A DNA stretch of 64,000 bases from an uncultured Gemmatimonadaceae bacterium (GCA_963716745.1 OY970320.1:3228297-3292296); one strand, 5' to 3'. Shown: positions 1 to 64,000, counted from the first letter of the stretch. The notes: generated by a model not told the origin, from the letters alone. Translations and numbers: made by a program.

Positions 1-1656
1 GATCACGATCGCCACGCACAGGATGCCGATGAAGATCATGCTGCGCGCCATCTTGCGCACGAGGATGCCCGTGAAGCCCACGTAGCCGCCGGTGAACTTG
101 TCGAACACCTTGTTGAACCAGATGAAGAACTTGCCGAGCGGGCCCTTCTTCGGCTCGGCTTTGCGCAGCAGCATCGCGCTGAGCGCGGGCGAGAGCGAGA
201 GCGCGCCGATCGCCGAGAGGATCACCGAGATCGCGATCGTGATCGCGAATTGCTGGTAGAGGCGTCCCGTGATGCCGCCCATGAACGCGACGGGCACGAA
301 CACGGCGCTCAATACGAGCGCGATCGCCACCACCGGGCCCGACACTTCGTCCATCGCCTTGTTCGCCGCGTCCTTCGGCGTCATCCCATGCTCAATGTGA
401 TGCACCACGGCTTCGACGACGACGATGGCGTCGTCCACCACGATGCCGATCGCGAGCACCAGGCCTAACAGCGAGAGCACGTTGATCGAGAAGCCGAGCA
501 TCGGGAAGATCGCGAACGTCCCGATGAGCGACACCGGCACCGTGAGCAGCGGGATGAGCGTAGCGCGCCAGTCCTGCAGGAAGATGAACACGACGAGAAT
601 GACCAGCACCATCGCTTCCAACAGCGTGTGCACGATCTCGTTGATGCCCTCGCTCACGGGGAGCGTGGTGTCGAGCGAGATCGCGTACTCCATGTCGTTC
701 GGGAAGCGGGTCTTGAGATCCTCCATCGTCTTCTTGATCTGGCCGGCCACATCGAGCGCGTTCGTGCCGGGGATCTGGTAGATCGCGATCGCCGCGGCGG
801 CGTCGCCGCTCAGCCGCGCGATGGAGTTGTAGTTCTGCTCGCCGAGCTCGAGGCGCGCGACATCGCGCAGATGCACCTGCGACCCGTCGGGATTCGTGCG
901 CACGATCACCGCGCCGAATTCCGCGGTGTCGGCCAAGCGGCCGTTCGTGCGCACCGCGTAGGTGAATTCCTGTCCCGGGGGCGCCGGCGGTCCGCCGATC
1001 TGTCCGCCCGGCACGATCACGTTCTGCGTCTGGATCGCCTTGGTGAGATCGGGCACCGTGAGCTTGAGCTGCGCGAGCCGGTCCGGACTCACCCACACGC
1101 GCATCGCGTAGTCGGCGCCGCCGAACAGCGTCACCTGGCCTACGCCGCGGATGCGCGCGATCTGGTCGGTGATGTTGATCGAGGCGTAGTTGTTCAGGAA
1201 GCGCGTGTCGTACGAGCGCTTCGGCGAGCGGAGCGTGACGATCAGCAGCGGGAAGGAGAGCGACTTCTTCACCGCGACGCCGAACTTCTTCACGTCCTCG
1301 GGCAGGCTGGGCGTGGCTTCGCTCACGCGGTTCTGCACGAGCACGTTGTTGATGTCGAGATTCGTGCCCACCTCGAACGCGACGCGCAGCGTCATCGAGC
1401 CGTCGTTCGCGTTGATCGAGCGCATGTAGATCGAGTTCTCGACGCCGTTCACCTTCTGCTCGAGCGGCGTCGCCACCGATTGCTCGACGCTCACGGCGTC
1501 GGCGCCGGTGTACGTGGCCGTGACCTGCACTTCGGGCGGCGTGATCTCGGGGTATTGCGAGACCGGAAGCCGCTGGAGGCTCACGAGGCCGACGAGCACC
1601 GTGACAATGGAGATCACCATCGCCACAATGGGGCGGCGAATGAAGAAATGGCCCAT
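1..1656 (-). CDS. HAE1-family RND efflux permease (AcrB/MexB-like); runs off the left window edge
   Basis: Minus strand from ATG 1656 reads MGHFFIRRPIVAMVISIV... and contains GIVVDDAIVVVEAV (proton-relay Asp pair); lies downstream of an MFP gene. Confidence 0.93.
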   Translation of the reverse strand, partial: MGHFFIRRPIVAMVISIVTVLVGLVSLQRLPVSQYPEITPPEVQVTATYTGADAVSVEQSVATPLEQKVNGVENSIYMRSINANDGSMTLRVAFEVGTNLDINNVLVQNRVSEATPSLPEDVKKFGVAVKKSLSFPLLIVTLRSPKRSYDTRFLNNYASINITDQIARIRGVGQVTLFGGADYAMRVWVSPDRLAQLKLTVPDLTKAIQTQNVIVPGGQIGGPPAPPGQEFTYAVRTNGRLADTAEFGAVIVRTNPDGSQVHLRDVARLELGEQNYNSIARLSGDAAAAIAIYQIPGTNALDVAGQIKKTMEDLKTRFPNDMEYAISLDTTLPVSEGINEIVHTLLEAMVLVILVVFIFLQDWRATLIPLLTVPVSLIGTFAIFPMLGFSINVLSLLGLVLAIGIVVDDAIVVVEAVVHHIEHGMTPKDAANKAMDEVSGPVVAIALVLSAVFVPVAFMGGITGRLYQQFAITIAISVILSAIGALSLSPALSAMLLRKAEPKKGPLGKFFIWFNKVFDKFTGGYVGFTGILVRKMARSMIFIGILCVAIVI

Positions 1657-1667
1657 GGTGCGCGCCC

Positions 1668-2880
1668 CTACGGTGTAGCGGGTTTCTTCGTGCTATCTGC
1701 ACCCGGCGGAGGGGTGCTCGGCTGTGGGCTGGCGGCTGTCGCCGGCACGGCGGTGGAGTCGGTCGGCGGCGGGGCGAGTGTCGCGCGCACTACGGAGCCG
1801 TCGCGCGCGCGCTGCAATCCGTCCACCACCACCTTGTCGCCCACCTGCAGACCATCGACGATCACGGTCATGTTCCCCGAGTTCGGACCGGTCTTCACCG
1901 TCTTGATGTGCACCGTATCCCCGGCGCCGATCTGCGCGACGCGCTGCGTGCCCTGCAGTTCCGTGAGCGCGCGCGTGGGGATCACCAGCGCGCCCTTGAG
2001 CGTTTCGCTCACCGAGCGCACGCGCGCGAATTGTCCGGCGCGCAGGATGCGGTCGGGATTCGGGAACGCGATGTCGATCGACACCGTGCCGGTGGTGGCG
2101 TCCGTGCGCGCGTCCATCGCGCGGAACTTGCCGGGGTAGGGGAAGGTCTGCCCGTTCGCGAGGATCATCTGGATCGGCCGCTTCGCCGTGTCGCTCTTGG
2201 ACGCCTTCGAGATGCGCGTGGCGAGTTCCAGATATTGCACTTCCGGGATGCTGATCTTCACCCAGATCGGATCGACTTTGGAGACCGTCGTGAGCGCCTG
2301 CGCATCAGCGGGTCCCACGAGATTGCCCACCGACTTGGTTGAGATGCCGGCCACGCCGTCGGTCGGCGCGAGGATCCGGCAATAGGCGAGATCCACCTGC
2401 GCCGCTTCGAGCGCGCCCTTCGCCGCAGCGACGGCGCCGATGGCCGTCTGCTCAGAGGCCTCCGCATCGTCGAGTTCCCGCTTGCTCACGGCTTTCTGCT
2501 CGACGAGCGGCCGGTAGCGCGCCACGTCCTGCTTCGCCTTGGTGAGCGACGCTTGCGCCTCGGTCAATTGTCCCTGGAGCTGTGCGACCTTGGCCTTGAA
2601 TGGATTCTCGTCGATCACGTAGAGCAGCTGGCCCTTCTTGACCGGCATTGCCCTCGTCGAAACTCTTCGACGTGAGGAATCCCGAAACGCGCGGACGGAT
2701 CTCCACTTCTTCGGAGCCGCGCGTCTGTCCCACGGCTTCAATGCCGATGGGAACATCCTGCTGCGTGACCGCGGCGTAGAGGACTTCGGGGGGGAGCGCT
2801 TTGGGTGCTTCCTTCTTGCCGCATGCGGCGAGCGCCGCGAGGGCCGCGATCGCCGCGGCGAGGGAAAGGTGTGACCTCAC
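1668..2880 (-). CDS. RND periplasmic adaptor (MFP) lipoprotein; one frameshift near 2650
   Basis: ORF 2452..2880 gives lipobox LAACGKK and VEIRPRVSG; ORF 1668..2756 continues with GQLLYVID, ILAPTDG, GLQVGDKVVVDG. Confidence 0.9.
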
Positions 2881-3099
2881 GATGACAACCTCGCTGCCGC
2901 AGGACGTGACTCACGGCCGTGCCGACATCGGCGTACATGCCCGGACCGCGAAGATGCCTCTTGAACCGCAGAGGAGCAAGCCGGACAATTGGGCGTATGG
3001 CTTTTCGGACGCGCCTCGAACGGGCTTAGATTCTGTAACTGCAGACTGAGACGTTAGACTTAGACGTTGGAAGGCGTCGTTAGCCGTGAGTTCAACTGC

Positions 3100-3173
3100 G
3101 GCAGGGTAGCTCAGCTGGTTAGAGCACGGCACTCATAATGCCGGGGTCGCGGGTTCGAGTCCCGCCCCTGCTA
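3100..3173 (+). tRNA. tRNA with CAT anticodon, most likely elongator tRNA-Met; CCA not encoded
   Basis: Full cloverleaf: acceptor GGCAGGG/CCCTGCT-A, D arm GCTC..GAGC, anticodon arm CGGCA-CTCATAA-TGCCG, T arm GCGGG-TTCGAGT-CCCGC; no initiator GGG/CCC anticodon stem. Confidence 0.95.
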
Positions 3174-3186
3174 TCTGATTCGAAAA

Positions 3187-3218
3187 CAAAAGCGCGCTCC
3201 CGAGGGAGCGCGCTTTTG
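3187..3218. terminator. Bidirectional intrinsic terminator
   Basis: CAAAAGCGCGCTCCC-GA-GGGAGCGCGCTTTTG hairpin with A and T tails, between the tRNA and a convergent gene. Confidence 0.85.
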
Positions 3219-3241
3219 CTCTCGCTGCGCGCCGCTTCTCG

Positions 3242-5518
3242 CTACCGTCGCCTCCCGCCACCGCCACCGCCGCCGCGCGATCCTCCGCCCGAGCGCGCGG
3301 AGTTGTAGTTCTGCGTGCGCTGTTGTCCTTGCTGTCGCGCTTGCTGGGTCCTCGGCACATCGGCGGGCACGCGCCCCTTCGACGCAGCGCCGCCCGCTCC
3401 GCCCGCACCGCCGGCGTCCTGCCATTTGCCGCCCTGGTTCGACTGCCAGTTGTTCCCATTCTGCCGGTAGACATTCCCGTCCTTCCCGGCGACGACATTG
3501 TTCGGCCGATTCGACGCACTCCCGCCGGAAGACAGATCGCGCGTCAATGGCTGATTGGCCACGCGCCCCTCACTTCCCGGTTGGCGGTACATGTTGTTGC
3601 TCACGCCGGCACCGCCGCCGCCAGGTTTGCCTGGTCCACCGACTCCGCCGACTCCTCCAACTCCGCCGGGCTTACCGGGTCCGCCCACTCCACCGACTCC
3701 ACCCACTCCACCAACTCCACCAACTCCGCCCACGCCACCAACTCCACCGACGCCGCCGACCCCACCCACGCCGCCGACTCCGCCAACTCCACCCACTCCG
3801 CCCACTCCGCCACCGTACCCTGGATATCCGCCGTACGGCGGCCGGTAATACGCCGGCGGATACATCGGACGCCCATACGGACCGTACCATCCTCCGTATC
3901 CGCCGAAAGCAATGCCCACGTGCAGGAACGGCGTGCTGAAGCCGAAGCCCACCGTGAATCCGGTATACGGATTCCAGCGCACCGCCACACCGAACGTCAC
4001 GGGATACGGGTAATACGCATACGGGCTCACATACGGCGGATAGTAGAATCCAGTGCCGTACACGACGGTGCCATAGTACGGATACATCCCCGTGTACCCC
4101 GACGTGTATCCGACATACACGACGGTCGGCGTCGTGTCGTACACCTCGACATACTTCACGTTGTAGACCGGTGAGCTCGGCGGGATCGATTGCACGGAGC
4201 TCGGCACGGAGTCGGCCACTGTCCACGGACCCTGCGGCCCGACCGACAGGAACCACACCGCCTTGTCGCACACGTAATACATCGAGCCGATCTTCAGCAC
4301 CTGCGACGCGGTGTTGGTCGCGTACTGGATCTGGGTGCCGGTCACGGGAGCGAATTTCGGCTCGCCATCGTACGTGACCGTCACCTTGGCCGTCGCGCGG
4401 TCGATCGCCGCCGTTTGCGGGATCTGCGCGTCCATGACCGCGTCCTTCGCCTGCTGCGTGCCCGGCACCGAAGCGAGCGCCTCCGACCTCGCGCTCGCCG
4501 GAGGGATCTTCGCGAAGGCCGCCGGCAGCGAATCGGGATTCACGAACTTCCACGGGCCGTCCAGCGTCTTCGAGGAGAACCAGCGCCCCGAGAGCAGCAC
4601 GTACGTGAGTTGCGTTCCGAGATCCTTGAACACCACGCGATCGGTGTTCTTCACGTACAGCAGATCCGTTCCCGTCATCGGCGACCAGCTCGGCGCGCCC
4701 TCGAACACGATGAGCTCTGTGGGCTTGGTGGCGACCACGATCTTGGGCGGTGCGCCGGGGGGCGCGCTGTCGCGCTGCAGTGAATCGGGGACGAGCGCCT
4801 TCACCGGCGCCGGTGGCGCGGTGATCTTCTCCCATGGCCCGAGCGCGCTCTTCGCGCCGTACCAGAGCGGGCCGCCGTTCAGGTAGAACGCCCCCGCGGC
4901 CGAGTCCCAAACCACCATCATCGGCGTGTTCACCGCGCGCTTGAACGGTGAGTTCGGCATCGTGTGCAGGATCGGTTCGCCTGCGTACAGCAGCAGCGCC
5001 GCGGGCACGTTCAATGTGAGGATCGCGGGCGGAGTCGTGTTCAAACTGTCGGCCGAGCGTTCCTCGACGGCGGCGAGCTCGAGGCTCGACGAGAAGCGGT
5101 CGAACGCGATCTCGAAACGCCAGCTCTCGATGAGCGGACCGACGATCGCGCGGAAGCTCTTCTCCTTCTCCGGCGTGATGCCGGTGAAGCGCACGTTCGC
5201 TACGACCACCTGATCGATGTGCACGGTGCGCGAATCCTTGTCGGTCTGCGCACGCGCCGAGAACCATACGACGCCGAACACCGGAGTCGTGCTCCCCTTC
5301 CGCGTGACCGACACGGCGGAACGTGCCGTGAGGTTGATCCCCTTGAGCGACTCAGGCTCCGGTTGGTAGATGATGATCTTCGCGGAGTCGGTCTTCAGCT
5401 GGCGCGGCCATCCGATCTCGCCGGCCTGCTGCGCCGCGGCGCCGAGCGTGGCGATGCCGAGCGCAATGCACAGGAAGGCGACCGCGCGCAGCGAACGAGC
5501 GATGGGAACTGTGAGCAT
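3242..5518 (-). CDS. Secreted protein with repeated beta-rich modules and a Tyr/Gly-rich low-complexity tail
   Basis: Start MLTVPIARS after RBS GAGG; signal peptide; repeated YvllsGrWf.s....GPW-type motifs; (GGV)n tail. Confidence 0.8.
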   Translation of the reverse strand: MLTVPIARSLRAVAFLCIALGIATLGAAAQQAGEIGWPRQLKTDSAKIIIYQPEPESLKGINLTARSAVSVTRKGSTTPVFGVVWFSARAQTDKDSRTVHIDQVVVANVRFTGITPEKEKSFRAIVGPLIESWRFEIAFDRFSSSLELAAVEERSADSLNTTPPAILTLNVPAALLLYAGEPILHTMPNSPFKRAVNTPMMVVWDSAAGAFYLNGGPLWYGAKSALGPWEKITAPPAPVKALVPDSLQRDSAPPGAPPKIVVATKPTELIVFEGAPSWSPMTGTDLLYVKNTDRVVFKDLGTQLTYVLLSGRWFSSKTLDGPWKFVNPDSLPAAFAKIPPASARSEALASVPGTQQAKDAVMDAQIPQTAAIDRATAKVTVTYDGEPKFAPVTGTQIQYATNTASQVLKIGSMYYVCDKAVWFLSVGPQGPWTVADSVPSSVQSIPPSSPVYNVKYVEVYDTTPTVVYVGYTSGYTGMYPYYGTVVYGTGFYYPPYVSPYAYYPYPVTFGVAVRWNPYTGFTVGFGFSTPFLHVGIAFGGYGGWYGPYGRPMYPPAYYRPPYGGYPGYGGGVGGVGGVGGVGGVGGVGGVGGVGGVGGVGGVGGVGGVGGVGGPGKPGGVGGVGGVGGPGKPGGGGAGVSNNMYRQPGSEGRVANQPLTRDLSSGGSASNRPNNVVAGKDGNVYRQNGNNWQSNQGGKWQDAGGAGGAGGAASKGRVPADVPRTQQARQQGQQRTQNYNSARSGGGSRGGGGGGGRRR
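3616..3812 (-). repeat. Coding tandem repeat, about 14 x GGV followed by GGPGKP units
   Basis: 9-bp periodicity with varied synonymous codons. Confidence 0.9.
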
Positions 5519-5644
5519 GAATTCCTCTCGAGAGGATCGGACGGGCCGACTCGCGGAACGAGCGCGCCGATGCGTTGATACTAGTACGGCGAATACCCCG
5601 CGCAACGGCAGTCGTGCCCTACGGTCCGCGCCGGCGATCCGCGC

Positions 5645-8600
5645 TCACATCTTCGGCACCGCGATCGCCTTCATGCCCTTGTCCGTGAGCGCTTTGTTCA
5701 GCGCGGGCAGTTCCTTCGCTTCCCACGCACCGAACGCGCGGCTGACGTCGGCCAGTTCCTTGCTGATCGCCTGCGCGCGCTGCGCTTGCATGTCCGTGGG
5801 TTGGCCGTCGTAGTTGGTCACGCCGTCGTAGAGCCCGATGAGGTTCTCACGCAGGCGCTCCTCGCCGGTGATCGCGCCCCCTTCCTTCGTGGCCACGATC
5901 TTCTTGCGCAACGAGTCTACCTGCGCCGACGCGGCGCGCAGGCGCGAGGCGAGCGCGTCATCCTTCAGCGCCGCCGCATTCATCTCGAGCGCCGTTCGCG
6001 TGCCGTTCATCCGGTCCACCACGGTGGTCATCGTGTCGAGCAGCGCGTACAGCCGGTTCGCGAGCACGTTCTGCGCGCGGCGGTCGGCCATCGTGTAGGT
6101 CGCGCGCGGATCGGGCACGAGATGCAGCAGCGCCGTCGCCACGTTGCTCCCTTCGACGAGGCGCACGGTGTACGTCCCCGGCAGGTAGCGGGGCCCCGGG
6201 CCGAAGCCCGCCTGCGCCGCGGGCGGGATCCGCGCCGGCGGCTTGCGCATCGACCACGTCACCTGGTTCAGCCCGCGAAGATTCGTCGCGGGGAGCGACG
6301 CGAGCACTTTGCCCGCGGAGTCGCGCACCTCGAGCGTCATGTCGCCGAACACGTGGCGCTTCTGCAGGAAGTACGTGATGATGGCGTCGTCGGAAGGGTT
6401 CGGGCCGATGAACACGGCGTCGCCCGTCCCCCAGCCGCCGGACGCGGGCATGCGAAGCACGGTGGGCTGCGACGGCATGATCGCCACCGGCTTCGCGAGC
6501 GTCTCATTGGTCAGTGCGCGCAGCGGCGTGAGATCATCCACGATCCAGATGCCGCGGCCGTGCGTCGCGACCACGAGCGCATTATCTCGCGGATGGATCG
6601 CGAGATCGCGCACCGCGACGCTCGGGAAGTCGCCCCCCTTGAATCGCGACCACTGCTGCCCGCCGTCCACGGACACCCACAATCCGAATTCGGTGCCGAG
6701 GTACAACAGCTTCGGGTTGACGAGATCTTGTTTGATCACGTGCGCGTAGCCGCGCACCGGCGCGTCGGCCGGCACCAGCGATGTCCACGTCTTGCCGAAG
6801 TCGGTGGAGCGGTACGCGTACGGCCGCATGTCGCCGAACATGTGCAGATCGAACGTCGCGTAGATCGTGCCGGCGGCGAAATGGCCGGCGTCCACGTACG
6901 ACACCCACGCGGCCTTGGGCAGTCCCTTGATGTTGCCCACCACGTTCGTCCACGATCTCCCGGCGTCACGCGTGACCTGCAGATTGCCGTCGTCGGTGCC
7001 CGCCCAGACGACGTTCGGATCCTTGGGCGACTCCGAGATCGCGTAGATGGTGGTGTGCATCTCCGCCGACGAGTTGTCGACGGTGATACCGCCCGACTCC
7101 TCCTGCTTCTGCTTCTCGGGATCGTTCGTCGTGAGATCGGGAGAGATGCGCTGCCAGCTCTGTCCGTGGTCGCGCGACCGGAAGAGGAATTGCGCGCCGA
7201 TGTACACGGTGCCCTTCTGCGTGGGACTCACCATGATCGGCGTGTTCCAGTTGAAGCGGAGTTTCCCCTCCTTGTAGCCGGGCAGCGGCTGAATGTCGCG
7301 CGTCTCGTGCGTCTTGCGGTTCACGCGTCCGATGCTGCCGCCCTGCGCCTCGGCGTAGATGTACGTCGGGTCGCTCGGATCGGTCCACATCCAGAAGCCG
7401 TCGCCGCCGTACATGTTCTCCCAGCGGCTGTTCGTGATCCCGCCCGGATACGACGAGTTCCCCACCCACGAGCTGTTGTCCTGCAGTCCGCCGTAGACAT
7501 TGAACGGCCGGTCCATGTCCAGGCTCACGTGATAGAACTGGGACACTGGGCAGATTTCCGGCCTTCCACCACTTGTCGCCGCCGTCCATCGAGTACCAGA
7601 TGCCGCCGTCGTCGCCGGTGATGAGATGGTCGGTGTTGTTTGGATCGATCCACACGACGTGGTGGTCGCCGTGCGTGCCGCCGTTCACGAAGTTGAAGGT
7701 CGTGCCGCCGTTCGTGCTCATGATGAGCGGGCCGTCCGGCTTGAAGATCCGGTTCTCGTTCTTCGGGTCGACGATCAGGTTGGCGAAGTAGAAGGGACGC
7801 CAGACCATGTTCTGACTGCGGTCCTTCCTTGTCCACGTCGCGCCGCCGTCATCGGAGCGATAGAGCGCGCCGTTGGGCGCCGCCGCCTCGACGAACGCAT
7901 AGACGACATTCGGCTTGGATGGCGCGACGCTGACCGCCACGCGCCCCCACGGCTTCGCCGGCAGCCCCTTCGCCGATGCCGAGTCGAGCGACGACCACGT
8001 CGCGCCGCCGTCGGTGCTCTTGAACAATCCGCTGCCGCTCGGCGCGTCGGCGCCGTTACCGCCGGAGCGGAACGTCCAGCCCTGGCGCCGGAAGTCCCAC
8101 ATGCCGGCGTAGAGCGTGTTCGCGTTCTGCGAGTCCATCGACATCATCGAGCAGCCGGTGGAGGCGTTGTTGCCGGCGAGCATCTTGTTCCACGTCTTGC
8201 CGCCGTCGGTCGTCTTGTACACGCCGCGGTCGGGACTGTCGCTGAACGCCTTGCCCGGCACGCACGCGTACACCGTGTTCGCGTCGGCGGCGCTCACGAT
8301 GATCTTCACGATGTGCTCGCTCTCGCGAAGACCCATGTTGGTCCACGTCTCGCCGCCGTCGGTGGACTTGTAGATGCCATCGCCCACCGACACCGAGTTG
8401 CGGATCCAGGCTTCGCCGGTGCCCACCCAGATGACTTTCGAGTTGGTCGGATCGATGGTGATCGCGCCGATCGACTGCACGGTCTCCTTGTCGAACACAG
8501 GCTTGTACGTGGTGCCGCCGTTCATGCTCTTCCACACACCGCCGCTCGCGGCGCCCACGTACACGGTGAGGCGGTCGCCATCTTGCACCGCGGCGAGCGC

Positions 8601-9518
8601 GGCGATGCGGCCGCTCATCTCGGCGGAGCCGATGTTGCGCGCGGCGATGCCGGCGGTGGTCTCGGAATCCACGCGCGTCGCGGCGGCGGTGCCCATCGCC
8701 GCAGGCAGCGGCACGGGCTTCGCCGCGGGCGCGGCTGCGGCCACCGGCGGCAGCACGTTCAGCTGCGGCACGGGCGAGACGCCCGCCGCGGGCTCGGTGA
8801 AGAGCGCGTTGTCCAGCGCGACGTTGGCTTCGATCGACGTGAACGCGTAGTTCACACGATCCGACGCCGGACTCCCCTTGTCGCCGATCGTGATGCTGTA
8901 CGGAAGGTACCAGCCGTTCACCGGCTTGAAGTTGCCGACAGTGACCTCGAACTCCCGCTCGGCGCCGCGGATCACGCGCTTCACATCGTACTTGATCGGA
9001 AGGTAGTAGTCCTTGTCGATGAAGTAGGTGCGCACGTCGCCGTTGCTGGCGAGCGTGAGGCGCAGCTTGTAGACGTCGGTGCCGTCCGCCACGTCGGTGC
9101 CGAGGTATTCGAGCTTGTTCCCCTCGCGCGCATAGGAGAGCAGGGGATCCTCGAACTCGGCATCCTCGAGGAGTCCGCGCATCTCATCTTCGGCCATCGG
9201 CTGCACATCCTTGCGCCCGTTGAAGGGTTCGACCTTCCAGCCCTTCGAGCCGTCATAAGCGGTGATGCCCACCATGCCGCCGAATCCGAATTCCTCGCGC
9301 ACCATGTTCGCGCGCTTCGCCTCGTACAGGATGCGCGCTTCGAATCCGCCGCCGCCGATGAAGCGGCCCGTGCGGCGCAGCGTGGTGACGGCGGCGATCG
9401 TGGAGGCGCCGCCGGAGCGCGCGATGTACTGTGCGACGATCGAGTCCGCCGACTGTTGTGCGGCGAGCGGCGCGGCGATGATCGCCAGCGGGAGGACGAG
9501 TTTGAAGAACGGGCGCAT
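5645..9518 (-). CDS. LolA-like N-terminal domain fused to a VPS10/BNR-repeat beta-propeller (glycosyl hydrolase-like); frameshift near 7550
   Basis: Signal MRPFFKLVLPL...; multiple S/T-x-D-G-G-x-T-W Asp-boxes; GNLP..QFYHV junction joins ORFs 6966..9632 and 5645..7546. Confidence 0.85.
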
Positions 9519-9666
9519 GAGTGGCTCCTCAGAGGGGCGGGTGCAACATTTCAAAGTGGCTCGCTGAGGGGCGGAGTGCCAGTACGAGTGCGCGGGCGGC
9601 CGGTGAAACTGTGTCATCACTTGAGCGTACAATCATCGATATCGTCCAGCTTCTGATCCCCGCGGA

Positions 9667-10431
9667 ATGTCTCCAACCACCGAGGCCTCACGCATGAGCC
9701 GGAACCAGCAGGCTGCCCAGTTCCTCTTCGCGGTCGCGATGATCGGCCTCGGCTTGCTCGCGCTCGCGTACGGCATTCACGGTACGGCCTGGTACTCGGT
9801 GCCGGCCTGGGTGCCGTGGCGTGCGGTCGTCACCTACGCATCGGGCGTCATTCTGCTCGCCTCCGGCGCGGGACTGTTGTTCGCGCCCACGGCCACGATC
9901 TCATCGCGCGTCCTGTTCGGCTATCTCGCCATCTGGCTGTGCATGCGAGTGCCCACGCTGATCGACGGCCCGCTCGTGCCGGTGAATTGGGAGAACGCCG
10001 CCGAGCTGGGCACACTCACGGCCGGCGCGTGGGTCATTCTCGCAAGGCTCGCCGGTGCGAGTGTGCCACTCGCGGCGCGGATCATGTTCGGGCTCTCGCT
10101 GGTGGCATTCGGCATCGCGCATTTCGCCTATGTGCCGCAGACGGCGGGGCTCATTCCGGCGATCTTCCCGTTCCACACCGGCCTCGTCTATTTCACCGGC
10201 GCCGCGCACTGCGCCGCCGGGCTCGGTGTGTTGTTCTCGGTGGTCCCGCGCCTGGCGGCGCGACTCGAAGCGGCGATGCTCGCGATCTTCACGCTCGCGG
10301 TGTGGGTCCCCACGCTCTTCGCTCCGCGGATCAGCCTCGGCACGTGGACGGAGTTCGTGGTCTCCTGTGCGGTGACCGCCGGCGCATGGGTCGTCGCCGA
10401 GAGCATCCCGGCGAACCGCGCGGCGCTATGA
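9667..10431 (+). CDS. DoxX-like membrane protein
   Basis: Many TM segments; FGIAHF, LIPAIFP, YFTG motifs in two internal repeats. Confidence 0.7.
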   Translation: MSPTTEASRMSRNQQAAQFLFAVAMIGLGLLALAYGIHGTAWYSVPAWVPWRAVVTYASGVILLASGAGLLFAPTATISSRVLFGYLAIWLCMRVPTLIDGPLVPVNWENAAELGTLTAGAWVILARLAGASVPLAARIMFGLSLVAFGIAHFAYVPQTAGLIPAIFPFHTGLVYFTGAAHCAAGLGVLFSVVPRLAARLEAAMLAIFTLAVWVPTLFAPRISLGTWTEFVVSCAVTAGAWVVAESIPANRAAL

Positions 10432-10731
10432 CTTCACGGCGCTGACGCTCCGGGATCGCAATGCGTGCGATCGCAGGCGGATGCAATACAGTACGCTTGA
10501 GTGAAAGTTCCCTACACGAGGGCGCGCCATTTCCCCTAAGCACATCGGCACACTTGCGGTATTTTGCCCCCCCTCACTAACGTAGGCACTCGGACGCGCG
10601 CCTCCGCGCAGCGCCGTATGAAATGAGAATCGGGAGCCTCGTGGCGCTGTGACATTCGTGCGCCGCTGCAGTGCTAAGTAGCAATCGCAGTCCGCTGGCA
10701 ATGTGCGCTTTCCCCTCGCGGAGGTCGACAT

Positions 10732-12108
10732 ATGTCCCGCAGCCTCACGCCCGGCATTCCCAGGCGCATCCGGTCATACAGTGCGCTCGGCGCCCTCGTG
10801 GTGCTGGCTTCAACTCTCGGTGCGCAGGCCGCCGCCGCGCCGGACACCACGACGGCGCGATCAACCGGCCTCCCGAAGGCGATCGAGTGGACCTTCAACT
10901 TCGATGCCGGCGCCGGATACTTCGGCTTCGGGAATTCCCTCTACACGAACGTGCGCCCCGATCCCTCGGGCAATCTGAGCGAGAATTGGATCGAGGCCTA
11001 CGCGAAGCCCGCACTCACCGGCGTGTGGCACACGGGAAAGAGCGAGTGGGTCGGTAAGCTGAGCGTCGTGGGCGAGGGCACGTACTCCGCGCCGCCGCCG
11101 ATCGTCGGCGGCGAGGCGCAGTCGTTCGGCCTCGAGGACGCGTACATCAAGTGGAACTCCGGCACGTCGCTCGGCATCGGCGAGAACGCGCTCTCGTTCA
11201 CCGCCGGCCGCGCGTCGTACACGATCGGTCACGGCATGCTCATCTGGGATGGCGCGGCGGAAGGCGGCAGTTACGGCGGATTCTGGAGCAACGCGCGCAA
11301 AGCGTGGGCCTTCGCTGGACTCGCGACGTTCGCGCCCGCGCACAACAATCTCACGGGGTTCTACCTCGATCGCGCCGAGCTGCCCGAGGCGAAGACCGAC
11401 ACGCGTCTGTACGGCTTGAACTATGAATGGTCTCCCACCGAGGTCACGACGCTCGGCGCGACGTATGCGCATATCATGGCCAACCCCGACGTGAAGCCCG
11501 ACCGCGACGGCGAGAACCTATACGACCTGCGCGCGTTCACGGCGCCGTTCAAGAGCCTGCCCGATTTGTCGTTCGAGCTCGAGTGGGCGAAAGAGCAGAA
11601 CGGGAGCCTGCTCAGTTCCACGGCGTGGAACGCGCAGGCCTCGTACGCCCTGAGCAAGGTGACGTGGAAGCCTACGATCTCGTACCGCTACGCCATCTTC
11701 CAAGGCGACAACCCGAACACCACCACGAACGAGAATTTCGATCCGCTGCTGCCCGGGTTCTATGACTGGGGCACGTGGTGGCAGGGCGAGATCGCGGGCG
11801 AGTACTTCCTCGCGAACTCGAACCTCATCTCCTCGCGCGTGCGTATTCACGTCACGCCCAGCGCGTCGGTGTCGGGCGGGCTCATGGGATACGTCTTCAG
11901 CCTGGACAACAAGGCGAGCTTCTCGCCGCTCGCGACGTCGAGCGCTCTCGTGAACGAGCTCGATGCCTACACCGACTGGAAGGCGGACAAGAACTTCACC
12001 TTCAGCTTCGTCCTGTCGATCGCGCACCCACAGAAGGCGATCCAGGAGGTCTACGACCGGACGGCGAACTTCACCTACGGAATGATCTATGTCGCGTACA
12101 CGTACTGA
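10732..12108 (+). CDS. Outer-membrane beta-barrel porin (alginate-export-like)
   Basis: RBS GGAGG, signal peptide, amphipathic strands, FDPL..GFYDWGTW motif, C-terminal aromatic residue (YTY). Confidence 0.75.
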   Translation: MSRSLTPGIPRRIRSYSALGALVVLASTLGAQAAAAPDTTTARSTGLPKAIEWTFNFDAGAGYFGFGNSLYTNVRPDPSGNLSENWIEAYAKPALTGVWHTGKSEWVGKLSVVGEGTYSAPPPIVGGEAQSFGLEDAYIKWNSGTSLGIGENALSFTAGRASYTIGHGMLIWDGAAEGGSYGGFWSNARKAWAFAGLATFAPAHNNLTGFYLDRAELPEAKTDTRLYGLNYEWSPTEVTTLGATYAHIMANPDVKPDRDGENLYDLRAFTAPFKSLPDLSFELEWAKEQNGSLLSSTAWNAQASYALSKVTWKPTISYRYAIFQGDNPNTTTNENFDPLLPGFYDWGTWWQGEIAGEYFLANSNLISSRVRIHVTPSASVSGGLMGYVFSLDNKASFSPLATSSALVNELDAYTDWKADKNFTFSFVLSIAHPQKAIQEVYDRTANFTYGMIYVAYTY

Positions 12109-12132
12109 CCGGACCGCCGGCGGAGCCGCGCG

Positions 12133-14440
12133 GTGATATCGCAGGGCGGGCGGCCGAGGATGCGCCGCGTCCTCATGGTGGATGATGGGTTGACGGAATC
12201 CGGGACCGCGGCGGGCCGCGCGGTGCGCGCGCTCGCGGAGGAGATGCGCGGACGCGGCCTCGACGTGGTGGAGGCGATGTCGTACGAGGATGGTACGGCT
12301 ACGATCATCTCCGACGCGGCGATCCACGCCGTGTTCATCAACTGGTCGCTCGGCAGCGACGACAAGAAATCGCACAAGAAGGCGACCGACCTCCTGCGCA
12401 CGGTGCGCAAGCGCAACGAGCGGGTGCCCGTCTTCCTCATGGCCGATCGCGCGCTCGCCGGTACGATCACGATCGAGGTCGCGCGCATCGCCGATGAGTT
12501 CGTCTGGATCCTCGAGGACACGGCCGCGTTCGTCGGCGGCCGCGCGGTGGCGGCGGTCGAGCGCTACATCGCGCAGCTGCTGCCGCCATTCGCCGCGGCG
12601 CTGGCGCGCTACGATCGCGACACGTGAGTACTCGTGGGCGGCGCCGGGCCACCAGGGCGGTGTGGCGTTCCTCAAGTCGACCGTCGGCCGCGCGTTCTAC
12701 GATTTCTACGGCGAGAATCTCTTCCGCACCGACATGGGCATCGAGCGCGGTTCGCTCGGCTCCCTGCTCGGGCACACCGGACCCATTGGCGAGAGCGAGC
12801 GCTACGCGGCGCGCGTGTTCGGCGCGCACCGTTCGTACTCCGTGCTCAACGGCACGTCGGGCTCGAATCGCTCGATCATGTCGGCCTGCGTGGGCGACCT
12901 GGAGATCGCGCTCTGCGACCGCAACTGTCACAAGTCCATCGAGCAGGCGCTGGTGCTCACCGGCGGCATTCCCGTCTTCCTGAGCCCCACGCGGAATCGC
13001 TACGGCATCATCGGACCCATCAAGCCCGAGTCGCTCGAGCCGCCGGCGATCGCGAAGAGCATCAAGGCGAACCCGCTCGCGAAGAGCGCGGTGAGCGACA
13101 AGCCGGTGTACGCCGTGCTCACCAACTGCACGTACGATGGCATGTGCTACGACGCGTCGGATGCGCAGGACCGTCTGGCGAAGAGCACCGACCGCATCCA
13201 CTTCGACGAAGCGTGGTACGGCTACGCGCGCTTCAATCCGATGTATCGCGAGCGGTACGCAATGCGGGGCGATCCGGCGAAGCATCCCAAGGATGGCCCG
13301 ACGGTTTTCGCGACGCATTCCACGCACAAGCTGCTCGCCGCGCTCTCGCAGACGTCGTACATCCACATCCGCGACGGCAAGGGCGCGATCGACCACGGGC
13401 GATTCAACGAGGCGTACTGCTCGCAGGCGAGCACCTCGCCGCTCTATGCGCTCATCGCGAGCAACAATGTGGCCGCCGCGATGATGGACGGCCCCGCCGG
13501 CGAAGTACTCACGCAGGAAGTGATCGACGAAGCGGTGGCGTGCCGGCTCGCGGTTGCGCGCATCCAGCAGGAGTTCAAGGCGAAGAAGGAATGGTTCTTC
13601 GCGCCCTGGAACGCGGAGACGATCAGAGACAAGAAGACCGGCAAGCGCGTTCCCTTCCACCAGGTGCCGGCGCACCGCCTCGCGCACGATCCCGAGTGCT
13701 GGGTGCTGCATCCCGGCGAGGACTGGCACGGCTTCGACGGCATTCCCGACGGCTGGTGCATGCTCGATCCGATCAAATTCGGCATCGTGTGCCCCGGCAT
13801 GAAGAAGAACGGCGAGCTCGATGCGAGCGGCATTCCCGCCGACGTCGTGAGCGCCTACCTCAGCCGGAGCGGCATCGTCCCCTCGCGCACCACCGATCAC
13901 ATGGTGCTCTTCCTCTTCTCCGTCGGCGTCACGAAGGGGAAGTGGGGCACGCTCATCAACGCGCTCCTCGATTTCAAAAAGGACTACGATCGCAACGCGC
14001 CGCTGGCCGAGGTGGTGCCGCACGTCGCGACGGCGGGCGGCGCGCGCTACGCGGGCATGGGGCTCAGAGATCTCGCCAACGAGATGTGGGGCCACATGCG
14101 AAAGAGCAAACAGGGTGAGTGGCAGGCGAAAGCGTACGCGCAGCTGCCCACGCCCATGATGACGCCGCGCCGCGCCTTCCAGCGGCTCATGGCCGGCAAG
14201 GCGGAGAAGGTGCCGCTCTCGAAGATGGCGGGGCGCACGGTGGCGGTGGGCGTGATCCCGTATCCGCCCGGCATTCCCATCGTGATGCCCGGCGAGAGTG
14301 CCGGCGCCAACGATGGACCGTGGCTCACCTATTTGCGCGCCTGTCAGGAATTCGGTGAGCACTTCCCCGGATTCGCGAAGGAAGTGGAGGGGACGGAGGA
14401 AGTGAAGGGCGAATACCACATTTACTGCCTCACGAAGTAG
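12133..14440 (+). CDS. PLP-dependent Orn/Lys/Arg decarboxylase 1 (AdiA-like); frameshift near 12624
   Basis: Receiver-like wing domain; YSWAAPGHQGG, DRNCHKS, HFDEAW, THSTHKLL (PLP Lys), LDPIK, PYPPGIP. Confidence 0.93.
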
Positions 14441-14487
14441 GGATCGCGTTCCCGATCCGGCGGACGGCACCTAAAGAGGGGGAGACC

Positions 14488-15829
14488 GTGGAAGAATCCA
14501 AGAAAAAGATGTCCGTGGTGCAGCTCACGTTCATCGTCGCGGTGAACATGATGGGCTCCGGCATCATCATGCTCCCCGCGAACATGGCGCAGGTGGGCGC
14601 GATCTCGCTGCTGTCGTGGATCGTGACGGCGGTGGGATCGATGGCCATCGCCTACGGCTTCGCGCAGGCGGGCATCTTCAACCAGCGTGCCGGCGGTATG
14701 GCCGCGTACGCCGAGGATGCATACGGGAAGGACGGATACTTCCAGGTGTTCTTCCTGTACTTCCTCTCGCTCGCGATCGGCAACGTCGCGATCGGGATCT
14801 CGGCGGTCGGCTATCTCTCGACGTTCTTCCCCTTCATGTCGAGTACGCCGATCTTCACCTGCATCAGCGTGATCGGGCTGCTCTGGCTCACCACCGTCGC
14901 GAACTTCGGCGGCCCGTCGGTGACGGGCAAGATCGGGTCCGTCACCGTGTGGGGCGTGCTCCTGCCCGTCGGATTCCTCTCGTTCGCGGGCTGGTTCTGG
15001 TTCAGCGGGGCGACGTTCAGGGAAGCGTGGAACCCGCAGGGACTCAGCATCGGCGCGGGCATGAGCTCCAGCATCTCGCTCACGCTCTGGGCCTTCCTCG
15101 GGATGGAATCGGCGGCGCAGAACTCGTCCGCCGTCGAGAATCCCAAGCGCGATGTGCCGCTCGCCTGTCTCTTCGGCACGCTCGGCGCGGCGGTGATCTA
15201 CATCCTGTCCACCGCGGTGATCCAGGGGATCGTGCCCAACGCGGAGCTCGCGAAGTCCACCGGGCCCTTCGGGCTCGCCTTCGCGCACATGTTCAATCCG
15301 GTCGTCGGCCAGATCGTGATGGGGCTGTCGGTGATGGCCTGCGTCGGCTCGCTGCTCGGCTGGCAGTTCACGATCGCGCAGACGGGGAAGGACGCGGCGG
15401 AGATGAAGATGTTCCCGCAGTTCTTCACGAAGATCAACAAGCTGGGCGCCCCGATCACCGGCATGATCGTGCTCGGGGTGGTGCAGTCGCTGCTCGCACT
15501 CTCCACGATCTCGCCGAGCCTGAGCGAGCAGTTCGGCGTGCTGGTGAACTTGGCGGTGGTCACGAACGTGATCCCGTACGTCGTGTCGCTCTCCGCGATC
15601 GTCGTGATGATGAAGAGCGCCGGCGTGGACAAGAGCACGTACAATCGCAACGTGGCGATCACATTGATCGCGATGCTGTACAGCGTGTTCGCGCTCTACG
15701 CGTCGGGCAAGGACGCGGTCATGGGCGGCATGCTGGTCATGGGGATCGCGCTACATCATCTGGGGCTTCATCGCGCCCCGCTTCGTCTCGAAGACTCCGG
15801 CTGCGGGCGCTGCGTCCGCGAAGGCATGA
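14488..15829 (+). CDS. potE: Putrescine/ornithine antiporter (APC family); frameshift near 15750
   Basis: KMSVVQLT...NMMGSGIIMLP matches the PotE N-terminus; LWAFLGMES, VENPKRDVP; shifted frame ends YIIWGFIAPRF...KA*. Confidence 0.8.
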
Positions 15830-15864
15830 CCATGCGCACCGCAACCGTCGAAAGGAGAGGTTCC

Positions 15865-16814
15865 ATGTCACGCATCGAACGCCTTGCACGCCACACTGCC
15901 TGCGCGATCATGTCGCTCACCGTCGCCGTCGCGCTGGCGGCGCAGGCGGCGAAGCCCGCGGTGAAGGTCACGACGTCGAACCCGGTCTCCGACCGGATCA
16001 AGTCCACCGGCACCGTGCGCTTCGGCTACCGCAATGACGCGAGCCCGTTCTCGTTCAAGGATCCGTCGGGGAACCCGGCCGGATTCTCGGTGGAGCTCTG
16101 TCAGAAGATCGCCGAGGGGCTCAAGACCGAACTGAACCTCACGAATCTGAAGATCGAGTGGGTGCCGCTCACGCTCGACGAGCGGCTCGTCGGCGGTGGA
16201 GACCGACAAGGTGGATCTCCTCTGCGGGGCGGAGACGATCTCGCTCACCAAGCGCGAGACGATGACCTTCTCGATCCCGATCTTCCCGAGCGGCGTCGGC
16301 GCGCTGCTGCGCGTCGACGCCGCGCCGCGGCTCGTCGAGGTCCTGAGCGGCACGCCGCAGACGAGTCCGGTGTGGCGCGCGCAGGCCGGCCAGCTGATCA
16401 ACGTGCAGAAGTTCGCCGTCGTGAACGGCACCACGGCGGAGACCGTGGATCGCCTCGAAGCTCAAGACGCTGAACCTCACGGCGAAGGTGGCCACGGTGA
16501 GCACGTACGCGGAAGGCGTGCAGCAGGTGCTCGACGGCACGACCAACGTCTTCTTCGGCGACCGCGCCATCCTGCTGGATGCCAAGATCCACAATGACAA
16601 GGGGAAGAACCTCCAGGTGCTCGTCACGGTTCTTCACGTACGAGTCGCTCGCGCTGCCATGGCTCGCGGCGACCGCGAGCTCCTGCTGGCCGTGGACCGT
16701 TCGCTGAGCCGGCTCTACTGGACGCAGGATTTCCGCGCCATGTACGTGAAGTGGTTCGGGAACCCGAACATGAACGTCATGAACTTCTACCGGTGGAATG
16801 CCCTGCCGGAATGA
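15865..16814 (+). CDS. Amino-acid solute-binding protein (SBP_bac_3, GltI-like); several frameshifts
   Basis: RBS AAGGAGAGG; DRIKSTGTVRFGYRNDASPFSF, GFSVELC, KVDLLCG, FFGDRAIL, YVKWFG. Confidence 0.82.
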
Positions 16815-16839
16815 TCGAAGATCACGGGGAGACTGTGAA

Positions 16840-19160
16840 ATGCTGACAGGCGGAAGCAAGCGGGTGAGCCTGCGGGCGCTCGTCGTGGATGACGAGCTGC
16901 CCGCCGCCACCGCCGATGGCCGGGCCGCGCGCGCCCTCGTGCAGGAACTGCAAGTCGCGGGGCATCGACGTGGTGGAGGCCGTCTCCGCCGACGATGGGA
17001 TGTCCGTCGTGATCTCCGACTCCGCGCTCCACGCGATCCTGGTGGACTGGACGCTGGACGACGACAAGAAGCACGCGAAGGCGGCGAAGCTGATCAAGTT
17101 CGTGCGCTCGCGCAACGACAAGATCCCGATCTTCCTGATGGCGGAGCGCGGAGAGGCCTCGTCCATCCCCACCGACGTGATGGAGGCGGTGGACGAGTTC
17201 ATCTGGACGCTCGAGGACACCGCGGCGTTCATCGGCGGGCGGGTGATGGCGGCGATCCGCCGCTACATCGAGGTGATGCTCCCGCCGCTCGCGGGCGCGC
17301 TCATGAAGTTCACGCCAGGAGTACGAATACTCCTGGCACACGCCGGGACACACCGGGGGCACCGCGTTCCTCAAGTCTCCGGTGGGCCGCGTCTTCTTCG
17401 ACTACTTCGGCGAGAACCTGCTGCGGTCGGACCTCTCGATCAGCGTGGGCGCGCTGGGCTCGCTGCTCGACCACAGCGGCCCGATCGGCGAGCACGAGCG
17501 GTACGCGGCGCGCGTGTTCGGCGCGCACCGCACCTACAGCGTCACGAACGGCACGTCCACGTCGAACCGGGTGATCTGGGCCGCGGCCGTCGGCGCGGGA
17601 CAGATCGCGCTCTGCGACCGCAACTGTCACAAGTCGATCGAGCACAGCCTCGTGATGGGCGGCGGCATCCCGCAGTACCTCGTGCCGCTGCGCAATCGCT
17701 ACGGCATCATCGGGCCCATTCCGCCCGAGCGCATCAACAAGCAGGCGATCGCCGCCGGGATCAAGGCGAACACGCTCGTGCCCGCGGGCGCGGACACCAA
17801 GCCCGTGTACGCCGTGATCACGAACTCCACGTACGACGGCCTCTGCTACAACGCGAAGCGCGTGCAGGAGCTGTTCGAGCCGAGCGTGGACCGCATCCAT
17901 TTCGACGAGGCGTGGTACGCCTACGCGCGCTTCAACCCGATCTACCGCGACCGCCACGCGATGCACGGCGACCCGAAGGACCACAAGGGCCCCACGATCT
18001 TCGCCACCCACTCCACGCACAAGCTGCTCGCGGCGCTCTCGCAGGCGTCGTTCCTGCACATTCGCGACGGACGCGGCGCGATCCCGCACGCGCGATTCAA
18101 CGAAGCGTTCATGATGCACGCCTCCACGTCGCCGTTCTATCCGATCATCGTCTCGAACGATGTGACGGCGGCGATGATGGACGGTCCCGGCGGCCTCGCG
18201 CTCACGAGCGAGTCCATCGAGGAAGCGGTGGCCTTCCGGCAGGCGATGGGCCGCGTGCACCGCGAGTTCGCGAAGAAGAAGGAGTGGTTCTTCAACACCT
18301 GGAACGCCGACAGAGTCAGCGTGGGGAAGGGGAAACGGCGAAGAAGGTCGCGTTCGCCGACGCGCCGCCCGAATTCCTCGCCACCGATCCCGAGGCGTGG
18401 GTGCTGCACCCGGGCGACAAGTGGCACGGCTTCGGGGACCTCGAAGACGGCTACTGCATGCTCGACCCGATCAAGGTGTCGATCATCACGCCGGGCGTGA
18501 GCGATTCGGGCGGCCTCGACAAGTGGGGCATCCCGGCGACGCTGGTCACGGCCTATCTGCACAACCGCGGCGTGGAAGTGGAGAAGACCACGGACTTCAC
18601 CATCCTCTTCCTCTTCTCGATCGGCATCACCAAGGGCAAGTGGGGCACGCTGCTCAACGCGCTGCTCGATTTCAAGCGCGACTACGACGAGAACGCCCCG
18701 CTGGCCGACGTGCTGCCCGAGGTGCTCGCCGGCCGTCACGAGCGCTACGGCACGATGGGGCTGCGCGATCTGGGCCAGACCAGATGTTCGCGATGCTCAA
18801 GAAGACGCAGCAGACGCACTGGCTCGCGCGAGGCGTTCTCGACGCTGCCGATGGCCGCGATGACCCCGCAGGCGGCCTACCAGCAGCTGGTGCGCGGACC
18901 AGATCGAGCACGTGCCGCTCGACAAGCTCGCCGATCGCGTGCTCGCGACGAGCGTCGTGCCGTATCCGCCGGGGATCCCGATGCTCATGCCCGGCGAGTA
19001 CACCGGCGCGGCCGACGGACCGTACCTCGGCTACCTCAGGGCGCTCGCGGAGTGGGATGCGGCGTTCCCCGGCTTCGGGCACGACACGCACGGCGTCGAG
19101 AACCGCGACGGCGTGTACTACGTCCAGTGCCTGAAGAAGGGCGCCACGGCGAAGGGCTGA
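16840..19160 (+). CDS. PLP-dependent Orn/Lys/Arg decarboxylase 2; multiple frameshifts
   Basis: LRALVVDDEL wing, YSWHTPGHTGG, RSDLSISV..LGSLLDHSGP, THSTHKLL, LDPIKV, PYPPGIP across frames. Confidence 0.9.
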
Positions 19161-19167
19161 TCGCGAC

Positions 19168-20515
19168 GTGAGCGAACCCGGGCAGAAGATGTCGCTGGTG
19201 CAGGCCACGATGCTCGTGGCCGGCAACATGATCGGCACCGGGCATCTTCCTCCTGCCGAGTCGACCTGGCATCGGTGGGCGGCATCGCGGTCTTCGGCTG
19301 GATCGTCGCCACCGTCGGCGCCGCGCGCGCTCGGCCTCGTGCTTCGCCAAGCTGGGAGAGCTGGATCCGCAGGAAGGCGGACCCTACGCCTACGCGCGCG
19401 ATTTCCTCGGTCCGTACGTCGGCTTCCAGACCAACTACGTCTACTGGTTCGGCAACTGGATCGGCAACATCGCGATCGCGGTGGCCGCGGTGGGCTACCT
19501 CGCGGAATTCATTCCCGGCGATCAGCACGCCCGCCGGCGAGCGTCTTCGCCACCGCGGGGGTGATCTGGCTGCTCACGTTCGCCAACATCCGGGGCCCGC
19601 GGGTGGTCGGGGCGCTCGAGACCTGGACCATGCGCTCGCGCTGATCCCGATCCTCGGGATCGCGTTCCTCGGCTGGTTCTGGTTCGACCCCGCGATCTTC
19701 CACGCCGAGCTGGAACGTGAGCGGCGGATCGAACGCGCACGCCGATCTCGCGCGCCGCGTCGATCGCGCTCTGGGCGTACATGGGCGTCGAGAGCGCGGC
19801 CGTGTCGGCCGGCGTGATCGAGAACCCGAAGCGCAACATTCCCCTCGCCACGCTCATCGGCCTCGGCGATCGCGGCGGTCGTCTACATGCTGAGCTCGAC
19901 CGTGATCATGGGGATCATTCCCGAACGCGGAGCTGCAGACGTCGCACGCGCCGTTCGCCGAGGCGGCGCGCATCGCGCTCGGCACGCCGGCGGTGGTGAT
20001 CATCGCGATCTGCGCGATTCTCAAGTCGGTCGGGTCGCTCGGCGGATGGATGCTGCTCGTGGGCCAGAGCGCCAAGGCGGCGGCGGACGACGGCATGTTC
20101 CCGGCCGTCTTCGGCAAAGTCAACAAGCACGGCGTGCCCGGGCGCGGGCCTCGTGATCGTGGGCGTGCTGATGACGATCGTGCTGTTCGCGACCATGTCG
20201 CCCACCATCGCCGGCCAGTTCAACCGGATCATCGATCTCGCGGTGATCCTCGATCGTGATCCCGTACATCTACTCCGTCGGTCGCGGTGGTGAAGGTCGT
20301 GCACGACCACAAGCTGCTCGAACCGCACCTTCCAGACGTTCAAGGGCATCGCGATCGTCGCCGTGGTGTACTGCCTGTGGACGATCATGGGCGGCGATCC
20401 GGGCACGGTGGTGAACGCGATGGTGGCGCTGCTCATCAGCGTGCCGCTCTACCCGTTCTTCATCGCGAGCATGGAAAAGGCGGCGAAGGAGAAGAAGAAC
20501 GCGCGCACAGCGTAG
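19168..20515 (+). CDS. AdiC/CadB-type amino acid/amine antiporter; multiple frameshifts
   Basis: GNMIGTG, GGPYAYAR, LWAYMGVES, IENPKRNIP, VGQSAKAAADDGMFP across frames. Confidence 0.85.
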
Positions 20516-20522
20516 CGCGGCG

Positions 20523-21298
20523 CTACGGCATCGCGCCGGTCGAGTCCTCGCGCTGGAGCAGCGTCACGAACGCGCGCAGTTCGGGGACAGCGAGGTCCGA
20601 GACCGCCCACCAGCTGTATTGCGGCGTCGTCCAGTGGACGAGATTGTAGCCGCGCGAGGTGGACTCCATCGCGCCCACATCAGATCCCCCGGCGGGCCAC
20701 ACGAAGACGTTGATCACGTGCTGCCGCCGCCCGTACACTAGTGCAGCCGCAGGGCGCCCGTCGACATAGTCGAGCCTTCCACCAAGCAGCGGATAGCCTT
20801 CGCCGGCGAAATCCTGCACCGGCGGCGAGAAATCGAGCTTCCCATTGAACCACGGCTTCACCGTGTGCTGATCGGTCGACAGCACGTCGGTGAGGTGGCC
20901 GGGCATGAGCGAACGGATATGACTGGTGAGCACCTGATCGGCGAGCGCCCTCGTGGCCGCGCGGTCCGCGCCGAGGCGCCAACTTCCGGCCGCCACGATC
21001 ATGAGCGAAGCGGCGAGTGCGAGCGGCCGCCAGAAGGCGGGCATCGCGGCGGCGGGCGCGCGCCGCGGCTCCGATTCATTCCCGAGCGCATCGCGAATGC
21101 GACGCTCCAGCGACTCCGGCGCCGTGAAGTTGGGGATCTCGGCGACGATCGCGCTTCGCAGGGCCGCGCTCTCGGCGCTCACGCGCCGGCAGTCCGCACA
21201 CCCGGCCAGATGTGCTTGCGAGCACCGCCGCCTGCGCGGGCGCCAGTTCGCCGTGGAGCTGCGCGTCGATCATCGCTTCGATGCTCGGGATGGCTCAT
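20523..21298 (-). CDS. Transmembrane anti-sigma factor with zinc-binding HxxxCxxC motif; 5' frameshifts
   Basis: HLAGCADC, one TM segment, DVLSTDQHTVKPWFNGKLDFSPPV, GGRLDY; directly downstream of the ECF sigma. Confidence 0.88.
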
Positions 21299-21299
21299 C

Positions 21300-21833
21300 T
21301 CATCGCTCACGGTTGGAGGCGGAGAGCGCTGCTTGCAGGCGCTTCCGCGCGCGGGACAGCCGGGACATCACCGTGCCCACGGGCACGCCCGTCACTTCGC
21401 TGATCTCGTCGTAGGACAGATCCTGCAATTCACGCAAGACGATCACCTCACGGAATTGCGGCGGCAAGAGCGCGAGCGCATCCGCGAGCGTCGCCTTCGC
21501 ATCACTCCGCAGCAGCGACGCCTCCGGATGCTCGCCGGCGATCGCGTCACTGTGCTGCTCCTCGTCGAATTCCGTCGTGAGCGCATCCGGCTTATGCCGC
21601 TGGCGCCACGTGTATGCCGTATGACGCACGATCGTGAGCAGCCAAGCTCGGGCATCGCGGTCCCCCGTGCCGCGAAAGCCTCCGAAATGCTTGAGCGCGC
21701 GCAGGAATGTCTGCTGCACGACATCCTCGGCGTCGTGCGGGTCGCGCGTCAAGTAACGCGCCAGCGTGTACGCGGCGCTCAGCTGTGGCAGCATCAAGGC
21801 ATCGAATCGCTCCCGTTCACTCGTGTTCAGCAC
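21300..21833 (-). CDS. ECF RNA polymerase sigma factor
   Basis: DAEDVVQ, RAWLLTIVR, LSYDEIS..GVPVGTVMSRLSRAR. Confidence 0.95.
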   Translation of the reverse strand: MLNTSERERFDALMLPQLSAAYTLARYLTRDPHDAEDVVQQTFLRALKHFGGFRGTGDRDARAWLLTIVRHTAYTWRQRHKPDALTTEFDEEQHSDAIAGEHPEASLLRSDAKATLADALALLPPQFREVIVLRELQDLSYDEISEVTGVPVGTVMSRLSRARKRLQAALSASNRER

Positions 21834-21881
21834 CGACTCTCGCAGGTGATGGTGGCGGCGGGGCGAGTCCTCCGATCAGTC

Positions 21882-21947
21882 AGACTCAGGGACCTCGAAC
21901 AATATTCCCGGATCGATGCCGGAATATTCCGGGCGCGGCGGCGGTCT
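21882..21947. promoter_or_regulatory. Back-to-back putative ECF promoters GGAATA-N16-RGTCT
   Basis: + strand GGAATA(21921)-N16-GGTCT; - strand GGAATA(21908)-N16-AGTCT. Confidence 0.65.
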
Positions 21948-21995
21948 GCTGGCGTGTTCCGATCCACACACCACTCCGCTGGAGGAATATCCCAG

Positions 21996-23086
21996 ATGAT
22001 AAGGAAGATGCTGAGCAGTATCGCTACGCGCGCGCTGGCCGGGATGTTGCTCACGGCCACGCTGTCCGCGGCGAAGCCGCTCCCACCCCGTGAGCCCGCG
22101 CCGGTTCGCGCGACGCTGTCGGAATGGGCGGTGGAGCTGTCGCAGTCGACCGTCCCTGCCGGACCGGTCACCTTCACGATCACCAACAGCGGGACCATCC
22201 CGCACGCCTTCGAAGTGGAAGGGCGCGGCATCGAGCGTGAGACCAAGCTCATCCAGCCCGGCCAGACTGACACTATGACGCTCGATCTCAAGGTTGGAAT
22301 GTTCGAGGTCTACTGCCCGGTGGGCAAGGACTCGCATAAGAAGCTGGGAATGGACACGCATTTGAAGGTGGTGAATGCCACGGCCGGCGCGAGCCCGATG
22401 ATGGCTCCGGGCGTGGGCGCCATCGCACCGGCGAAGAGCATGTCTTCGTTACGGGCGGAGGTCCCGTCATCCAGATCCTTCCCGGCCCGTTCCCGTTCCC
22501 CGACAGCGCTGGACCTATCCTGCAATCGTTCGGAGAGGAGCATGAAGCGCTCGAGGGGCAGATCCAGAATGGACCGTATTCGAACAACGTTGCGCCGATC
22601 AGCGGCACGTTCACGTTCACCGCGTGGGATTTCGGGTCGGTAAAGGATTCGATCGACGCGGTGGCGGAGTTCACGACGCAGGACGGCGCCACGTGGAAGC
22701 TCGTGCTCGATCGTGTACAGACCAAGGATGTCCCGCATCATCCGAAATTCGGCGGCGTGATCCTCGGGCTGTACTACCACGGCAACACCGGCGTGCACAC
22801 GCCGCTCGTGCCCACGATCAACAGCGCCGTGGCGGCGTGGGCGATCGGTCATCTCTACAAGAACGGCGTGCTCGTGACGGACAACGCCTACACGCACGTG
22901 ATGTTGCTGTCGCATACGCGGAGCCCGAAGGATTTCGCCTTGGAGTGCTGGGACTGCTCCGCGAACAAGATCGACGAATTGCAGCTGCAGATCACTCCGG
23001 CGCCGGGCGAGCAGAAATTGCCGGCGCCGGGCGGATTCCTGTTCGTGAATTGGGAGAAGTCGAGCGGTCGGGTCGCGAAGGACTGA
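21996..23086 (+). CDS. Secreted cupredoxin domain fused to an unrecognised His-rich domain; frameshift near 22440
   Basis: RBS GGAGG; signal peptide; PHAF...YCPVGKDSHKKLGM type-1 Cu ligands; a second frame is open from 22442 to 23086. Confidence 0.75.
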
Positions 23087-23161
23087 GGCGGTGGTCCTGG
23101 CGCGAATGGAATAGCTTTATCGGTCCCCGAGTGTTTAGGCTCCTCCGGCGGAGAGACGTGC

Positions 23162-23665
23162 ATGCGTAACCGAGTGATCGCCTCGATCGTGCCCGCCGCA
23201 CTGGTTGTCGCTTGCTCCTACGGGCGGTACGTGCCTCCCAGGCCCGTGCCGCCCACGCAGACGATCCTCCACGCACCGTTTGCATCGGCGTGGACAGCGG
23301 CGATCGCCTGGTTCGGGGAAACGCACTTCCCGATCCAGAAGGTCGATTCGGCGGCCGGCTCGCTGGCGACTCGCGCATACCAGCTCACCAACGCCGACAG
23401 CGCGCAGTGGGCCAATTGTGGCAAGGAGACGCCGGGAGGGTTCGGCAATCCGCCGCCGCCCAGACTCTTCGCCGCCGCGATCGTGAAGATCACGGACCTC
23501 GGCGATTCCGTCGCGGTGCGAGCGAACGTCGAATTGACGATCGATTATCCGCCCGGCTATGCGCCGGAGGACAAGGGCTACACATCGCAGACCGTCGTGT
23601 GCTACTCGACTGGGAAGTGGGAGGCGGGACTCGTGAAGGCCATGCAAGGCGCGCGAACGCAATGA
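23162..23665 (+). CDS. Hypothetical lipoprotein
   Basis: RBS GGAG; lipobox LVVAC. Confidence 0.7.
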   Translation: MRNRVIASIVPAALVVACSYGRYVPPRPVPPTQTILHAPFASAWTAAIAWFGETHFPIQKVDSAAGSLATRAYQLTNADSAQWANCGKETPGGFGNPPPPRLFAAAIVKITDLGDSVAVRANVELTIDYPPGYAPEDKGYTSQTVVCYSTGKWEAGLVKAMQGARTQ

Positions 23666-23677
23666 TCGCGCGCTAGG

Positions 23678-24013
23678 TCACCGCTTCCGGCGAAGGTCGT
23701 CGGTCGCGCGCGAGAGCAGCACGAGATAATCGGTGACGGACATCGTCGCCCCTCGCTTCGGCAGCGCGAAGCGGGCGTCGTCCGGCTCGCCGCGTTGTCC
23801 GCGCGGCGCTTCGTCCACCATGAGATCGCCGCCACGAGATTCCACCGCGGTCTCGAAACGCTCGATCGCATCCTCGATCGCGGCCAGCTCGTCGGGCGTT
23901 TCGTGGCCGCGCAGCGATACACCGCGCGCGGCGATGCGAGCGGCCGTCTCTCGGGCCGCATCCTTGAGTTCCTTCCGCGTCTCCCGTTCCTCACCACCGG
24001 CATGAGCGTTCAT
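23678..24013 (-). CDS. Hypothetical protein
   Basis: MNAHAGGEERE after RBS GGAGG; protein-like composition. Confidence 0.6.
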   Translation of the reverse strand: MNAHAGGEERETRKELKDAARETAARIAARGVSLRGHETPDELAAIEDAIERFETAVESRGGDLMVDEAPRGQRGEPDDARFALPKRGATMSVTDYLVLLSRATDDLRRKR

Positions 24014-24126
24014 CGGTTCCTCCAGTCGGTTGCGCTGCGCCACGCGCCTCTTCAAGCTTAGCGGCGGTTGTCGAAAGGCGCGAGCCGAGTACACGGATCG
24101 GTACACGCTTCGGAGGATCCGCGACC

Positions 24127-24639
24127 ATGAACGCGATCGCCCGTCTGTCCGTTCTCCTGATGCTCGCCGCCGCTCCAATGGCAGCGCAATCACTGCCCGC
24201 CGACTCGCTCTTCGATCGGCTCATCGGCCACTGGGTGCTGCGCGGCACGATCTCGAAGCAGAGCACCACGCACGACGTCAGCTTCGAATGGATGCTTGGC
24301 CGCGAGTACGTCCGGATGCATGAGGTATCGCGCGAGCGCGCGCCGGACGGGAAGCCCGCTTACGAGGCGATCGTCCTGTTCGGCCGCGATCCACGGACGG
24401 GCGAGTACGCGTGTCTCTGGATGGACAACACCGCGACCAGCGCGTTCGACCCCGCGGGCACCGGCCGCGGCATGGTGGCGGGCGACTCGATCCCTTTCCT
24501 GTTCCGCTACACGGCGCTCACGAGCTTCCACACCACCTTCGTCTACAGCGCCGCGACGGATTCGTGGCAATGGCACATGGACAACGACAGCGCCGGCGTG
24601 CGCCGGCCGTTCGCGCGCGTGACGCTCACGCGAGAGTAG
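24127..24639 (+). CDS. Secreted hypothetical protein (DUF1579-like beta fold)
   Basis: RBS GGAGG, signal peptide, FDRLIGHW...WMLGREY...WMDNT. Confidence 0.65.
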   Translation: MNAIARLSVLLMLAAAPMAAQSLPADSLFDRLIGHWVLRGTISKQSTTHDVSFEWMLGREYVRMHEVSRERAPDGKPAYEAIVLFGRDPRTGEYACLWMDNTATSAFDPAGTGRGMVAGDSIPFLFRYTALTSFHTTFVYSAATDSWQWHMDNDSAGVRRPFARVTLTRE

Positions 24640-24752
24640 TGGTGCGAGGGCATCGGCGGCTAGCGGTGAATCCGCTCTGGTGCCTCACTGCGCAGCGCCG
24701 TATTTTCGCGTCCAGCATGAGCGCTGTCGCCACGCCTCTTTCGCCCAGGATC

Positions 24753-26670
24753 ATGACACGTATCGCCAAGCTGTTCGCCGTCCCGGCATTCGTCGTGTTC
24801 GTCGCTGCCATGACGCGTTCGCACGCCGCGGAACCGGTCGCGCCCAACGACAATCGCCATGCGGCGGGCACGCTTTCCAACGGCGTGCTGACGCTGAACC
24901 TCGAAGCACGCACCGGCATGTGGTATCCCGAGGGGGAGCATGGCGCGGGGCTCGAGGTCGCTGCGTTCGCGGAGGCGGGAAAGCCGATGTCGGCGCCCGG
25001 CCCGATGATCCGCGTTCCCGCCGGCACGGTGGTGCGGGGCACGGTGCACAATGCGCTCGACAAGCCGCTCCGGGTGTTCGGACTCGGCAAGTTGCGCGGC
25101 AATTCCGACAGCATGATCGTGCCCGTCAATGCGACCGCCGAGTTCACCTTCACCGCGTCCACACCCGGCACCTACTACTACACCGGCCTTCGCGGGTATG
25201 ACTACCTAGGCCTTCGTGCCAATGGCGACCAGCAATTGAACGGCGCGCTCATCGTAGATCCGCCCAATGCGCCGAGAGTCCCGAACGATCGCGTAATGGT
25301 CATCTCGTGGAACGGCGACGTCGACTCGGTCAGCAAGACCGGCATTGGCGTGTTCACGATGACGATCAACGGCTTGTCGTGGCCCCATACCGAGCGGCTC
25401 GATTACACGCAGGGCGATTCCGTGCGTTGGCGCGTGATCAATCTCACCGAGTCCGATCACCCGATGCACCTGCACGGATTCTACTTCCGCGTCGACTCCA
25501 AGGGCGACGGAACGAAGGACACGCTGCTCTCCGCGGATCAGCAGCGCATGGCGGTCACCGAGGTGGTCAATCCGTTCCAGACGATGGCGATCTCCTGGAA
25601 GGCGGATCGCGCCGGGAATTGGATCTTCCACTGCCACTATGCGATGCACCTCTCGAACTACGTCGCGCTCGATTCGAAAGGCGGCACGATGGACATGCCG
25701 ATGAACATTGGCCACACATCGGACGCGCCGCATCGAGATGTTCGGACTCGTGATGGGCGTCCGCATCGCGCCGAAGGGCGAACAAGCCAAGGCGCCCGCC
25801 AATCCACGCACGATCCGCATTTTCGTACGCGAGAAGGCGAACGTCTACGGCTCGCAGCCGGGTTATTCCTTCGTCGTCGCCGGCACGATGGGCGAGCGGG
25901 ACTCGACGTCAATGTCCATTCCCGGCGAGCCGCTCATTCTCGAGCGCGGCAAGCCCGTTGCGGTCACGATCGTGAATACCACCGATGATCACGCGACCAT
26001 CCACTGGCACGGCATCGAGCTGCAGAGCTACCCCGACGGCGTGCCGGGGTGGAGCGGTTCGGGCTCGCATATCATGCCGGCGATCGCGCCGCATGACTCG
26101 CTCACCGTCGTCTTCACGCCTCCGCGCGCTGGCACGTTCATGTATCACTCGCATTTCAGCGAGGTGAAGCAGATCGGCGGCGGTGCGTACGGCCCGATCA
26201 TCGTACTCGAGCCGGGGCAGAAGTACGATCCGGCCACGGACAAGATCCTCTTCTTCGGCGCGGCCGGAGTCGGTACGAACCCGATCTACGGCCCCTTCCC
26301 GGCGATCCTGATGAATGGCAAGGCGCAACCGTACGACATGGATCTCAAGGCCGGCACGCGCTATCGCTTCCGGTTGCTCAATCTCGCGGGTGACGTGGCG
26401 ACGATCGTCGCCCTCAACTCTGGCAAAGACCCGGTCACGTGGCGTGCGATCGCGAAGGACGGCTACACGCTGCCACCGGCGCAAGCGACCTCACGGCCGG
26501 CCACGCTGATCTTCGATCCTGGCGAGATCTATGATTTCGAGTACACACCATCCGCGCCCGGTGAACTCGCGTTGACGTTCGGACCGCCGCCGAATCCGCC
26601 CGGTCCGCCGCCGCCGGGTCCGTTCACTCCGCCGGCGCCCACGATCACCGTGCCGGTGCACGTCAACTGA
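24753..26670 (+). CDS. Multicopper oxidase with four cupredoxin domains; frameshift near 25735
   Basis: HPMHLHG, WIFHCHYAMH, TIHWHG, FMYHSH motifs; signal peptide. Confidence 0.85.
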
Positions 26671-26679
26671 CAGAGCAGA

Positions 26680-26836
26680 GCGCGTGTAGGCCTTAGTACC
26701 GCTGAAGTGGCGCGTTTGGCAACTGAGCGTATAGTACTCCTCGGCGTGAGTAGCCGCGGAAACCACTCGCGCCTTGGCGTACTATACGCTCGGTTGCCAG
26801 ACGCGCTCCTCAAGCGGTACTAGTAACTACAGGCGC
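26680..26836. repeat. Long palindromic intergenic element, copy 1
   Basis: 58-bp imperfect inverted arms (26680-26737 / 26779-26836) around an inner GGCGTGAGT..ACTCGCGCC hairpin. Confidence 0.93.
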
Positions 26837-26862
26837 ATGTGGGTTTGAGTGAGGGCGAAGCG

Positions 26863-27958
26863 ATGAGATTATTGCTCCTGGAGATCCGCCACAACAAGCT
26901 GCTCTGGCTGCTTGTGTTCGTGCCGGTGCTCTTCGTGTACGAGCACTTCCGGCCCGAGGCGCACACCGCGCTCTTCGCGATATCGGTGGTCGCCATCGTG
27001 CCGCTCGCTGCATTGCTGAGTCACGCCACCGAATCGGTGGGCGCGAAGACGGGCGATGCGATCGGCGGACTGCTCAACGCCACGCTCGGGAATCTCACCG
27101 AACTCATCATCGCACTCACCGCGCTGAGCGCGGGGCAGTACATGCTCGTGAAGGCGAGCCTGGCCGGCGCCATCGTAACCAACTCGCTCTTCATGCTGGG
27201 TGCGTCGTTCCTGCTTGGCGGGCTCAAGTATCACGTGCAGGAGTTCAACGGCGCGTCCGCGCGCTTCCAGGCCGGACTCCTCTTCACCGCAACGGTCGCC
27301 CTGCTCGTGCCGAGTGCGGTGGGCGAAGTGGATGGCGACTCAGCCGCGGCCTTCACCCACACGTTGAGCATTGCGCTCTCGGTTCTGCTCATCGCCGGCT
27401 ACGCGCTCGGCATGTACTTCTCGCTCGTGACGCATCGCGGGACCTTCGCCGGCAAAGCGCACGATGAGGATGGCGAGATCCCGTGGCCGATGGCCGTCGC
27501 GCTCACTACGCTGGCCGCGGTCACCGTGCTCGTGGCGCTCGTGAGCGAGATCTTCGTGGAGTCTGTGACAGCAAGCGTCGTCGGCACTGGGCATGTCGCC
27601 GGCGTTCGTCGGATTCATCGTCGTGGCGCTCGTTGGCGGCGCCGCGGAGGGGGCGGCCGCGTTCTCGGGCGCGCGCAAGGACCGGCTCGACCTGAGCGTG
27701 GGCATCGCAATGGGCAGCGCGTCGCAGATCGCGCTCTTCGTCGCGCCCGTGCTCGTGCTCGTGAGCTATGCGATTGGGCCGACGCCCATGGATCTGCTCT
27801 TCTGGCCGGGCGCCGTGCTCATGATGATGATCGGCACGCTCACCGCATCGCTCGCCACGAGCAGCGGCAAGTCGGCGTGGTTCGTCGGCGTGCTGATGCT
27901 CATGGTGTATTCGATCTTCGCCGTCACATTGTTCCTGCTGCCTCCCCGGCCCCTATAG
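26863..27958 (+). CDS. Ca2+/H+ antiporter (CAX/ChaA family); frameshift near 27570
   Basis: GGLLNATLGNLTE, FVGFIVVALVGGAAE, GSASQIALFVAP. Confidence 0.9.
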
Positions 27959-27968
27959 GAGTGGACCG

Positions 27969-28637
27969 ATGACCGAAGCCGCCGCGAAGAAGCCGTCCTG
28001 GCGCGCGCTCGATCCGATCGACCGCATCTCCGAAGCGCTCTTCGGATTGATCATGGTGCTCACGTTCACCGGATCGCTGAGCGCGGCGGAAGCGGGGCAC
28101 TCCGAGATCCGCACCATGCTCATCGGCTCGCTCGGCTGCAATCTCGCGTGGGGACTGATCGACGCGATCTTCTATCTGATGGCGCGACTGAGCGAGCGCG
28201 CGAAGGGCATCGGCACGCTGCTCGCCGTGCACGCCGCAACGGACGCCGACGCTGCACGGCGCGCGATCGCCGATTCGCTCTCCCCCATGCTTGCCTCGCT
28301 CATGCCGCCCATGGCGCTCGACGCCGTGCGCCAGCGGATCAAGGAGATGCCCGATCCGGCCGCGCATCCACGGCTGGGGAAAGCGGATTGGCTGGCGGCA
28401 TTCTCGTCGTTCCTCTGGGTGTTCTTGAGCACCTTCCCGGTCGTGATCCCGTTCATCGTGATGAAGGAGGACGCAATGCGCGCGCTGCGCATCTCGAATG
28501 GGATCGCGATCGCGTTGCTGTTCCTGTGCGGTTTCTTCTTCGGACGCGAGTCCCGGATGAATCCGTGGGTGGCGGGCCTCGCAATGGTACTGGTCGGCGT
28601 TCTCTTGGTAGGCATCACGATCGCGCTGGGGGGATGA
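27969..28637 (+). CDS. VIT1/CCC1-like membrane protein
   Basis: LDPIDRISEALFGLIMVL, GCNLAWGLIDA, about five TM segments. Confidence 0.7.
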   Translation: MTEAAAKKPSWRALDPIDRISEALFGLIMVLTFTGSLSAAEAGHSEIRTMLIGSLGCNLAWGLIDAIFYLMARLSERAKGIGTLLAVHAATDADAARRAIADSLSPMLASLMPPMALDAVRQRIKEMPDPAAHPRLGKADWLAAFSSFLWVFLSTFPVVIPFIVMKEDAMRALRISNGIAIALLFLCGFFFGRESRMNPWVAGLAMVLVGVLLVGITIALGG

Positions 28638-28648
28638 CTCGCTACTAA

Positions 28649-28828
28649 CGGCGCGTGTGGGCTTTAGTACCGCTGAAACGGCGCGTCTAGCAACTGAGCG
28701 TATAGTACGACTCGGCGTGAGTGGAACGAGCCGCGCGCCCTGCACGTAGTTCCTACGTACGCACAGCGGTACCATACGCTCAGTTGCCAGACGCGCCGTT
28801 TCAGTGGTACTAAGACTCACACGCGCCG
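28649..28828. repeat. Long palindromic intergenic element, copy 2
   Basis: 60-bp arms (28649-28708 / 28769-28828) with a longer centre. Confidence 0.93.
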
Positions 28829-28842
28829 AGCAGGAGGTCCCA

Positions 28843-31326
28843 ATGAACGCGATACTGGACGAGATCAAGTTCGGCTTCCGCACGCTCCGGAAAAGCCCGG
28901 GCTTCGCGGTCACCGCGCTCATTACCCTCGCGCTGGGCATCGGCGCGAGCACCGCGATCTTCAGCGTCGTGAACGCGGTGCTGCTGCGGCCGCTCCCGTA
29001 TCCCGATCCCGACCGGCTGGTGTTCGTCACCAGCGACATGCGGAATCGCAATGTGCGCGATTTCAACATGGCGCCGGGCGATCTGAAGGACCTTCGCGAT
29101 CAGACCACGACGTTCACCGGCATCGCCGGCGTCATCACATTCCCAAGTCCGCTCTCGGGCGACAATATCGCGCCGGAGCAAGTGACGGCCGGCTTCGCGA
29201 CACAGAATCTCATTTCTGTGCTCGGCTCGCGCATCGCGCTGGGCCGCGACTTCAACGATGCCGACGCGGCGCCGACCCCGCCGCCGGCCTCGCCGCTGGC
29301 CGCGAACGCGGCCCCGCCGCCGGTGGATGTCGCCGTGCTGCTCTCCAACGGCTTCTGGAAACGTCGTTACGGCGGCGATCCGTCGGTGATCGGCCGCACC
29401 TTCGACCTGGGCGGCGGTAATCATGCCCATGTCGTGGGCGTGCTCGCGCCCGACTTCGAGTTGCTCTTTCCGCCGCGCCTCAACGTCGCACGCAAACCGG
29501 ACGTGATCTTCGCGGCACGCATCGACTGGGCGACGGCATCGCGCATCAATGTCATCTTCTATTGCGTGGGGCGGCTCAAGCCAGGTGCTACGATCGGTGC
29601 CGCGCGCGCGGAGGTGAACGCCGTCGCGACGGACCTGCGCAAGCGTTTCCCCATCGACAGTTCGGCCGGCGTCTATTTCCGCACGGAACCGTTGCGCGCC
29701 AATCTCATCGCGGATGTGCGACCCGCCTTGCTCGCGTTGCTTGGTGGCGTGGTGTTCGTGCTCCTTATCGCGTGCGCGAACGTCGCGAACCTCGTCCTGG
29801 TGCGCACGTCACGGCGCGAACGAGAGCTTGCGGTGCGCGCGGCGTTCGGCGGCAGCCGAGCCCGGTTGGTGCGCCAAATGCTGGTGGAGTCGCTCGTACT
29901 CGCAGCCGGCGGCGTCGCGCTCGGACTCGCGGTCGCGAAGATCGGCATCGCAATGCTGGTCGCGATCGGGCCGCAGGACCTGCCGCAGATCGGCGCCGTA
30001 GAGCTCGACACGCGAGTGCTCGCGTTCTCCGTGCTCGCCGCGTTGATCGCGGCAGCGCTCTTCGGCATCGTACCGGCGCTCCGTGCGTCGCGTCCGAATG
30101 TGATCGGCGTGCTGCGCTCCGCTGGTCGCAGTGCAGAGCTCGGGGCGGGGAAAGTGCTGCGCAACACTGTTGTGGTCGCCGAGGTGACGCTCGCGTTCGT
30201 GCTGTTGATCGGCGGCGGGCTGATGTTCCGGAGTTTCCTCGCGATCGCCGGCGCCGATCCCGGTTTCGATCCGCGCGGCGTGCTGACGTTCGTCGTGCAG
30301 AATGGCAATGCGACCACCCAGGACGCGCGCGCGGCATTCCAGCGCGCATTGCACGATCGCCTCGCGCAGATCCCGGGTGCGACGGGAGTCACCGCCGGGG
30401 CGCCACTCCCGCTCGATGGCACGACGCAGACCGCCCGCTGGGGAACGGCCACTGCCGTCACCGACCCGTCGACGTTCCATCAGGGCAATGTGCACGTGGT
30501 GATCCCGGGATACTTCGGCGTCATGCGAACGCCGATCCTCGCCGGCCGCGACTTCACGGACGCTGACAATACTCCGAAATCGCAATCCGTGATCATCGAT
30601 GACCTGCTCGCGGCGAAAGCCTTCCCGGGAGAGGTCGCGGTGGGAAAGCGTTTGCTCATTCGCGCGCGTTCCGATACCGCCGAATGGGTGGACGTGATCG
30701 GTGTGGTGCGGCACGAGTGGCATGACGGACTCGCCTCGCCGGGACGCGAAGCGTTCTTCATGACGGACGGCGAGTTCGGATTCGGCACCGCTGCCCGGTG
30801 GGCGGTGCGCACCGGCGGCGACCCCGTGCGGCTCGCGCCTCAGGTGCGCGCGGCCGTGGCGGCGCTGGATCCGACCGTGCCCGTGGCCCAGATCGTTCCG
30901 ATGGAGGAGTACGTCGCGCGAGCCGGCGCCTCGACGCGCTTCGCACTCGTGCTCATCGGTGCGTTCGCGGGGATCGCGGTGGTGCTGAGTGGCGTCGGGC
31001 TGTACGGCGTGATCTCGACCGCGGTGCGTCAGCGCACGGCGGAGATCGGCGTGCGCATGGCACTCGGCGCGTCGGCACGCGGCGTGTTCGGTCTCGTGAT
31101 CGGGCAGGGGATCCGCTTGAGTCTCGCCGGGATCGGCGCGGGTCTCGTCGCGTCACTCCTGCTCACGCGCGTGATGCGGAGCATGCTCGTGGGCGTCGCG
31201 CCCACGGATCCCATCACGTTCGCGGCCGTCGCGATCCTCTTCTTCTCGATCGCGACGCTCGCGTGTTACTTGCCGGCGCGCCGGGCGGCGCGGCTCGATC
31301 CATCGAATGCTTTGCGCGATGAATGA
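28843..31326 (+). CDS. ADOP-type duplicated ABC permease (MacB/FtsX)
   Basis: TLALGIGASTAIFSVVNAVLLRPLPY, LLIACANVANL, EIGVRMALGA, PARRAARLDP. Confidence 0.93.
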   Translation: MNAILDEIKFGFRTLRKSPGFAVTALITLALGIGASTAIFSVVNAVLLRPLPYPDPDRLVFVTSDMRNRNVRDFNMAPGDLKDLRDQTTTFTGIAGVITFPSPLSGDNIAPEQVTAGFATQNLISVLGSRIALGRDFNDADAAPTPPPASPLAANAAPPPVDVAVLLSNGFWKRRYGGDPSVIGRTFDLGGGNHAHVVGVLAPDFELLFPPRLNVARKPDVIFAARIDWATASRINVIFYCVGRLKPGATIGAARAEVNAVATDLRKRFPIDSSAGVYFRTEPLRANLIADVRPALLALLGGVVFVLLIACANVANLVLVRTSRRERELAVRAAFGGSRARLVRQMLVESLVLAAGGVALGLAVAKIGIAMLVAIGPQDLPQIGAVELDTRVLAFSVLAALIAAALFGIVPALRASRPNVIGVLRSAGRSAELGAGKVLRNTVVVAEVTLAFVLLIGGGLMFRSFLAIAGADPGFDPRGVLTFVVQNGNATTQDARAAFQRALHDRLAQIPGATGVTAGAPLPLDGTTQTARWGTATAVTDPSTFHQGNVHVVIPGYFGVMRTPILAGRDFTDADNTPKSQSVIIDDLLAAKAFPGEVAVGKRLLIRARSDTAEWVDVIGVVRHEWHDGLASPGREAFFMTDGEFGFGTAARWAVRTGGDPVRLAPQVRAAVAALDPTVPVAQIVPMEEYVARAGASTRFALVLIGAFAGIAVVLSGVGLYGVISTAVRQRTAEIGVRMALGASARGVFGLVIGQGIRLSLAGIGAGLVASLLLTRVMRSMLVGVAPTDPITFAAVAILFFSIATLACYLPARRAARLDPSNALRDE

Positions 31327-31500
31327 CTGCGGACGGCGCGTCTAGGTCTTAGTACCGCTGTAAGTGCGCGTCTAGCAACTGAGCGTATGGTACTACTCGG
31401 CGCGAGTGGGAACGGCCCCACTTACGCCATGCAGTACCATACGCTCAGTTGCTAAACGCGCCGTTTCAGCGGTACTAAGGCCTACGACCGCCGTTCGTAG
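31327..31500. repeat. Long palindromic intergenic element, copy 3
   Basis: Fills the whole gap between two convergent stop codons; arms share TAGTACCGCTG..GCGCGTYTAGCAACTGAGCGTATGGTAC. Confidence 0.93.
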
Positions 31501-33916
31501 TTAGTCCGTGTGCAGCGCCACCATTGGATCCACGCGCGTCGCGCGTCGAGCGGGCACTAAGCAAGCCGTGAGCGCGACAGCCGTGAGCACTCCCACCACG
31601 CTCGCGTAGATCGTCGGGTCGAGTGGCTGCACGTCGAACAGCAGCACCTGCGATCCGTACGCCACGACGACCGCGAGCCCCAAGCCGATCGGGATGCCGA
31701 GTGCGATCTGCCGAATGCCCTGCCGGAACACGAGGCCGAGCACTTGCGAGCCCTTCGCGCCGAGCGCCATGCGAATGCCCACTTCGCGCGTTCGGCGGGC
31801 GACTGAGAAACTCATCACGGCGTACAATCCCACCGAAGCCAGGAAGAGCGCGATCGCCCCGAAGATCATGAACATCACGCCGAACACGCGGATGAACCAC
31901 GTCGGCTCGGCGTACGCCTTCGCCATGGTCTTCACGCGATACACCGGGATGTCGGGCTCGAGTTGCGCCACGTTCTCTCGCACGGCGGTCGCGACGGTCA
32001 TCGGATCGCCGGCCGTGCGCACCGCGATGCTCACGAAGCTCGCGTGCACCTGCGCGATCGGCACGTAGTACATCGGCTCCCGGGGCTTCTCCGTGTCGCC
32101 GGTGTACGTGGATGGGATGATGCCCACGATCGTCATCCACGGCTGCGTGCTCTTGAGGCCGCCTTGGCGCACGCGCCGTCCGATGGCGTCCACGCCGGGG
32201 AAGAACTTGTCGGCGAACGATTGGTTCACGACGACCACGGGATTGCCGCCCGCGCGGTCGGTCTCATCGACGAGCCGCCCGCGAAGCGCCCGGATCTTGA
32301 ACGTCTCGAAGAATCCCGGCGATACGGAGACGAAGTCGGCGCGCGGCACGTCGTTCGGCGTCGCGTACGCGGCGCCGTCGATCATGAGATTGCCGCCATC
32401 GGTGCCGATCCCAGGGAGCCACGATGAGATCGATGCCGCCTCGACGCCCGGCAGCGCGCCGAGCCGCACACGCAGCTGCTCGTAGAAGCGCGCCTGCTGC
32501 AGCGTGTCGGTGTATCCCAGCGGGAACCCGACGCGAGCCGTATAAGATGTTCGCCGTCTGGAAGCCGGGATCCATCCGCTGCAGGTTGGTGACGCTCTTG
32601 ATCATCAATCCGCTCGCGACCAGCAGTCCGCAGGAGAGCGCGATCTCGCCCACAACCAGGGCCCGGCTCACGATCCCGATGCGCATGCTCGAAGAGCCGC
32701 GCGATTCATCTTTGAGCACTTCATTGATATCGGCGCGTGACGATTGCAGCGCCGGCAGCGCGCCCGACATCAGCGTGGCGAGCACCGCGAGTCCGATCAC
32801 GAATGCGAGCACGGGCGGATGCATGCCAATGTCGATCCAGGAGGGCGGCTGCGCATCCACCAGATACGCATTGAACGCGCGGATCCCGCCGTAGGCGACG
32901 CCGGTGCCGAGCACCGCGCCCGCGGCGGCGAGCACGAGCGCCTCCGTGAGGAACTGGCGCACGACCGCCGCGCGCAATGCGCCCAGGGCGGTGCGCACGC
33001 TGATCTCCTTCGCGCGATGCGCAGCGCGCTCCAGCAGCAGGTTCGCCACGTTCGCGCACGCGATGAGCAATACGAAGAACACCGCGAAGAGCATCGCCCA
33101 CAGCAGTTTCACCGGACCGGGGCCGATCTCGGCGTCGGTGTACGGCAGCGCGCCCGCGGTGATGCTCTCGTTCGTCTCCTTGAAGCGCTCGGCGAGTCCT
33201 TTCGCGATCAATGCCATGTCGAGCGAGGCGCGCTGCACGCTCACGCCCGGCTTGAGGAGCGCGACGGCGGTGACGGTGCGCTGCTCCTCGCGCTTGCCGA
33301 CGAGCGGATCGTCCTGCAACGGCAGCCAGAGGTCGACGTTATCGGGCAGCGAGAACTTCTCGGGCATCACGCCGATGATGGTGTACGGTTGCGCGTTCAC
33401 GCGGATCACCTGTCCCAGCACCGTGCGGGCGCCGCCGAATCGCTTCTGCCACATGCCGTAGCCGATCACCGCGACTTTCGCGCCGGTGGGGCTGTCCTCT
33501 CCCGCCGTGATCGTGCGGCCGAGCAACGCGGGCGTGTGCATGATCTGGAAGAGCGGCGCGGTCACCCACGCGCCGAAGTAGCGTTCGGGCAGGCCATCGC
33601 CGCTGACGTTCATCGTGCCATCGGTGTACGCGGCCATCAGCGCGAAGCTGTGCTGCTGGTCGCGATAGTCGACGTACTCGCCCCACGGGATGTCGCGGCG
33701 GATCTCCTTGTGCGCGACATCGTTGCGCTGCACCTCGACGATCCGCGAGGCGTCGTCGTACGGGAGCCCTTTGATCAGCGCGCCGTACACGATGCTGAAC
33801 ATCGTGGTCGTGACGCCGATGCCGAGCGTGAGGGCGAGCGTCGCGAAGAGCGTGACGCCGGGGCTCTTGATGAGCGAGCGGATGCCGTAGCGGATGTCGC
33901 GAAGGATCGCGTTCAT
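31501..33916 (-). CDS. ADOP-type duplicated ABC permease; frameshift near 32540
   Basis: MNAILRDIRYG, LLIACANVANL, EVGIRMALGA, PARRATRVDP. Confidence 0.9.
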
Positions 33917-33971
33917 GGTCGTCCGGGTGAGGTCACCCGTCACGACGGCGCGCGGGCGCGCGATGTTTCAG

Positions 33972-34253
33972 CTAGTGATACCCGCCCAGCATGGTCAGCG
34001 CGAGCACGACGATCCCCATGATGAACTGCACGGCGCACCATACCAACCACGTGATGTCGGTGCGCTTGCGCCAGAAGAGCCAGCCGAGTCCCGCGATTAA
34101 GATGCCCGTCACGACGGCGATGAGCAGATATCCCTTGATGTGGTCCGGGAACGCCAACGGGTTCGCACGAATGATGTACGCCGACACGAGATGCCCTGAG
34201 AGGCCGAGCACGAGCAGTGCGACGCCGAGCCAGGCTTTCTGTTTGGTGACCAT
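33972..34253 (-). CDS. Small three-TM membrane protein
   Basis: MVTKQKAWLG...; three hydrophobic segments; co-oriented with PadR. Confidence 0.65.
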   Translation of the reverse strand: MVTKQKAWLGVALLVLGLSGHLVSAYIIRANPLAFPDHIKGYLLIAVVTGILIAGLGWLFWRKRTDITWLVWCAVQFIMGIVVLALTMLGGYH

Positions 34254-34260
34254 GTGCGGC

Positions 34261-34854
34261 TCAGCCGACCGCGTCGAGTTCCGACGCCGCGCGCCGCAGG
34301 ATCTCGGCGATCTTCGCGATCTGCTCCGGCGTCGCGCCACCTTTCATCACAATGCGCGCATAGGCGCGGCCGAGTTGGCCCATCGCTTCGTGCGCGGCGA
34401 TCATCGGACGCCCGCCGAAGAGCGATTCACCGAACTGCACGAGACGCTCGAGCACATCGTCTACCGTGGTACGGTTCTCGGCGAGGTACTTCCGGCCTTC
34501 GTCCGTGATGGCGTAGACCTTCTTGCCGGAATCCTCGAGCGTGGCCTTGGCGTAATCCATCTCTTCGAGGAGGCTGAGGGTGGGGTACACCGTACCCGGG
34601 CTGGGCGAGTAGCCGCCGCCCGACTTCTCCTCGAGGGCCTTGATGATGTCATAGCCGTGGCGCGGCTTCTCATCGAGCAGCTGCAGGATGACGAGCTTGA
34701 GATCGCCCTGGTCGAACATTCGGGCGCCGCGCCGGAATCCGCGGCCGCGTCCCGGCCCGAAGGCGAAGGCCGCGAAGCCGGAATCGCCGAACCAGTCGTG
34801 CCGGCCGTGACGATGGCGGTGGTGGTGGGAGGATCCGCAATCATGCCATATCAT
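34261..34854 (-). CDS. PadR-family regulator with His-rich N-terminus (YqjI-like)
   Basis: GDLKLVILQLLDEKPRHGYDII...SPGTVYPTL..LEE...KKVYAITDEG. Confidence 0.93.
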   Translation of the reverse strand: MIWHDCGSSHHHRHRHGRHDWFGDSGFAAFAFGPGRGRGFRRGARMFDQGDLKLVILQLLDEKPRHGYDIIKALEEKSGGGYSPSPGTVYPTLSLLEEMDYAKATLEDSGKKVYAITDEGRKYLAENRTTVDDVLERLVQFGESLFGGRPMIAAHEAMGQLGRAYARIVMKGGATPEQIAKIAEILRRAASELDAVG

Positions 34855-34864
34855 AGTAGGACTC

Positions 34865-34900
34865 CAAGATAGTACTAAGTTATATCTTAGTATATCTTAG
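34865..34900. promoter_or_regulatory. Putative PadR auto-operator
   Basis: AT-rich CTAAGTTATATCTTAG near-palindrome plus tandem TATATCTTAG x2 just upstream of padR. Confidence 0.6.
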
Positions 34901-34943
34901 GAATCCGTGGCGTCAAGGGGCGTGGCGAGGGAGGAACCGGCCG

Positions 34944-35969
34944 TCAGAATCCCAAGAGAGACCCGCGATCCGTGCAGCCCCGCGCTTTGTTCGAGTATTC
35001 GCTTTGGATCTGGTACTGGTGGGAGCCCATGGTCTCGTTGTTGTCGAACACGAAACACAGGTCGGCCATCTCATTTCCCGTGAGCACGTTGAACCAGGCG
35101 TTGAGGTCGGGGTCGGACGACGCCTCGAAGAACTCATGCGAGAGCGTTGACGCTGTCGCGTCGATCGTGCCATGCGGACTCAAGCGCGGATTCTGGCAGC
35201 CATCCACTCCCTGGTAGGGCTCCACGGTGTACACGACGTGCACACCGCCCCCGAAGGTGATCGACCCGTGAAACGCACAGAAGAAGAAGCTCTGCGGCGA
35301 GTCCGGCGAATAGCAATCGCCAGGCTGTTGGCACATGTCCACGCCCTGCGGCAGGAAGACGTGGTAGATGTTCGCGTAGCCGCTCCGGCCGGTCACTGTC
35401 ACCGCCTGAAACAGGAGGTTGTCGAGCTCGCCTTGGGTCAGCACGTTGTTGTCGCCGGCAATGTTCGGGTCGACGGCCAGGAGCGAGTCGACGCTCCATT
35501 TGCCGGTCACGTGCGCTCCCACGTACTGATCGAGTACGGAGATGATCTGGCTGCTGTTCAGGTCTCTGAGAAAGTCGGACGGTCCTGTTGCGCCCGAACC
35601 CCAGCAGGAAATGGAACTCCCACCGCAATTGACGAATACCGCCCAATTGGTGCCGCCGGTGAGCACGGGTCCGCCGAAGTTCGAGAGATCCCACGGCGAG
35701 TTGAACGAGGTCGCCGATGCGTTGGAGCCGTCGCGCTGGCGAGAATCGGACGGAGGGAATACCGTCCGACGCGCGATGGTGGGCCACGCGCGTCCAACGG
35801 TCTCGAGAGCGGCAGCGGCGGTGCGCCCTCCATCGGGCGCGACCGTAAGGCGCAGCACCTGTGCGGGCGGCGCGACGGAGGTGGGCGCGTCAGCGCCGCA
35901 GGCACCGGCCGCAATGCTCAGCACTGTCACCAGGATCGCGGGTGATACTCTGACGTTCGACGTCGCCAT
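34944..35969 (-). CDS. Secreted or lipoprotein with a Phi-1/EXORDIUM-like domain
   Basis: FCAFHGS, STLSHEFFEASSDP, GNEMADLC; N-terminal hydrophobic stretch with Cys. Confidence 0.6.
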   Translation of the reverse strand: MATSNVRVSPAILVTVLSIAAGACGADAPTSVAPPAQVLRLTVAPDGGRTAAAALETVGRAWPTIARRTVFPPSDSRQRDGSNASATSFNSPWDLSNFGGPVLTGGTNWAVFVNCGGSSISCWGSGATGPSDFLRDLNSSQIISVLDQYVGAHVTGKWSVDSLLAVDPNIAGDNNVLTQGELDNLLFQAVTVTGRSGYANIYHVFLPQGVDMCQQPGDCYSPDSPQSFFFCAFHGSITFGGGVHVVYTVEPYQGVDGCQNPRLSPHGTIDATASTLSHEFFEASSDPDLNAWFNVLTGNEMADLCFVFDNNETMGSHQYQIQSEYSNKARGCTDRGSLLGF

Positions 35970-36159
35970 TTGATCCTCGCACGGAGAGGGAATAGTTGCG
36001 GCAGGCGCGCCGAATGATACCCCACAGCGGCACCTCGGGTCACTTTCGCGCGACCAGATCCCAGCTCTCCTCCGAGCCTGGCGGCTTGGTAAACGGGGGC
36101 GACCCCGGTACACATCCGGGGCCGGCACGTATGACCTCAACTTCCCAGGGGGATCCGAG

Positions 36160-36534
36160 ATGTCTCCTACTTCGAAGAACGGAAAGATCTGCTACCTCGA
36201 GCTTCCCGCGACCGACGTGCGTCGGTCAGCTGAGTTCTACCGCACGGTGTTCGGGTGGAACATGCGCGCGCGTGGCGACGGCGCGACGGCGTTCGACGAC
36301 ACGACCGGTGAAGTGAGTGGCGCGTTCGTCACCGGACGGGCACCGGCGTCGAGTCCGGGCCTCCTCCTCTATATCATGGTGAGCGATGCGCAGGCGGCGG
36401 TCGCTCTCGTCAAATCGGCCGGCGGCGAGATCGTTCAGCCCATCGGCGTGGACGCGCCCGAGATCACGGCGCGATTCCGCGACCCGGGCGGGAACATCAT
36501 CGGCTTGTACCAGGAACCGAAACCGAAGAGCTAG
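36160..36534 (+). CDS. VOC/glyoxalase family protein
   Basis: ICYLELPATD..RSAEFY..VFGW; FRDPGGNIIGL. Confidence 0.9.
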   Translation: MSPTSKNGKICYLELPATDVRRSAEFYRTVFGWNMRARGDGATAFDDTTGEVSGAFVTGRAPASSPGLLLYIMVSDAQAAVALVKSAGGEIVQPIGVDAPEITARFRDPGGNIIGLYQEPKPKS

Positions 36535-37584
36535 AGATGTGGCGGCTTGACCACTGACGGCGGCGGCGCTGGCGGCGGCGCTGGCGGCGGCGCTGGCGGC
36601 GCTGGTGGCGGCGGGTGGTGGCGGGTGAAACTCCACGCGTGGCGGATCGAACCGCGAGGTTGGCGGTGGCGCGGCAGGCGGCGCCGGCGGCGGCGACGCC
36701 GGCGCTGGATGTGGGAACGAATTGATCAGCGGCGGCGCGGGGCGCGGTGCCACCGGCGCCGGAGTCATGGCGCTCGGCGCAGCCGCGATCCGCGGCGGAT
36801 CGGGATACGGGTAACGAGGTGCAGTAGCCGGACCACCGAGATTCAATGGCGGCGCGGGTGGTGGCGGCGGTGACGTCGCCGAAGGAGGCGGCGGAAGGTC
36901 GACCGGCGTCTGCGGATCGATGCAGCCGCCACACACGTACACGCCGCCACCCGGCACGTCGCACGCATAGCCCGGGCCGCAGTCGGTGTTCGAGATGTCC
37001 GTTGTCACGAGCGGTGCTGGCGCCGTCACGATGCTCGCGACATCATTCGCTCCAAGAACTTCATACTGCACGAGGTCATCCTCGAACGCTCCACCGCTCA
37101 TGCGCTCGGCGACCGCCTGGAGCGCGGGCTCAGGATCCGCGGCGATGCGGGTCGAGTCGTCGCTGCCGAGCATCCACTTGCCGCGGCGCGTGAACGCTGC
37201 GAATTGGAACGGCACGCGCGAATACGCGGCGTAGACGAGTCCAGCGCCGGCCGAGCCATTCACCTCGAACGAATAATTGCCGTGTGCACTATAGACGCCC
37301 ATGTCGCCGCCGCGAACGAACGCGTCGGCGCCGGGCGATGCGGGGAAGATCACGTGCGCGACGCGGTCGGCATCCATCTGCAGCACCACGACGTACCCGT
37401 CTTCACGGGTCGCGACGAGTACCGTCGCGCGATCACCGGGATCGTAGCGGTCGCGGTCCAGATACAGTCGTATTGCCGGCGGCTTATCACTCGAGTCGGC
37501 GGGCACTTGCGCCGCCGCTGACGGAGCGGCTGCGCCAAGCGTGATCGTCACGAGCACTGCGTTCAGCACGCGATGCGACATCAT
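36531..37584 (-). CDS. Secreted DUF4384-domain protein with Pro-rich tail; probable frameshift near 36615
   Basis: YDPGDRATVLV.TREDGYVVVL...FP; an alternate frame ends PPPAPPP..VKPPHL* at 36531, abutting the VOC stop. Confidence 0.7.
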
Positions 37585-37757
37585 TCCTCCGGGCACGAGC
37601 GCCGGTGCGGTCCCCTGCGTTGCACTGTGCTCCCATTCATGCTACGGCGACCGCTCGGGATTCGTTGGGGGCGTGGCGCTTCTGTTTACCAATGGTCACT
37701 GGTATTCGCGGGGTGACTGGTTAAGAATTCGGGACGCTCCGAACGGAGACACCCCCA

Positions 37758-38897
37758 GTGACCGCTTCGAACAGTAGAACCCGCGCGCGCGCCCGCGCCG
37801 CGGTGGTGGTCCTCTTCGCGGCACTCGCCGCCTGCGGAAAGAAAGGCGGTGCGTTCGCCTTTCCGCCCGCCGACGTGACGTTCGTCACAGTGCAACCCGG
37901 CGCCGTCGCCCAGCCCATCGAATTCAGCGGGCAGGTGGTGGCGTACCGCCGCGTGGAGGTGCGCTCGCGCGTGGACGGGATCATCGAATCGCGCGATTTC
38001 ACGGAAGGCGCGGTGGTCGAGCCCGGGCAGCTCCTGTACCAGATCGAACGCACGCGCTTCGACGCCGCGTATCGCAGCGCCAAGGCGCGCTTCGACAACG
38101 CGCAGCGCACGCTCGCGCGGCTCGAGCCGCTCCTCGCGCGTCACGCGGTGGCGCAGCAGGACGTGGACAACGCGCGCTCCGAGTTCGAGAGCGCGCAGGG
38201 CGCGATGGACCAGGCGAAGAAGGATCTCGACGACACGGAGATCCGCGCGAAGATCGCCGGCCGCGTGGGACGCACGCAGCTCGATGTCGGCGCGCGCGTC
38301 ACCGGTCCCGCCGATCTGCTTACGACGATCGACCGGCTCGATCCCGTGTACGTGACGTTCCGTCCGAGTTCGGACCAGCTCGTGGCATGGCAGCAGGATT
38401 CCGCCGCGCGCGCGATGCTGCGTGCCGGCAGCAAGCTCACGGTGCACGTGCTGCTCCCCGATGGCACCGAGTTGCCGCGCACGGGGCATCTCGATTTCGT
38501 CGCGCCGGCGCTCGACCCGGCCACGGGCACGCAGGAATTCCGCGCGCGGTTCGACAACGCCGATCGCGTGCTCCTGCCCGGTGAATTCGTGCGCGTGCGT
38601 CTCGAGGGACTCGTGCAGCGCGCTGCGATCGCCGTACCGCTGCGCGCGGTGCAGTCGGCGCTGGGCCGCCAATTCGTGTACGTCGTGGGCGCGGGCGACA
38701 CGGCGAGCATGCGCGACGTGAAGCCGGGGCCGTGGGCCGGCAATCTCTGGATCATCGACCAGGGGCTGCGGCCCGGCGATCGCGTGATCGTGGATGGCAT
38801 CCAGAAGGTGGCGCCCGGGCGCCCGGTGCATGCGACGGCGCTCACCGATTCCGCCGCGGTGCCGCACGCCGACACGATGCGCAAGGCGGGCTTGTGA
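37758..38897 (+). CDS. RND periplasmic adaptor lipoprotein (AcrA/MexA-like)
   Basis: LAACGKK lipobox, VEVRSRVDG, LLPGEFVRV, GLRPGDRVIVDG. Confidence 0.93.
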   Translation: MTASNSRTRARARAAVVVLFAALAACGKKGGAFAFPPADVTFVTVQPGAVAQPIEFSGQVVAYRRVEVRSRVDGIIESRDFTEGAVVEPGQLLYQIERTRFDAAYRSAKARFDNAQRTLARLEPLLARHAVAQQDVDNARSEFESAQGAMDQAKKDLDDTEIRAKIAGRVGRTQLDVGARVTGPADLLTTIDRLDPVYVTFRPSSDQLVAWQQDSAARAMLRAGSKLTVHVLLPDGTELPRTGHLDFVAPALDPATGTQEFRARFDNADRVLLPGEFVRVRLEGLVQRAAIAVPLRAVQSALGRQFVYVVGAGDTASMRDVKPGPWAGNLWIIDQGLRPGDRVIVDGIQKVAPGRPVHATALTDSAAVPHADTMRKAGL

Positions 38898-41800
38898 CCA
38901 CGCCGGCACCGAGCGGCGCCGGCGAGGGCGCGCCGGAGATCCGCTACTTCTTCATCCGGCGTCCCGTGCTCGCCGGCGTGCTCTCGATCATCATCACGCT
39001 GCTCGGCCTCTTCGCGATCCGGCTGCTGCCGATCTCGCGCTATCCGCAGATCACGCCGCCGGGCGTGCAGGTGAGTGCCGTGTACCCGGGCGCCACCGCG
39101 CAGGACGTGGCCGACGCCGTCGCCGCGCCGATCGAGCAGCAGCTGCCGGGTCTGCAAGGACTGATGTACTACTCGTCGGCGAACGCGAGCGACGGCACGA
39201 TGGGGCTGCAGATCACCTTCGATGTGACGCGCAGCCAGGATCTTGCCGCGGTGGACGTGCAGAACGCGGTGCAGGTGGCGGTGCCGCAGCTGCCCGATGC
39301 CGTGCGGCAGAACGGCGTCACGATCCTCAAGGCCAACACCGACATCCTGGCCGTCGCCGCGCTCACGTCGAGCGATGGGCGCTACGATGCGCCGTATCTC
39401 ACGAACTACCTCAAGCTCTACCTCGAGGACGAGCTCAAGCGCGTGCCCGGCATCGGCAACGCGCAGACGTTCCCGAGTCTGCAGTTCTCGATGCTGCTGC
39501 AGCTCGATCCGGCGCGCATGTCCAAGCTCCGCGTCACGGTGGGCGATGTCGCCTCGGCGGTGCGCGAACAGAACACGACGAATCCCGCGGGGCGGCTCGG
39601 GCGCGAGCCGGCGCCCGTCGGCACCGAGATGACGATCCCGATCACCGCGCAGGGGCGGCTGCAGACGCCCGCGCAGTTCGACGACATCGTCGTGCGCGCC
39701 AATCCCGATGGGTCGGAGGTGCGCGTGAGCGACGTGGGCCACGCGAAGCTCGGCGCGCTGTCGTACGATTTCGCCGCGCGTCTCAACGGGAAGCCCGCGG
39801 CGTTCGTGCTGCTCTTCATGCGGCCCGGCGCGAATGCGATCGCAGGTGCGCGACGCCGTGGAGAAGCGGCTCGCCGAGTTGAGCAAGGCGTTCCCGCCCG
39901 GCATCCACTACAGCATTCCCTTCGACACGACGCCCTTCGTCACGGCGAGCGTAAAGGAAGTGGTGTTCACGCTGCTCGAGGCGATGGCGCTCGTGGCGCT
40001 CGTGGTGTTCGTCTTCCTGCAGAGCTGGCGCGCGACGCTCATTCCGCTGCTCGCGGTGCCGGTGAGCGTCATCGGCACATTCCTCGGATTGTTCATCCTG
40101 GGGTTCTCGATCAACGTGCTGACGCTGTTCGCGCTCGTGCTCGCGATCGGCATCGTGGTGGATGACGCGATCGTCGTGATCGAGAACGTCGAACGCATCA
40201 TGGTCACCGAGCACGTATCGGCGCGCGTCGCGGCCGACCGCGCCATCCGTCAGGTGGCGGGCGCGCTGGTGGCGATCGTCCTCTCGCTCGTGGCGGTGTT
40301 CCTGCCGGTGGCGTTCACCGGCGGTGTGACGGGCGCGATGTTCAAGCAGTTCGCGATCACGATCGCGATCGCGGTGGTGCTCTCGGGGCTGGTGGCGCTC
40401 ACGCTCACGCCCGCGCTCTGCGCGCTGCTGCTCAAGGAGACGGTCGAGACGCATACGACTGGGCCGTTCGGCGCATTCAACCGCGGCTTCGCGCGCTTCT
40501 CCGAGCGCTACGCCGGCGCGGTGGACAGCGTGCTCGGCCGGCCGCGCGCCTGGCTCGCCGCCGTGGTGGTGATCATCGGGCTCGCGGCGATCCTGTGGCG
40601 CGTCGTGCCGAGCGCGTTCATCCCCACCGAGGACAAGGGCTACTTCGCGATCGCGGTGCAGCTGCCCGACGCGGCGTCGCTCCAGCGCACCACCGCCGTG
40701 GTGGAGCGCGTGGAAGGATTCCTGCGGCAGGATTCCGCCGTGCAGAATATCGTGGCGCTCGCCGGCTTCGACATCCTCAGCCGCGCGAGCCAGCCGAACA
40801 GCGCCACGATCTTCGTGAACGTGAAGAACTGGGACGAGCGCAACAAGCAGGAATCGGTCGACGCGATCACGGGGCGGCTGAACGGCAAGTTATTCGGAAT
40901 GAAGGAAGCCGTCGGCTTCTCGTTCAACCTGCCCGAGATCCCGGGGCTCGGCGCGTCGTCGGGCGTCGAGGCGAATCTGCAGAACATCGGCGGGCTCTCG
41001 GTGCAGGACTTCGCCACGCAGGTGCAAGCATTCTCCGCCGCGGCGAACCAGCTGCCGGCGGTGGCGGGCGTGAACGCGAACTTCCGCGCGAACGTGCCGC
41101 AACTGTACGTAGACGTGGACCGCGCGGCCGCCAAGGCGCGCGGCGTGGCGCTCGGCGACGTGTTCGGTACGCTGCAGGCGCTGATGTCCACGCTGTACGT
41201 GAACGATTTCAACTTGTACGGCAAGACGTACCGCGTGCAGATCGAAGCGCAGGCGCCGTACCGCCAGCGCCCGCAGGACCTCGACCAGCTCTACGTGCGC
41301 GGCAAGGATGATGTGATGCTGCCCATCTCGACGTTCATTCGCGCGGATTTCCGCAGCGGACCCACGCTGCATCACGCGCTTCAACGGATTCATGTCGGCG
41401 CTGGTGACCGGCGCGCCCAAGGAAGGACACAGTTCGGGCGAGATGATGAACGAGCTCGATGAACTCGTGCGCACGAAGTTCGCGCCCGTGGGACTCGCGG
41501 TGGCGTACTCGGGGCAGTCGTACCAGGAGCGCGCGTCGAGCGGTGCGGCGGGCACGGTGTTCGCGCTCGGCCTCGTGATCGTGTTCCTCGTGCTCGCGGC
41601 GCAATACGAGAGCTGGTCGCTGCCGTTCGCCGTGCTGCTCGGTGTTCCGTTCGGCGTACTCGGCGCGTTCCTGGGCATCTGGCTGCGCGGGCAGCCTAAT
41701 GACATTTACGTGCAAGTGGGACTGCTCACCGTGGTAGGGCTCGCGGCCAAGAACGCGATCCTCATCGTGGAGTTCGCCACCGAGCTGCGCGCGCAGGGAT

Positions 41801-42054
41801 TGTCGATCAGAGACGCAGCGCTCCAGTCGGCGCGCGAGCGGCTGCGTCCCATTCTCATGACGTCATTCGCGTTCATTTTGGGCGTGTCGCCGCTGCTGAT
41901 CGCAAGCGGCGCCGGCGCGGCGAGCCGTCACTCGATCGGCACCACCGTGTTCGCCGGTATGCTGATCGCGACATCGATCGGGATCTTCTTCATCCCGCTC
42001 TTCTTCTGGATGATCCGAAGCCTCGCGGAGCGGGGCAGTGCGGGGAGCGCATGA
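38894..42054 (+). CDS. HAE1 RND efflux permease; frameshifts near 39840 and 41370
   Basis: FFIRRPV, GIVVDDAIVVIENV, AAKNAILIVEF, RLRPILMTS. Confidence 0.92.
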
Positions 42055-43541
42055 GCGCGCGCGCCGTTGCGGCCGCGCTGATCGCGGCACTTTGCGCGTG
42101 CGCAGTGGGGCCGGACTACGAGCCGCAGCCCCCGGTGCCGCCGACCACGCAGGTTGGCACGCCGCGCGGGCCCGATTCGATCACGAAGTTCTACGATTCG
42201 CTGGCCGCCGCGCGTGCCATGGACTCATCGGTCACGGCACAGGTGCCCACGGCGCACACGGTGCTCGCGACGCAGATCGCGGATCTCGCGTGGCTCGACA
42301 TCCTGAACGACACGATCCTCGTGCGACTCGTCGAGACCGCCATACACCAGAACCGCGATCTCGCGGTGGCGCGGGCGCGCATTACCGAGTTCCGCGCCGA
42401 GGCGGGTGTCGCGGCGGCGCCGTTGTATCCGAACATCTCGATCAATGCGTCGGCGAGCACGAATCGCATCGCGCTGCCGAACCTGACGTACGAGGCGTAT
42501 CGCGCCACCGGCGATCTCGCCTGGGAGCTCGACTTCTGGGGGAAGACGCGGCGCGGCGTGCAGGCCGCGAAGGCCGATCTCGCCGCGCAGGATGAGTTCG
42601 CGCGCGCCGCGGTGCTCTCGCTCGTCAGCGACGTCGCGACCGCGTACCTCACGCTGCTCGAACTCGACCAGGAACGCGCGATCTCGGAGCAGACGCTCGC
42701 GACGCGCCGCGCAACGCTCGACCTTGCGCGCCAGCGCTATGAGAACGGCGTCACGAGTGAGATCGATGTGCGCGCCTTCGAGGCGCAGGTGGCCGTGCCG
42801 GCGGCGCGGCTCGCGCAGGTGCAGCAACTGCGCGCCCAGCAGGAACATCTGTTGAGCGTTCTGATGGGTGACGCGAACGCCGTGATCCCGCACGGCACGC
42901 TGCTTACGCTGGCCTCGCGCACGGTGATCATCCCGGATTCGCTCCCGTCCACGCTGCTGTCACGGCGCCCCGATGTGAAGGCGGCCGAGCGGCAGTATGC
43001 GGCCGCGATGGCGCGCATCGGCGTGGCGGACGCGGCGAGGTATCCGGCGTTCTCGATCGTGGCGTCGTACGGCCAGCAATCCACGACCGTGGGGCAGATC
43101 TTCGCACCCGGGAACAACGTGTACGTGCTGCAGGGCGGGCTGTCGTTCCCACTCTATACGGGTGGGCAGCTGAGCGAAGAGGTGCGCGCCGCGCGCGCGC
43201 GGGCGCAGCAGGCGCAGGCGGCGTACGAGCAAGTGTCGCTCACCGCATTGCAGGAAGCGGGCGACGCACTCGCCGGCGTCCGATCCGCGCGAGAGCAGGC
43301 CGCCGCGCAGGAGACGCAGACCGTGGCATTGCGCCGCGCGCTCGTGCTCGCGCAGGACCGGTACACGGGCGGCGTGTCCGGATTCCTCGAGGTGCTCGAG
43401 GCGCAACGCGGGCTATTCGATGCGGAGGTGGCGTTGAGCCAATCGCAGCTCGCGGAGATGGTCGCGGCAGTTCAGCTCTACAAAGCACTCGGCGGGAGCT
43501 GGGCGGACTCCCTAACCTCTACAGGCGTTCATAGGCCTTAG
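42051..43541 (+). CDS. Outer-membrane efflux factor lipoprotein (OprM/NodT-like)
   Basis: CAVGPDY, WELDFWG, LLSRRPDV.AAE, LYKALGGSW. Confidence 0.93.
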   Translation: MSARAVAAALIAALCACAVGPDYEPQPPVPPTTQVGTPRGPDSITKFYDSLAAARAMDSSVTAQVPTAHTVLATQIADLAWLDILNDTILVRLVETAIHQNRDLAVARARITEFRAEAGVAAAPLYPNISINASASTNRIALPNLTYEAYRATGDLAWELDFWGKTRRGVQAAKADLAAQDEFARAAVLSLVSDVATAYLTLLELDQERAISEQTLATRRATLDLARQRYENGVTSEIDVRAFEAQVAVPAARLAQVQQLRAQQEHLLSVLMGDANAVIPHGTLLTLASRTVIIPDSLPSTLLSRRPDVKAAERQYAAAMARIGVADAARYPAFSIVASYGQQSTTVGQIFAPGNNVYVLQGGLSFPLYTGGQLSEEVRAARARAQQAQAAYEQVSLTALQEAGDALAGVRSAREQAAAQETQTVALRRALVLAQDRYTGGVSGFLEVLEAQRGLFDAEVALSQSQLAEMVAAVQLYKALGGSWADSLTSTGVHRP

Positions 43542-43678
43542 TACCGCTGAAACTGCGCGTTTAGCAACTGAGCGTATGGTACCACGAGGCGGGAGTGGGG
43601 AGGCCACTCGCGCCCTGCCGTACCATACGCTCACTTGCTAAACGCGCTTCTCAAGCGGTACCAGGGTCTACATGCGCC
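43524..43678. repeat. Long palindromic element, copy 4; overlaps the OMF stop codon
   Basis: TAGGCCTTAGTACCGCTGAAACTGCGCGTTTAGCAACTGAGCGTATGGTAC ... GTACCATACGCTCACTTGCTAAACGCGC. Confidence 0.93.
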
Positions 43679-43679
43679 C

Positions 43680-46600
43680 CTAAGTCCCCCTCATGGCCTT
43701 ATGGAATTCCATGACATCGCCCTTCATCAACCCATCCACCATCGTCTGCGCCGCCATCAACTGCTCGTGCAACTCCTTGGCTACCGCTTGCTGCGATTCC
43801 GTCGGCGCGTAATCCGATCCGCCGATCGAGTTCGCGAGATAGAGCAGCTTCTCTCCGATCTTCACCGGGTTCCGGATCCCATCCTGTCCGCGGCCGGTGC
43901 CCAGCACGTTCCGCAGCTGACTCTCGGCGTCGACCAATTTCTTGTCGAGTGAATCCAGGGCGGCGCGGTGCGCGGCGCCCGTGGTGTCGGATGGAACCTG
44001 GGCACGCATTACGGCGAGCTGTTCCCGCGTGTTCTCGAGCGAGTTCACGAGTCCGGCCGCGGTGTTGATGTCCGCCATCACGCTCGTGAGCAGTGCGCCC
44101 TGCGCCGCGATGTCCGCCTCGCTGCCGCCGCTGGCCGGATCCTTCAAGACCGTGAGCGGCTGCGACGCACTCTTGCCGCCCATGGTGACCGTCACCGTGT
44201 ACTTGCCCGGCGGCTGCAGGATGGCGACGCGGCCGAAGCCGGGCGCCGGCTTGCCTTCCATCGGCACGGCCAACCACGGCGAGTACAGCGGGCTCAGCCG
44301 AATGCGCGCCTCCATGGTGCGATCGCCCGTCAGGTCCCACCACGCGCGATTGAGCCCCGTCTTGGCCGGAACTCTGAACGTGTGCACTTTGGCGCCCGCC
44401 GCGTCAGCCACGGTGACCGTTGCGCTGTCGGTCTTGCCGGCGGACTTCACCCAGAAGGTGAGCGCCGCGCCGTACGGCGCGGTCTCGCCATAGTTGATCC
44501 CTTTCTCCGTGCCGGTGCTGTACGGCGCCTCCACCGCGCGGAATCGGTACGCGTTGCGCATCGGGAAGAGGTTCAGGTCCCCCGACATCGCTTCCGCGTT
44601 CATCGCGCGCAGCGGCGAGATATCGTCCACGATGTAGAACCCGCGGCCGTACGTCGCGATCACGAGATCGCTGAAACGCTCCTGCACCGTGAGCCAGTAC
44701 ACCGGCGCGCGCGGCATGTCGCTCTGGAAATCCTGCCAATGCCCGCCGTCATCGAAGCTCACGTACAATCCGCCCTCGGTGCCGAGGTAGAGCAGGCCGC
44801 GCCGCACCGGATCCTCGCGCACGACGTGCGCGTACGAGAGCGGCGTCTTCGGGATCCCGGTGGTGATGAGCTTGAACGTCTTGCCGTAGTCAGTGGTCTT
44901 GTAGACCCACGGGTCGCGGTTGTTCACCTGATGACCGTCCACCGTGATGTACGCGGTGGCCGCATCGAAGCGCGACGGCTCGATGTTGCTCACCGTGCCC
45001 CAGCCGAGCATGCCGGGAATGTTCGCGGTGAGATTCGTCCACGTCTTGCCGTTATCGCGCGTGATGTGCACGAGGCCATCGTTCGAGCCCGCCCAGATCG
45101 TGCCTTTCTCCTTCGGCGATTCGGCGATCGCGAAGAGCACGCCGGAGTACTCGACGCCGATGTTGTCGGGCGTGAGCCCGCCCGAGAGTCCCATGCGCGA
45201 CTTGTCGTTGCGCGTGAGATCGGGGCTCATCACGCTCCACGTCTTGCCGCCGTCGGTCGTGACGTGCACGAACTGACTTCCGGCGTACACGCGATTGTGG
45301 TCGAATGGCGAGATGGTGAGCGGGAAGGTCCAGACGAAGCGGTACTTCACGTCGGACGCGGCGGTGCCGGTGGTGGCCATTGGCCAGATCTCTACTTCAT
45401 TGATCGAGTTCGTGGGCCAGCGATAGCGGGTGACGATGCCGCCCACGGAACCGGAGCCGCTCGCGCTCGACCACACGAGATTCGTGTCGGCGGGATCGGG
45501 GGTGGCCCAGCCGCTCTCACCGCCGCCCACCGTGCGCCAGAGCGCCGGCGGGATGCCAATATCTTCGCCGAACTGGCCGGGGATCTTCGCATTGCTCGGG
45601 CCCGCGGCCGACGGACCATCCTGCTTGTTGCCGTAGAGCCAGTACGGGATGCGGTCATCCACGGTGACGTGGTACATCTGCGCGATAGGCAGCACGACGC
45701 GCAGCCAACTCTTGCCGCGGTTGTTCGTGATCGAGACACCGCCGTCGTGGCTTGCGATGAAGCGATTGCCGTTCGTGGCGTCGAACCAGATGTCGTGGTG
45801 ATCGCCGTAGGCCACTTGATCGCGCGGCGGATCCACCATCGTCTTGCCGCCGTCGAGCGTCTTGGTCCAGTTCGCCGAGAGGAAATACGCTTCGTCGGCG
45901 TTGTCGGGCGTCACGCCCATACGATTGTAGTATGCGGTGCGTCCGCCGATCTGATGGTCGGAGTTCATGAGCTGCCATGTCTCGCCCGCGTTGTCCGAAC
46001 GCCAGAGATGGCCATTGTCGGTGGGCTTGCCGTGCCAAGGCGCGCCGTCGCCCGTTTCGATCGAGGCGTATACGCGCTGCGGATTCGCGGCGCTGATGCC
46101 GAGGCCTACTTTGCCATAGGGTTTCATCGGGAGGCCGTGGCCGACGAGACGCTTCCATGTCGTGCCGCCGTCGGTGGACTTCCAAATGCTGCTGCCGGCG
46201 CCGCCGCTCTCGCGGCCCCACGTGTGGATCTCGATCTGCCACATCGCGGCGTAGAGGATGCGCGGATTCGTCGGGTCCATCACGATGTCCACCGCGCCGG
46301 TGGAGTCGTTCACGAAGAGCACTTTCTCCCACGTCTTGCCGCCGTCGGTGGTGCGGAAAATGCCGCGCTCCGGCTGCGGGCCATAGGCGTGGCCGAGTGC
46401 CGCGACGTAGACGCGCTCCGGATCGTGCGGATCGATGACGATGCGCGCGATGCGCCCGGTCGCTTCGAGGCCGGCGCGCGACCACGTGGCGCCGGCGTCG
46501 GTGGACTTGAACATCCCCCAGCCCACGGAAATGTGGCTGCGGATGAACGGCTCGCCGGTTCCGACCCACACGACGTTCGGGTCCGAGGGCGCCACGGTGA

Positions 46601-46871
46601 CCGATCCGATCGACGAGACGGGTTGGCCGTCGAAGATGGGCTTCCAGTGGATGCCGCCATCGGTGGTCTTCCACAGACCGCCGCTCGCGGCGCCGGCGTA
46701 GTAGACCGTGGGGTCGCCGTTCACGCCGGCGACCGAGGTCACGCGATTCCCCTCGGGTCCGACGAACCGGAAGTGGAACGACGCGACGGAAGCGCTGTCG
46801 AGCGTGGTCTGCGCGCGGAGCAGGGAAAGGGGCGCGATCGTGACGAGCGCGAGGGTGCGAATGCGGGACAT
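43680..46871 (-). CDS. VPS10/BNR-repeat beta-propeller protein (glycosyl hydrolase-like)
   Basis: Intact 1063-aa ORF; signal peptide; FRFVGP.GNR; many Asp-boxes; GDHHDIW. Confidence 0.88.
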   Translation of the reverse strand: MSRIRTLALVTIAPLSLLRAQTTLDSASVASFHFRFVGPEGNRVTSVAGVNGDPTVYYAGAASGGLWKTTDGGIHWKPIFDGQPVSSIGSVTVAPSDPNVVWVGTGEPFIRSHISVGWGMFKSTDAGATWSRAGLEATGRIARIVIDPHDPERVYVAALGHAYGPQPERGIFRTTDGGKTWEKVLFVNDSTGAVDIVMDPTNPRILYAAMWQIEIHTWGRESGGAGSSIWKSTDGGTTWKRLVGHGLPMKPYGKVGLGISAANPQRVYASIETGDGAPWHGKPTDNGHLWRSDNAGETWQLMNSDHQIGGRTAYYNRMGVTPDNADEAYFLSANWTKTLDGGKTMVDPPRDQVAYGDHHDIWFDATNGNRFIASHDGGVSITNNRGKSWLRVVLPIAQMYHVTVDDRIPYWLYGNKQDGPSAAGPSNAKIPGQFGEDIGIPPALWRTVGGGESGWATPDPADTNLVWSSASGSGSVGGIVTRYRWPTNSINEVEIWPMATTGTAASDVKYRFVWTFPLTISPFDHNRVYAGSQFVHVTTDGGKTWSVMSPDLTRNDKSRMGLSGGLTPDNIGVEYSGVLFAIAESPKEKGTIWAGSNDGLVHITRDNGKTWTNLTANIPGMLGWGTVSNIEPSRFDAATAYITVDGHQVNNRDPWVYKTTDYGKTFKLITTGIPKTPLSYAHVVREDPVRRGLLYLGTEGGLYVSFDDGGHWQDFQSDMPRAPVYWLTVQERFSDLVIATYGRGFYIVDDISPLRAMNAEAMSGDLNLFPMRNAYRFRAVEAPYSTGTEKGINYGETAPYGAALTFWVKSAGKTDSATVTVADAAGAKVHTFRVPAKTGLNRAWWDLTGDRTMEARIRLSPLYSPWLAVPMEGKPAPGFGRVAILQPPGKYTVTVTMGGKSASQPLTVLKDPASGGSEADIAAQGALLTSVMADINTAAGLVNSLENTREQLAVMRAQVPSDTTGAAHRAALDSLDKKLVDAESQLRNVLGTGRGQDGIRNPVKIGEKLLYLANSIGGSDYAPTESQQAVAKELHEQLMAAQTMVDGLMKGDVMEFHKAMRGT

Positions 46872-46969
46872 ACGAGGCTCTCCAAGGCTGATGGGACGGT
46901 GACCGCCGTGAGACGCTACGGCACGCAGGTCGGCGGCGCTAGAGAACGGCGAAGCTCACGCCACCCACG

Positions 46970-47070
46970 CGGGAAGCGGGAAGCGGGAAGCGCCGCGGGA
47001 TGCGATAACCGCGCGTGGGCTCCTCGCGCACTGCACGCCTCCCGCGGCGCTTCCCGCTTCCCGCTTCCCG
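46970..47070. repeat. 31-bp perfect inverted repeat built from GGGAAGC heptamers
   Basis: 46970-47000 is the exact reverse complement of 47040-47070. Confidence 0.92.
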
Positions 47071-47108
47071 TACTGCCGTCGGCGTTCGTATCAGCTATTT
47101 TGTCGATC

Positions 47109-47717
47109 ATGCGATTCTCGCTCACCACTCTCGTCCTCGCCGCGCCGCTCGCTTCGCTCGCGGCGCAGACCAGCCATCCCAAGTGGAGCTTCGATGCGAG
47201 CGTGTACGCGTACGCGCCGCCCGATGATCCCGATTACCTCCAGCCCACCGTCACCGCCGATCATGGCGGGCTGCATCTCGAAGGCCGCTACAACTACGAG
47301 GCGAAGAACACCGGCTCGCTGTGGGCGGGCGTGAATCTCGGCACCGGGCACACGGTGCGGCTCGACGTTACGGTGATGGGCGGCGTCGTGTTCGGCGACC
47401 TCGGCGGCATCGCGCCCGGCACGGAGATCACCCTCTCATGGGGGCCGCTCTCGCTCTACACCGAGGGCGAGTACGTCGTGGACCTCTCGAACTCATCCGG
47501 CGACTTCTTCTACAACTGGTCGCAGTTCACCTGGCAGGCGACGGGCGCGCTGCAACTCGGGCTCGTCGCGCAGCGCACGCGAGCATACCACCAGGACCGC
47601 GACATCGAGCGCGGCCTGTTCGTCGGCTACACGTGGCGGCGGAACACGCTCGCGGCCTACGTGTTCGATCCCGACAACCATCCCACCTGGGTCGTGTCGC
47701 TCGGTGCGGGCTTCTGA
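47109..47717 (+). CDS. Small outer-membrane beta-barrel protein
   Basis: Signal MRFSLTTLVLA..; amphipathic strands; terminal Phe. Confidence 0.7.
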   Translation: MRFSLTTLVLAAPLASLAAQTSHPKWSFDASVYAYAPPDDPDYLQPTVTADHGGLHLEGRYNYEAKNTGSLWAGVNLGTGHTVRLDVTVMGGVVFGDLGGIAPGTEITLSWGPLSLYTEGEYVVDLSNSSGDFFYNWSQFTWQATGALQLGLVAQRTRAYHQDRDIERGLFVGYTWRRNTLAAYVFDPDNHPTWVVSLGAGF

Positions 47718-47730
47718 AGCCCGCTGCCGG

Positions 47731-48235
47731 CTAATTCACTTTCTTCGACTTCGCGTCGTAGCCGGCGCGTGCGTTCCCCATGTTCCACTCGCTCTTCGCG
47801 TACACGAGTTCCACTTGGGTGGAGACGCCGCTGGGACCGCCCACCAAATGCACCGACGCCACGCGGACATCGCTGAGCTTGATCGACCCTGCTGTCCCGA
47901 GCATGAGCGTGGCATCGGGGAAGGCGCGCCCGCTCTGAGCGGCGGCCGCGAGCAGCGATGCGGTCTGATCGAGCGCGATCGCGTAGTGGAGACTCGAGAA
48001 CTGGGCCCGCCCTGAGCCCGCGCCGCCGGTGGCGCTTCCGATAGTCGCGGAGCTGCTCACCCCAACATTCGAACGACTCCACCGCGCTCGGCGCGACGGT
48101 GCCGCTCTGGATGCCATTGATGCTGATCGTCGCATTCGCGGCAAGCATCGGCGCGCTCGCGGAGTGGTCAGCGGCCCAACCGCCGAGTGAAAGTACGATG
48201 CCGACGAGCGCTGCGACCCCGAATGAACGGCGCAT
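47731..48235 (-). CDS. Hcp/tail-tube-like protein with an N-terminal signal peptide; one frameshift near 48066
   Basis: RBS GGAGG; VESFE.GVSS..GGAGSGRAQFSSL...LDQTASLL..AAQSGRAFP.ATL...IKLSDVRVASV...VELVYAKSEW...GYD resembles the Hcp consensus. Confidence 0.65.
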
Positions 48236-48391
48236 GGTTCCCTCCTGGTGAGAGTGCCCTTCGTGCGCAATTGTAGCGGCGGGTCTTGTGCCCCGCCATT
48301 CGTTGCCCGGGGGCAGGGCAAGCCGTCGTTCCCGTGAGCCGCGCCAGCACGTGCAGGCGCCGGAACGCCCACCCGGTCTCGGGGTCGATCC

Positions 48392-49975
48392 ATGATGAGA
48401 TTCTCGTGTTTACTCGCCGCCTTCGTGGGCGCAATGCTCGCCGCCGGCTGCAACAGCTCCACGGCCAGTTCGGGCCCGCCCGCCGCGATCACCAAAGTGA
48501 GCGGCGACGACCAGAGCGGCATCGTGTCGACCGCGCTCAGCCAACCGTTCGTCATCAAGGTCGCCGACACCGCCGGCGTCGGCGTGCCGAACGTCGCGGT
48601 CGTCTGGACGCTCACGCTCGGATCGGGCACGCTCACGGTGGCGAAAGCCAAGACCGACGTGAACGGCAAGGCGGAGGCATCGCTCACGCTGGGCGCCGGC
48701 GCTGGCACGCGTCTCGCGACGGTCGTGGTTTCCGCGATCACGAAGGGAACGAACAGCGCGACCTTCGACGCGATCGCGGCCGCACCGGCGACGCGCGATG
48801 ACTGGATCACGTACGGCCACGACGGGCATCGCACGTCCGCGTCGCAAGCGAGCCTCAAGTCGCCGCTCACTACTGCGTGGCGATTCGCGCCGCCGTCGCC
48901 GGTGACGAATCCGTATACGGTGGTGTTCGACGCGCTCGCCGCGGCCGACGGCGTCTATCTCCAATGGGGATCCACCGGCACGTTCTTCGGATTCGGCACC
49001 GGCACGAATGTCGATCGCATCTCACCCGCCGGCGCGCGCGTGTGGAGCAACACGGCGTGGGGCGCCGATTACAACATCGGCCACTGGGGCTCGATCTACG
49101 GCAACAAGTTCGTCTTCATGGATGACGGACTCGGCTATCTCAACCTGAGCAATGGCACGCGTGCGTTCAACACGAGCGTTGACTGGTGGGGCGAGACGCT
49201 GCCCGACGCCACGGGATTGTATCTGTCGCAGAATTGGCACGTGGATGGACCGCAAACATTCGTGGGTTCGCTCTCGGCGACGGGTACGTCGCGCTGGAAG
49301 ACGAATCTCTATGGCGCGACGAAGGCCGACATTGGCGTGTGGGATCCGTCGGGCGGGCTCGCGCTGAATAACGGCGTGCTCTTCTTCGATCCGGTATATC
49401 AGGGCTCGATCACGGTGCCGAACCCCAAAGGCGTGTTCGCCTTCACCGCGAGCAGCGGCGCGCTGGTGAAGTTCGTCGCGACCACGCCGAACTCGCACAT
49501 CAGCGCCGACTCGGCGAAGGTGTATCTCGTCGAGACCGGGGGCACGATCCTCGTCGCGCGCGCGCAGAACGATCTGCACGTCGTATGGTCGGTGACCATC
49601 CCGTACGCCGGGCCGCAAGCGCCGCTGCTCGCGAACGGACTCGTGATCATCGGCACGTACAGCGACGTCGAAGCGTTCAGTGCGGCGACTGGCGTGCGAG
49701 TCTGGAAGACCACCGTGGCGGGGCTCACGACGTATTCACAAGGTTCCACCACGACGTACCTCGCTGCCGCGCTCGGCAGCGGCACGCTCATCGCCACCGC
49801 GTCGAACGGCATCCACGTGCTGTCCCTGCTCACGGGCGCGGATCTCTGGCACGGCACGGCGACGGGTGCGTCGGGCACGCCGCACGATCCCGTCATCGTG
49901 AACGATCCGGTGAACGGTCCCGTGCTGTACGTGGTGGACAACGCGGGGGTCATCGCGCTCAAGGGCTCGCCGTAA
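48392..49975 (+). CDS. Lipoprotein with an Ig-like (Big_1) domain and a PQQ-like beta-propeller
   Basis: LAAGC lipobox; VSGDDQSG, TDVNGKA; DWITYGHDGHRT; AFSAATGVRVWK. Confidence 0.8.
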   Translation: MMRFSCLLAAFVGAMLAAGCNSSTASSGPPAAITKVSGDDQSGIVSTALSQPFVIKVADTAGVGVPNVAVVWTLTLGSGTLTVAKAKTDVNGKAEASLTLGAGAGTRLATVVVSAITKGTNSATFDAIAAAPATRDDWITYGHDGHRTSASQASLKSPLTTAWRFAPPSPVTNPYTVVFDALAAADGVYLQWGSTGTFFGFGTGTNVDRISPAGARVWSNTAWGADYNIGHWGSIYGNKFVFMDDGLGYLNLSNGTRAFNTSVDWWGETLPDATGLYLSQNWHVDGPQTFVGSLSATGTSRWKTNLYGATKADIGVWDPSGGLALNNGVLFFDPVYQGSITVPNPKGVFAFTASSGALVKFVATTPNSHISADSAKVYLVETGGTILVARAQNDLHVVWSVTIPYAGPQAPLLANGLVIIGTYSDVEAFSAATGVRVWKTTVAGLTTYSQGSTTTYLAAALGSGTLIATASNGIHVLSLLTGADLWHGTATGASGTPHDPVIVNDPVNGPVLYVVDNAGVIALKGSP

Positions 49976-50056
49976 AGCGTCGTCGCGACTGGCCGCTCGG
50001 TGCTCGCGGCGGTATTCTTGTGAGTCTGCGCTGCGCCAACGAACACTAGCCGCGAG

Positions 50057-52357
50057 TTGATGACCACCGACACGACCTGCCGTCGCTGCGGTACGGCGAT
50101 CTCCGCCGAGATGGAGCTATGCCCCAACTGCGGACTCGCGATCACCGCGGACGCGGCGCTCGCGGGCGCTTCATTGTCGGCGGCGCAGCCCGAGTCGTCC
50201 TCGCCGCGCTCGTCGTTCGACGAGCAAGTATTGCAAGCGCTGCGCGATACGACCGCCGGTGAATACGAGATCCTTAGCGAACTCGGCCGCGGCGGGATGG
50301 CCACGGTGTATCTCGCGCACGAGATCGCGCTGCACCGGAAAGTCGCGATCAAAGTGATCTCGCCGCAATTGTTCGCGGACAATACCGCCGAGCGATTCCT
50401 GCGCGAAGCGCGCACGGCGGCGGCGCTCAGTCATCCGAACCTCATCCCGATCTTCTCGGTGCGGGAGACGGATTCGCTGCTCTTCTTCGTGATGAAGTTC
50501 GTCGCGGGGCCCTCGCTCGAGACGATCATCGCGGAAGGCCGGCCGCTGCCGATCCCAGTCGTGCAGGCGATCCTCACGGAGACGGCCGCGGCCCTCGGCT
50601 ACGCGCACCGCCGGCAGATCGTGCACCGCGACGTGAAGCCCGGCAACATCATGCTCGATGATGAAGGGCGCGTGGTCGTGACGGATTTCGGCATCGCGCG
50701 CAACGCGGAGTCCACGGGACTCACCGGCACGGGCGCGTCGGTGGGCACGCCGATGTACATGAGTCCCGAGCAATGCCTGGGCGAGACGGTGAACGGGGCG
50801 TCCGACCAGTATTCGCTCGGCATCGTCGGCTACCAGATGCTCACGGGCAAGATCCCGTTCGCCGCGGCGACGCCGGTGGCGATGATGTACGCGCACATGC
50901 ACACCGCGCCGCAACCGATCGCCGAGCTGCGCGCCGATTGCCCGCCCGCGCTGGCGGCGGCGATCATGCGCATGATCGCGAAGCAGTCGTCGGACCGCTG
51001 GCCGTCGATCGATGACGCGAGTCGCGCGATCGGCGCGCCGCCGCTCGGTGATGATGATCCGGCGCGCAAGGCGATGGTGGCGATCGCGACCGCCGGCGCG
51101 GCGAAGAAGCGCGCGAGTCTGCCGAGCACGCCGCGCAGCCCGATGCCGAGCACGCGCGACGCGCTGAGGCGGCCGGGTCGTCCGGCTTCGGCGTCGGCGC
51201 GCGGCTCGACACCGCCGGGCGAATACCCTGCGCCGTCAGCGCCGGCGAAGCGGCGCTGGAGGGAGTCGGCGATCGCCGCAGTGGTTCTCGTGCTCGCGCT
51301 CGGCGCTTGGTTCGCATTCGCGCGGAAGCCGGACGCGGCAGTGAGTGTCAGCGACGCGCCGCCGGCGGTGCCCGTGGTCGCGGCGCCAGTATCCGCGACG
51401 CCGGCGCAGCGCATCGCGAGCGTGACCGTCACGCCGGTGATCGCGCAACTCGAACCCGGCAAGCGTGTGCAGCTCAAGGCCGATGCGCGCGATTCGGCGG
51501 GCGCGGCGGTGGCCGATGTGGGCGCGGCGTGGACCTCGAACGCGCCGCGGGTCGCTTCTGTGACGGCCGCGGGTGTGCTCGAGGGCATCGCGCCGGGCCG
51601 CGCGGTGATCACCACCACCATGGGCGAGCGCTCCGCGAGTTTCGCGCTCGAGGTGACCAAGGCGCCGGCGCCCGCTCCGGCGGTCACGGCAGTCGCATCG
51701 GTCGAACTCGTGCCCGCGACGCTGAACGTCGTAAAGGGCAGCACCGGCCAACTCCATGCGCGCCTGCACGACGCGGCCGGCAACGTGCTGGCGGATCGCC
51801 CGGTGGAATGGTCGAGTGCGAATGGCCAGGTCGCCGCGGTAGCGACGAACGGACTCGCCATTGGAGTCGCGCCGGGCACGACGCAGATCACCGCGAGCGT
51901 GGATGGCCGCTCCGCGAGCGCGACGGTCACCGTGTATGGGCCAACGGCGCCGCCGCTCGCGGCGCCGGCGACTCCGCCCGTCGCGGCGACCGCGCCCGTA
52001 GCGCCCGCCGCGCCCGTGGACCCGCGCCCCGCGATCCAAAAGGTGATCGAGAGCTTCGTGGCCGCGATCCAGGCGCGGAATGTCACGCGGATCATTGCCG
52101 TGTACCCCGATCTGCCGGCGTCGAATCGCGCGACGTGGGACAAACTGTTCGACGACTATCCGCAGGTGACCGCGACGCTGCTGCAGCCCACGGTGGACAT
52201 CGCGCCCACCGGCGAGAGCGCCGCGTTCGATGTGTCCATGACGCTCGTGAACGGTCGTGAGCGTCAGCAGATCCTCATGCACTTCCTGGCGAGCCCCGCG
52301 CAGGACAACGGGAGCTGGCATTTCCGCCAGCTCGTGCAGAGCTACGTCAAACAGTAG
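50057..52357 (+). CDS. Hanks-type Ser/Thr kinase: Zn ribbon, kinase, TM, two Big_2 domains, C-terminal domain
   Basis: [64 protein letters not shown]. Confidence 0.93.
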   Translation: MMTTDTTCRRCGTAISAEMELCPNCGLAITADAALAGASLSAAQPESSSPRSSFDEQVLQALRDTTAGEYEILSELGRGGMATVYLAHEIALHRKVAIKVISPQLFADNTAERFLREARTAAALSHPNLIPIFSVRETDSLLFFVMKFVAGPSLETIIAEGRPLPIPVVQAILTETAAALGYAHRRQIVHRDVKPGNIMLDDEGRVVVTDFGIARNAESTGLTGTGASVGTPMYMSPEQCLGETVNGASDQYSLGIVGYQMLTGKIPFAAATPVAMMYAHMHTAPQPIAELRADCPPALAAAIMRMIAKQSSDRWPSIDDASRAIGAPPLGDDDPARKAMVAIATAGAAKKRASLPSTPRSPMPSTRDALRRPGRPASASARGSTPPGEYPAPSAPAKRRWRESAIAAVVLVLALGAWFAFARKPDAAVSVSDAPPAVPVVAAPVSATPAQRIASVTVTPVIAQLEPGKRVQLKADARDSAGAAVADVGAAWTSNAPRVASVTAAGVLEGIAPGRAVITTTMGERSASFALEVTKAPAPAPAVTAVASVELVPATLNVVKGSTGQLHARLHDAAGNVLADRPVEWSSANGQVAAVATNGLAIGVAPGTTQITASVDGRSASATVTVYGPTAPPLAAPATPPVAATAPVAPAAPVDPRPAIQKVIESFVAAIQARNVTRIIAVYPDLPASNRATWDKLFDDYPQVTATLLQPTVDIAPTGESAAFDVSMTLVNGRERQQILMHFLASPAQDNGSWHFRQLVQSYVKQ

Positions 52358-52363
52358 CGCCCG

Positions 52364-53668
52364 CTAGTACAGCGTGTAGTCCACGCCGAGCGTGAACGCG
52401 GCGCCCGGCTGCAGCCCGCCGCGCAGCATCGGCACGAGCGCGTTGGTCACGATCGTCACGCCGGACCGCGTAAGGAACTTGAAGCCGAACGATCCTACGA
52501 TCGTGTTGTCGCGCTGATCGGGGATGTTCGACGGGATGATCGTGCGCGACGTGGGTGGGATCGTGGTGTTGTTGTAGAAGGTGAGCGTCACGGGCTGCGG
52601 CAGGTCGTAGGTGCTCGCGCCCACCTGCCACGATGAGAGCACATCCACCGCGAGCGTCGCCCAGTCCGCCATCTTCTGATCGAAGCCGACGGTGGCGAGC
52701 ACCGCGTCGTTGATCATGCTGCCGCTGTGCGTGGTGTAGCCAAGGTTCGCATGCGGGCTGAACTGCCCGAATTGCGCCGACACGATGCCGATCCCTTCGA
52801 AGCCCCACGCGCCGGATCCCTGGAAGTTCTCCGTGTCGCCGGTGGGCATGCGAATGTCGCCGAGGAACGCGACGCCCCACTCTTTCTTCGCGAAGATCCC
52901 GACCTTCACGCGTGCGACCATGTCGCCGACGCCGGCGGCCGACGCGCTCGCATGCGACGTCGCGCTGAGCGACGGGTTCGCCGAATCGCCGAAGAAGTGC
53001 GGATCGTTCACGCCGGACGGCATGATCAGCGCGGTGCTCGAGCCGTTCAGGCTCGAGTAGAGGAAGGGGATCGCGACGCCCACATCCACGTGATCGAACA
53101 GGCCGAACGTTGCGACCGCGGTGAAGGCTGTCATCTGCACATGCATTGATGTGCTCACTTCGATCACGTCGTTCTCGAAGTTCGGATTGCCGAGCTGCCC
53201 CACCGGCGGCGTGTCCTGATGCGTGATCGTGGAGTGCAGTTCCGAAAGCGGCACCCCGCGCAGCGTCGAGTAATCGAAATTCGTGGCGTTGAACGAGAAA
53301 TACCAATTGTGCTTCCCGATCGTTTGCATGCGCTCGGCGAAGATCGGTCCGCCGGACGTGCTCACGCGCGTCGGCAATCCTTCGCCGGACTGGACGAGGA
53401 TACCCGTGCTCGTCGTCGCGGCGATGGGGATGTTCGCCGCGCTCGCGCCGATCGCCTGCTGCAAGAACGTCGTGAGACCGGCCTGGGCTCCCGCGGCCGC
53501 TGGATTGAAGTGGTCGAGGTGCGTGCCCGCATCCACCGAAAGGCAGATCTGCTCGCCGCAGCCGGAGCCGAAGGAGTAGAGTTCCTTCACGGCGCCGCTC
53601 AGTGTCTGTGCGCTGAGCGAGGCGGCGGTAAGTGCGAGTACGGCTGCATTGACGGCGAGCTGGCGCAT
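52364..53668 (-). CDS. Secreted protein with a C-terminal beta-barrel (MetA-pathway transporter-like)
   Basis: Signal MRQLAVN..; GVGDMVARVK, MPTGD..NFQGSG; terminal aromatic residue. Confidence 0.65.
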   Translation of the reverse strand: MRQLAVNAAVLALTAASLSAQTLSGAVKELYSFGSGCGEQICLSVDAGTHLDHFNPAAAGAQAGLTTFLQQAIGASAANIPIAATTSTGILVQSGEGLPTRVSTSGGPIFAERMQTIGKHNWYFSFNATNFDYSTLRGVPLSELHSTITHQDTPPVGQLGNPNFENDVIEVSTSMHVQMTAFTAVATFGLFDHVDVGVAIPFLYSSLNGSSTALIMPSGVNDPHFFGDSANPSLSATSHASASAAGVGDMVARVKVGIFAKKEWGVAFLGDIRMPTGDTENFQGSGAWGFEGIGIVSAQFGQFSPHANLGYTTHSGSMINDAVLATVGFDQKMADWATLAVDVLSSWQVGASTYDLPQPVTLTFYNNTTIPPTSRTIIPSNIPDQRDNTIVGSFGFKFLTRSGVTIVTNALVPMLRGGLQPGAAFTLGVDYTLY

Positions 53669-53757
53669 GTTCCGGATTCTCCGCGAGGGGAAGGGCGTGG
53701 CGCGGAGAACGTTAGCGGCCGGACGAGTTAAGGCAACGGCGGGCCGGTTCGTGCGCC

Positions 53758-54133
53758 TCAATCGCTGCGCGACCAGATGAGCAGCGCCGCGACCACGGCG
53801 TGCAGCGCCACGCCCGGCCAGAGCAATACGCCGCCCATCCCGAGCGCGACGCCCACGAAGGCGAGGTAGGTCGCGACAAGCGCGTTATACGCGAGCATCC
53901 CGTTCATCGCGGCGACGCTGGCGCTCACGCGCTCTGGCCAGCAGGCGACTCCGAGCGACATCAACGCGATCCCCGCGACGCGCGCGAGCGGAACTGCGTC
54001 TGGTGGCAGCGATCCACCGAGCAGCAGCGTGAAGATGGAACCCGGCGACTGCGACCAGCGCGAGTCCCGTGACCAACTCGATCAACGCGCTGAACGCGAG
54101 CACTCTGCCCGGTGCGATCGGTGGTCCTGCCAT
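53758..54133 (-). CDS. Small membrane protein; frameshifted
   Basis: LIELVTGLAL and GMLAYNA..LWPGVALH hydrophobic segments in different frames. Confidence 0.6.
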
Positions 54134-54271
54134 TCGCGCACACTCTCGATTAACGGTGTGTAATGTTCCCGCCGCACGGAGCGACACGCAAGCCGCGGCC
54201 ACTGGCGTAGCCCGAACACGCGCCGCAATTTTGCCTCGAACGAATCCCCTCTCACCGTGTGATCCATCGCC

Positions 54272-56556
54272 ATGCATTCGTCTCTCGCCATCACTCCTGC
54301 TCGCGCTCAGCGGGCTCGCGCTCATTCCGTCGCGCGCCCGCGCCCGAACCGCTCCCGCTCCGCGGCTTCACCGCCGCCTCGGGCAAGACGGAGCGCGACT
54401 GGGAAGCCAAGTTCATGGCGATCCCGGATCCCGCGAAGATGCGCGCGAACATGGAACTCCTCGCCGCGCATCCCCATCACGTGGGTTCGCCATACGACAA
54501 GCAGAACGCCGAGTGGATCCTCGCGCAGTACAAGTCCTACGGCTGGGACGCGCACATCGAGATCGTTCGACGTGCTCTTCCCGACGCCGCTCGAGCGCCT
54601 CGTGGAGATGACGGGGCCGGTGAAGTACACGGCGAAACTGCAGGAGCCCGTCGTGCCGCAGGATCCGACCACGGCGCAGACGAAAGAGCAGCTGCCCACG
54701 TACAACGCGTACTCGATCGACGGCGACGTCACCGGGCCGCTCGTGTTCGTGAACTACGGCGTGCCGGCCGACTACGACGAGCTCGCGCGGCGCGGCATCT
54801 CGGTGAAGGGCGCGATCGTGATCGCGAAGTACGGCGGCTCGTGGCGCGGCATCAAGCCGAAGGTCGCCGCCGAGCACGGTGCGATCGGATGCCTCATCTA
54901 TTCCGATCCGGGCGACGACGGCTACGCCGGCGGCGCGGTGTTCCCGGCGGGTCCGATGCGTCCGAGCCAGGGCGTGCAGCGCGGCAGTGTCGCCGACATG
55001 CCGACGTACGCCGGCGATCCGCTCACGCCCGGCGTCGGCGCGACGAAGGATGCGAAGCGCCTCGCGCTCAAGGATGTCACAACGCTCACGAAGATCCCCG
55101 TGCTGCCGATCTCCTACGGCGATGCGCAGCCGATGCTCGAAGCGATGGGCGGCCCCGTGGCGCCCGTGACGTGGCGCGGCGGACTGCCCATCACGTATCG
55201 GCTCGGCTCGGGCCCCGCGATGGTGCATCTCAAGGTGAAGTTCGACTGGAGCCTCAAGCCGCTGTACGACGTGATCGCGAAGCTGCCCGGCAGCTCCGAA
55301 GCGGATCAGTGGGTGATCCGCGGCAATCATCACGACGGCTGGGTGAACGGCGCCGAGGATCCGATCTCGGGGCAGGTGGCCGAGCTCGAGGAAGCGCGCG
55401 CGATGGGCGATTCTGTACAAGCAGGGATGGCGCCCCAAGCGCACGATCATCTACGCGGCGTGGGATGGCGAAGAGCCGGGATTGCTCGGTTCCACCGAGT
55501 GGGTGGAGACGCACGCGGATGAACTGAAGGCGCATGCGGCCGTGTACATCAACACCGATACCAACGATCGCGGGTATTTCTTCGCGGGCGGCTCGCACAC
55601 GCTCGAGGGTTTCGTGAACGGCGTCGAGCGCGACGTGTGGGACCCCGAGTCGAAAGTCTCGGTGTTCGAGCGCAACAAGGCGTTGGCCGCGGTGAGTGCG
55701 ATCGACGGCGATGCCGGCGAGGATGCCGACGCGGTCGAGAGCGCGACCGCGGACCTGCACATCGCCGCACTCGGGTCGGGTTCCGATTTCACGCCGTTCT
55801 TGCAGCATCTTGGCGTGGCGTCGCTCAATGTGGGCTACGGTGGCGAGGACGATGGCGGCATCTACCACTCGATCTACGACGACTTCTACTGGTACACGCA
55901 TTTCAGCGACACGTCGTTCGTCTACGGCAAGTCGATGTCGCAGACCGTGGGCATCGCGATGATGCGGCTGGCCGATGCGGATGTGCTGCCCTTCGGCTTC
56001 AATACGCTGAGTGCCACGGCGCGTCGCTATACGAAACAGCTCCAGGCGCTGCGCGGCACGCGCGCGGCGAAGATCGCGGAGCGGAATCAAGCGATCGCGA
56101 GCGGCTACTACGCGATGACGAACGATCCGCGCGATCCGTCCAGCGCGCCGCCGGTGCAGGTGCGCTCCGCCTGAGTTCAATTTCTCGCCACTGCTGAACG
56201 CGCTCGATACGCTCGACCGCGCGGCGTCGCGCTATGAGGCGGCGTACGCGAAGTGGAACGGCGGCTCGAGCGCCGATGCGGCGACGCTGACGGCAGTGAA
56301 CGCGCAGCTCATTCAAGCGGAGCGCGCAATGACGTCGAGCGACGGTTTGCCGCGGCGGCCGTGGTTCCAGCATTTGTTGTACGCGCCGGGCTACTACACG
56401 GGATACGGCGTGAAGACGATGCCGGGCGCGCGCGAAGCGATGGATCAGGGGCAGTGGAGCGATGTGGACGCGCAGATCGTGCGCATCGCGGCGGCGCTGC
56501 GCGCGGAGGCGGCGCTGGTGAACAAGGTGGCCGCGACGCTCGAAGGGGCGAAGTGA
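54272..56556 (+). CDS. M28B peptidase (glutamate carboxypeptidase II / TfR-like); several frameshifts
   Basis: PA domain; GNHHDGW, GAEDP, WDGEE.GLLGS, YINTD, GSDF, YHS; RRPWFQHLLYAPG. Confidence 0.9.
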
Positions 56557-59500
56557 CGAACGCCGCGCGGGCGGCCGCGCTGATCGCGCTCGCCCTCGCG
56601 GCGGCCGTGCCGTGCGCGCTGCCGGCGCAGCAGCCGCCGGCGGACGCGTACGCCGGAATGCGCTGGCGGTTGATCGGCCCCTTTCGCGGCGGGCGCGCGC
56701 TCGCGGTGGCGGGCGTGCCCGGCAACGCGAGCACGTTCTACTTCGGTTCGGTGGACGGCGGCGTGTGGCGCACCGTGAACGCGGGCGTCACATGGGAGCC
56801 GCTGTTCGATGCGCAGCAAATATCATCGGTGGGCGCGATCGCCGTCGCGCCATCGAACGCGAACGTGATCTACGTGGGCACCGGCGAGAATGCGCTGCGC
56901 TCGGACATCACGTTCGGCGCGGGCGTGTACCGCTCGGAGGATGGCGGCGCGCACTGGGAGCATCTCGGGCTCGACGACACGCGGCAGATCGGGAAGATCG
57001 TCGTGAGTCCCGCGAACGCGGATGTCGTGCTCGTCGCCGCACTGGGTCATGCGTACGGGCCCAACGACGAGCGCGGTGTGTTCCGTTCGGTGGATGGCGG
57101 GCACCACTGGACCAAGGTGCTGTTCAAGGACGCCGACACCGGGGCGATCGATCTCGCGCAGGATCCCGTCGATCCGAACGTGATCTATGCGGCACTGTAC
57201 AACGCGCGGCGCACGCCGTGGGCGCAGTATCCGCCGAACGAAGGCGCGGGGAGCGGCATCTACAAGTCGAGCGACGGCGGCGCGACATGGAGCGCGCTCA
57301 CGGGGCACGGACTACCCGACGGCACGCCCGGCAGGATCGGACTCGCCGTCGCGCGCACGGCCACGGGATCGCGCGTGTACGCCGTGATCGGCGCGTCGAA
57401 GGGATCGGGCATGTATCGCTCCGACGATGGCGGCGTGAATTGGCGCCTCGCCGGCAGCGACGCGCGGATCACGAGCCGCAACTGGTATTTCGCGCGCGTG
57501 ACCGTGGATCCGTCGAACGCCGACGTGTTGTACGTGCCGAACGTATCGCTGCTCAGGTCGGCGGATGGCGGCGCGACGTGGCGGCCGGTGCGCGGCGGTC
57601 CGGGCGGCGATGACTATCACGAACTGTGGATCGATCCGCTCGACTCGAAGCGGATGGTCATGGGCAGCGATCAGGGCACGAATATCACCGTGGACGGCGG
57701 CGCGACGTGGAGCAGCTGGTACAATCAGCCCACCGCGCAGTTCTATCACGTGGCGGTGGACGATCGCTTCCCGTACCGCGTGTACGGCGCGCAGCAGGAC
57801 ATTGGCGCGGTGGCGGTGGACAGCCGCGGCGATCTTGGCGCGATCACGTATCGCGACTGGGGCACCGTGGGGCCGGGCGAGAGCGGATACGTGGTGCCCG
57901 ATCCGCTCGATCCGAACATCGTGTACACGGGCAATACGTACGGAGGGCTGCGCCGCTACGAGTGGGCGACGGGACAGTCGCAGGACATCGCGCCGCTGCC
58001 GCTCTCGACGTTCGGCGTGCCGATGCCGCTCAAGAAGCTGCGCTTCACCTGGACGTCGCCGCTCGCGTTCGATCCGTTCGACAAGCACGTGCTGTACTTC
58101 GGCGCGCAGAAACTGCTGGCGACGCGCGACGGCGGGCTGCACTGGACGGCGCTGAGCCCCGATCTCACTGGAGCGAAGACGAGCGCGGCAACGAACGCGC
58201 CGCCAACCGTTGCGAGCGCGGCGGAGCAGGGATGGGGCGTGATCTACACCATCGCCCCTTCGCGCGTGAAGAGAGGCACGATCTGGGTCGGCACCGACGA
58301 CGGGCTCATCCAGGTGACCGTGACGGCGGTAAGCATTGGAAGAATGTGACGCCGGCGGGACTGCCGCCGTGGAGCAAGGTGACGATGCTCGAGGCGTCGC
58401 CATTCGATGCCGCCACTGCGTACGCGGCGGTGGACCGTCACCGTTTGGATGATGTGAGCCCGTGGATCTTTCGCACGCGCGATGGCGGCGCGCATTGGAC
58501 GCGCATCGAGAGCGGCATCGCCGCGAATTCGTACGCGCAGGTGGTGCGGGCCGATCCCGTGAAGCGCGGCCTGCTGTATGCGGGCACCGAACTCGGCGCC
58601 TACGTCTCCTTCGACGACGGCGATCACTGGCGCTCGCTGCAGCTCAATCTTCCAGTGGCGAGCGTACGCGATCTCGTCGTGCACGACAACGATCTCGTGG
58701 CGGCGACGCACGGCCGCTCGTTCTGGATCCTGGACGACGTCACGATCCTGCGCCAGCTGAACGACTCAGCGATGTCGCGCCCGGTGACGCTCTTCGCGCC
58801 CGCGCGCGCCGTGCGAATTCGCCGCAGCGTGAGCGACAACACGCCGGTACCGCCGGAAGAGCCGCACGGTTTCAATCCACCCGCGGGGGCGATCATCGAC
58901 TATTACCTCGCGAAGGCCGCTACGAGTGTGATCATCGAGATCCTCGACGCGCGCGGCTCGATCGTGCGCCGGTACTCGAGCGACGGGGAACTCCCCAAGC
59001 CGACGGAACCGCCGCAGATCGCATCGTACTGGCTCGATCCGCGGGCGCAACCGCCGGGCGCGCAGGCGGGGCACCATCGGTTCGTGTGGGACCTGCGCTA
59101 TCCGCAGCCGCCGGCGGAGATGTACGCGTACACGATGCAAGTGATGGCCGGCGAGGGCGCGGAGACCGAGCCGATGGGTCCGCTCGTGCTGCCCGGATCG
59201 TACCATGTGCGCATGATCGTTGGGAGCGACACGATGATGCGTGCCATCGTGGTGACGAACGATCCGCGCGTGAAGGCGACCGCGGCCGCGCTGCGCTCGC
59301 AGACCGCGCTCTCCCTCGCGATCTGGAACGCGCAGGCGACGCAGTTCGCTCTCGAGCGCGCGGCGCATACGTTGCGCGAGCGCTTGCGCACGATCCCCGC
59401 GGCGACCCTCGATTCCGGTGCGCGCGCCGCGATCATCGAATCTCGGGGCGGCCACCGACAGCATCGAGCACGCGATGGGCGATGATCTCGCGAGCCTGCT

Positions 59501-59711
59501 CTCCACCGTGGAGAGCGCGGACCGCGAGCCGACGCAGCAGGCGCGCGACGCGCTGAAGGAGTCGCAGCTCAAGCTCGCCGCGCTCACGAAGCGCTGGGCC
59601 GCGATCGAGAAGGTGGATCTGCCCCGGCTGAACACCGTGCTGCGTACGCGCGAATTCACACCGGTCGAGTTGCCGCCGACGACGCCGGCGGCTGCGCTAA
59701 CATTGCCCTAG
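56553..59711 (+). CDS. VPS10/BNR-repeat beta-propeller protein; frameshifts near 58320 and 59440
   Basis: WRLIGPFRGGR, Asp-boxes, GGDDYHELW, ATHGRSFWILDD. Confidence 0.87.
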
Positions 59712-59974
59712 CGGAGGAACCGCCGCGCCAGTTGCTCCGTGCGCTCGTCTCCTTCGCGGATCGCCTCCGCGAGGATCTTCTCGACGAAGGGCCGGAGCTT
59801 CGGTTCTCCGAACCGATACCCCGTCGCATTCTCCGCCGATCGCGAATCCCCAACATTCGCCCCCGCGATCAACGCCCGCGCCGCGGCTGCGTCGAAGTCG
59901 GGATCCTCGCGCTTCGGCAGATCGTACTTCGGCTCCGGCTCCGCCGCATCCTCATTGACGAACGCTCGCGACAT
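59708..59974 (-). CDS. Small hypothetical protein
   Basis: MSRAFVNED... 88-aa ORF. Confidence 0.6.
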   Translation of the reverse strand: MSRAFVNEDAAEPEPKYDLPKREDPDFDAAAARALIAGANVGDSRSAENATGYRFGEPKLRPFVEKILAEAIREGDERTEQLARRFLR

Positions 59975-60093
59975 GGAGGCAAACGATTGCTCTCCGGGCG
60001 CTCGAGTGCAATAGTTAGAGACGAGCCACACGTGCACGCATTGGTTCCGGTCCGGTACCGTTCGAGAGGGATTCCCTCGGCTGGAGACCCAAC

Positions 60094-60552
60094 ATGATCA
60101 AGTCGGTCTCGATGGCGATCGTCGGAATGGTCCTTCTGGCGTGCGCCGCCGACGGCGTCACCAATCCCTCCGCCGGAGTGTTGGGTTGCCCACTGCTGGA
60201 AGGAGGATTCGCGCCTTATGGTTGTGCCAAGATCAACGGGGTCGTGCACGGTGTCGGGTCCGGCTCGCCCTATACGTACGTGGACGTATCCGCGTGGCCG
60301 GCACGTCCGGACGAGCTGTGGTGGGCAAGCGATAGTCCCACGGCGCTAGGCGAGAGCGACTACTGGCTGGAGCTCGTACGAAAGCGAGCCGCCACATCGC
60401 AACCAGATACCATGACGGTTAGCCTGGTCTGGTCTGCACTAACGGCCTCGGGGCAGTACGTCCGAGATAGCGTCTTCGTGCTCGTGACGATCGTACCAGC
60501 TCAGTCCTTTGTGAAGCCGTCCACCGTGGATATCACGTTATCCCCATCTTGA
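60094..60552 (+). CDS. Hypothetical lipoprotein
   Basis: RBS GGAG; lipobox LLAC. Confidence 0.65.
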   Translation: MIKSVSMAIVGMVLLACAADGVTNPSAGVLGCPLLEGGFAPYGCAKINGVVHGVGSGSPYTYVDVSAWPARPDELWWASDSPTALGESDYWLELVRKRAATSQPDTMTVSLVWSALTASGQYVRDSVFVLVTIVPAQSFVKPSTVDITLSPS

Positions 60553-61831
60553 TCGCCTTCATCACCGCATCCGTGAACGTGTCGATCTCATCGGCGTCGT
60601 ATAAACGTTCGGCGTGATGCGGATCCCGCTGAACTCGGGATGCCCGATCGGCGTGGTCACGATGTGGTAGTTGCTCGCAGAGCCAGCCGCCGAGCTTCAC
60701 CGAGTCGAGGCCGTCCACGTTGAACAGACAGATCGCGCCGCTCTTGTCGGCCCGATCGGCGTGAGGACGTTCACGCGCTCGCTCTCGGCCAGCAGCCGGT
60801 TCGCCCAGCGGTCACGGAGATAGCGCAGCCGCGCGATCTTCCGGTCGATGCCGATGCCGCGGCTGAACGCGAGCGCCGTGCTCACCGCATTGTAGTTCGC
60901 CTGCGGGTGCGTGCCGATCTGCTCGAACTTCCGGATGTTCGTCCTTGTGCGAGTCGTCCGACGCCCATGAGCGACCAGATCTCGGGATCTTGTTCTTGCG
61001 CACGTAGAGGAATCCCGACGCCGATCGGCGCGAGCGTCCATTTGTGCAGCGACATGCCGTAGTAGTCGCACTCGAGATCGTCGCGCTTGAACGGGAAGTG
61101 GTTGAACGCGTGCGCGCCGTCGACGAGCACCTCGATCCCCAGCGGCCGCGCCATGCGCACGATGTCGCGCACCGGCATGATCTGCCCGGTGAGGTTCGTG
61201 ATGTGCGTGACCTCGATGACCTTCGTGCGCGGCGTGATCGCCGGCGCGGAACTGCTCGACGAGATACGCGTCGCGACGGCGGCGGCACCTTGAACGAGAT
61301 CTGCTTGAGCACGATCCCGTCGCGGCGCACGCGCTGCTGCCACGACGTGATCATGCGCGGATAGTTCTGGTTCGTCGACGATGACTTCGTCGCCCGGCTT
61401 GAGGTCGATGCCGAAGATCATGATCTCGTTCGCCTCGCTCGCGTTGCGCACGACCGCCATCTCCTCGGGGTCGCACCCGAAGTCCTTGCGCGAGATCGCG
61501 GCGCGTGCTCTCCATCCGCGGCTCGAGGATGCGCCACATGTTCTCGACCGGCAGCTCGTTCGTGAAATGCTCGTCGCGAATGAGCTGGTCGAGCACGTGC
61601 GTCGGCGCCGGCGAGATGCCGCCGTTGTTCAGGTTGATCATCGTGCGGTCGATGTCGAACGCGTTCTGGATCTGGCTCCAGTACGATCTCGTCCTGCGCG
61701 ACGTCGGCGGGCGGCCGGTCGCCCGCGATGGCGTTGGCCTTGAAGAGATGGCCAAAGGCGTTCTTCCTCAGAACAGGAGCGACGGCGACGACGCCGGCGA
61801 GGCCTTGTACGAACGAGCGACGCGAGGTCAT
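60533..61831 (-). CDS. Class V PLP aminotransferase (isopenicillin-N-epimerase-like) with Tat-like signal; many frameshifts
   Basis: SRRSF; INLNNGG, RNASEA, VDGAH, SLHKW, FEQIGTHP across frames. Confidence 0.82.
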
Positions 61832-61995
61832 GAAGGGCCAGGGAAGAGGGAACAGGGAAGTGCGAAACGAGCGGGCGGGACGAATATGACGAATCCTCGG
61901 TGCCGCGCTAGTTCCATGCGAGCTTGCTGGCGGCCGTACCAGGGAAGGTGCGCGACATGCTGTCGTGCGGCATCTTGATCGACGGAGGCTGCCCG

Positions 61996-63735
61996 ATGAA
62001 CGGATCTCTGAGAGTCAGGCTCTGGCTGGGGATGATGTCGCTCGCCGCGCTCTCGGGCGCGGAACGCGCCGGCGCGCAGACGCGGGCCGACCCGTGCGCC
62101 GGAATCTCCGTTGCCGTCGCGCGATTCATTGGATCGTGCGCACAGTCCGACTCCGTCGCTCCAGACACATTGTTGGTGCGCGCGGGGCTGAATCCAACGA
62201 TTCACTTCCGCGCAGTCGAGTTTCCCATCCCGGGCGAACCGGGCGCGAAATTGTTCGTATGGACCGCCGACATACGCTTCGCCTTCATCGAGTCACCGCA
62301 TTGGGATCGCTTTGGAATGACCTACGCGGGTCGGATCGGGTGGATCGATCGAACGGCACAGGAGACGCCATTCCATATCGACACCTGCACGGCGCTGTCC
62401 AACGTCTTCCGCCTCCGCTCGACTGACGCGCTGCTCTTCTCCGACCGGTTCGACCAGTCGATCGGGAAAGTCAACTCTTATTTCCAACGGCGATGGCGCG
62501 CTTTTCTCGTCAGCGATTCAACGACGCCGCTCGAGGTGGTGTTGCGCACGCTCCGCCGGGACGCCGGTTCGCTGACGGGCGCGGTTCTCACCAACCCGAG
62601 ACTTCGAGACGATCGGATCTCGTTCGAATGGTGGAAGCGATTCGCCGCGGTCAATTCAAGACTGGCCAAGACCGCGTTCGCCGCCCCATCGATCCGCGAC
62701 AATGCCGAGCGACTCGTCGCGATCGCCGACGCTCCGGCCCTCCGCTACGATTGGGACTTTCAAGAGGAGGTAAGCGAGCGTTTGCGCGCGCTCGCGCCGT
62801 CGCTCGCCGCGGATCCGGCGCCGGTCTCCGAAGCGCTGGCGCTCCATCTGTTCTGGGCCAGCGCCCATCGACCACGCTACGCGGCGGTCATCGCGTCGCT
62901 GCTTCAGGGCAAGCCACCGACCTCGACGCGGATCGTGATGGCGCTCGAGGCATACCCGTTCTACGGCCGTGCCGGCGCGCCTCCAATGCGCGACAGTCTT
63001 CGGCGCCTCGGCACCTCCGCAACCGCGGAACTCTTGACGGCCCTCGATCGCGTCCAGCGCGGCGAGATGTCGGCAACGCCGCTGCTGAATGTGCTCTATC
63101 AAGACATTCCGATGGGAACTTCATACTGGGGAATCACGTTCGCGATGAGCGGTCTGGACGAGCGTTTTCCCAACGAGCGACGCTACGCGGTCGGAAGGCT
63201 CGCCGGCGACTCCGCGACCCCGGATACGATCATCGATCTGTTGTTGCGCAGCATTCGAGTCCGGCCAGACAATCAGATCGCGGGCTGGATGATCTCGAAT
63301 CGGAAGGTGGAGCAGAACGAGAAGTGGCTACGTGAGCTGGCCGCTCTCGATCCAACGTGGTATGGCACGACGCCGGAAGTAGCGGCGCAACTGTTTGCCC
63401 GGCTCACAGCGCTTCCGCCGCCTCCAACCCTTCCGTGGCGGCCCAGGCCGCCCCCGCGGCGCTGCCTCGCGCGCGATGAACGCAGCGATCTTCTCGCCGC
63501 CACGCTCAACGAAGCGCCCGCACTGAGTGAGAGCGACTCGCTCTGCGCGCGCCTCTCCGCCGCGCTCGACTCCCTGTTCATCGTCCCGATCGGGTTCGAC
63601 TCGGTCTACGCGTTTACCACATCGCGCGGCTACTCGGCGGCATTCCCGCCGCCGAGATCGGGGATATCCGTCACGCTCGTAACTTTCGACTCAATGTTCG
63701 TGGAGCGCGCCCGGCGCTCAGTGTTCATCCCATAG
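61996..63735 (+). CDS. Secreted hypothetical protein
   Basis: RBS GGAGG, signal-like N-terminus, long open frame; no family recognised. Confidence 0.6.
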   Translation: MNGSLRVRLWLGMMSLAALSGAERAGAQTRADPCAGISVAVARFIGSCAQSDSVAPDTLLVRAGLNPTIHFRAVEFPIPGEPGAKLFVWTADIRFAFIESPHWDRFGMTYAGRIGWIDRTAQETPFHIDTCTALSNVFRLRSTDALLFSDRFDQSIGKVNSYFQRRWRAFLVSDSTTPLEVVLRTLRRDAGSLTGAVLTNPRLRDDRISFEWWKRFAAVNSRLAKTAFAAPSIRDNAERLVAIADAPALRYDWDFQEEVSERLRALAPSLAADPAPVSEALALHLFWASAHRPRYAAVIASLLQGKPPTSTRIVMALEAYPFYGRAGAPPMRDSLRRLGTSATAELLTALDRVQRGEMSATPLLNVLYQDIPMGTSYWGITFAMSGLDERFPNERRYAVGRLAGDSATPDTIIDLLLRSIRVRPDNQIAGWMISNRKVEQNEKWLRELAALDPTWYGTTPEVAAQLFARLTALPPPPTLPWRPRPPPRRCLARDERSDLLAATLNEAPALSESDSLCARLSAALDSLFIVPIGFDSVYAFTTSRGYSAAFPPPRSGISVTLVTFDSMFVERARRSVFIP

Positions 63736-63807
63736 CGCCTACTCTCTAGCTTCCGCCGTGCGGATTCCCTAGCTTAACATGTTCTAACTGGGGACCTAGG
63801 GCCGGGC

Positions 63808-64000
63808 ATGGCGAGTTCCGTCGACAAGCTGCAAGCCGCGATCGCCGGACGATACGTGATCGAGCGCGAGCTCGGCCGCGGCGGCATGGCCACCGTATAT
63901 CTTGCCCGCGACGTGAAGCACGATCGCCAAGTGGCGATCAAGGTGCTGCTCCCCGAGGTCGGCGTCGCGCTCGGTCCCGAGCGCTTCAAGCGCGAGATCG
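63808..64000 (+). CDS. Ser/Thr kinase, 5' part; runs off the right window edge
   Basis: [33 protein letters not shown]...ERFKREI. Confidence 0.93.

Follow-up and report, generated by a model that had tools for sequence, protein, structure and literature searches.

The window analysed here, a stretch of 64,000 nucleotides from G000, the genome of a soil bacterium, carries four gene-less hairpins of one family (family F), to none of which a strand is assigned. Copy 1 (26680..26837) lies 3' of a multicopper-oxidase gene and 5' of a Ca/cation exchanger gene. Copy 2 (28649..28828) has a long loop like the inner junctions of the gene-bearing F cassette described below. Copy 3 (31335..31491), with a folding z of -17 against 200 shuffles, is found between convergent ABC-permease genes, and copy 4 (43524..43678) between convergent genes for an outer-membrane efflux protein and a BNR-repeat protein. 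Family-F elements have arms of about 73 bp (~75), and the loops of the window copies span 6-32 nt. A sequence-only reading of the window had reported four related inverted-repeat elements at these places and an arm consensus; both are borne out, with the bounds of copy 3 as given here. That reading had also placed every copy within about 17 bp of a plus-strand stop codon. Copies 1, 2 and 3 begin 9, 12 and 8 nt past such a codon; in copy 4, the in-frame stop of the assembled ORF falls inside the element (43539-43541). A TAA 8 nt upstream of copy 4 is in frame in the relative G004 and one base out of frame in G000, which probably reflects an assembly indel.

The same sites were compared in other genomes of the genus, which are kin rather than independent samples and whose assemblies carry frameshifts. 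The copy 1 site holds an F copy in G004 and none in G002, where the two flanking genes abut. At the copy 2 site, both G002 and G004 have two F copies around an extra gene of ~1.6 kb. The centre of window copy 2 had been taken as decayed, which is not simply so: it is similar to the inner junctions on both sides of the cassette's gene (only 1 shuffle in 60 scored as high), and the copy seems to be a hybrid of the two that flank the extra gene in these relatives. Copy 3 has orthologues in G002 (99%) and G004 (87%). The copy 4 site is occupied by a family-H hairpin in G002 and G005, and in G004 by an F hairpin, a 1.7-kb gene and another hairpin. An empty site (33960..34010, no strand) corresponds to a family-F copy in G002, G004 and G005; judged by these alignments, a fifth copy near 33970 is lost in G000 only. 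Separate from the family-F finding, the window holds a gene-less, strandless hairpin of sister family B with heptamer arms (46968..47070), and the IVP cassette of that family is located elsewhere in the genome (G000:C1:568183-568730).

Distribution of family F and its parent cassette

The genome-wide BLASTN that had been proposed for copy number, run here alongside nhmmer, gave 28 family-F loci in G000 with 22 full hairpins, including the four in the window. When 301 genomes of the bacterial family were queried with the F arm, four gave a match, and these four belong to one genus. Specifically, counts of arms with a 28-nt pattern were 46 in G000, 50 in G002, 91 in G004 and 20 in G005, and zero in G001 and G003. 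The nearest named records are uncultured Gemmatimonadaceae. No match to copy 3 was obtained by blastn against phage and plasmid sequences, and no member of the IVP subfamily was confirmed in viral contigs. Rfam returned nothing at gathering score, with eight sub-threshold matches that were mostly to miRNA hairpin models. Together with the many copies and the filled, empty and swapped orthologous sites, this upholds the earlier description of an unrecognised non-autonomous hairpin element. Contigs of four soil sequencing runs contained arms, parts of the IVP gene and gene-less joints; the joints are probably other copies and are not evidence of excision. No RNA data set was among the sequencing runs listed as carrying the sequence, which has no bearing on expression.

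With regard to placement, which relies on our own crude gene calls, an inward-reading stop codon was found within 22 nt of an end in 17 of the 22 full copies, and convergent gaps were enriched (8/22 F copies vs 149/1088 gaps, p 0.007), with 4/22 copies in divergent gaps. No target-site duplication was detected, as had been claimed: among the 21 of 22 copies tested, the longest flanking direct repeat averaged 3.38 nt vs 3.38 nt in shuffled pairs. The only gene seen enclosed by arms was the IVP gene. A DDE-transposon MITE was rejected on these two observations.

The family-F cassette is located outside the window (G000:C1:3094934-3095594) and consists of a left arm, an ORF and a right arm. The ORF, an IVP gene on the minus strand (G000:C1:3095017-3095430), encodes 137 amino acids (TIGR02436/PF05635). 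The cassette is antisense between trxA and rsmI in G000, G002, G004 and G005, and its G005 version starts right on the stop codon of trxA. In the outgroups G001, G016 and G020 this site is empty, with a trxA-rsmI gap of 54-77 bp; G007 has an unrelated 1.1-kb gap and G003 gave no rsmI match. Arms and cassette of family F co-occur in four genomes, and neither was found in the fragmented G001 and G003. Judged by its predicted structure (pLDDT 95.6), the encoded product is a four-helix-bundle protein with the 23S_rRNA_IVP/Avd fold. The best structural matches were the S23-family structures 2RLD and 2GSC, followed by Avd 4DWL, and Foldseek comparisons of the model with Avd gave TM scores of 0.59-0.71 at 10% identity. 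Relative to G005, 39 of 128 codons differ only synonymously vs 24 non-synonymously, which indicates that the ORF is conserved. There are 4,198 database matches to this protein. To our knowledge, IVP proteins have no catalytic activity and the 23S_rRNA_IVP/four-helix-bundle family has no function outside diversity-generating retroelements (DGRs); solved structures exist.

Hairpin families, IVP genes and turnover between relatives

The association of inverted arms with IVP genes extends beyond family F. All seven PF05635 matches in G000, one of them frameshifted and below the cut-off, are enclosed by inverted arms. Every type of arm defines a separate family with 28-75 loci, and one locus is shared between any two families. 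In congeners, all 22 assessable IVP rows (19 distinct loci) were flanked by arms, after 7 of 29 rows were dropped (four without a match and three at contig ends). In the wider IVP subfamily from other phyla, 42 of 78 loci were arm-flanked, mostly by 7-base arrays (2 of 80 loci were dropped for short flanks), vs 0/68 shifted controls and 40/458 mismatched pairs, and related short words were kept across phyla. A de novo scan of G000 detected hairpins in 386 of 1995 intergenic gaps and grouped them into 14 clusters representing 13 families. Seven of these families match IVP cassettes, two adjoin GxxExxY genes (which we take to encode a PD-(D/E)XK-type nuclease) and four had no partner found in G000, so arms are not always in need of an IVP gene. 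Families without their own cassette in G000 have 0-4 loci there.

Our comparison of orthologous sites showed gain, loss and swaps between families; family F has filled, empty and swapped sites. Among 54 F-site rows of relatives, which represent the top-scoring sites (in G004, for instance, 21 rows for some 45 F copies), G000 has F at 11/21 (G004), 13/19 (G002) and 2/14 (G005). The remaining rows have deletions, remnants or hairpins of other families in G000. As most "empty" F sites are apparent deletions or belong to another family, no single F site demonstrates gain at a naive site.

The clearest exchange concerns sister families G and H. At G000:C1:2641088-2641796 the window genome has a cassette of type G where three relatives have type H. 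The type G IVP gene is 73% identical to that of type H, and type H is 92% identical between G002 and G004. H arms number 3 in G000 vs 28, 20 and 54 in the three relatives; G arms number 76 in G000, 40 in G002 and 0 in both G004 and G005. For the regions fetched, which cover some of the sites (17 in G002, 15 in G004 and 8 in G005), relatives' H sites are now G in G000 in 12/17 rows (G002), 8/15 (G004) and 4/10 (G005). The G share of all G000 hairpin gaps is 46/386, and the H-to-G excess is significant for G002 (p 3e-8) and G004 (p 1e-4); G took 0/54 of the F-site rows. These site comparisons show that concerted overwriting of H by G goes with the swap of cassettes. Outside some G copies, short ends of H type persist; the arms of the two families are related, so gene conversion could contribute to the change. 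No G cassette was found in the 63%-complete assembly of G002 despite its 40 G arms, so G had already spread by the time it took the slot of H.

Arm sequence and the competing explanations

The arms of family F mix two kinds of column, 44 that are nearly fixed and, scattered among them, 29 that vary. Between 11 orthologous pairs of G000 and G004, conserved columns differ at 19/966 positions (2.0%), variable columns at 149/635 (23.5%) and flanking four-fold sites at 272/1493 (18.2%); the corresponding values for G000 vs G002 are 1.6%, 17.1% and 13.9%. Since the conserved columns diverge far less than silent sites, the F copies are maintained in place, and these substitution patterns show that selection acts there on the fixed words, with drift at the positions between them.

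The two arms of a copy change almost independently. Arm identity is 80.6% within a copy vs 80.4% between copies, and across the 22 F copies we counted 42 both-arm changes (37.1±5.2 in shuffles) and 291 one-arm-only changes. The sequence-only reading had emphasized compensatory substitutions: the cited examples exist, two of them are broken by copy 2, and the excess of both-arm changes is modest and limited to the inner half of the arm in G000 (middle segment 11 vs 6.2, p 0.02; inner segment 19 vs 13.3, p 0.056; outer segment 10 vs 15.2). The inner-half excess is similar in G004 and stronger in G005. Sense-strand mismatches were equally G·U (26) and A·C (26) in family F, and 191 vs 194 in 109 tandem-site copies of seven families. 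By a rough leading-strand assignment, G·T bias was likewise small overall (371 vs 368), with 55 vs 78 for family F alone (p 0.056). The presence of fixed words, the independence of the two arms and the strand symmetry of the mismatches favour sequence-specific recognition at the level of DNA.

We propose, with a probability of roughly 0.55, that the four window elements belong, as non-autonomous copies, to a vertically inherited, RAYT/REPIN-like system keyed to an IVP protein. The likeness to REPINs comes from a gene flanked by its own inverted repeats, from abundance tied to that gene and from overwriting when the gene is exchanged. That the window hairpins are gene-less relatives of the F cassette is close to certain. 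Spread and overwriting probably depend on the cassette, and the IVP protein itself may give specificity, for which we see slightly better than even odds. One master cassette (arm, IVP gene, arm) inserted antisense between trxA and rsmI; in the mechanism that we envisage, the first gene-less copies would have come from its central deletion. The IVP protein, possibly a pentamer given its likeness to 2GSC and Avd, would recognise the words in the arms of its family, with DNA (duplex, cruciform or single-stranded hairpin) as the most likely substrate. It may act as a specificity adaptor for another enzyme, either from host recombination or repair or the putative GxxExxY nuclease, and the recruited enzyme would place new arm copies at sites close to stop codons and also write them over related hairpins already present. 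The hairpin copies would also provide homology through which neighbouring genes are gained and lost.

An alternative is that the hairpins are host-serving RNA elements that act in mRNA 3' ends or intercistronic regions (in termination or stabilisation), possibly as an IVP-bound regulon, with spread being secondary. The abutment of most copies on stop codons and the enrichment of convergent gaps would fit such a role, as would selection in place, the refilling of sites by other families and the modest inner-half covariation. Avd works on RNA, according to passages in PMC6182149. RNase III, which is able to destroy long stems, gave no match to either of its two profiles (PF00636 and PF14622) among 31 genomes from the order, 23 of them at least 90% complete; controls were found in 8/14. 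However, G·U pairs do not exceed A·C on the sense strand, the arms vary nearly independently, some copies occupy divergent gaps, and an RNA role alone does not explain the concerted overwriting between families. The pairing tests give no support to the structured 3'-UTR RNA that had been suggested from the window, although a role for it in protein-bound form is conceivable, and we regard a host RNA function as the primary explanation to be unlikely. An RNA role of this kind is compatible with an IVP-keyed repeat system.

It is about equally improbable that the IVP gene is a passenger, with the arms being recognised and spread by a missed RAYT or TIRYT, by the GxxExxY nuclease in trans or by host recombination alone. 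Some observations do lean this way: no catalytic role is known to us for IVP, the genomes are 63-90% complete and two GxxExxY genes adjoin hairpin families. TIRtrons are families with long terminal inverted repeats made by Y1 enzymes, as passages in PMC3733652 describe. Nonetheless, no Y1_Tnp (PF01797, including RAYT/HUH) was found in any of the six genus genomes at that completeness. A passenger is also hard to reconcile with the one-to-one match of seven IVP genes to seven families and with cassette-linked overwriting. The IVP ORF is conserved, and the subfamily keeps related short words across phyla.

Slightly less probable again is that nothing short of the complete cassette moves and that every hairpin is a scar, left by an independent insertion that later lost its gene. 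This would be consistent with the longest loops of gene-less copies (32-44 nt), which resemble cassette inner junctions in 6/6 cases at or below 3/60 shuffles (taken together, the loops did not exceed shuffles in their likeness to the cassette; Wilcoxon p 0.44, n=73). It would also agree with relatives' cassette sites, which hold gene-less hairpins in G000 with central deletions also seen. Gene-bearing copies, however, occur only once per family per genome and the cassettes are at orthologous sites across the genus. Scars would be expected to decay, yet silent sites change about nine times as fast as the conserved columns.

It is very improbable that the elements are classical REP/REPINs, attC sites of an integron or intervening sequences cut out by RNase III. 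In favour are GTAG/GTGG in 36/44 F arms, AAC-type outer ends in 15/43 arms (2.4% background), an integron integrase in the genome and a protein of the IVS ORF family. Against this, no RAYT was found in the six genus genomes and no RNase III in the 31 genomes of the order, the arms are not self-palindromic, the elements are not in rRNA, and no copy of families A-G lies near the integron (2,770,000-2,812,000 of G000), whose attC-like site is a different sequence from the hairpin arms.

For the IVP-keyed reading, a broader extension can be proposed tentatively, to which we would give somewhat less than even odds. Stand-alone IVP/Avd-fold proteins may confer specificity on repeat replicators of a class not yet described, which would be inherited vertically and would copy and overwrite hairpins in place with no HUH transposase, reverse transcriptase or RNase III involved. 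On this view, the rRNA intervening sequences and the Avd of DGRs would have branched off as specialised forms, and GxxExxY genes would be a parallel variant of the system.

Comparison with known repeat systems

In the full-text literature that we searched, which lies mostly outside subscription journals, no paper was found that connects IVP genes with dispersed families of repeats. Proteins of the 23S_rRNA_IVP/four-helix-bundle family occur very widely, and the seven paralogues in G000, each with its own family of fixed words, offer a direct comparison of cognate and non-cognate binding, with the H-to-G overwriting as a natural experiment. If true, the proposed system would account for how long palindromic repeat families arise in the absence of a transposase, and for how genes are gained and lost between their copies.

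Four known systems share parts of this arrangement. In 23S rRNA intervening sequences of Coxiella and Leptospira, terminal inverted repeats form a loop that contains an S23p ORF, upstream of which heptamer repeats are noted, and passages in PMC4990558 describe this ORF as having no known function, with a role in mobility as one hypothesis. The F cassette likewise places an S23p-family protein between inverted repeats. Unlike those sequences, it lies between protein genes and antisense to the operon, has dispersed gene-less copies and belongs to an order in which RNase III was not found (31 genomes). In DGRs, Avd is a pentameric, non-catalytic accessory for templated rewriting of a target (passages in PMC6182149 and PMC10053308), and the IVP model has the same fold as Avd (PDB 4DWL). 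The DGR comparison ends there, as no reverse transcriptase (RVT_1, PF00078) was found in the six genus genomes (63-90% complete) and there is no template/variable repeat pair. TIRtrons, as presented in parts of PMC3733652, are the closest in layout, with a small gene between long terminal inverted repeats and a moderately abundant gene-less family. TIRYTs, however, are tyrosine transposases, and none was found in the six genus genomes.

In behaviour, the likeness is to the RAYT/REPIN system. Passages in 10.1101/2024.10.14.618302 and PMC3686654 tie REPIN abundance to the cognate gene and report that resident copies are overwritten when the gene is exchanged; together with PMC2817692 and PMC3116915, they describe the RAYT gene as flanked by its own inverted repeats. 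The IVP families similarly have one cognate gene per family, flanked by inverted repeat copies, and consist of extragenic inverted hairpin doublets that are multi-copy, lack target-site duplications and are vertically inherited. Copy number and overwriting follow the cognate gene, as shown for sister families G and H. The REP/RAYT link drawn in the sequence-only reading does not hold with regard to the partner itself, which is not a RAYT/HUH enzyme (0/6 genomes) but an IVP gene outside the window. That partner has an IVP/Avd-fold four-helix bundle, not an HUH Y1 transposase, and the arms are ~75-bp word arrays whereas REPs are 20-40-bp palindromes with an unpaired GTAG/GTGG tag. REP membership was rejected: in the F arms the GTAG/GTGG motif forms part of the paired stem, and an arm taken on its own is no palindrome (mean folding z +0.5, 3/44 below -2), so the elements are not REPs. 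Integron attC membership was also rejected, as no family A-G copy lies beside the integrase. The proposed IVP-keyed system falls outside REP/RAYT, MITE, IVS, DGR and attC, yet it works like REPIN.

Gene turnover between family F copies

Gene gain and loss was observed between copies of family F, to which the four window palindromes belong. In the source contig (G000:C1), the F cassette, in which two inverted arms enclose an IVP gene, is separated from an incomplete F arm that follows trxA by three genes, including a multicopper oxidase (G000:C1:3090828-3094938; region L021, 2829-6938). This three-gene stretch is present in G000 and in the congeneric genomes G002 and G004, and absent from G005. 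Gene gain/loss between F copies was also found at window copy 2 and window copy 4, as well as at 1103457-1106737.

Other hairpin families and window features

Sister family B comprises 75 loci, 40 of them hairpins, with a heptamer-arm hairpin in the window (46968-47070) and a cassette at G000:C1:568183-568730. In family A, 19 loci are packed in G000:C1:905940-951448, many one gene apart. Both GxxExxY genes of G000 adjoin hairpin families of ~40 copies (G000:C1:1094820-1095158, region L195; this gene also lies within short inverted arms) and ~23 copies (G000:C1:2952907-2953214). For de novo family 9, consisting of large branched palindromes (115–400 bp; G000:C1:554997-555402 and 15 other sites), no partner gene was found in G000.

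The window also contains a tandem array of 9-bp units (3599-3823) coding for a Pro/Thr- or Gly-rich repeat. Frameshifts that split multicopper oxidase, ABC permease and RND transporter genes (window 24411-26670, 31501-33943, 38732-42054) are probably assembly errors.

RNase III and comparison with an integron

No RNase III domain (PF00636 or PF14622) was detected in 31 genomes of the order, 23 of which are at least 90% complete. This absence may allow long hairpins to be tolerated in transcripts. An integron integrase, frameshifted in the G000 assembly (region L110, G000:C1:2775564-2776508), is followed by cassettes whose attC-like site is unrelated to the hairpin families studied here.

Follow-up and report, generated by a model that had tools for sequence, protein, structure and literature searches.

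Hcp (TssD) is treated as a hallmark of the T6SS and as a read-out of secretion, and the label given to a lone hcp gene is "T6SS effector" or tube protein. The canonical inner-tube protein, as in Hcp1 of P. aeruginosa (1y12) and A. baumannii (4w64), has no leader, is assembled in the cytoplasm, and starts 1-5 residues before its first strand, and within the T6SS Hcp has a lumen-binding, chaperone-like role. Some hcp genes stand alone, as orphans or in hcp-vgrG islands away from the T6SS cluster. In T6SS-bearing bacteria these orphan Hcps have no leader and work for a T6SS whose genes are at another place in the genome. The Hcp domain is also reused with added parts in specialised ("evolved") Hcps with C-terminal toxin extensions (Hcp-ET), which are T6SS substrates. 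In the available part of one paper Hcp1 is mentioned only as a T6SS toxin carrier (PMC3482391), and the accessible text of another reports T6SS_HCP-domain proteins among the extracellular proteins of a granular sludge community (10.1101/2024.11.06.622250). Hcp domains apparently also occur on PEP-CTERM proteins, which need Sec export. According to the accessible sections of Howard et al. (2021), Hcp genes with PF07589 (PEP-CTERM) were left out of the tree and unstudied (PMC8262886), suggesting exported Hcp-domain proteins have been met before and set aside. A full-text literature search returned no paper on signal-peptide-bearing Hcps, and a leader-bearing, T6SS-independent Hcp is undescribed in the searchable literature.

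Here we analyze an Hcp-like gene in the last 64 kb (64,000 bases; the window) of the genome of a soil Gemmatimonadaceae bacterium. Like Hcp1, its product passes the PF05638 profile and shares the beta-barrel-plus-helix fold. Also retained are the Gly-rich extended loop (GSATGGAGSGRAQF) and, at the C-terminus, the ...YDAKSKKVN tail, and an intact homologue is predicted to have a head-to-tail lateral interface. Unlike Hcp1, the product has a conserved Sec-type leader followed by a 12-residue linker, falls short of the TssD model TIGR03344, and is encoded in a genome in which TssB/C, VgrG, PAAR, TssE/F/K, and a phage sheath were not found. Within the phylum the leader-bearing type was found only in genomes without TssC. 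The gene resembles the orphan hcps in standing alone but differs in its export signal and in a genome with no detected T6SS. In contrast to the Hcp-ETs, its product begins with an export signal and has nothing appended at the C-terminus, and unlike the PEP-CTERM proteins it ends with the Hcp domain, with no PEP-CTERM or other Pfam domain. We read the locus as encoding a Sec-exported Hcp ring protein independent of the T6SS, with a one-base break that is most likely an assembly error, and give this reading as a whole a probability of about 0.7. That the gene encodes a real exported protein of the Hcp family is, taken by itself, very probable.

A stand-alone Hcp-like gene read in two frames

The genome (G000) is a single contig of 3,292,296 bases with an estimated completeness of 89.8%. 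The gene lies on the minus strand, from an ATG at 48235 to a TAG stop codon at 47733-47731, 13 bases from the stop of a convergent gene (47109-47717, plus strand). A Shine-Dalgarno-like AGGAGG (48241-48246, minus strand) is found 5 bases 5' of the ATG, the upstream sequence reading ...CACCAGGAGGGAACC ATG. From that ATG, frame A reads MRRSFGVAALVGIVLSLGGWAADHSASAP...AVESFE (in full MRRSFGVAALVGIVLSLGGWAADHSASAPMLAANATISINGIQSGTVAPSAVESFE) and past 48068 is out of register, continuing as an Arg-rich nonsense tail. Its first 22 residues (MRRS / FGVAALVGIVLSL / GGWA; 48170-48235, minus strand) are a predicted Sec signal peptide with a predicted signal peptidase I cut after A22. The rest (48068-48169, minus strand) would be the mature N-terminus, an Ala/Ser/Pro-rich linker and the first Hcp strands (ATISINGIQSGTVAPSAVESFE). 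Frame B, VGVSSS...AKSKKVN (48066-47734, minus strand), opens with VGVSSSATIGSATGGAGSGRAQF, closes with VELVYAKSEWNMGNARAGYDAKSKKVN, and supplies the remainder of the Hcp domain in 111 residues, with a PF05638 match spanning 47782-48066.

Between the two frames exactly one base (48067) is left over, the stretch 48067-48235 being 169 bases, or 56 codons plus one. At the break (48067-48069) the gene strand reads GAA-T-GTT; intact relatives have one codon there, Asp, before the Val. Aligned with P0004, an intact homologue (alignment A1), the two halves abut with no gap or overlap (ESFE / VGVSSS against ESFD VGVSGS). The first-pass annotation had proposed that removing one base near 48066 joins both halves, and a skip anywhere at 48066-48069 indeed suffices given the single spare base. 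So joined, the locus would be a single gene for a 167-residue preprotein with a Sec-type signal peptide, a short Ala/Ser/Pro linker, and a complete Hcp domain. It would stand alone with its own ribosome-binding site between convergent and divergent neighbors.

Those neighbors are a convergent outer-membrane-barrel-like gene, a BNR/sortilin-repeat protein, a divergent Big_1 and PQQ-propeller lipoprotein, and a Ser/Thr kinase. The locus is syntenic within the genus. No neighbor conserved across genera was found, and none pointed to a functional partner: an amidohydrolase is encoded beside the gene in G081, a DUF4139 protein in G501 and G411, and a cupin in G449. The 202-residue product of the convergent neighbor (47109-47717) begins with a signal peptide (MRFSLTTLVLAAPLASLAAQ) and ends in ...SLGAGF, a C-terminus typical of outer-membrane beta-barrels; it had no Pfam match, and the gene is conserved beside the Hcp-like gene in the congener. 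In genus g157 the leader-bearing Hcp-like gene is directly 3' of a gene for a secreted DUF4139 protein of 505-533 residues (L057:4932-6449 in G501; L058:7334-8935 in G411), a pairing absent from the other genera compared.

The one-base break

Contigs from four soil-metagenome runs (Logan) were aligned to positions 47300-48700; the break was covered by one contig, from run X3, and the whole gene by none. The X3 contig (219 bases, 47945-48164, at a low depth of 3.6) is 98-99% identical to the window; with three other letters, it stems from a population that is related but not the same. It has one base missing at 48068 and an A>G at 48064, and when read on the gene strand it continues in frame with Asp-Val, as in P0004. 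The related population reads both halves continuously, in agreement with the earlier claim that they are one frame. Related contigs differ from the window inside the gene at 47770, 47773, 47893, 48064, and 48101. All five differences are synonymous third-position changes, one in frame A (48101) and four in frame B, and so purifying selection acts on both halves in the proposed frames.

An AcrB/RND pump gene about 7 kb away (38732-42054, plus strand) is also split, being spread over three overlapping frames, as would suit an assembly rich in indels. Its pieces at 38732-40165, 39834-41462, and 41392-42054, all on the plus strand, match Pfam profile positions 3-311, 294-803, and 814-1020, and the gene is flanked by a membrane-fusion gene (37758-38897) and an outer-membrane factor gene (42051-43541). 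Because the X3 contig is without the surplus base and the nearby AcrB gene is split as well, the break is probably due to a base wrongly inserted in the assembly and not to pseudogene formation.

A true pseudogene, in which this strain would have lost a dispensable exported Hcp-like protein through a genuine insertion of one base while the gene stayed intact in related populations, is less probable but is the alternative we take most seriously. As it stands in the assembly, the gene is out of frame, and the surplus base falls within a two-base run with no long homopolymer. The gene is also patchy in the genus. An orthologue was found in one of the four congeners searched (G041), the genomes being 76-89% complete, and on this count the gene is dispensable. 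On the other side, a contig 98-99% identical reads through the same site, the differences in both halves are exclusively synonymous, and the AcrB gene nearby is broken twice. Same-strand frame-switching neighbors per high-GC3 frame are also more frequent here (0.132) than in samples of two complete relatives (0.074 and 0.017), a crude, GC-confounded, and weak comparison. We accordingly prefer an assembly error.

The exact abutment of the two frames is the one feature in favor of a programmed +1 ribosomal frameshift regulating the protein. At this site every intact homologue, like the related contig, reads in a single frame, and as these relatives are without the shift there can be no conserved slippery or stimulatory element. 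We rejected this explanation and give it practically no credence.

Elsewhere in the window, the gene for a PA-domain protein (54272-55522, plus strand) is followed, in another frame and with a 40-base overlap, by an open frame at 55482-56174 (plus strand). The latter starts like the middle of a peptidase (LLGSTEWVETHADELKAH...) and had no Pfam match; it may be a further frame break.

Membership in the Hcp family

The first-pass annotation had described the body of the protein as Hcp-like. The frame-B half alone matches PF05638 (T6SS_HCP) with 32.1 bits, above the cut-off of 23.5, over profile positions 27-128 of 129. The missing positions 1-26 correspond to the frame-A part. In a genome-wide PF05638 scan the locus scored 30.5 bits. 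Four intact homologues were compared: P0004, a metagenome protein of 167 residues with 77% identity to the window protein; P0006, the orthologue from the congener G041, with 50% identity and no internal stop; and two further homologues with a leader, P0008 and P0010. They score 41.7-50.4 bits against PF05638, with P0004 at 41.7. No DNA relative of P0004 was found in the metagenome contigs, and a search of genome contigs with P0006 returned only the congener G041. No Pfam family besides PF05638, PEP-CTERM PF07589 included, was found on the window half or on the four homologues.

The curated TssD model of NCBIfam (TIGR03344, cut-off 58.9 bits) gives a different picture. The window half, P0004, and P0008 have no match to it, and P0006 (23.4 bits) and P0010 (16.6 bits) stay below the cut-off, so the subfamily is a divergent Hcp.

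Given the broken window copy, the fold was modeled on P0004. The AlphaFold2 model (82-row alignment) has a pLDDT of 85.7 and a pTM of 0.74, with residues 1-20 disordered and a core at 35-160. In a Foldseek search of the PDB the top matches were the Hcp1 structures 4w64 (E 5.8e-10), 5xhh, and 1y12, with E-values from 6e-10 to 2e-9, a TM of about 0.7, and a probability of 1.00. Sixty-five PDB chains matched at E <= 0.001, and all among those listed are Hcp proteins or Hcp1 fusions. In the ESM Atlas, every cluster returned carried the name Hcp. The model thus has the Hcp fold, a beta-barrel with one helix, that the first-pass annotation had supposed. In family and fold the window protein is an Hcp; by the features that define function, it is not a TssD.

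A second PF05638 gene is present in the genome outside the window (C1:1058756-1059658; L001:1444-2346, plus strand), so the window Hcp is not the only one. It codes for 300 residues, with a PF05638 match of 94.8 bits at residues 20-144 (1058813-1059187 in the genome scan, 96.8 bits). Its hydrophobic N-terminus (MIPFRAIFVAALYLLKTGS before FLQLPGITGES) is kept in three congeners. After the Hcp domain there is a Pro/Ala-rich linker and then a domain of about 110 residues with no Pfam match; this paralogue thus has a C-terminal extension of the kind seen in the Hcp-ETs. With a conserved hydrophobic N-terminus on each, both Hcp genes of this T6SS-less genome look exported.

The leader and the predicted route of export

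The leader has a basic n-region of four residues (MRRS), the hydrophobic core FGVAALVGIVLSL, a GG turn, and G-W-A before the predicted cut, followed by A. The best 13-residue Kyte-Doolittle mean in the core is 2.56. Small residues at -3 and -1 are the pattern of a cleaved signal (the von Heijne -3/-1 rule), and with no Cys in the leader there is no lipobox. By von Heijne's criteria this is the pattern of a Sec/signal peptidase I preprotein, with a basic n-region, a core of 10-15 residues, and small residues at -3 and -1, and it is conserved in the four homologues. The 13-residue core, G-W-A, and the upstream AGGAGG support the Sec-type signal peptide of the first-pass annotation, which is retained as a prediction. 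The signal is kept in P0004 (MRRSFGVATLAIIALSLGGWAADH), P0006 (MKRLLGIAASAAVVLGLTGWAADR), P0008, and P0010, as it should be if the first-pass proposal were right. The congener G041 has TGGAGGG where the window has AGGAGG. Judged from these sequences, the protein would be exported and cut after A22.

We considered three other readings of the N-terminus. The hydrophobic segment could be an uncleaved signal anchor, which would hold the Hcp domain on the outer side of the inner membrane, with no soluble ring released. Some distant relatives (e.g. P0022 and P0025) do have long hydrophobic segments with no obvious Ala-x-Ala. In this subfamily, however, the core is short (13 residues) and followed by a helix-breaking GG, G-W-A stands at -3 to -1, and GWAAD is conserved in the window protein, P0004, and P0006. 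An anchor is therefore improbable, and we retain a cleaved Sec signal.

Were the protein a Tat substrate, folding and perhaps ring formation would take place in the cytoplasm, before its passage through the membrane in the folded state. A Tat signal has an S/T-R-R-x-F-L-K motif, a long n-region, and a weakly hydrophobic core. The window protein and P0004 start M-R-R-S-F-G, resembling the Tat core R-R-x-F-L. That RRSF is confined to these two, the pair being K-R in P0006 and P0008 and K-T in P0010, and the change of RR to KR or KT in orthologues makes a Tat signal unlikely. The four-residue n-region and the strongly hydrophobic core (2.56) are typical of Sec and atypical of Tat. Tat export was rejected on the twin-arginine motif, the n-region length, and the core hydropathy, and we hold it very improbable.

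Translation from the internal Met30 would instead yield an ordinary cytoplasmic tube protein for a T6SS encoded in an unassembled part of the genome or acting in trans. In the window protein this Met is five residues before the first strand (MLAANATISING), and the completeness estimate of 89.8% leaves some room for missing genes. Yet Met30 is missing from P0004, P0006, and P0008, and the leader stays open and hydrophobic with AGGAGG upstream. Neither the one-contig genome, in which none of eight T6SS and tail families matched, nor the seven other leader-bearing genomes, all of them missing TssC, fit such a protein. With Met30 unconserved, the leader conserved, and a ribosome-binding site at ATG 48235, we rejected this reading as scarcely credible.

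No T6SS genes found in the genome and no TssC found with leader-bearing Hcps in the phylum

The first-pass annotation reported no vgrG, PAAR, sheath, or baseplate genes in the window, and none was found in the whole 3,292,296-base genome either. None of eight Pfam families of T6SS and contractile-tail genes matched: TssC (PF05943), TssB (PF05591), VgrG (PF05954), TssF (PF05947), TssK (PF05936), PAAR (PF05488), gp25/TssE (PF04965), and the phage sheath (PF04984), the last two serving also as marks of an eCIS or phage contractile tail. The E. coli control was matched each time. The genome check that had been suggested thus found no T6SS or eCIS genes, though with a completeness estimate of 89.8% the absence is not absolute even for a single contig.

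To place the gene in its phylum, a subfamily profile (A3) was searched against 401 genomes and matched 37 at E <= 1e-5. N-termini were read for 30 loci from the profile search together with loci from the family search; seven further matching genomes had no locus and are unclassified. Besides G000, seven genomes from five genera and three families have a leader-bearing Hcp-like gene (G041, G081, G007, G449, G501, G411, and G262). Leaderless Hcps of the MAFDAFLKIDG type, which start 1-5 residues before the first strand, are encoded in 23 genomes from 12 genera. TssC (PF05943) was found in all 23 of the latter, usually within about 1 kb of hcp, and in none of the seven leader-bearing genomes. The count is 0 of 8 with G000 included, and leaving out the unpublished G007 makes it 0 of 6, or 0 of 7 with G000. 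Leader-bearing Hcps and TssC are anticorrelated in the phylum; as the genomes are related and the counts not independent, 23 of 23 against 0 of 7 is a pattern and not a statistic.

Predicted self-association and a possible role

The first-pass annotation went further and proposed an exported ring or filament. The support for a ring is a predicted self-association of P0004. Four copies of mature P0004 (residues 23-167) gave an ipSAE of 0.69 (runs 0.73, 0.69, and 0.67), against 0.01 for the best control; at least 82% of contacts were shared between runs, and the partner pLDDT was at least 73. In the predicted interface, a face made of residues 88-102 and 124-144 meets residues 34-35, 52-64, 112-118, and 150-159 of the next copy, giving a head-to-tail arc. 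The mark used for self-association was reached by 20 of 30 solved homomers and 1 of 23 solved single chains, a calibration made with two copies, not four, and with own alignments. Because Hcp hexamers have already been solved, the result for P0004 may reflect likeness to them. On balance, we hold it somewhat more likely than not that the protein forms rings.

A possible course of events is as follows. SecYEG would export the unfolded chain, signal peptidase I would cut after GWA22, and the mature domain of about 14 kDa would fold in the periplasm. Mature copies would then join head to tail into Hcp-type rings with no contractile sheath, spike, or baseplate. Such a ring would serve as a cargo-binding or structural element of the cell envelope or exterior. 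By analogy with the part that Hcp plays in the T6SS this would be its likeliest role, but we have low confidence in any specific one. In a bolder and doubtful version, periplasmic Hcp-like rings of T6SS-less bacteria would recapture the incoming, Hcp-carried effectors of attackers, a defense by sequestration. With a tube-protein gene behind an export signal in a T6SS-less bacterium, a further use of the Hcp fold in the cell envelope is probable. The small size, solubility, and easy expression of these proteins make the function of a sheath-less Hcp ring directly testable.

Leader-bearing Hcps in the wider family and tandem Hcp proteins

A phmmer search of 1.84 billion representatives with P0004 gave 111 hits at E <= 0.001. 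The Hcp-domain profile matched 111 of the 112 proteins scanned (110 hits plus P0004, which is counted among the single-domain rows). We called a protein leader-bearing when its N-terminus was extended by at least 12 residues and these included a hydrophobic core, a heuristic of our own. By this measure, the 83 single-domain hits divide into 51 leader-bearing, 23 leaderless (some of them fragments), and 9 unclear. The query has a leader and may favor leader-bearing hits, yet most best matches start at query residue 38-52, inside the domain. All 58 leader-bearing hits scanned (51 single-domain and 7 with two or three domains) pass the PF05638 cut-off. In many relatives the signal directly precedes the canonical first strand, e.g. 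...AFA / AVDYFLKLDG.

A tree of 124 Hcp domains was built by a quick method with no mixture model; sequences from G007 and G134, both unpublished, are part of it. Sixteen changes account for the leader state, where the ten listed of 200 label shuffles require 35-43. Leaders cluster on this tree but are not one clade, and the leader-bearing genes of the Gemmatimonadota fall in three places.

Taken together, leader-bearing Hcps might be widespread, T6SS-independent, exported ring or tube modules of lineages that lack a T6SS or are unable to build one, with six-domain chains as a covalently closed form of the ring. We offer this broader reading tentatively and consider it rather doubtful as it stands. 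If true, the tube fold of contractile tails has a second life in the envelope or outside the cell, where a ring-forming fold would have an unstudied role. With many export-signal Hcps encoded in T6SS-less genomes and anticorrelated with the sheath gene, the usual annotation of a lone hcp would mislead.

The six-domain chains come from the same search. Twelve relatives of 927-2164 residues have six tandem PF05638 domains (P0007, P0009, P0011-P0016, P0019, P0027, P0037, and P0040), and P0038 and P0064 have five. Six is the subunit number of the Hcp ring. The AlphaFold2 model of P0009 has a pLDDT of 77.6 and a pTM of 0.77 over 1068 residues, values suggesting its six domains hold a fixed arrangement, and the protein probably forms a closed single-chain ring. 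Such a natural single-chain ring would be of interest to protein engineering. The literature search found no paper on tandem Hcp proteins. Several of them begin with the planctomycete motif RRLxxExLExRxLLA; P0012 scores 23.1 bits against PF07595, below the cut-off of 25.5. Other tandem Hcp proteins add Big_13, PKD, or SdrD_B domains.
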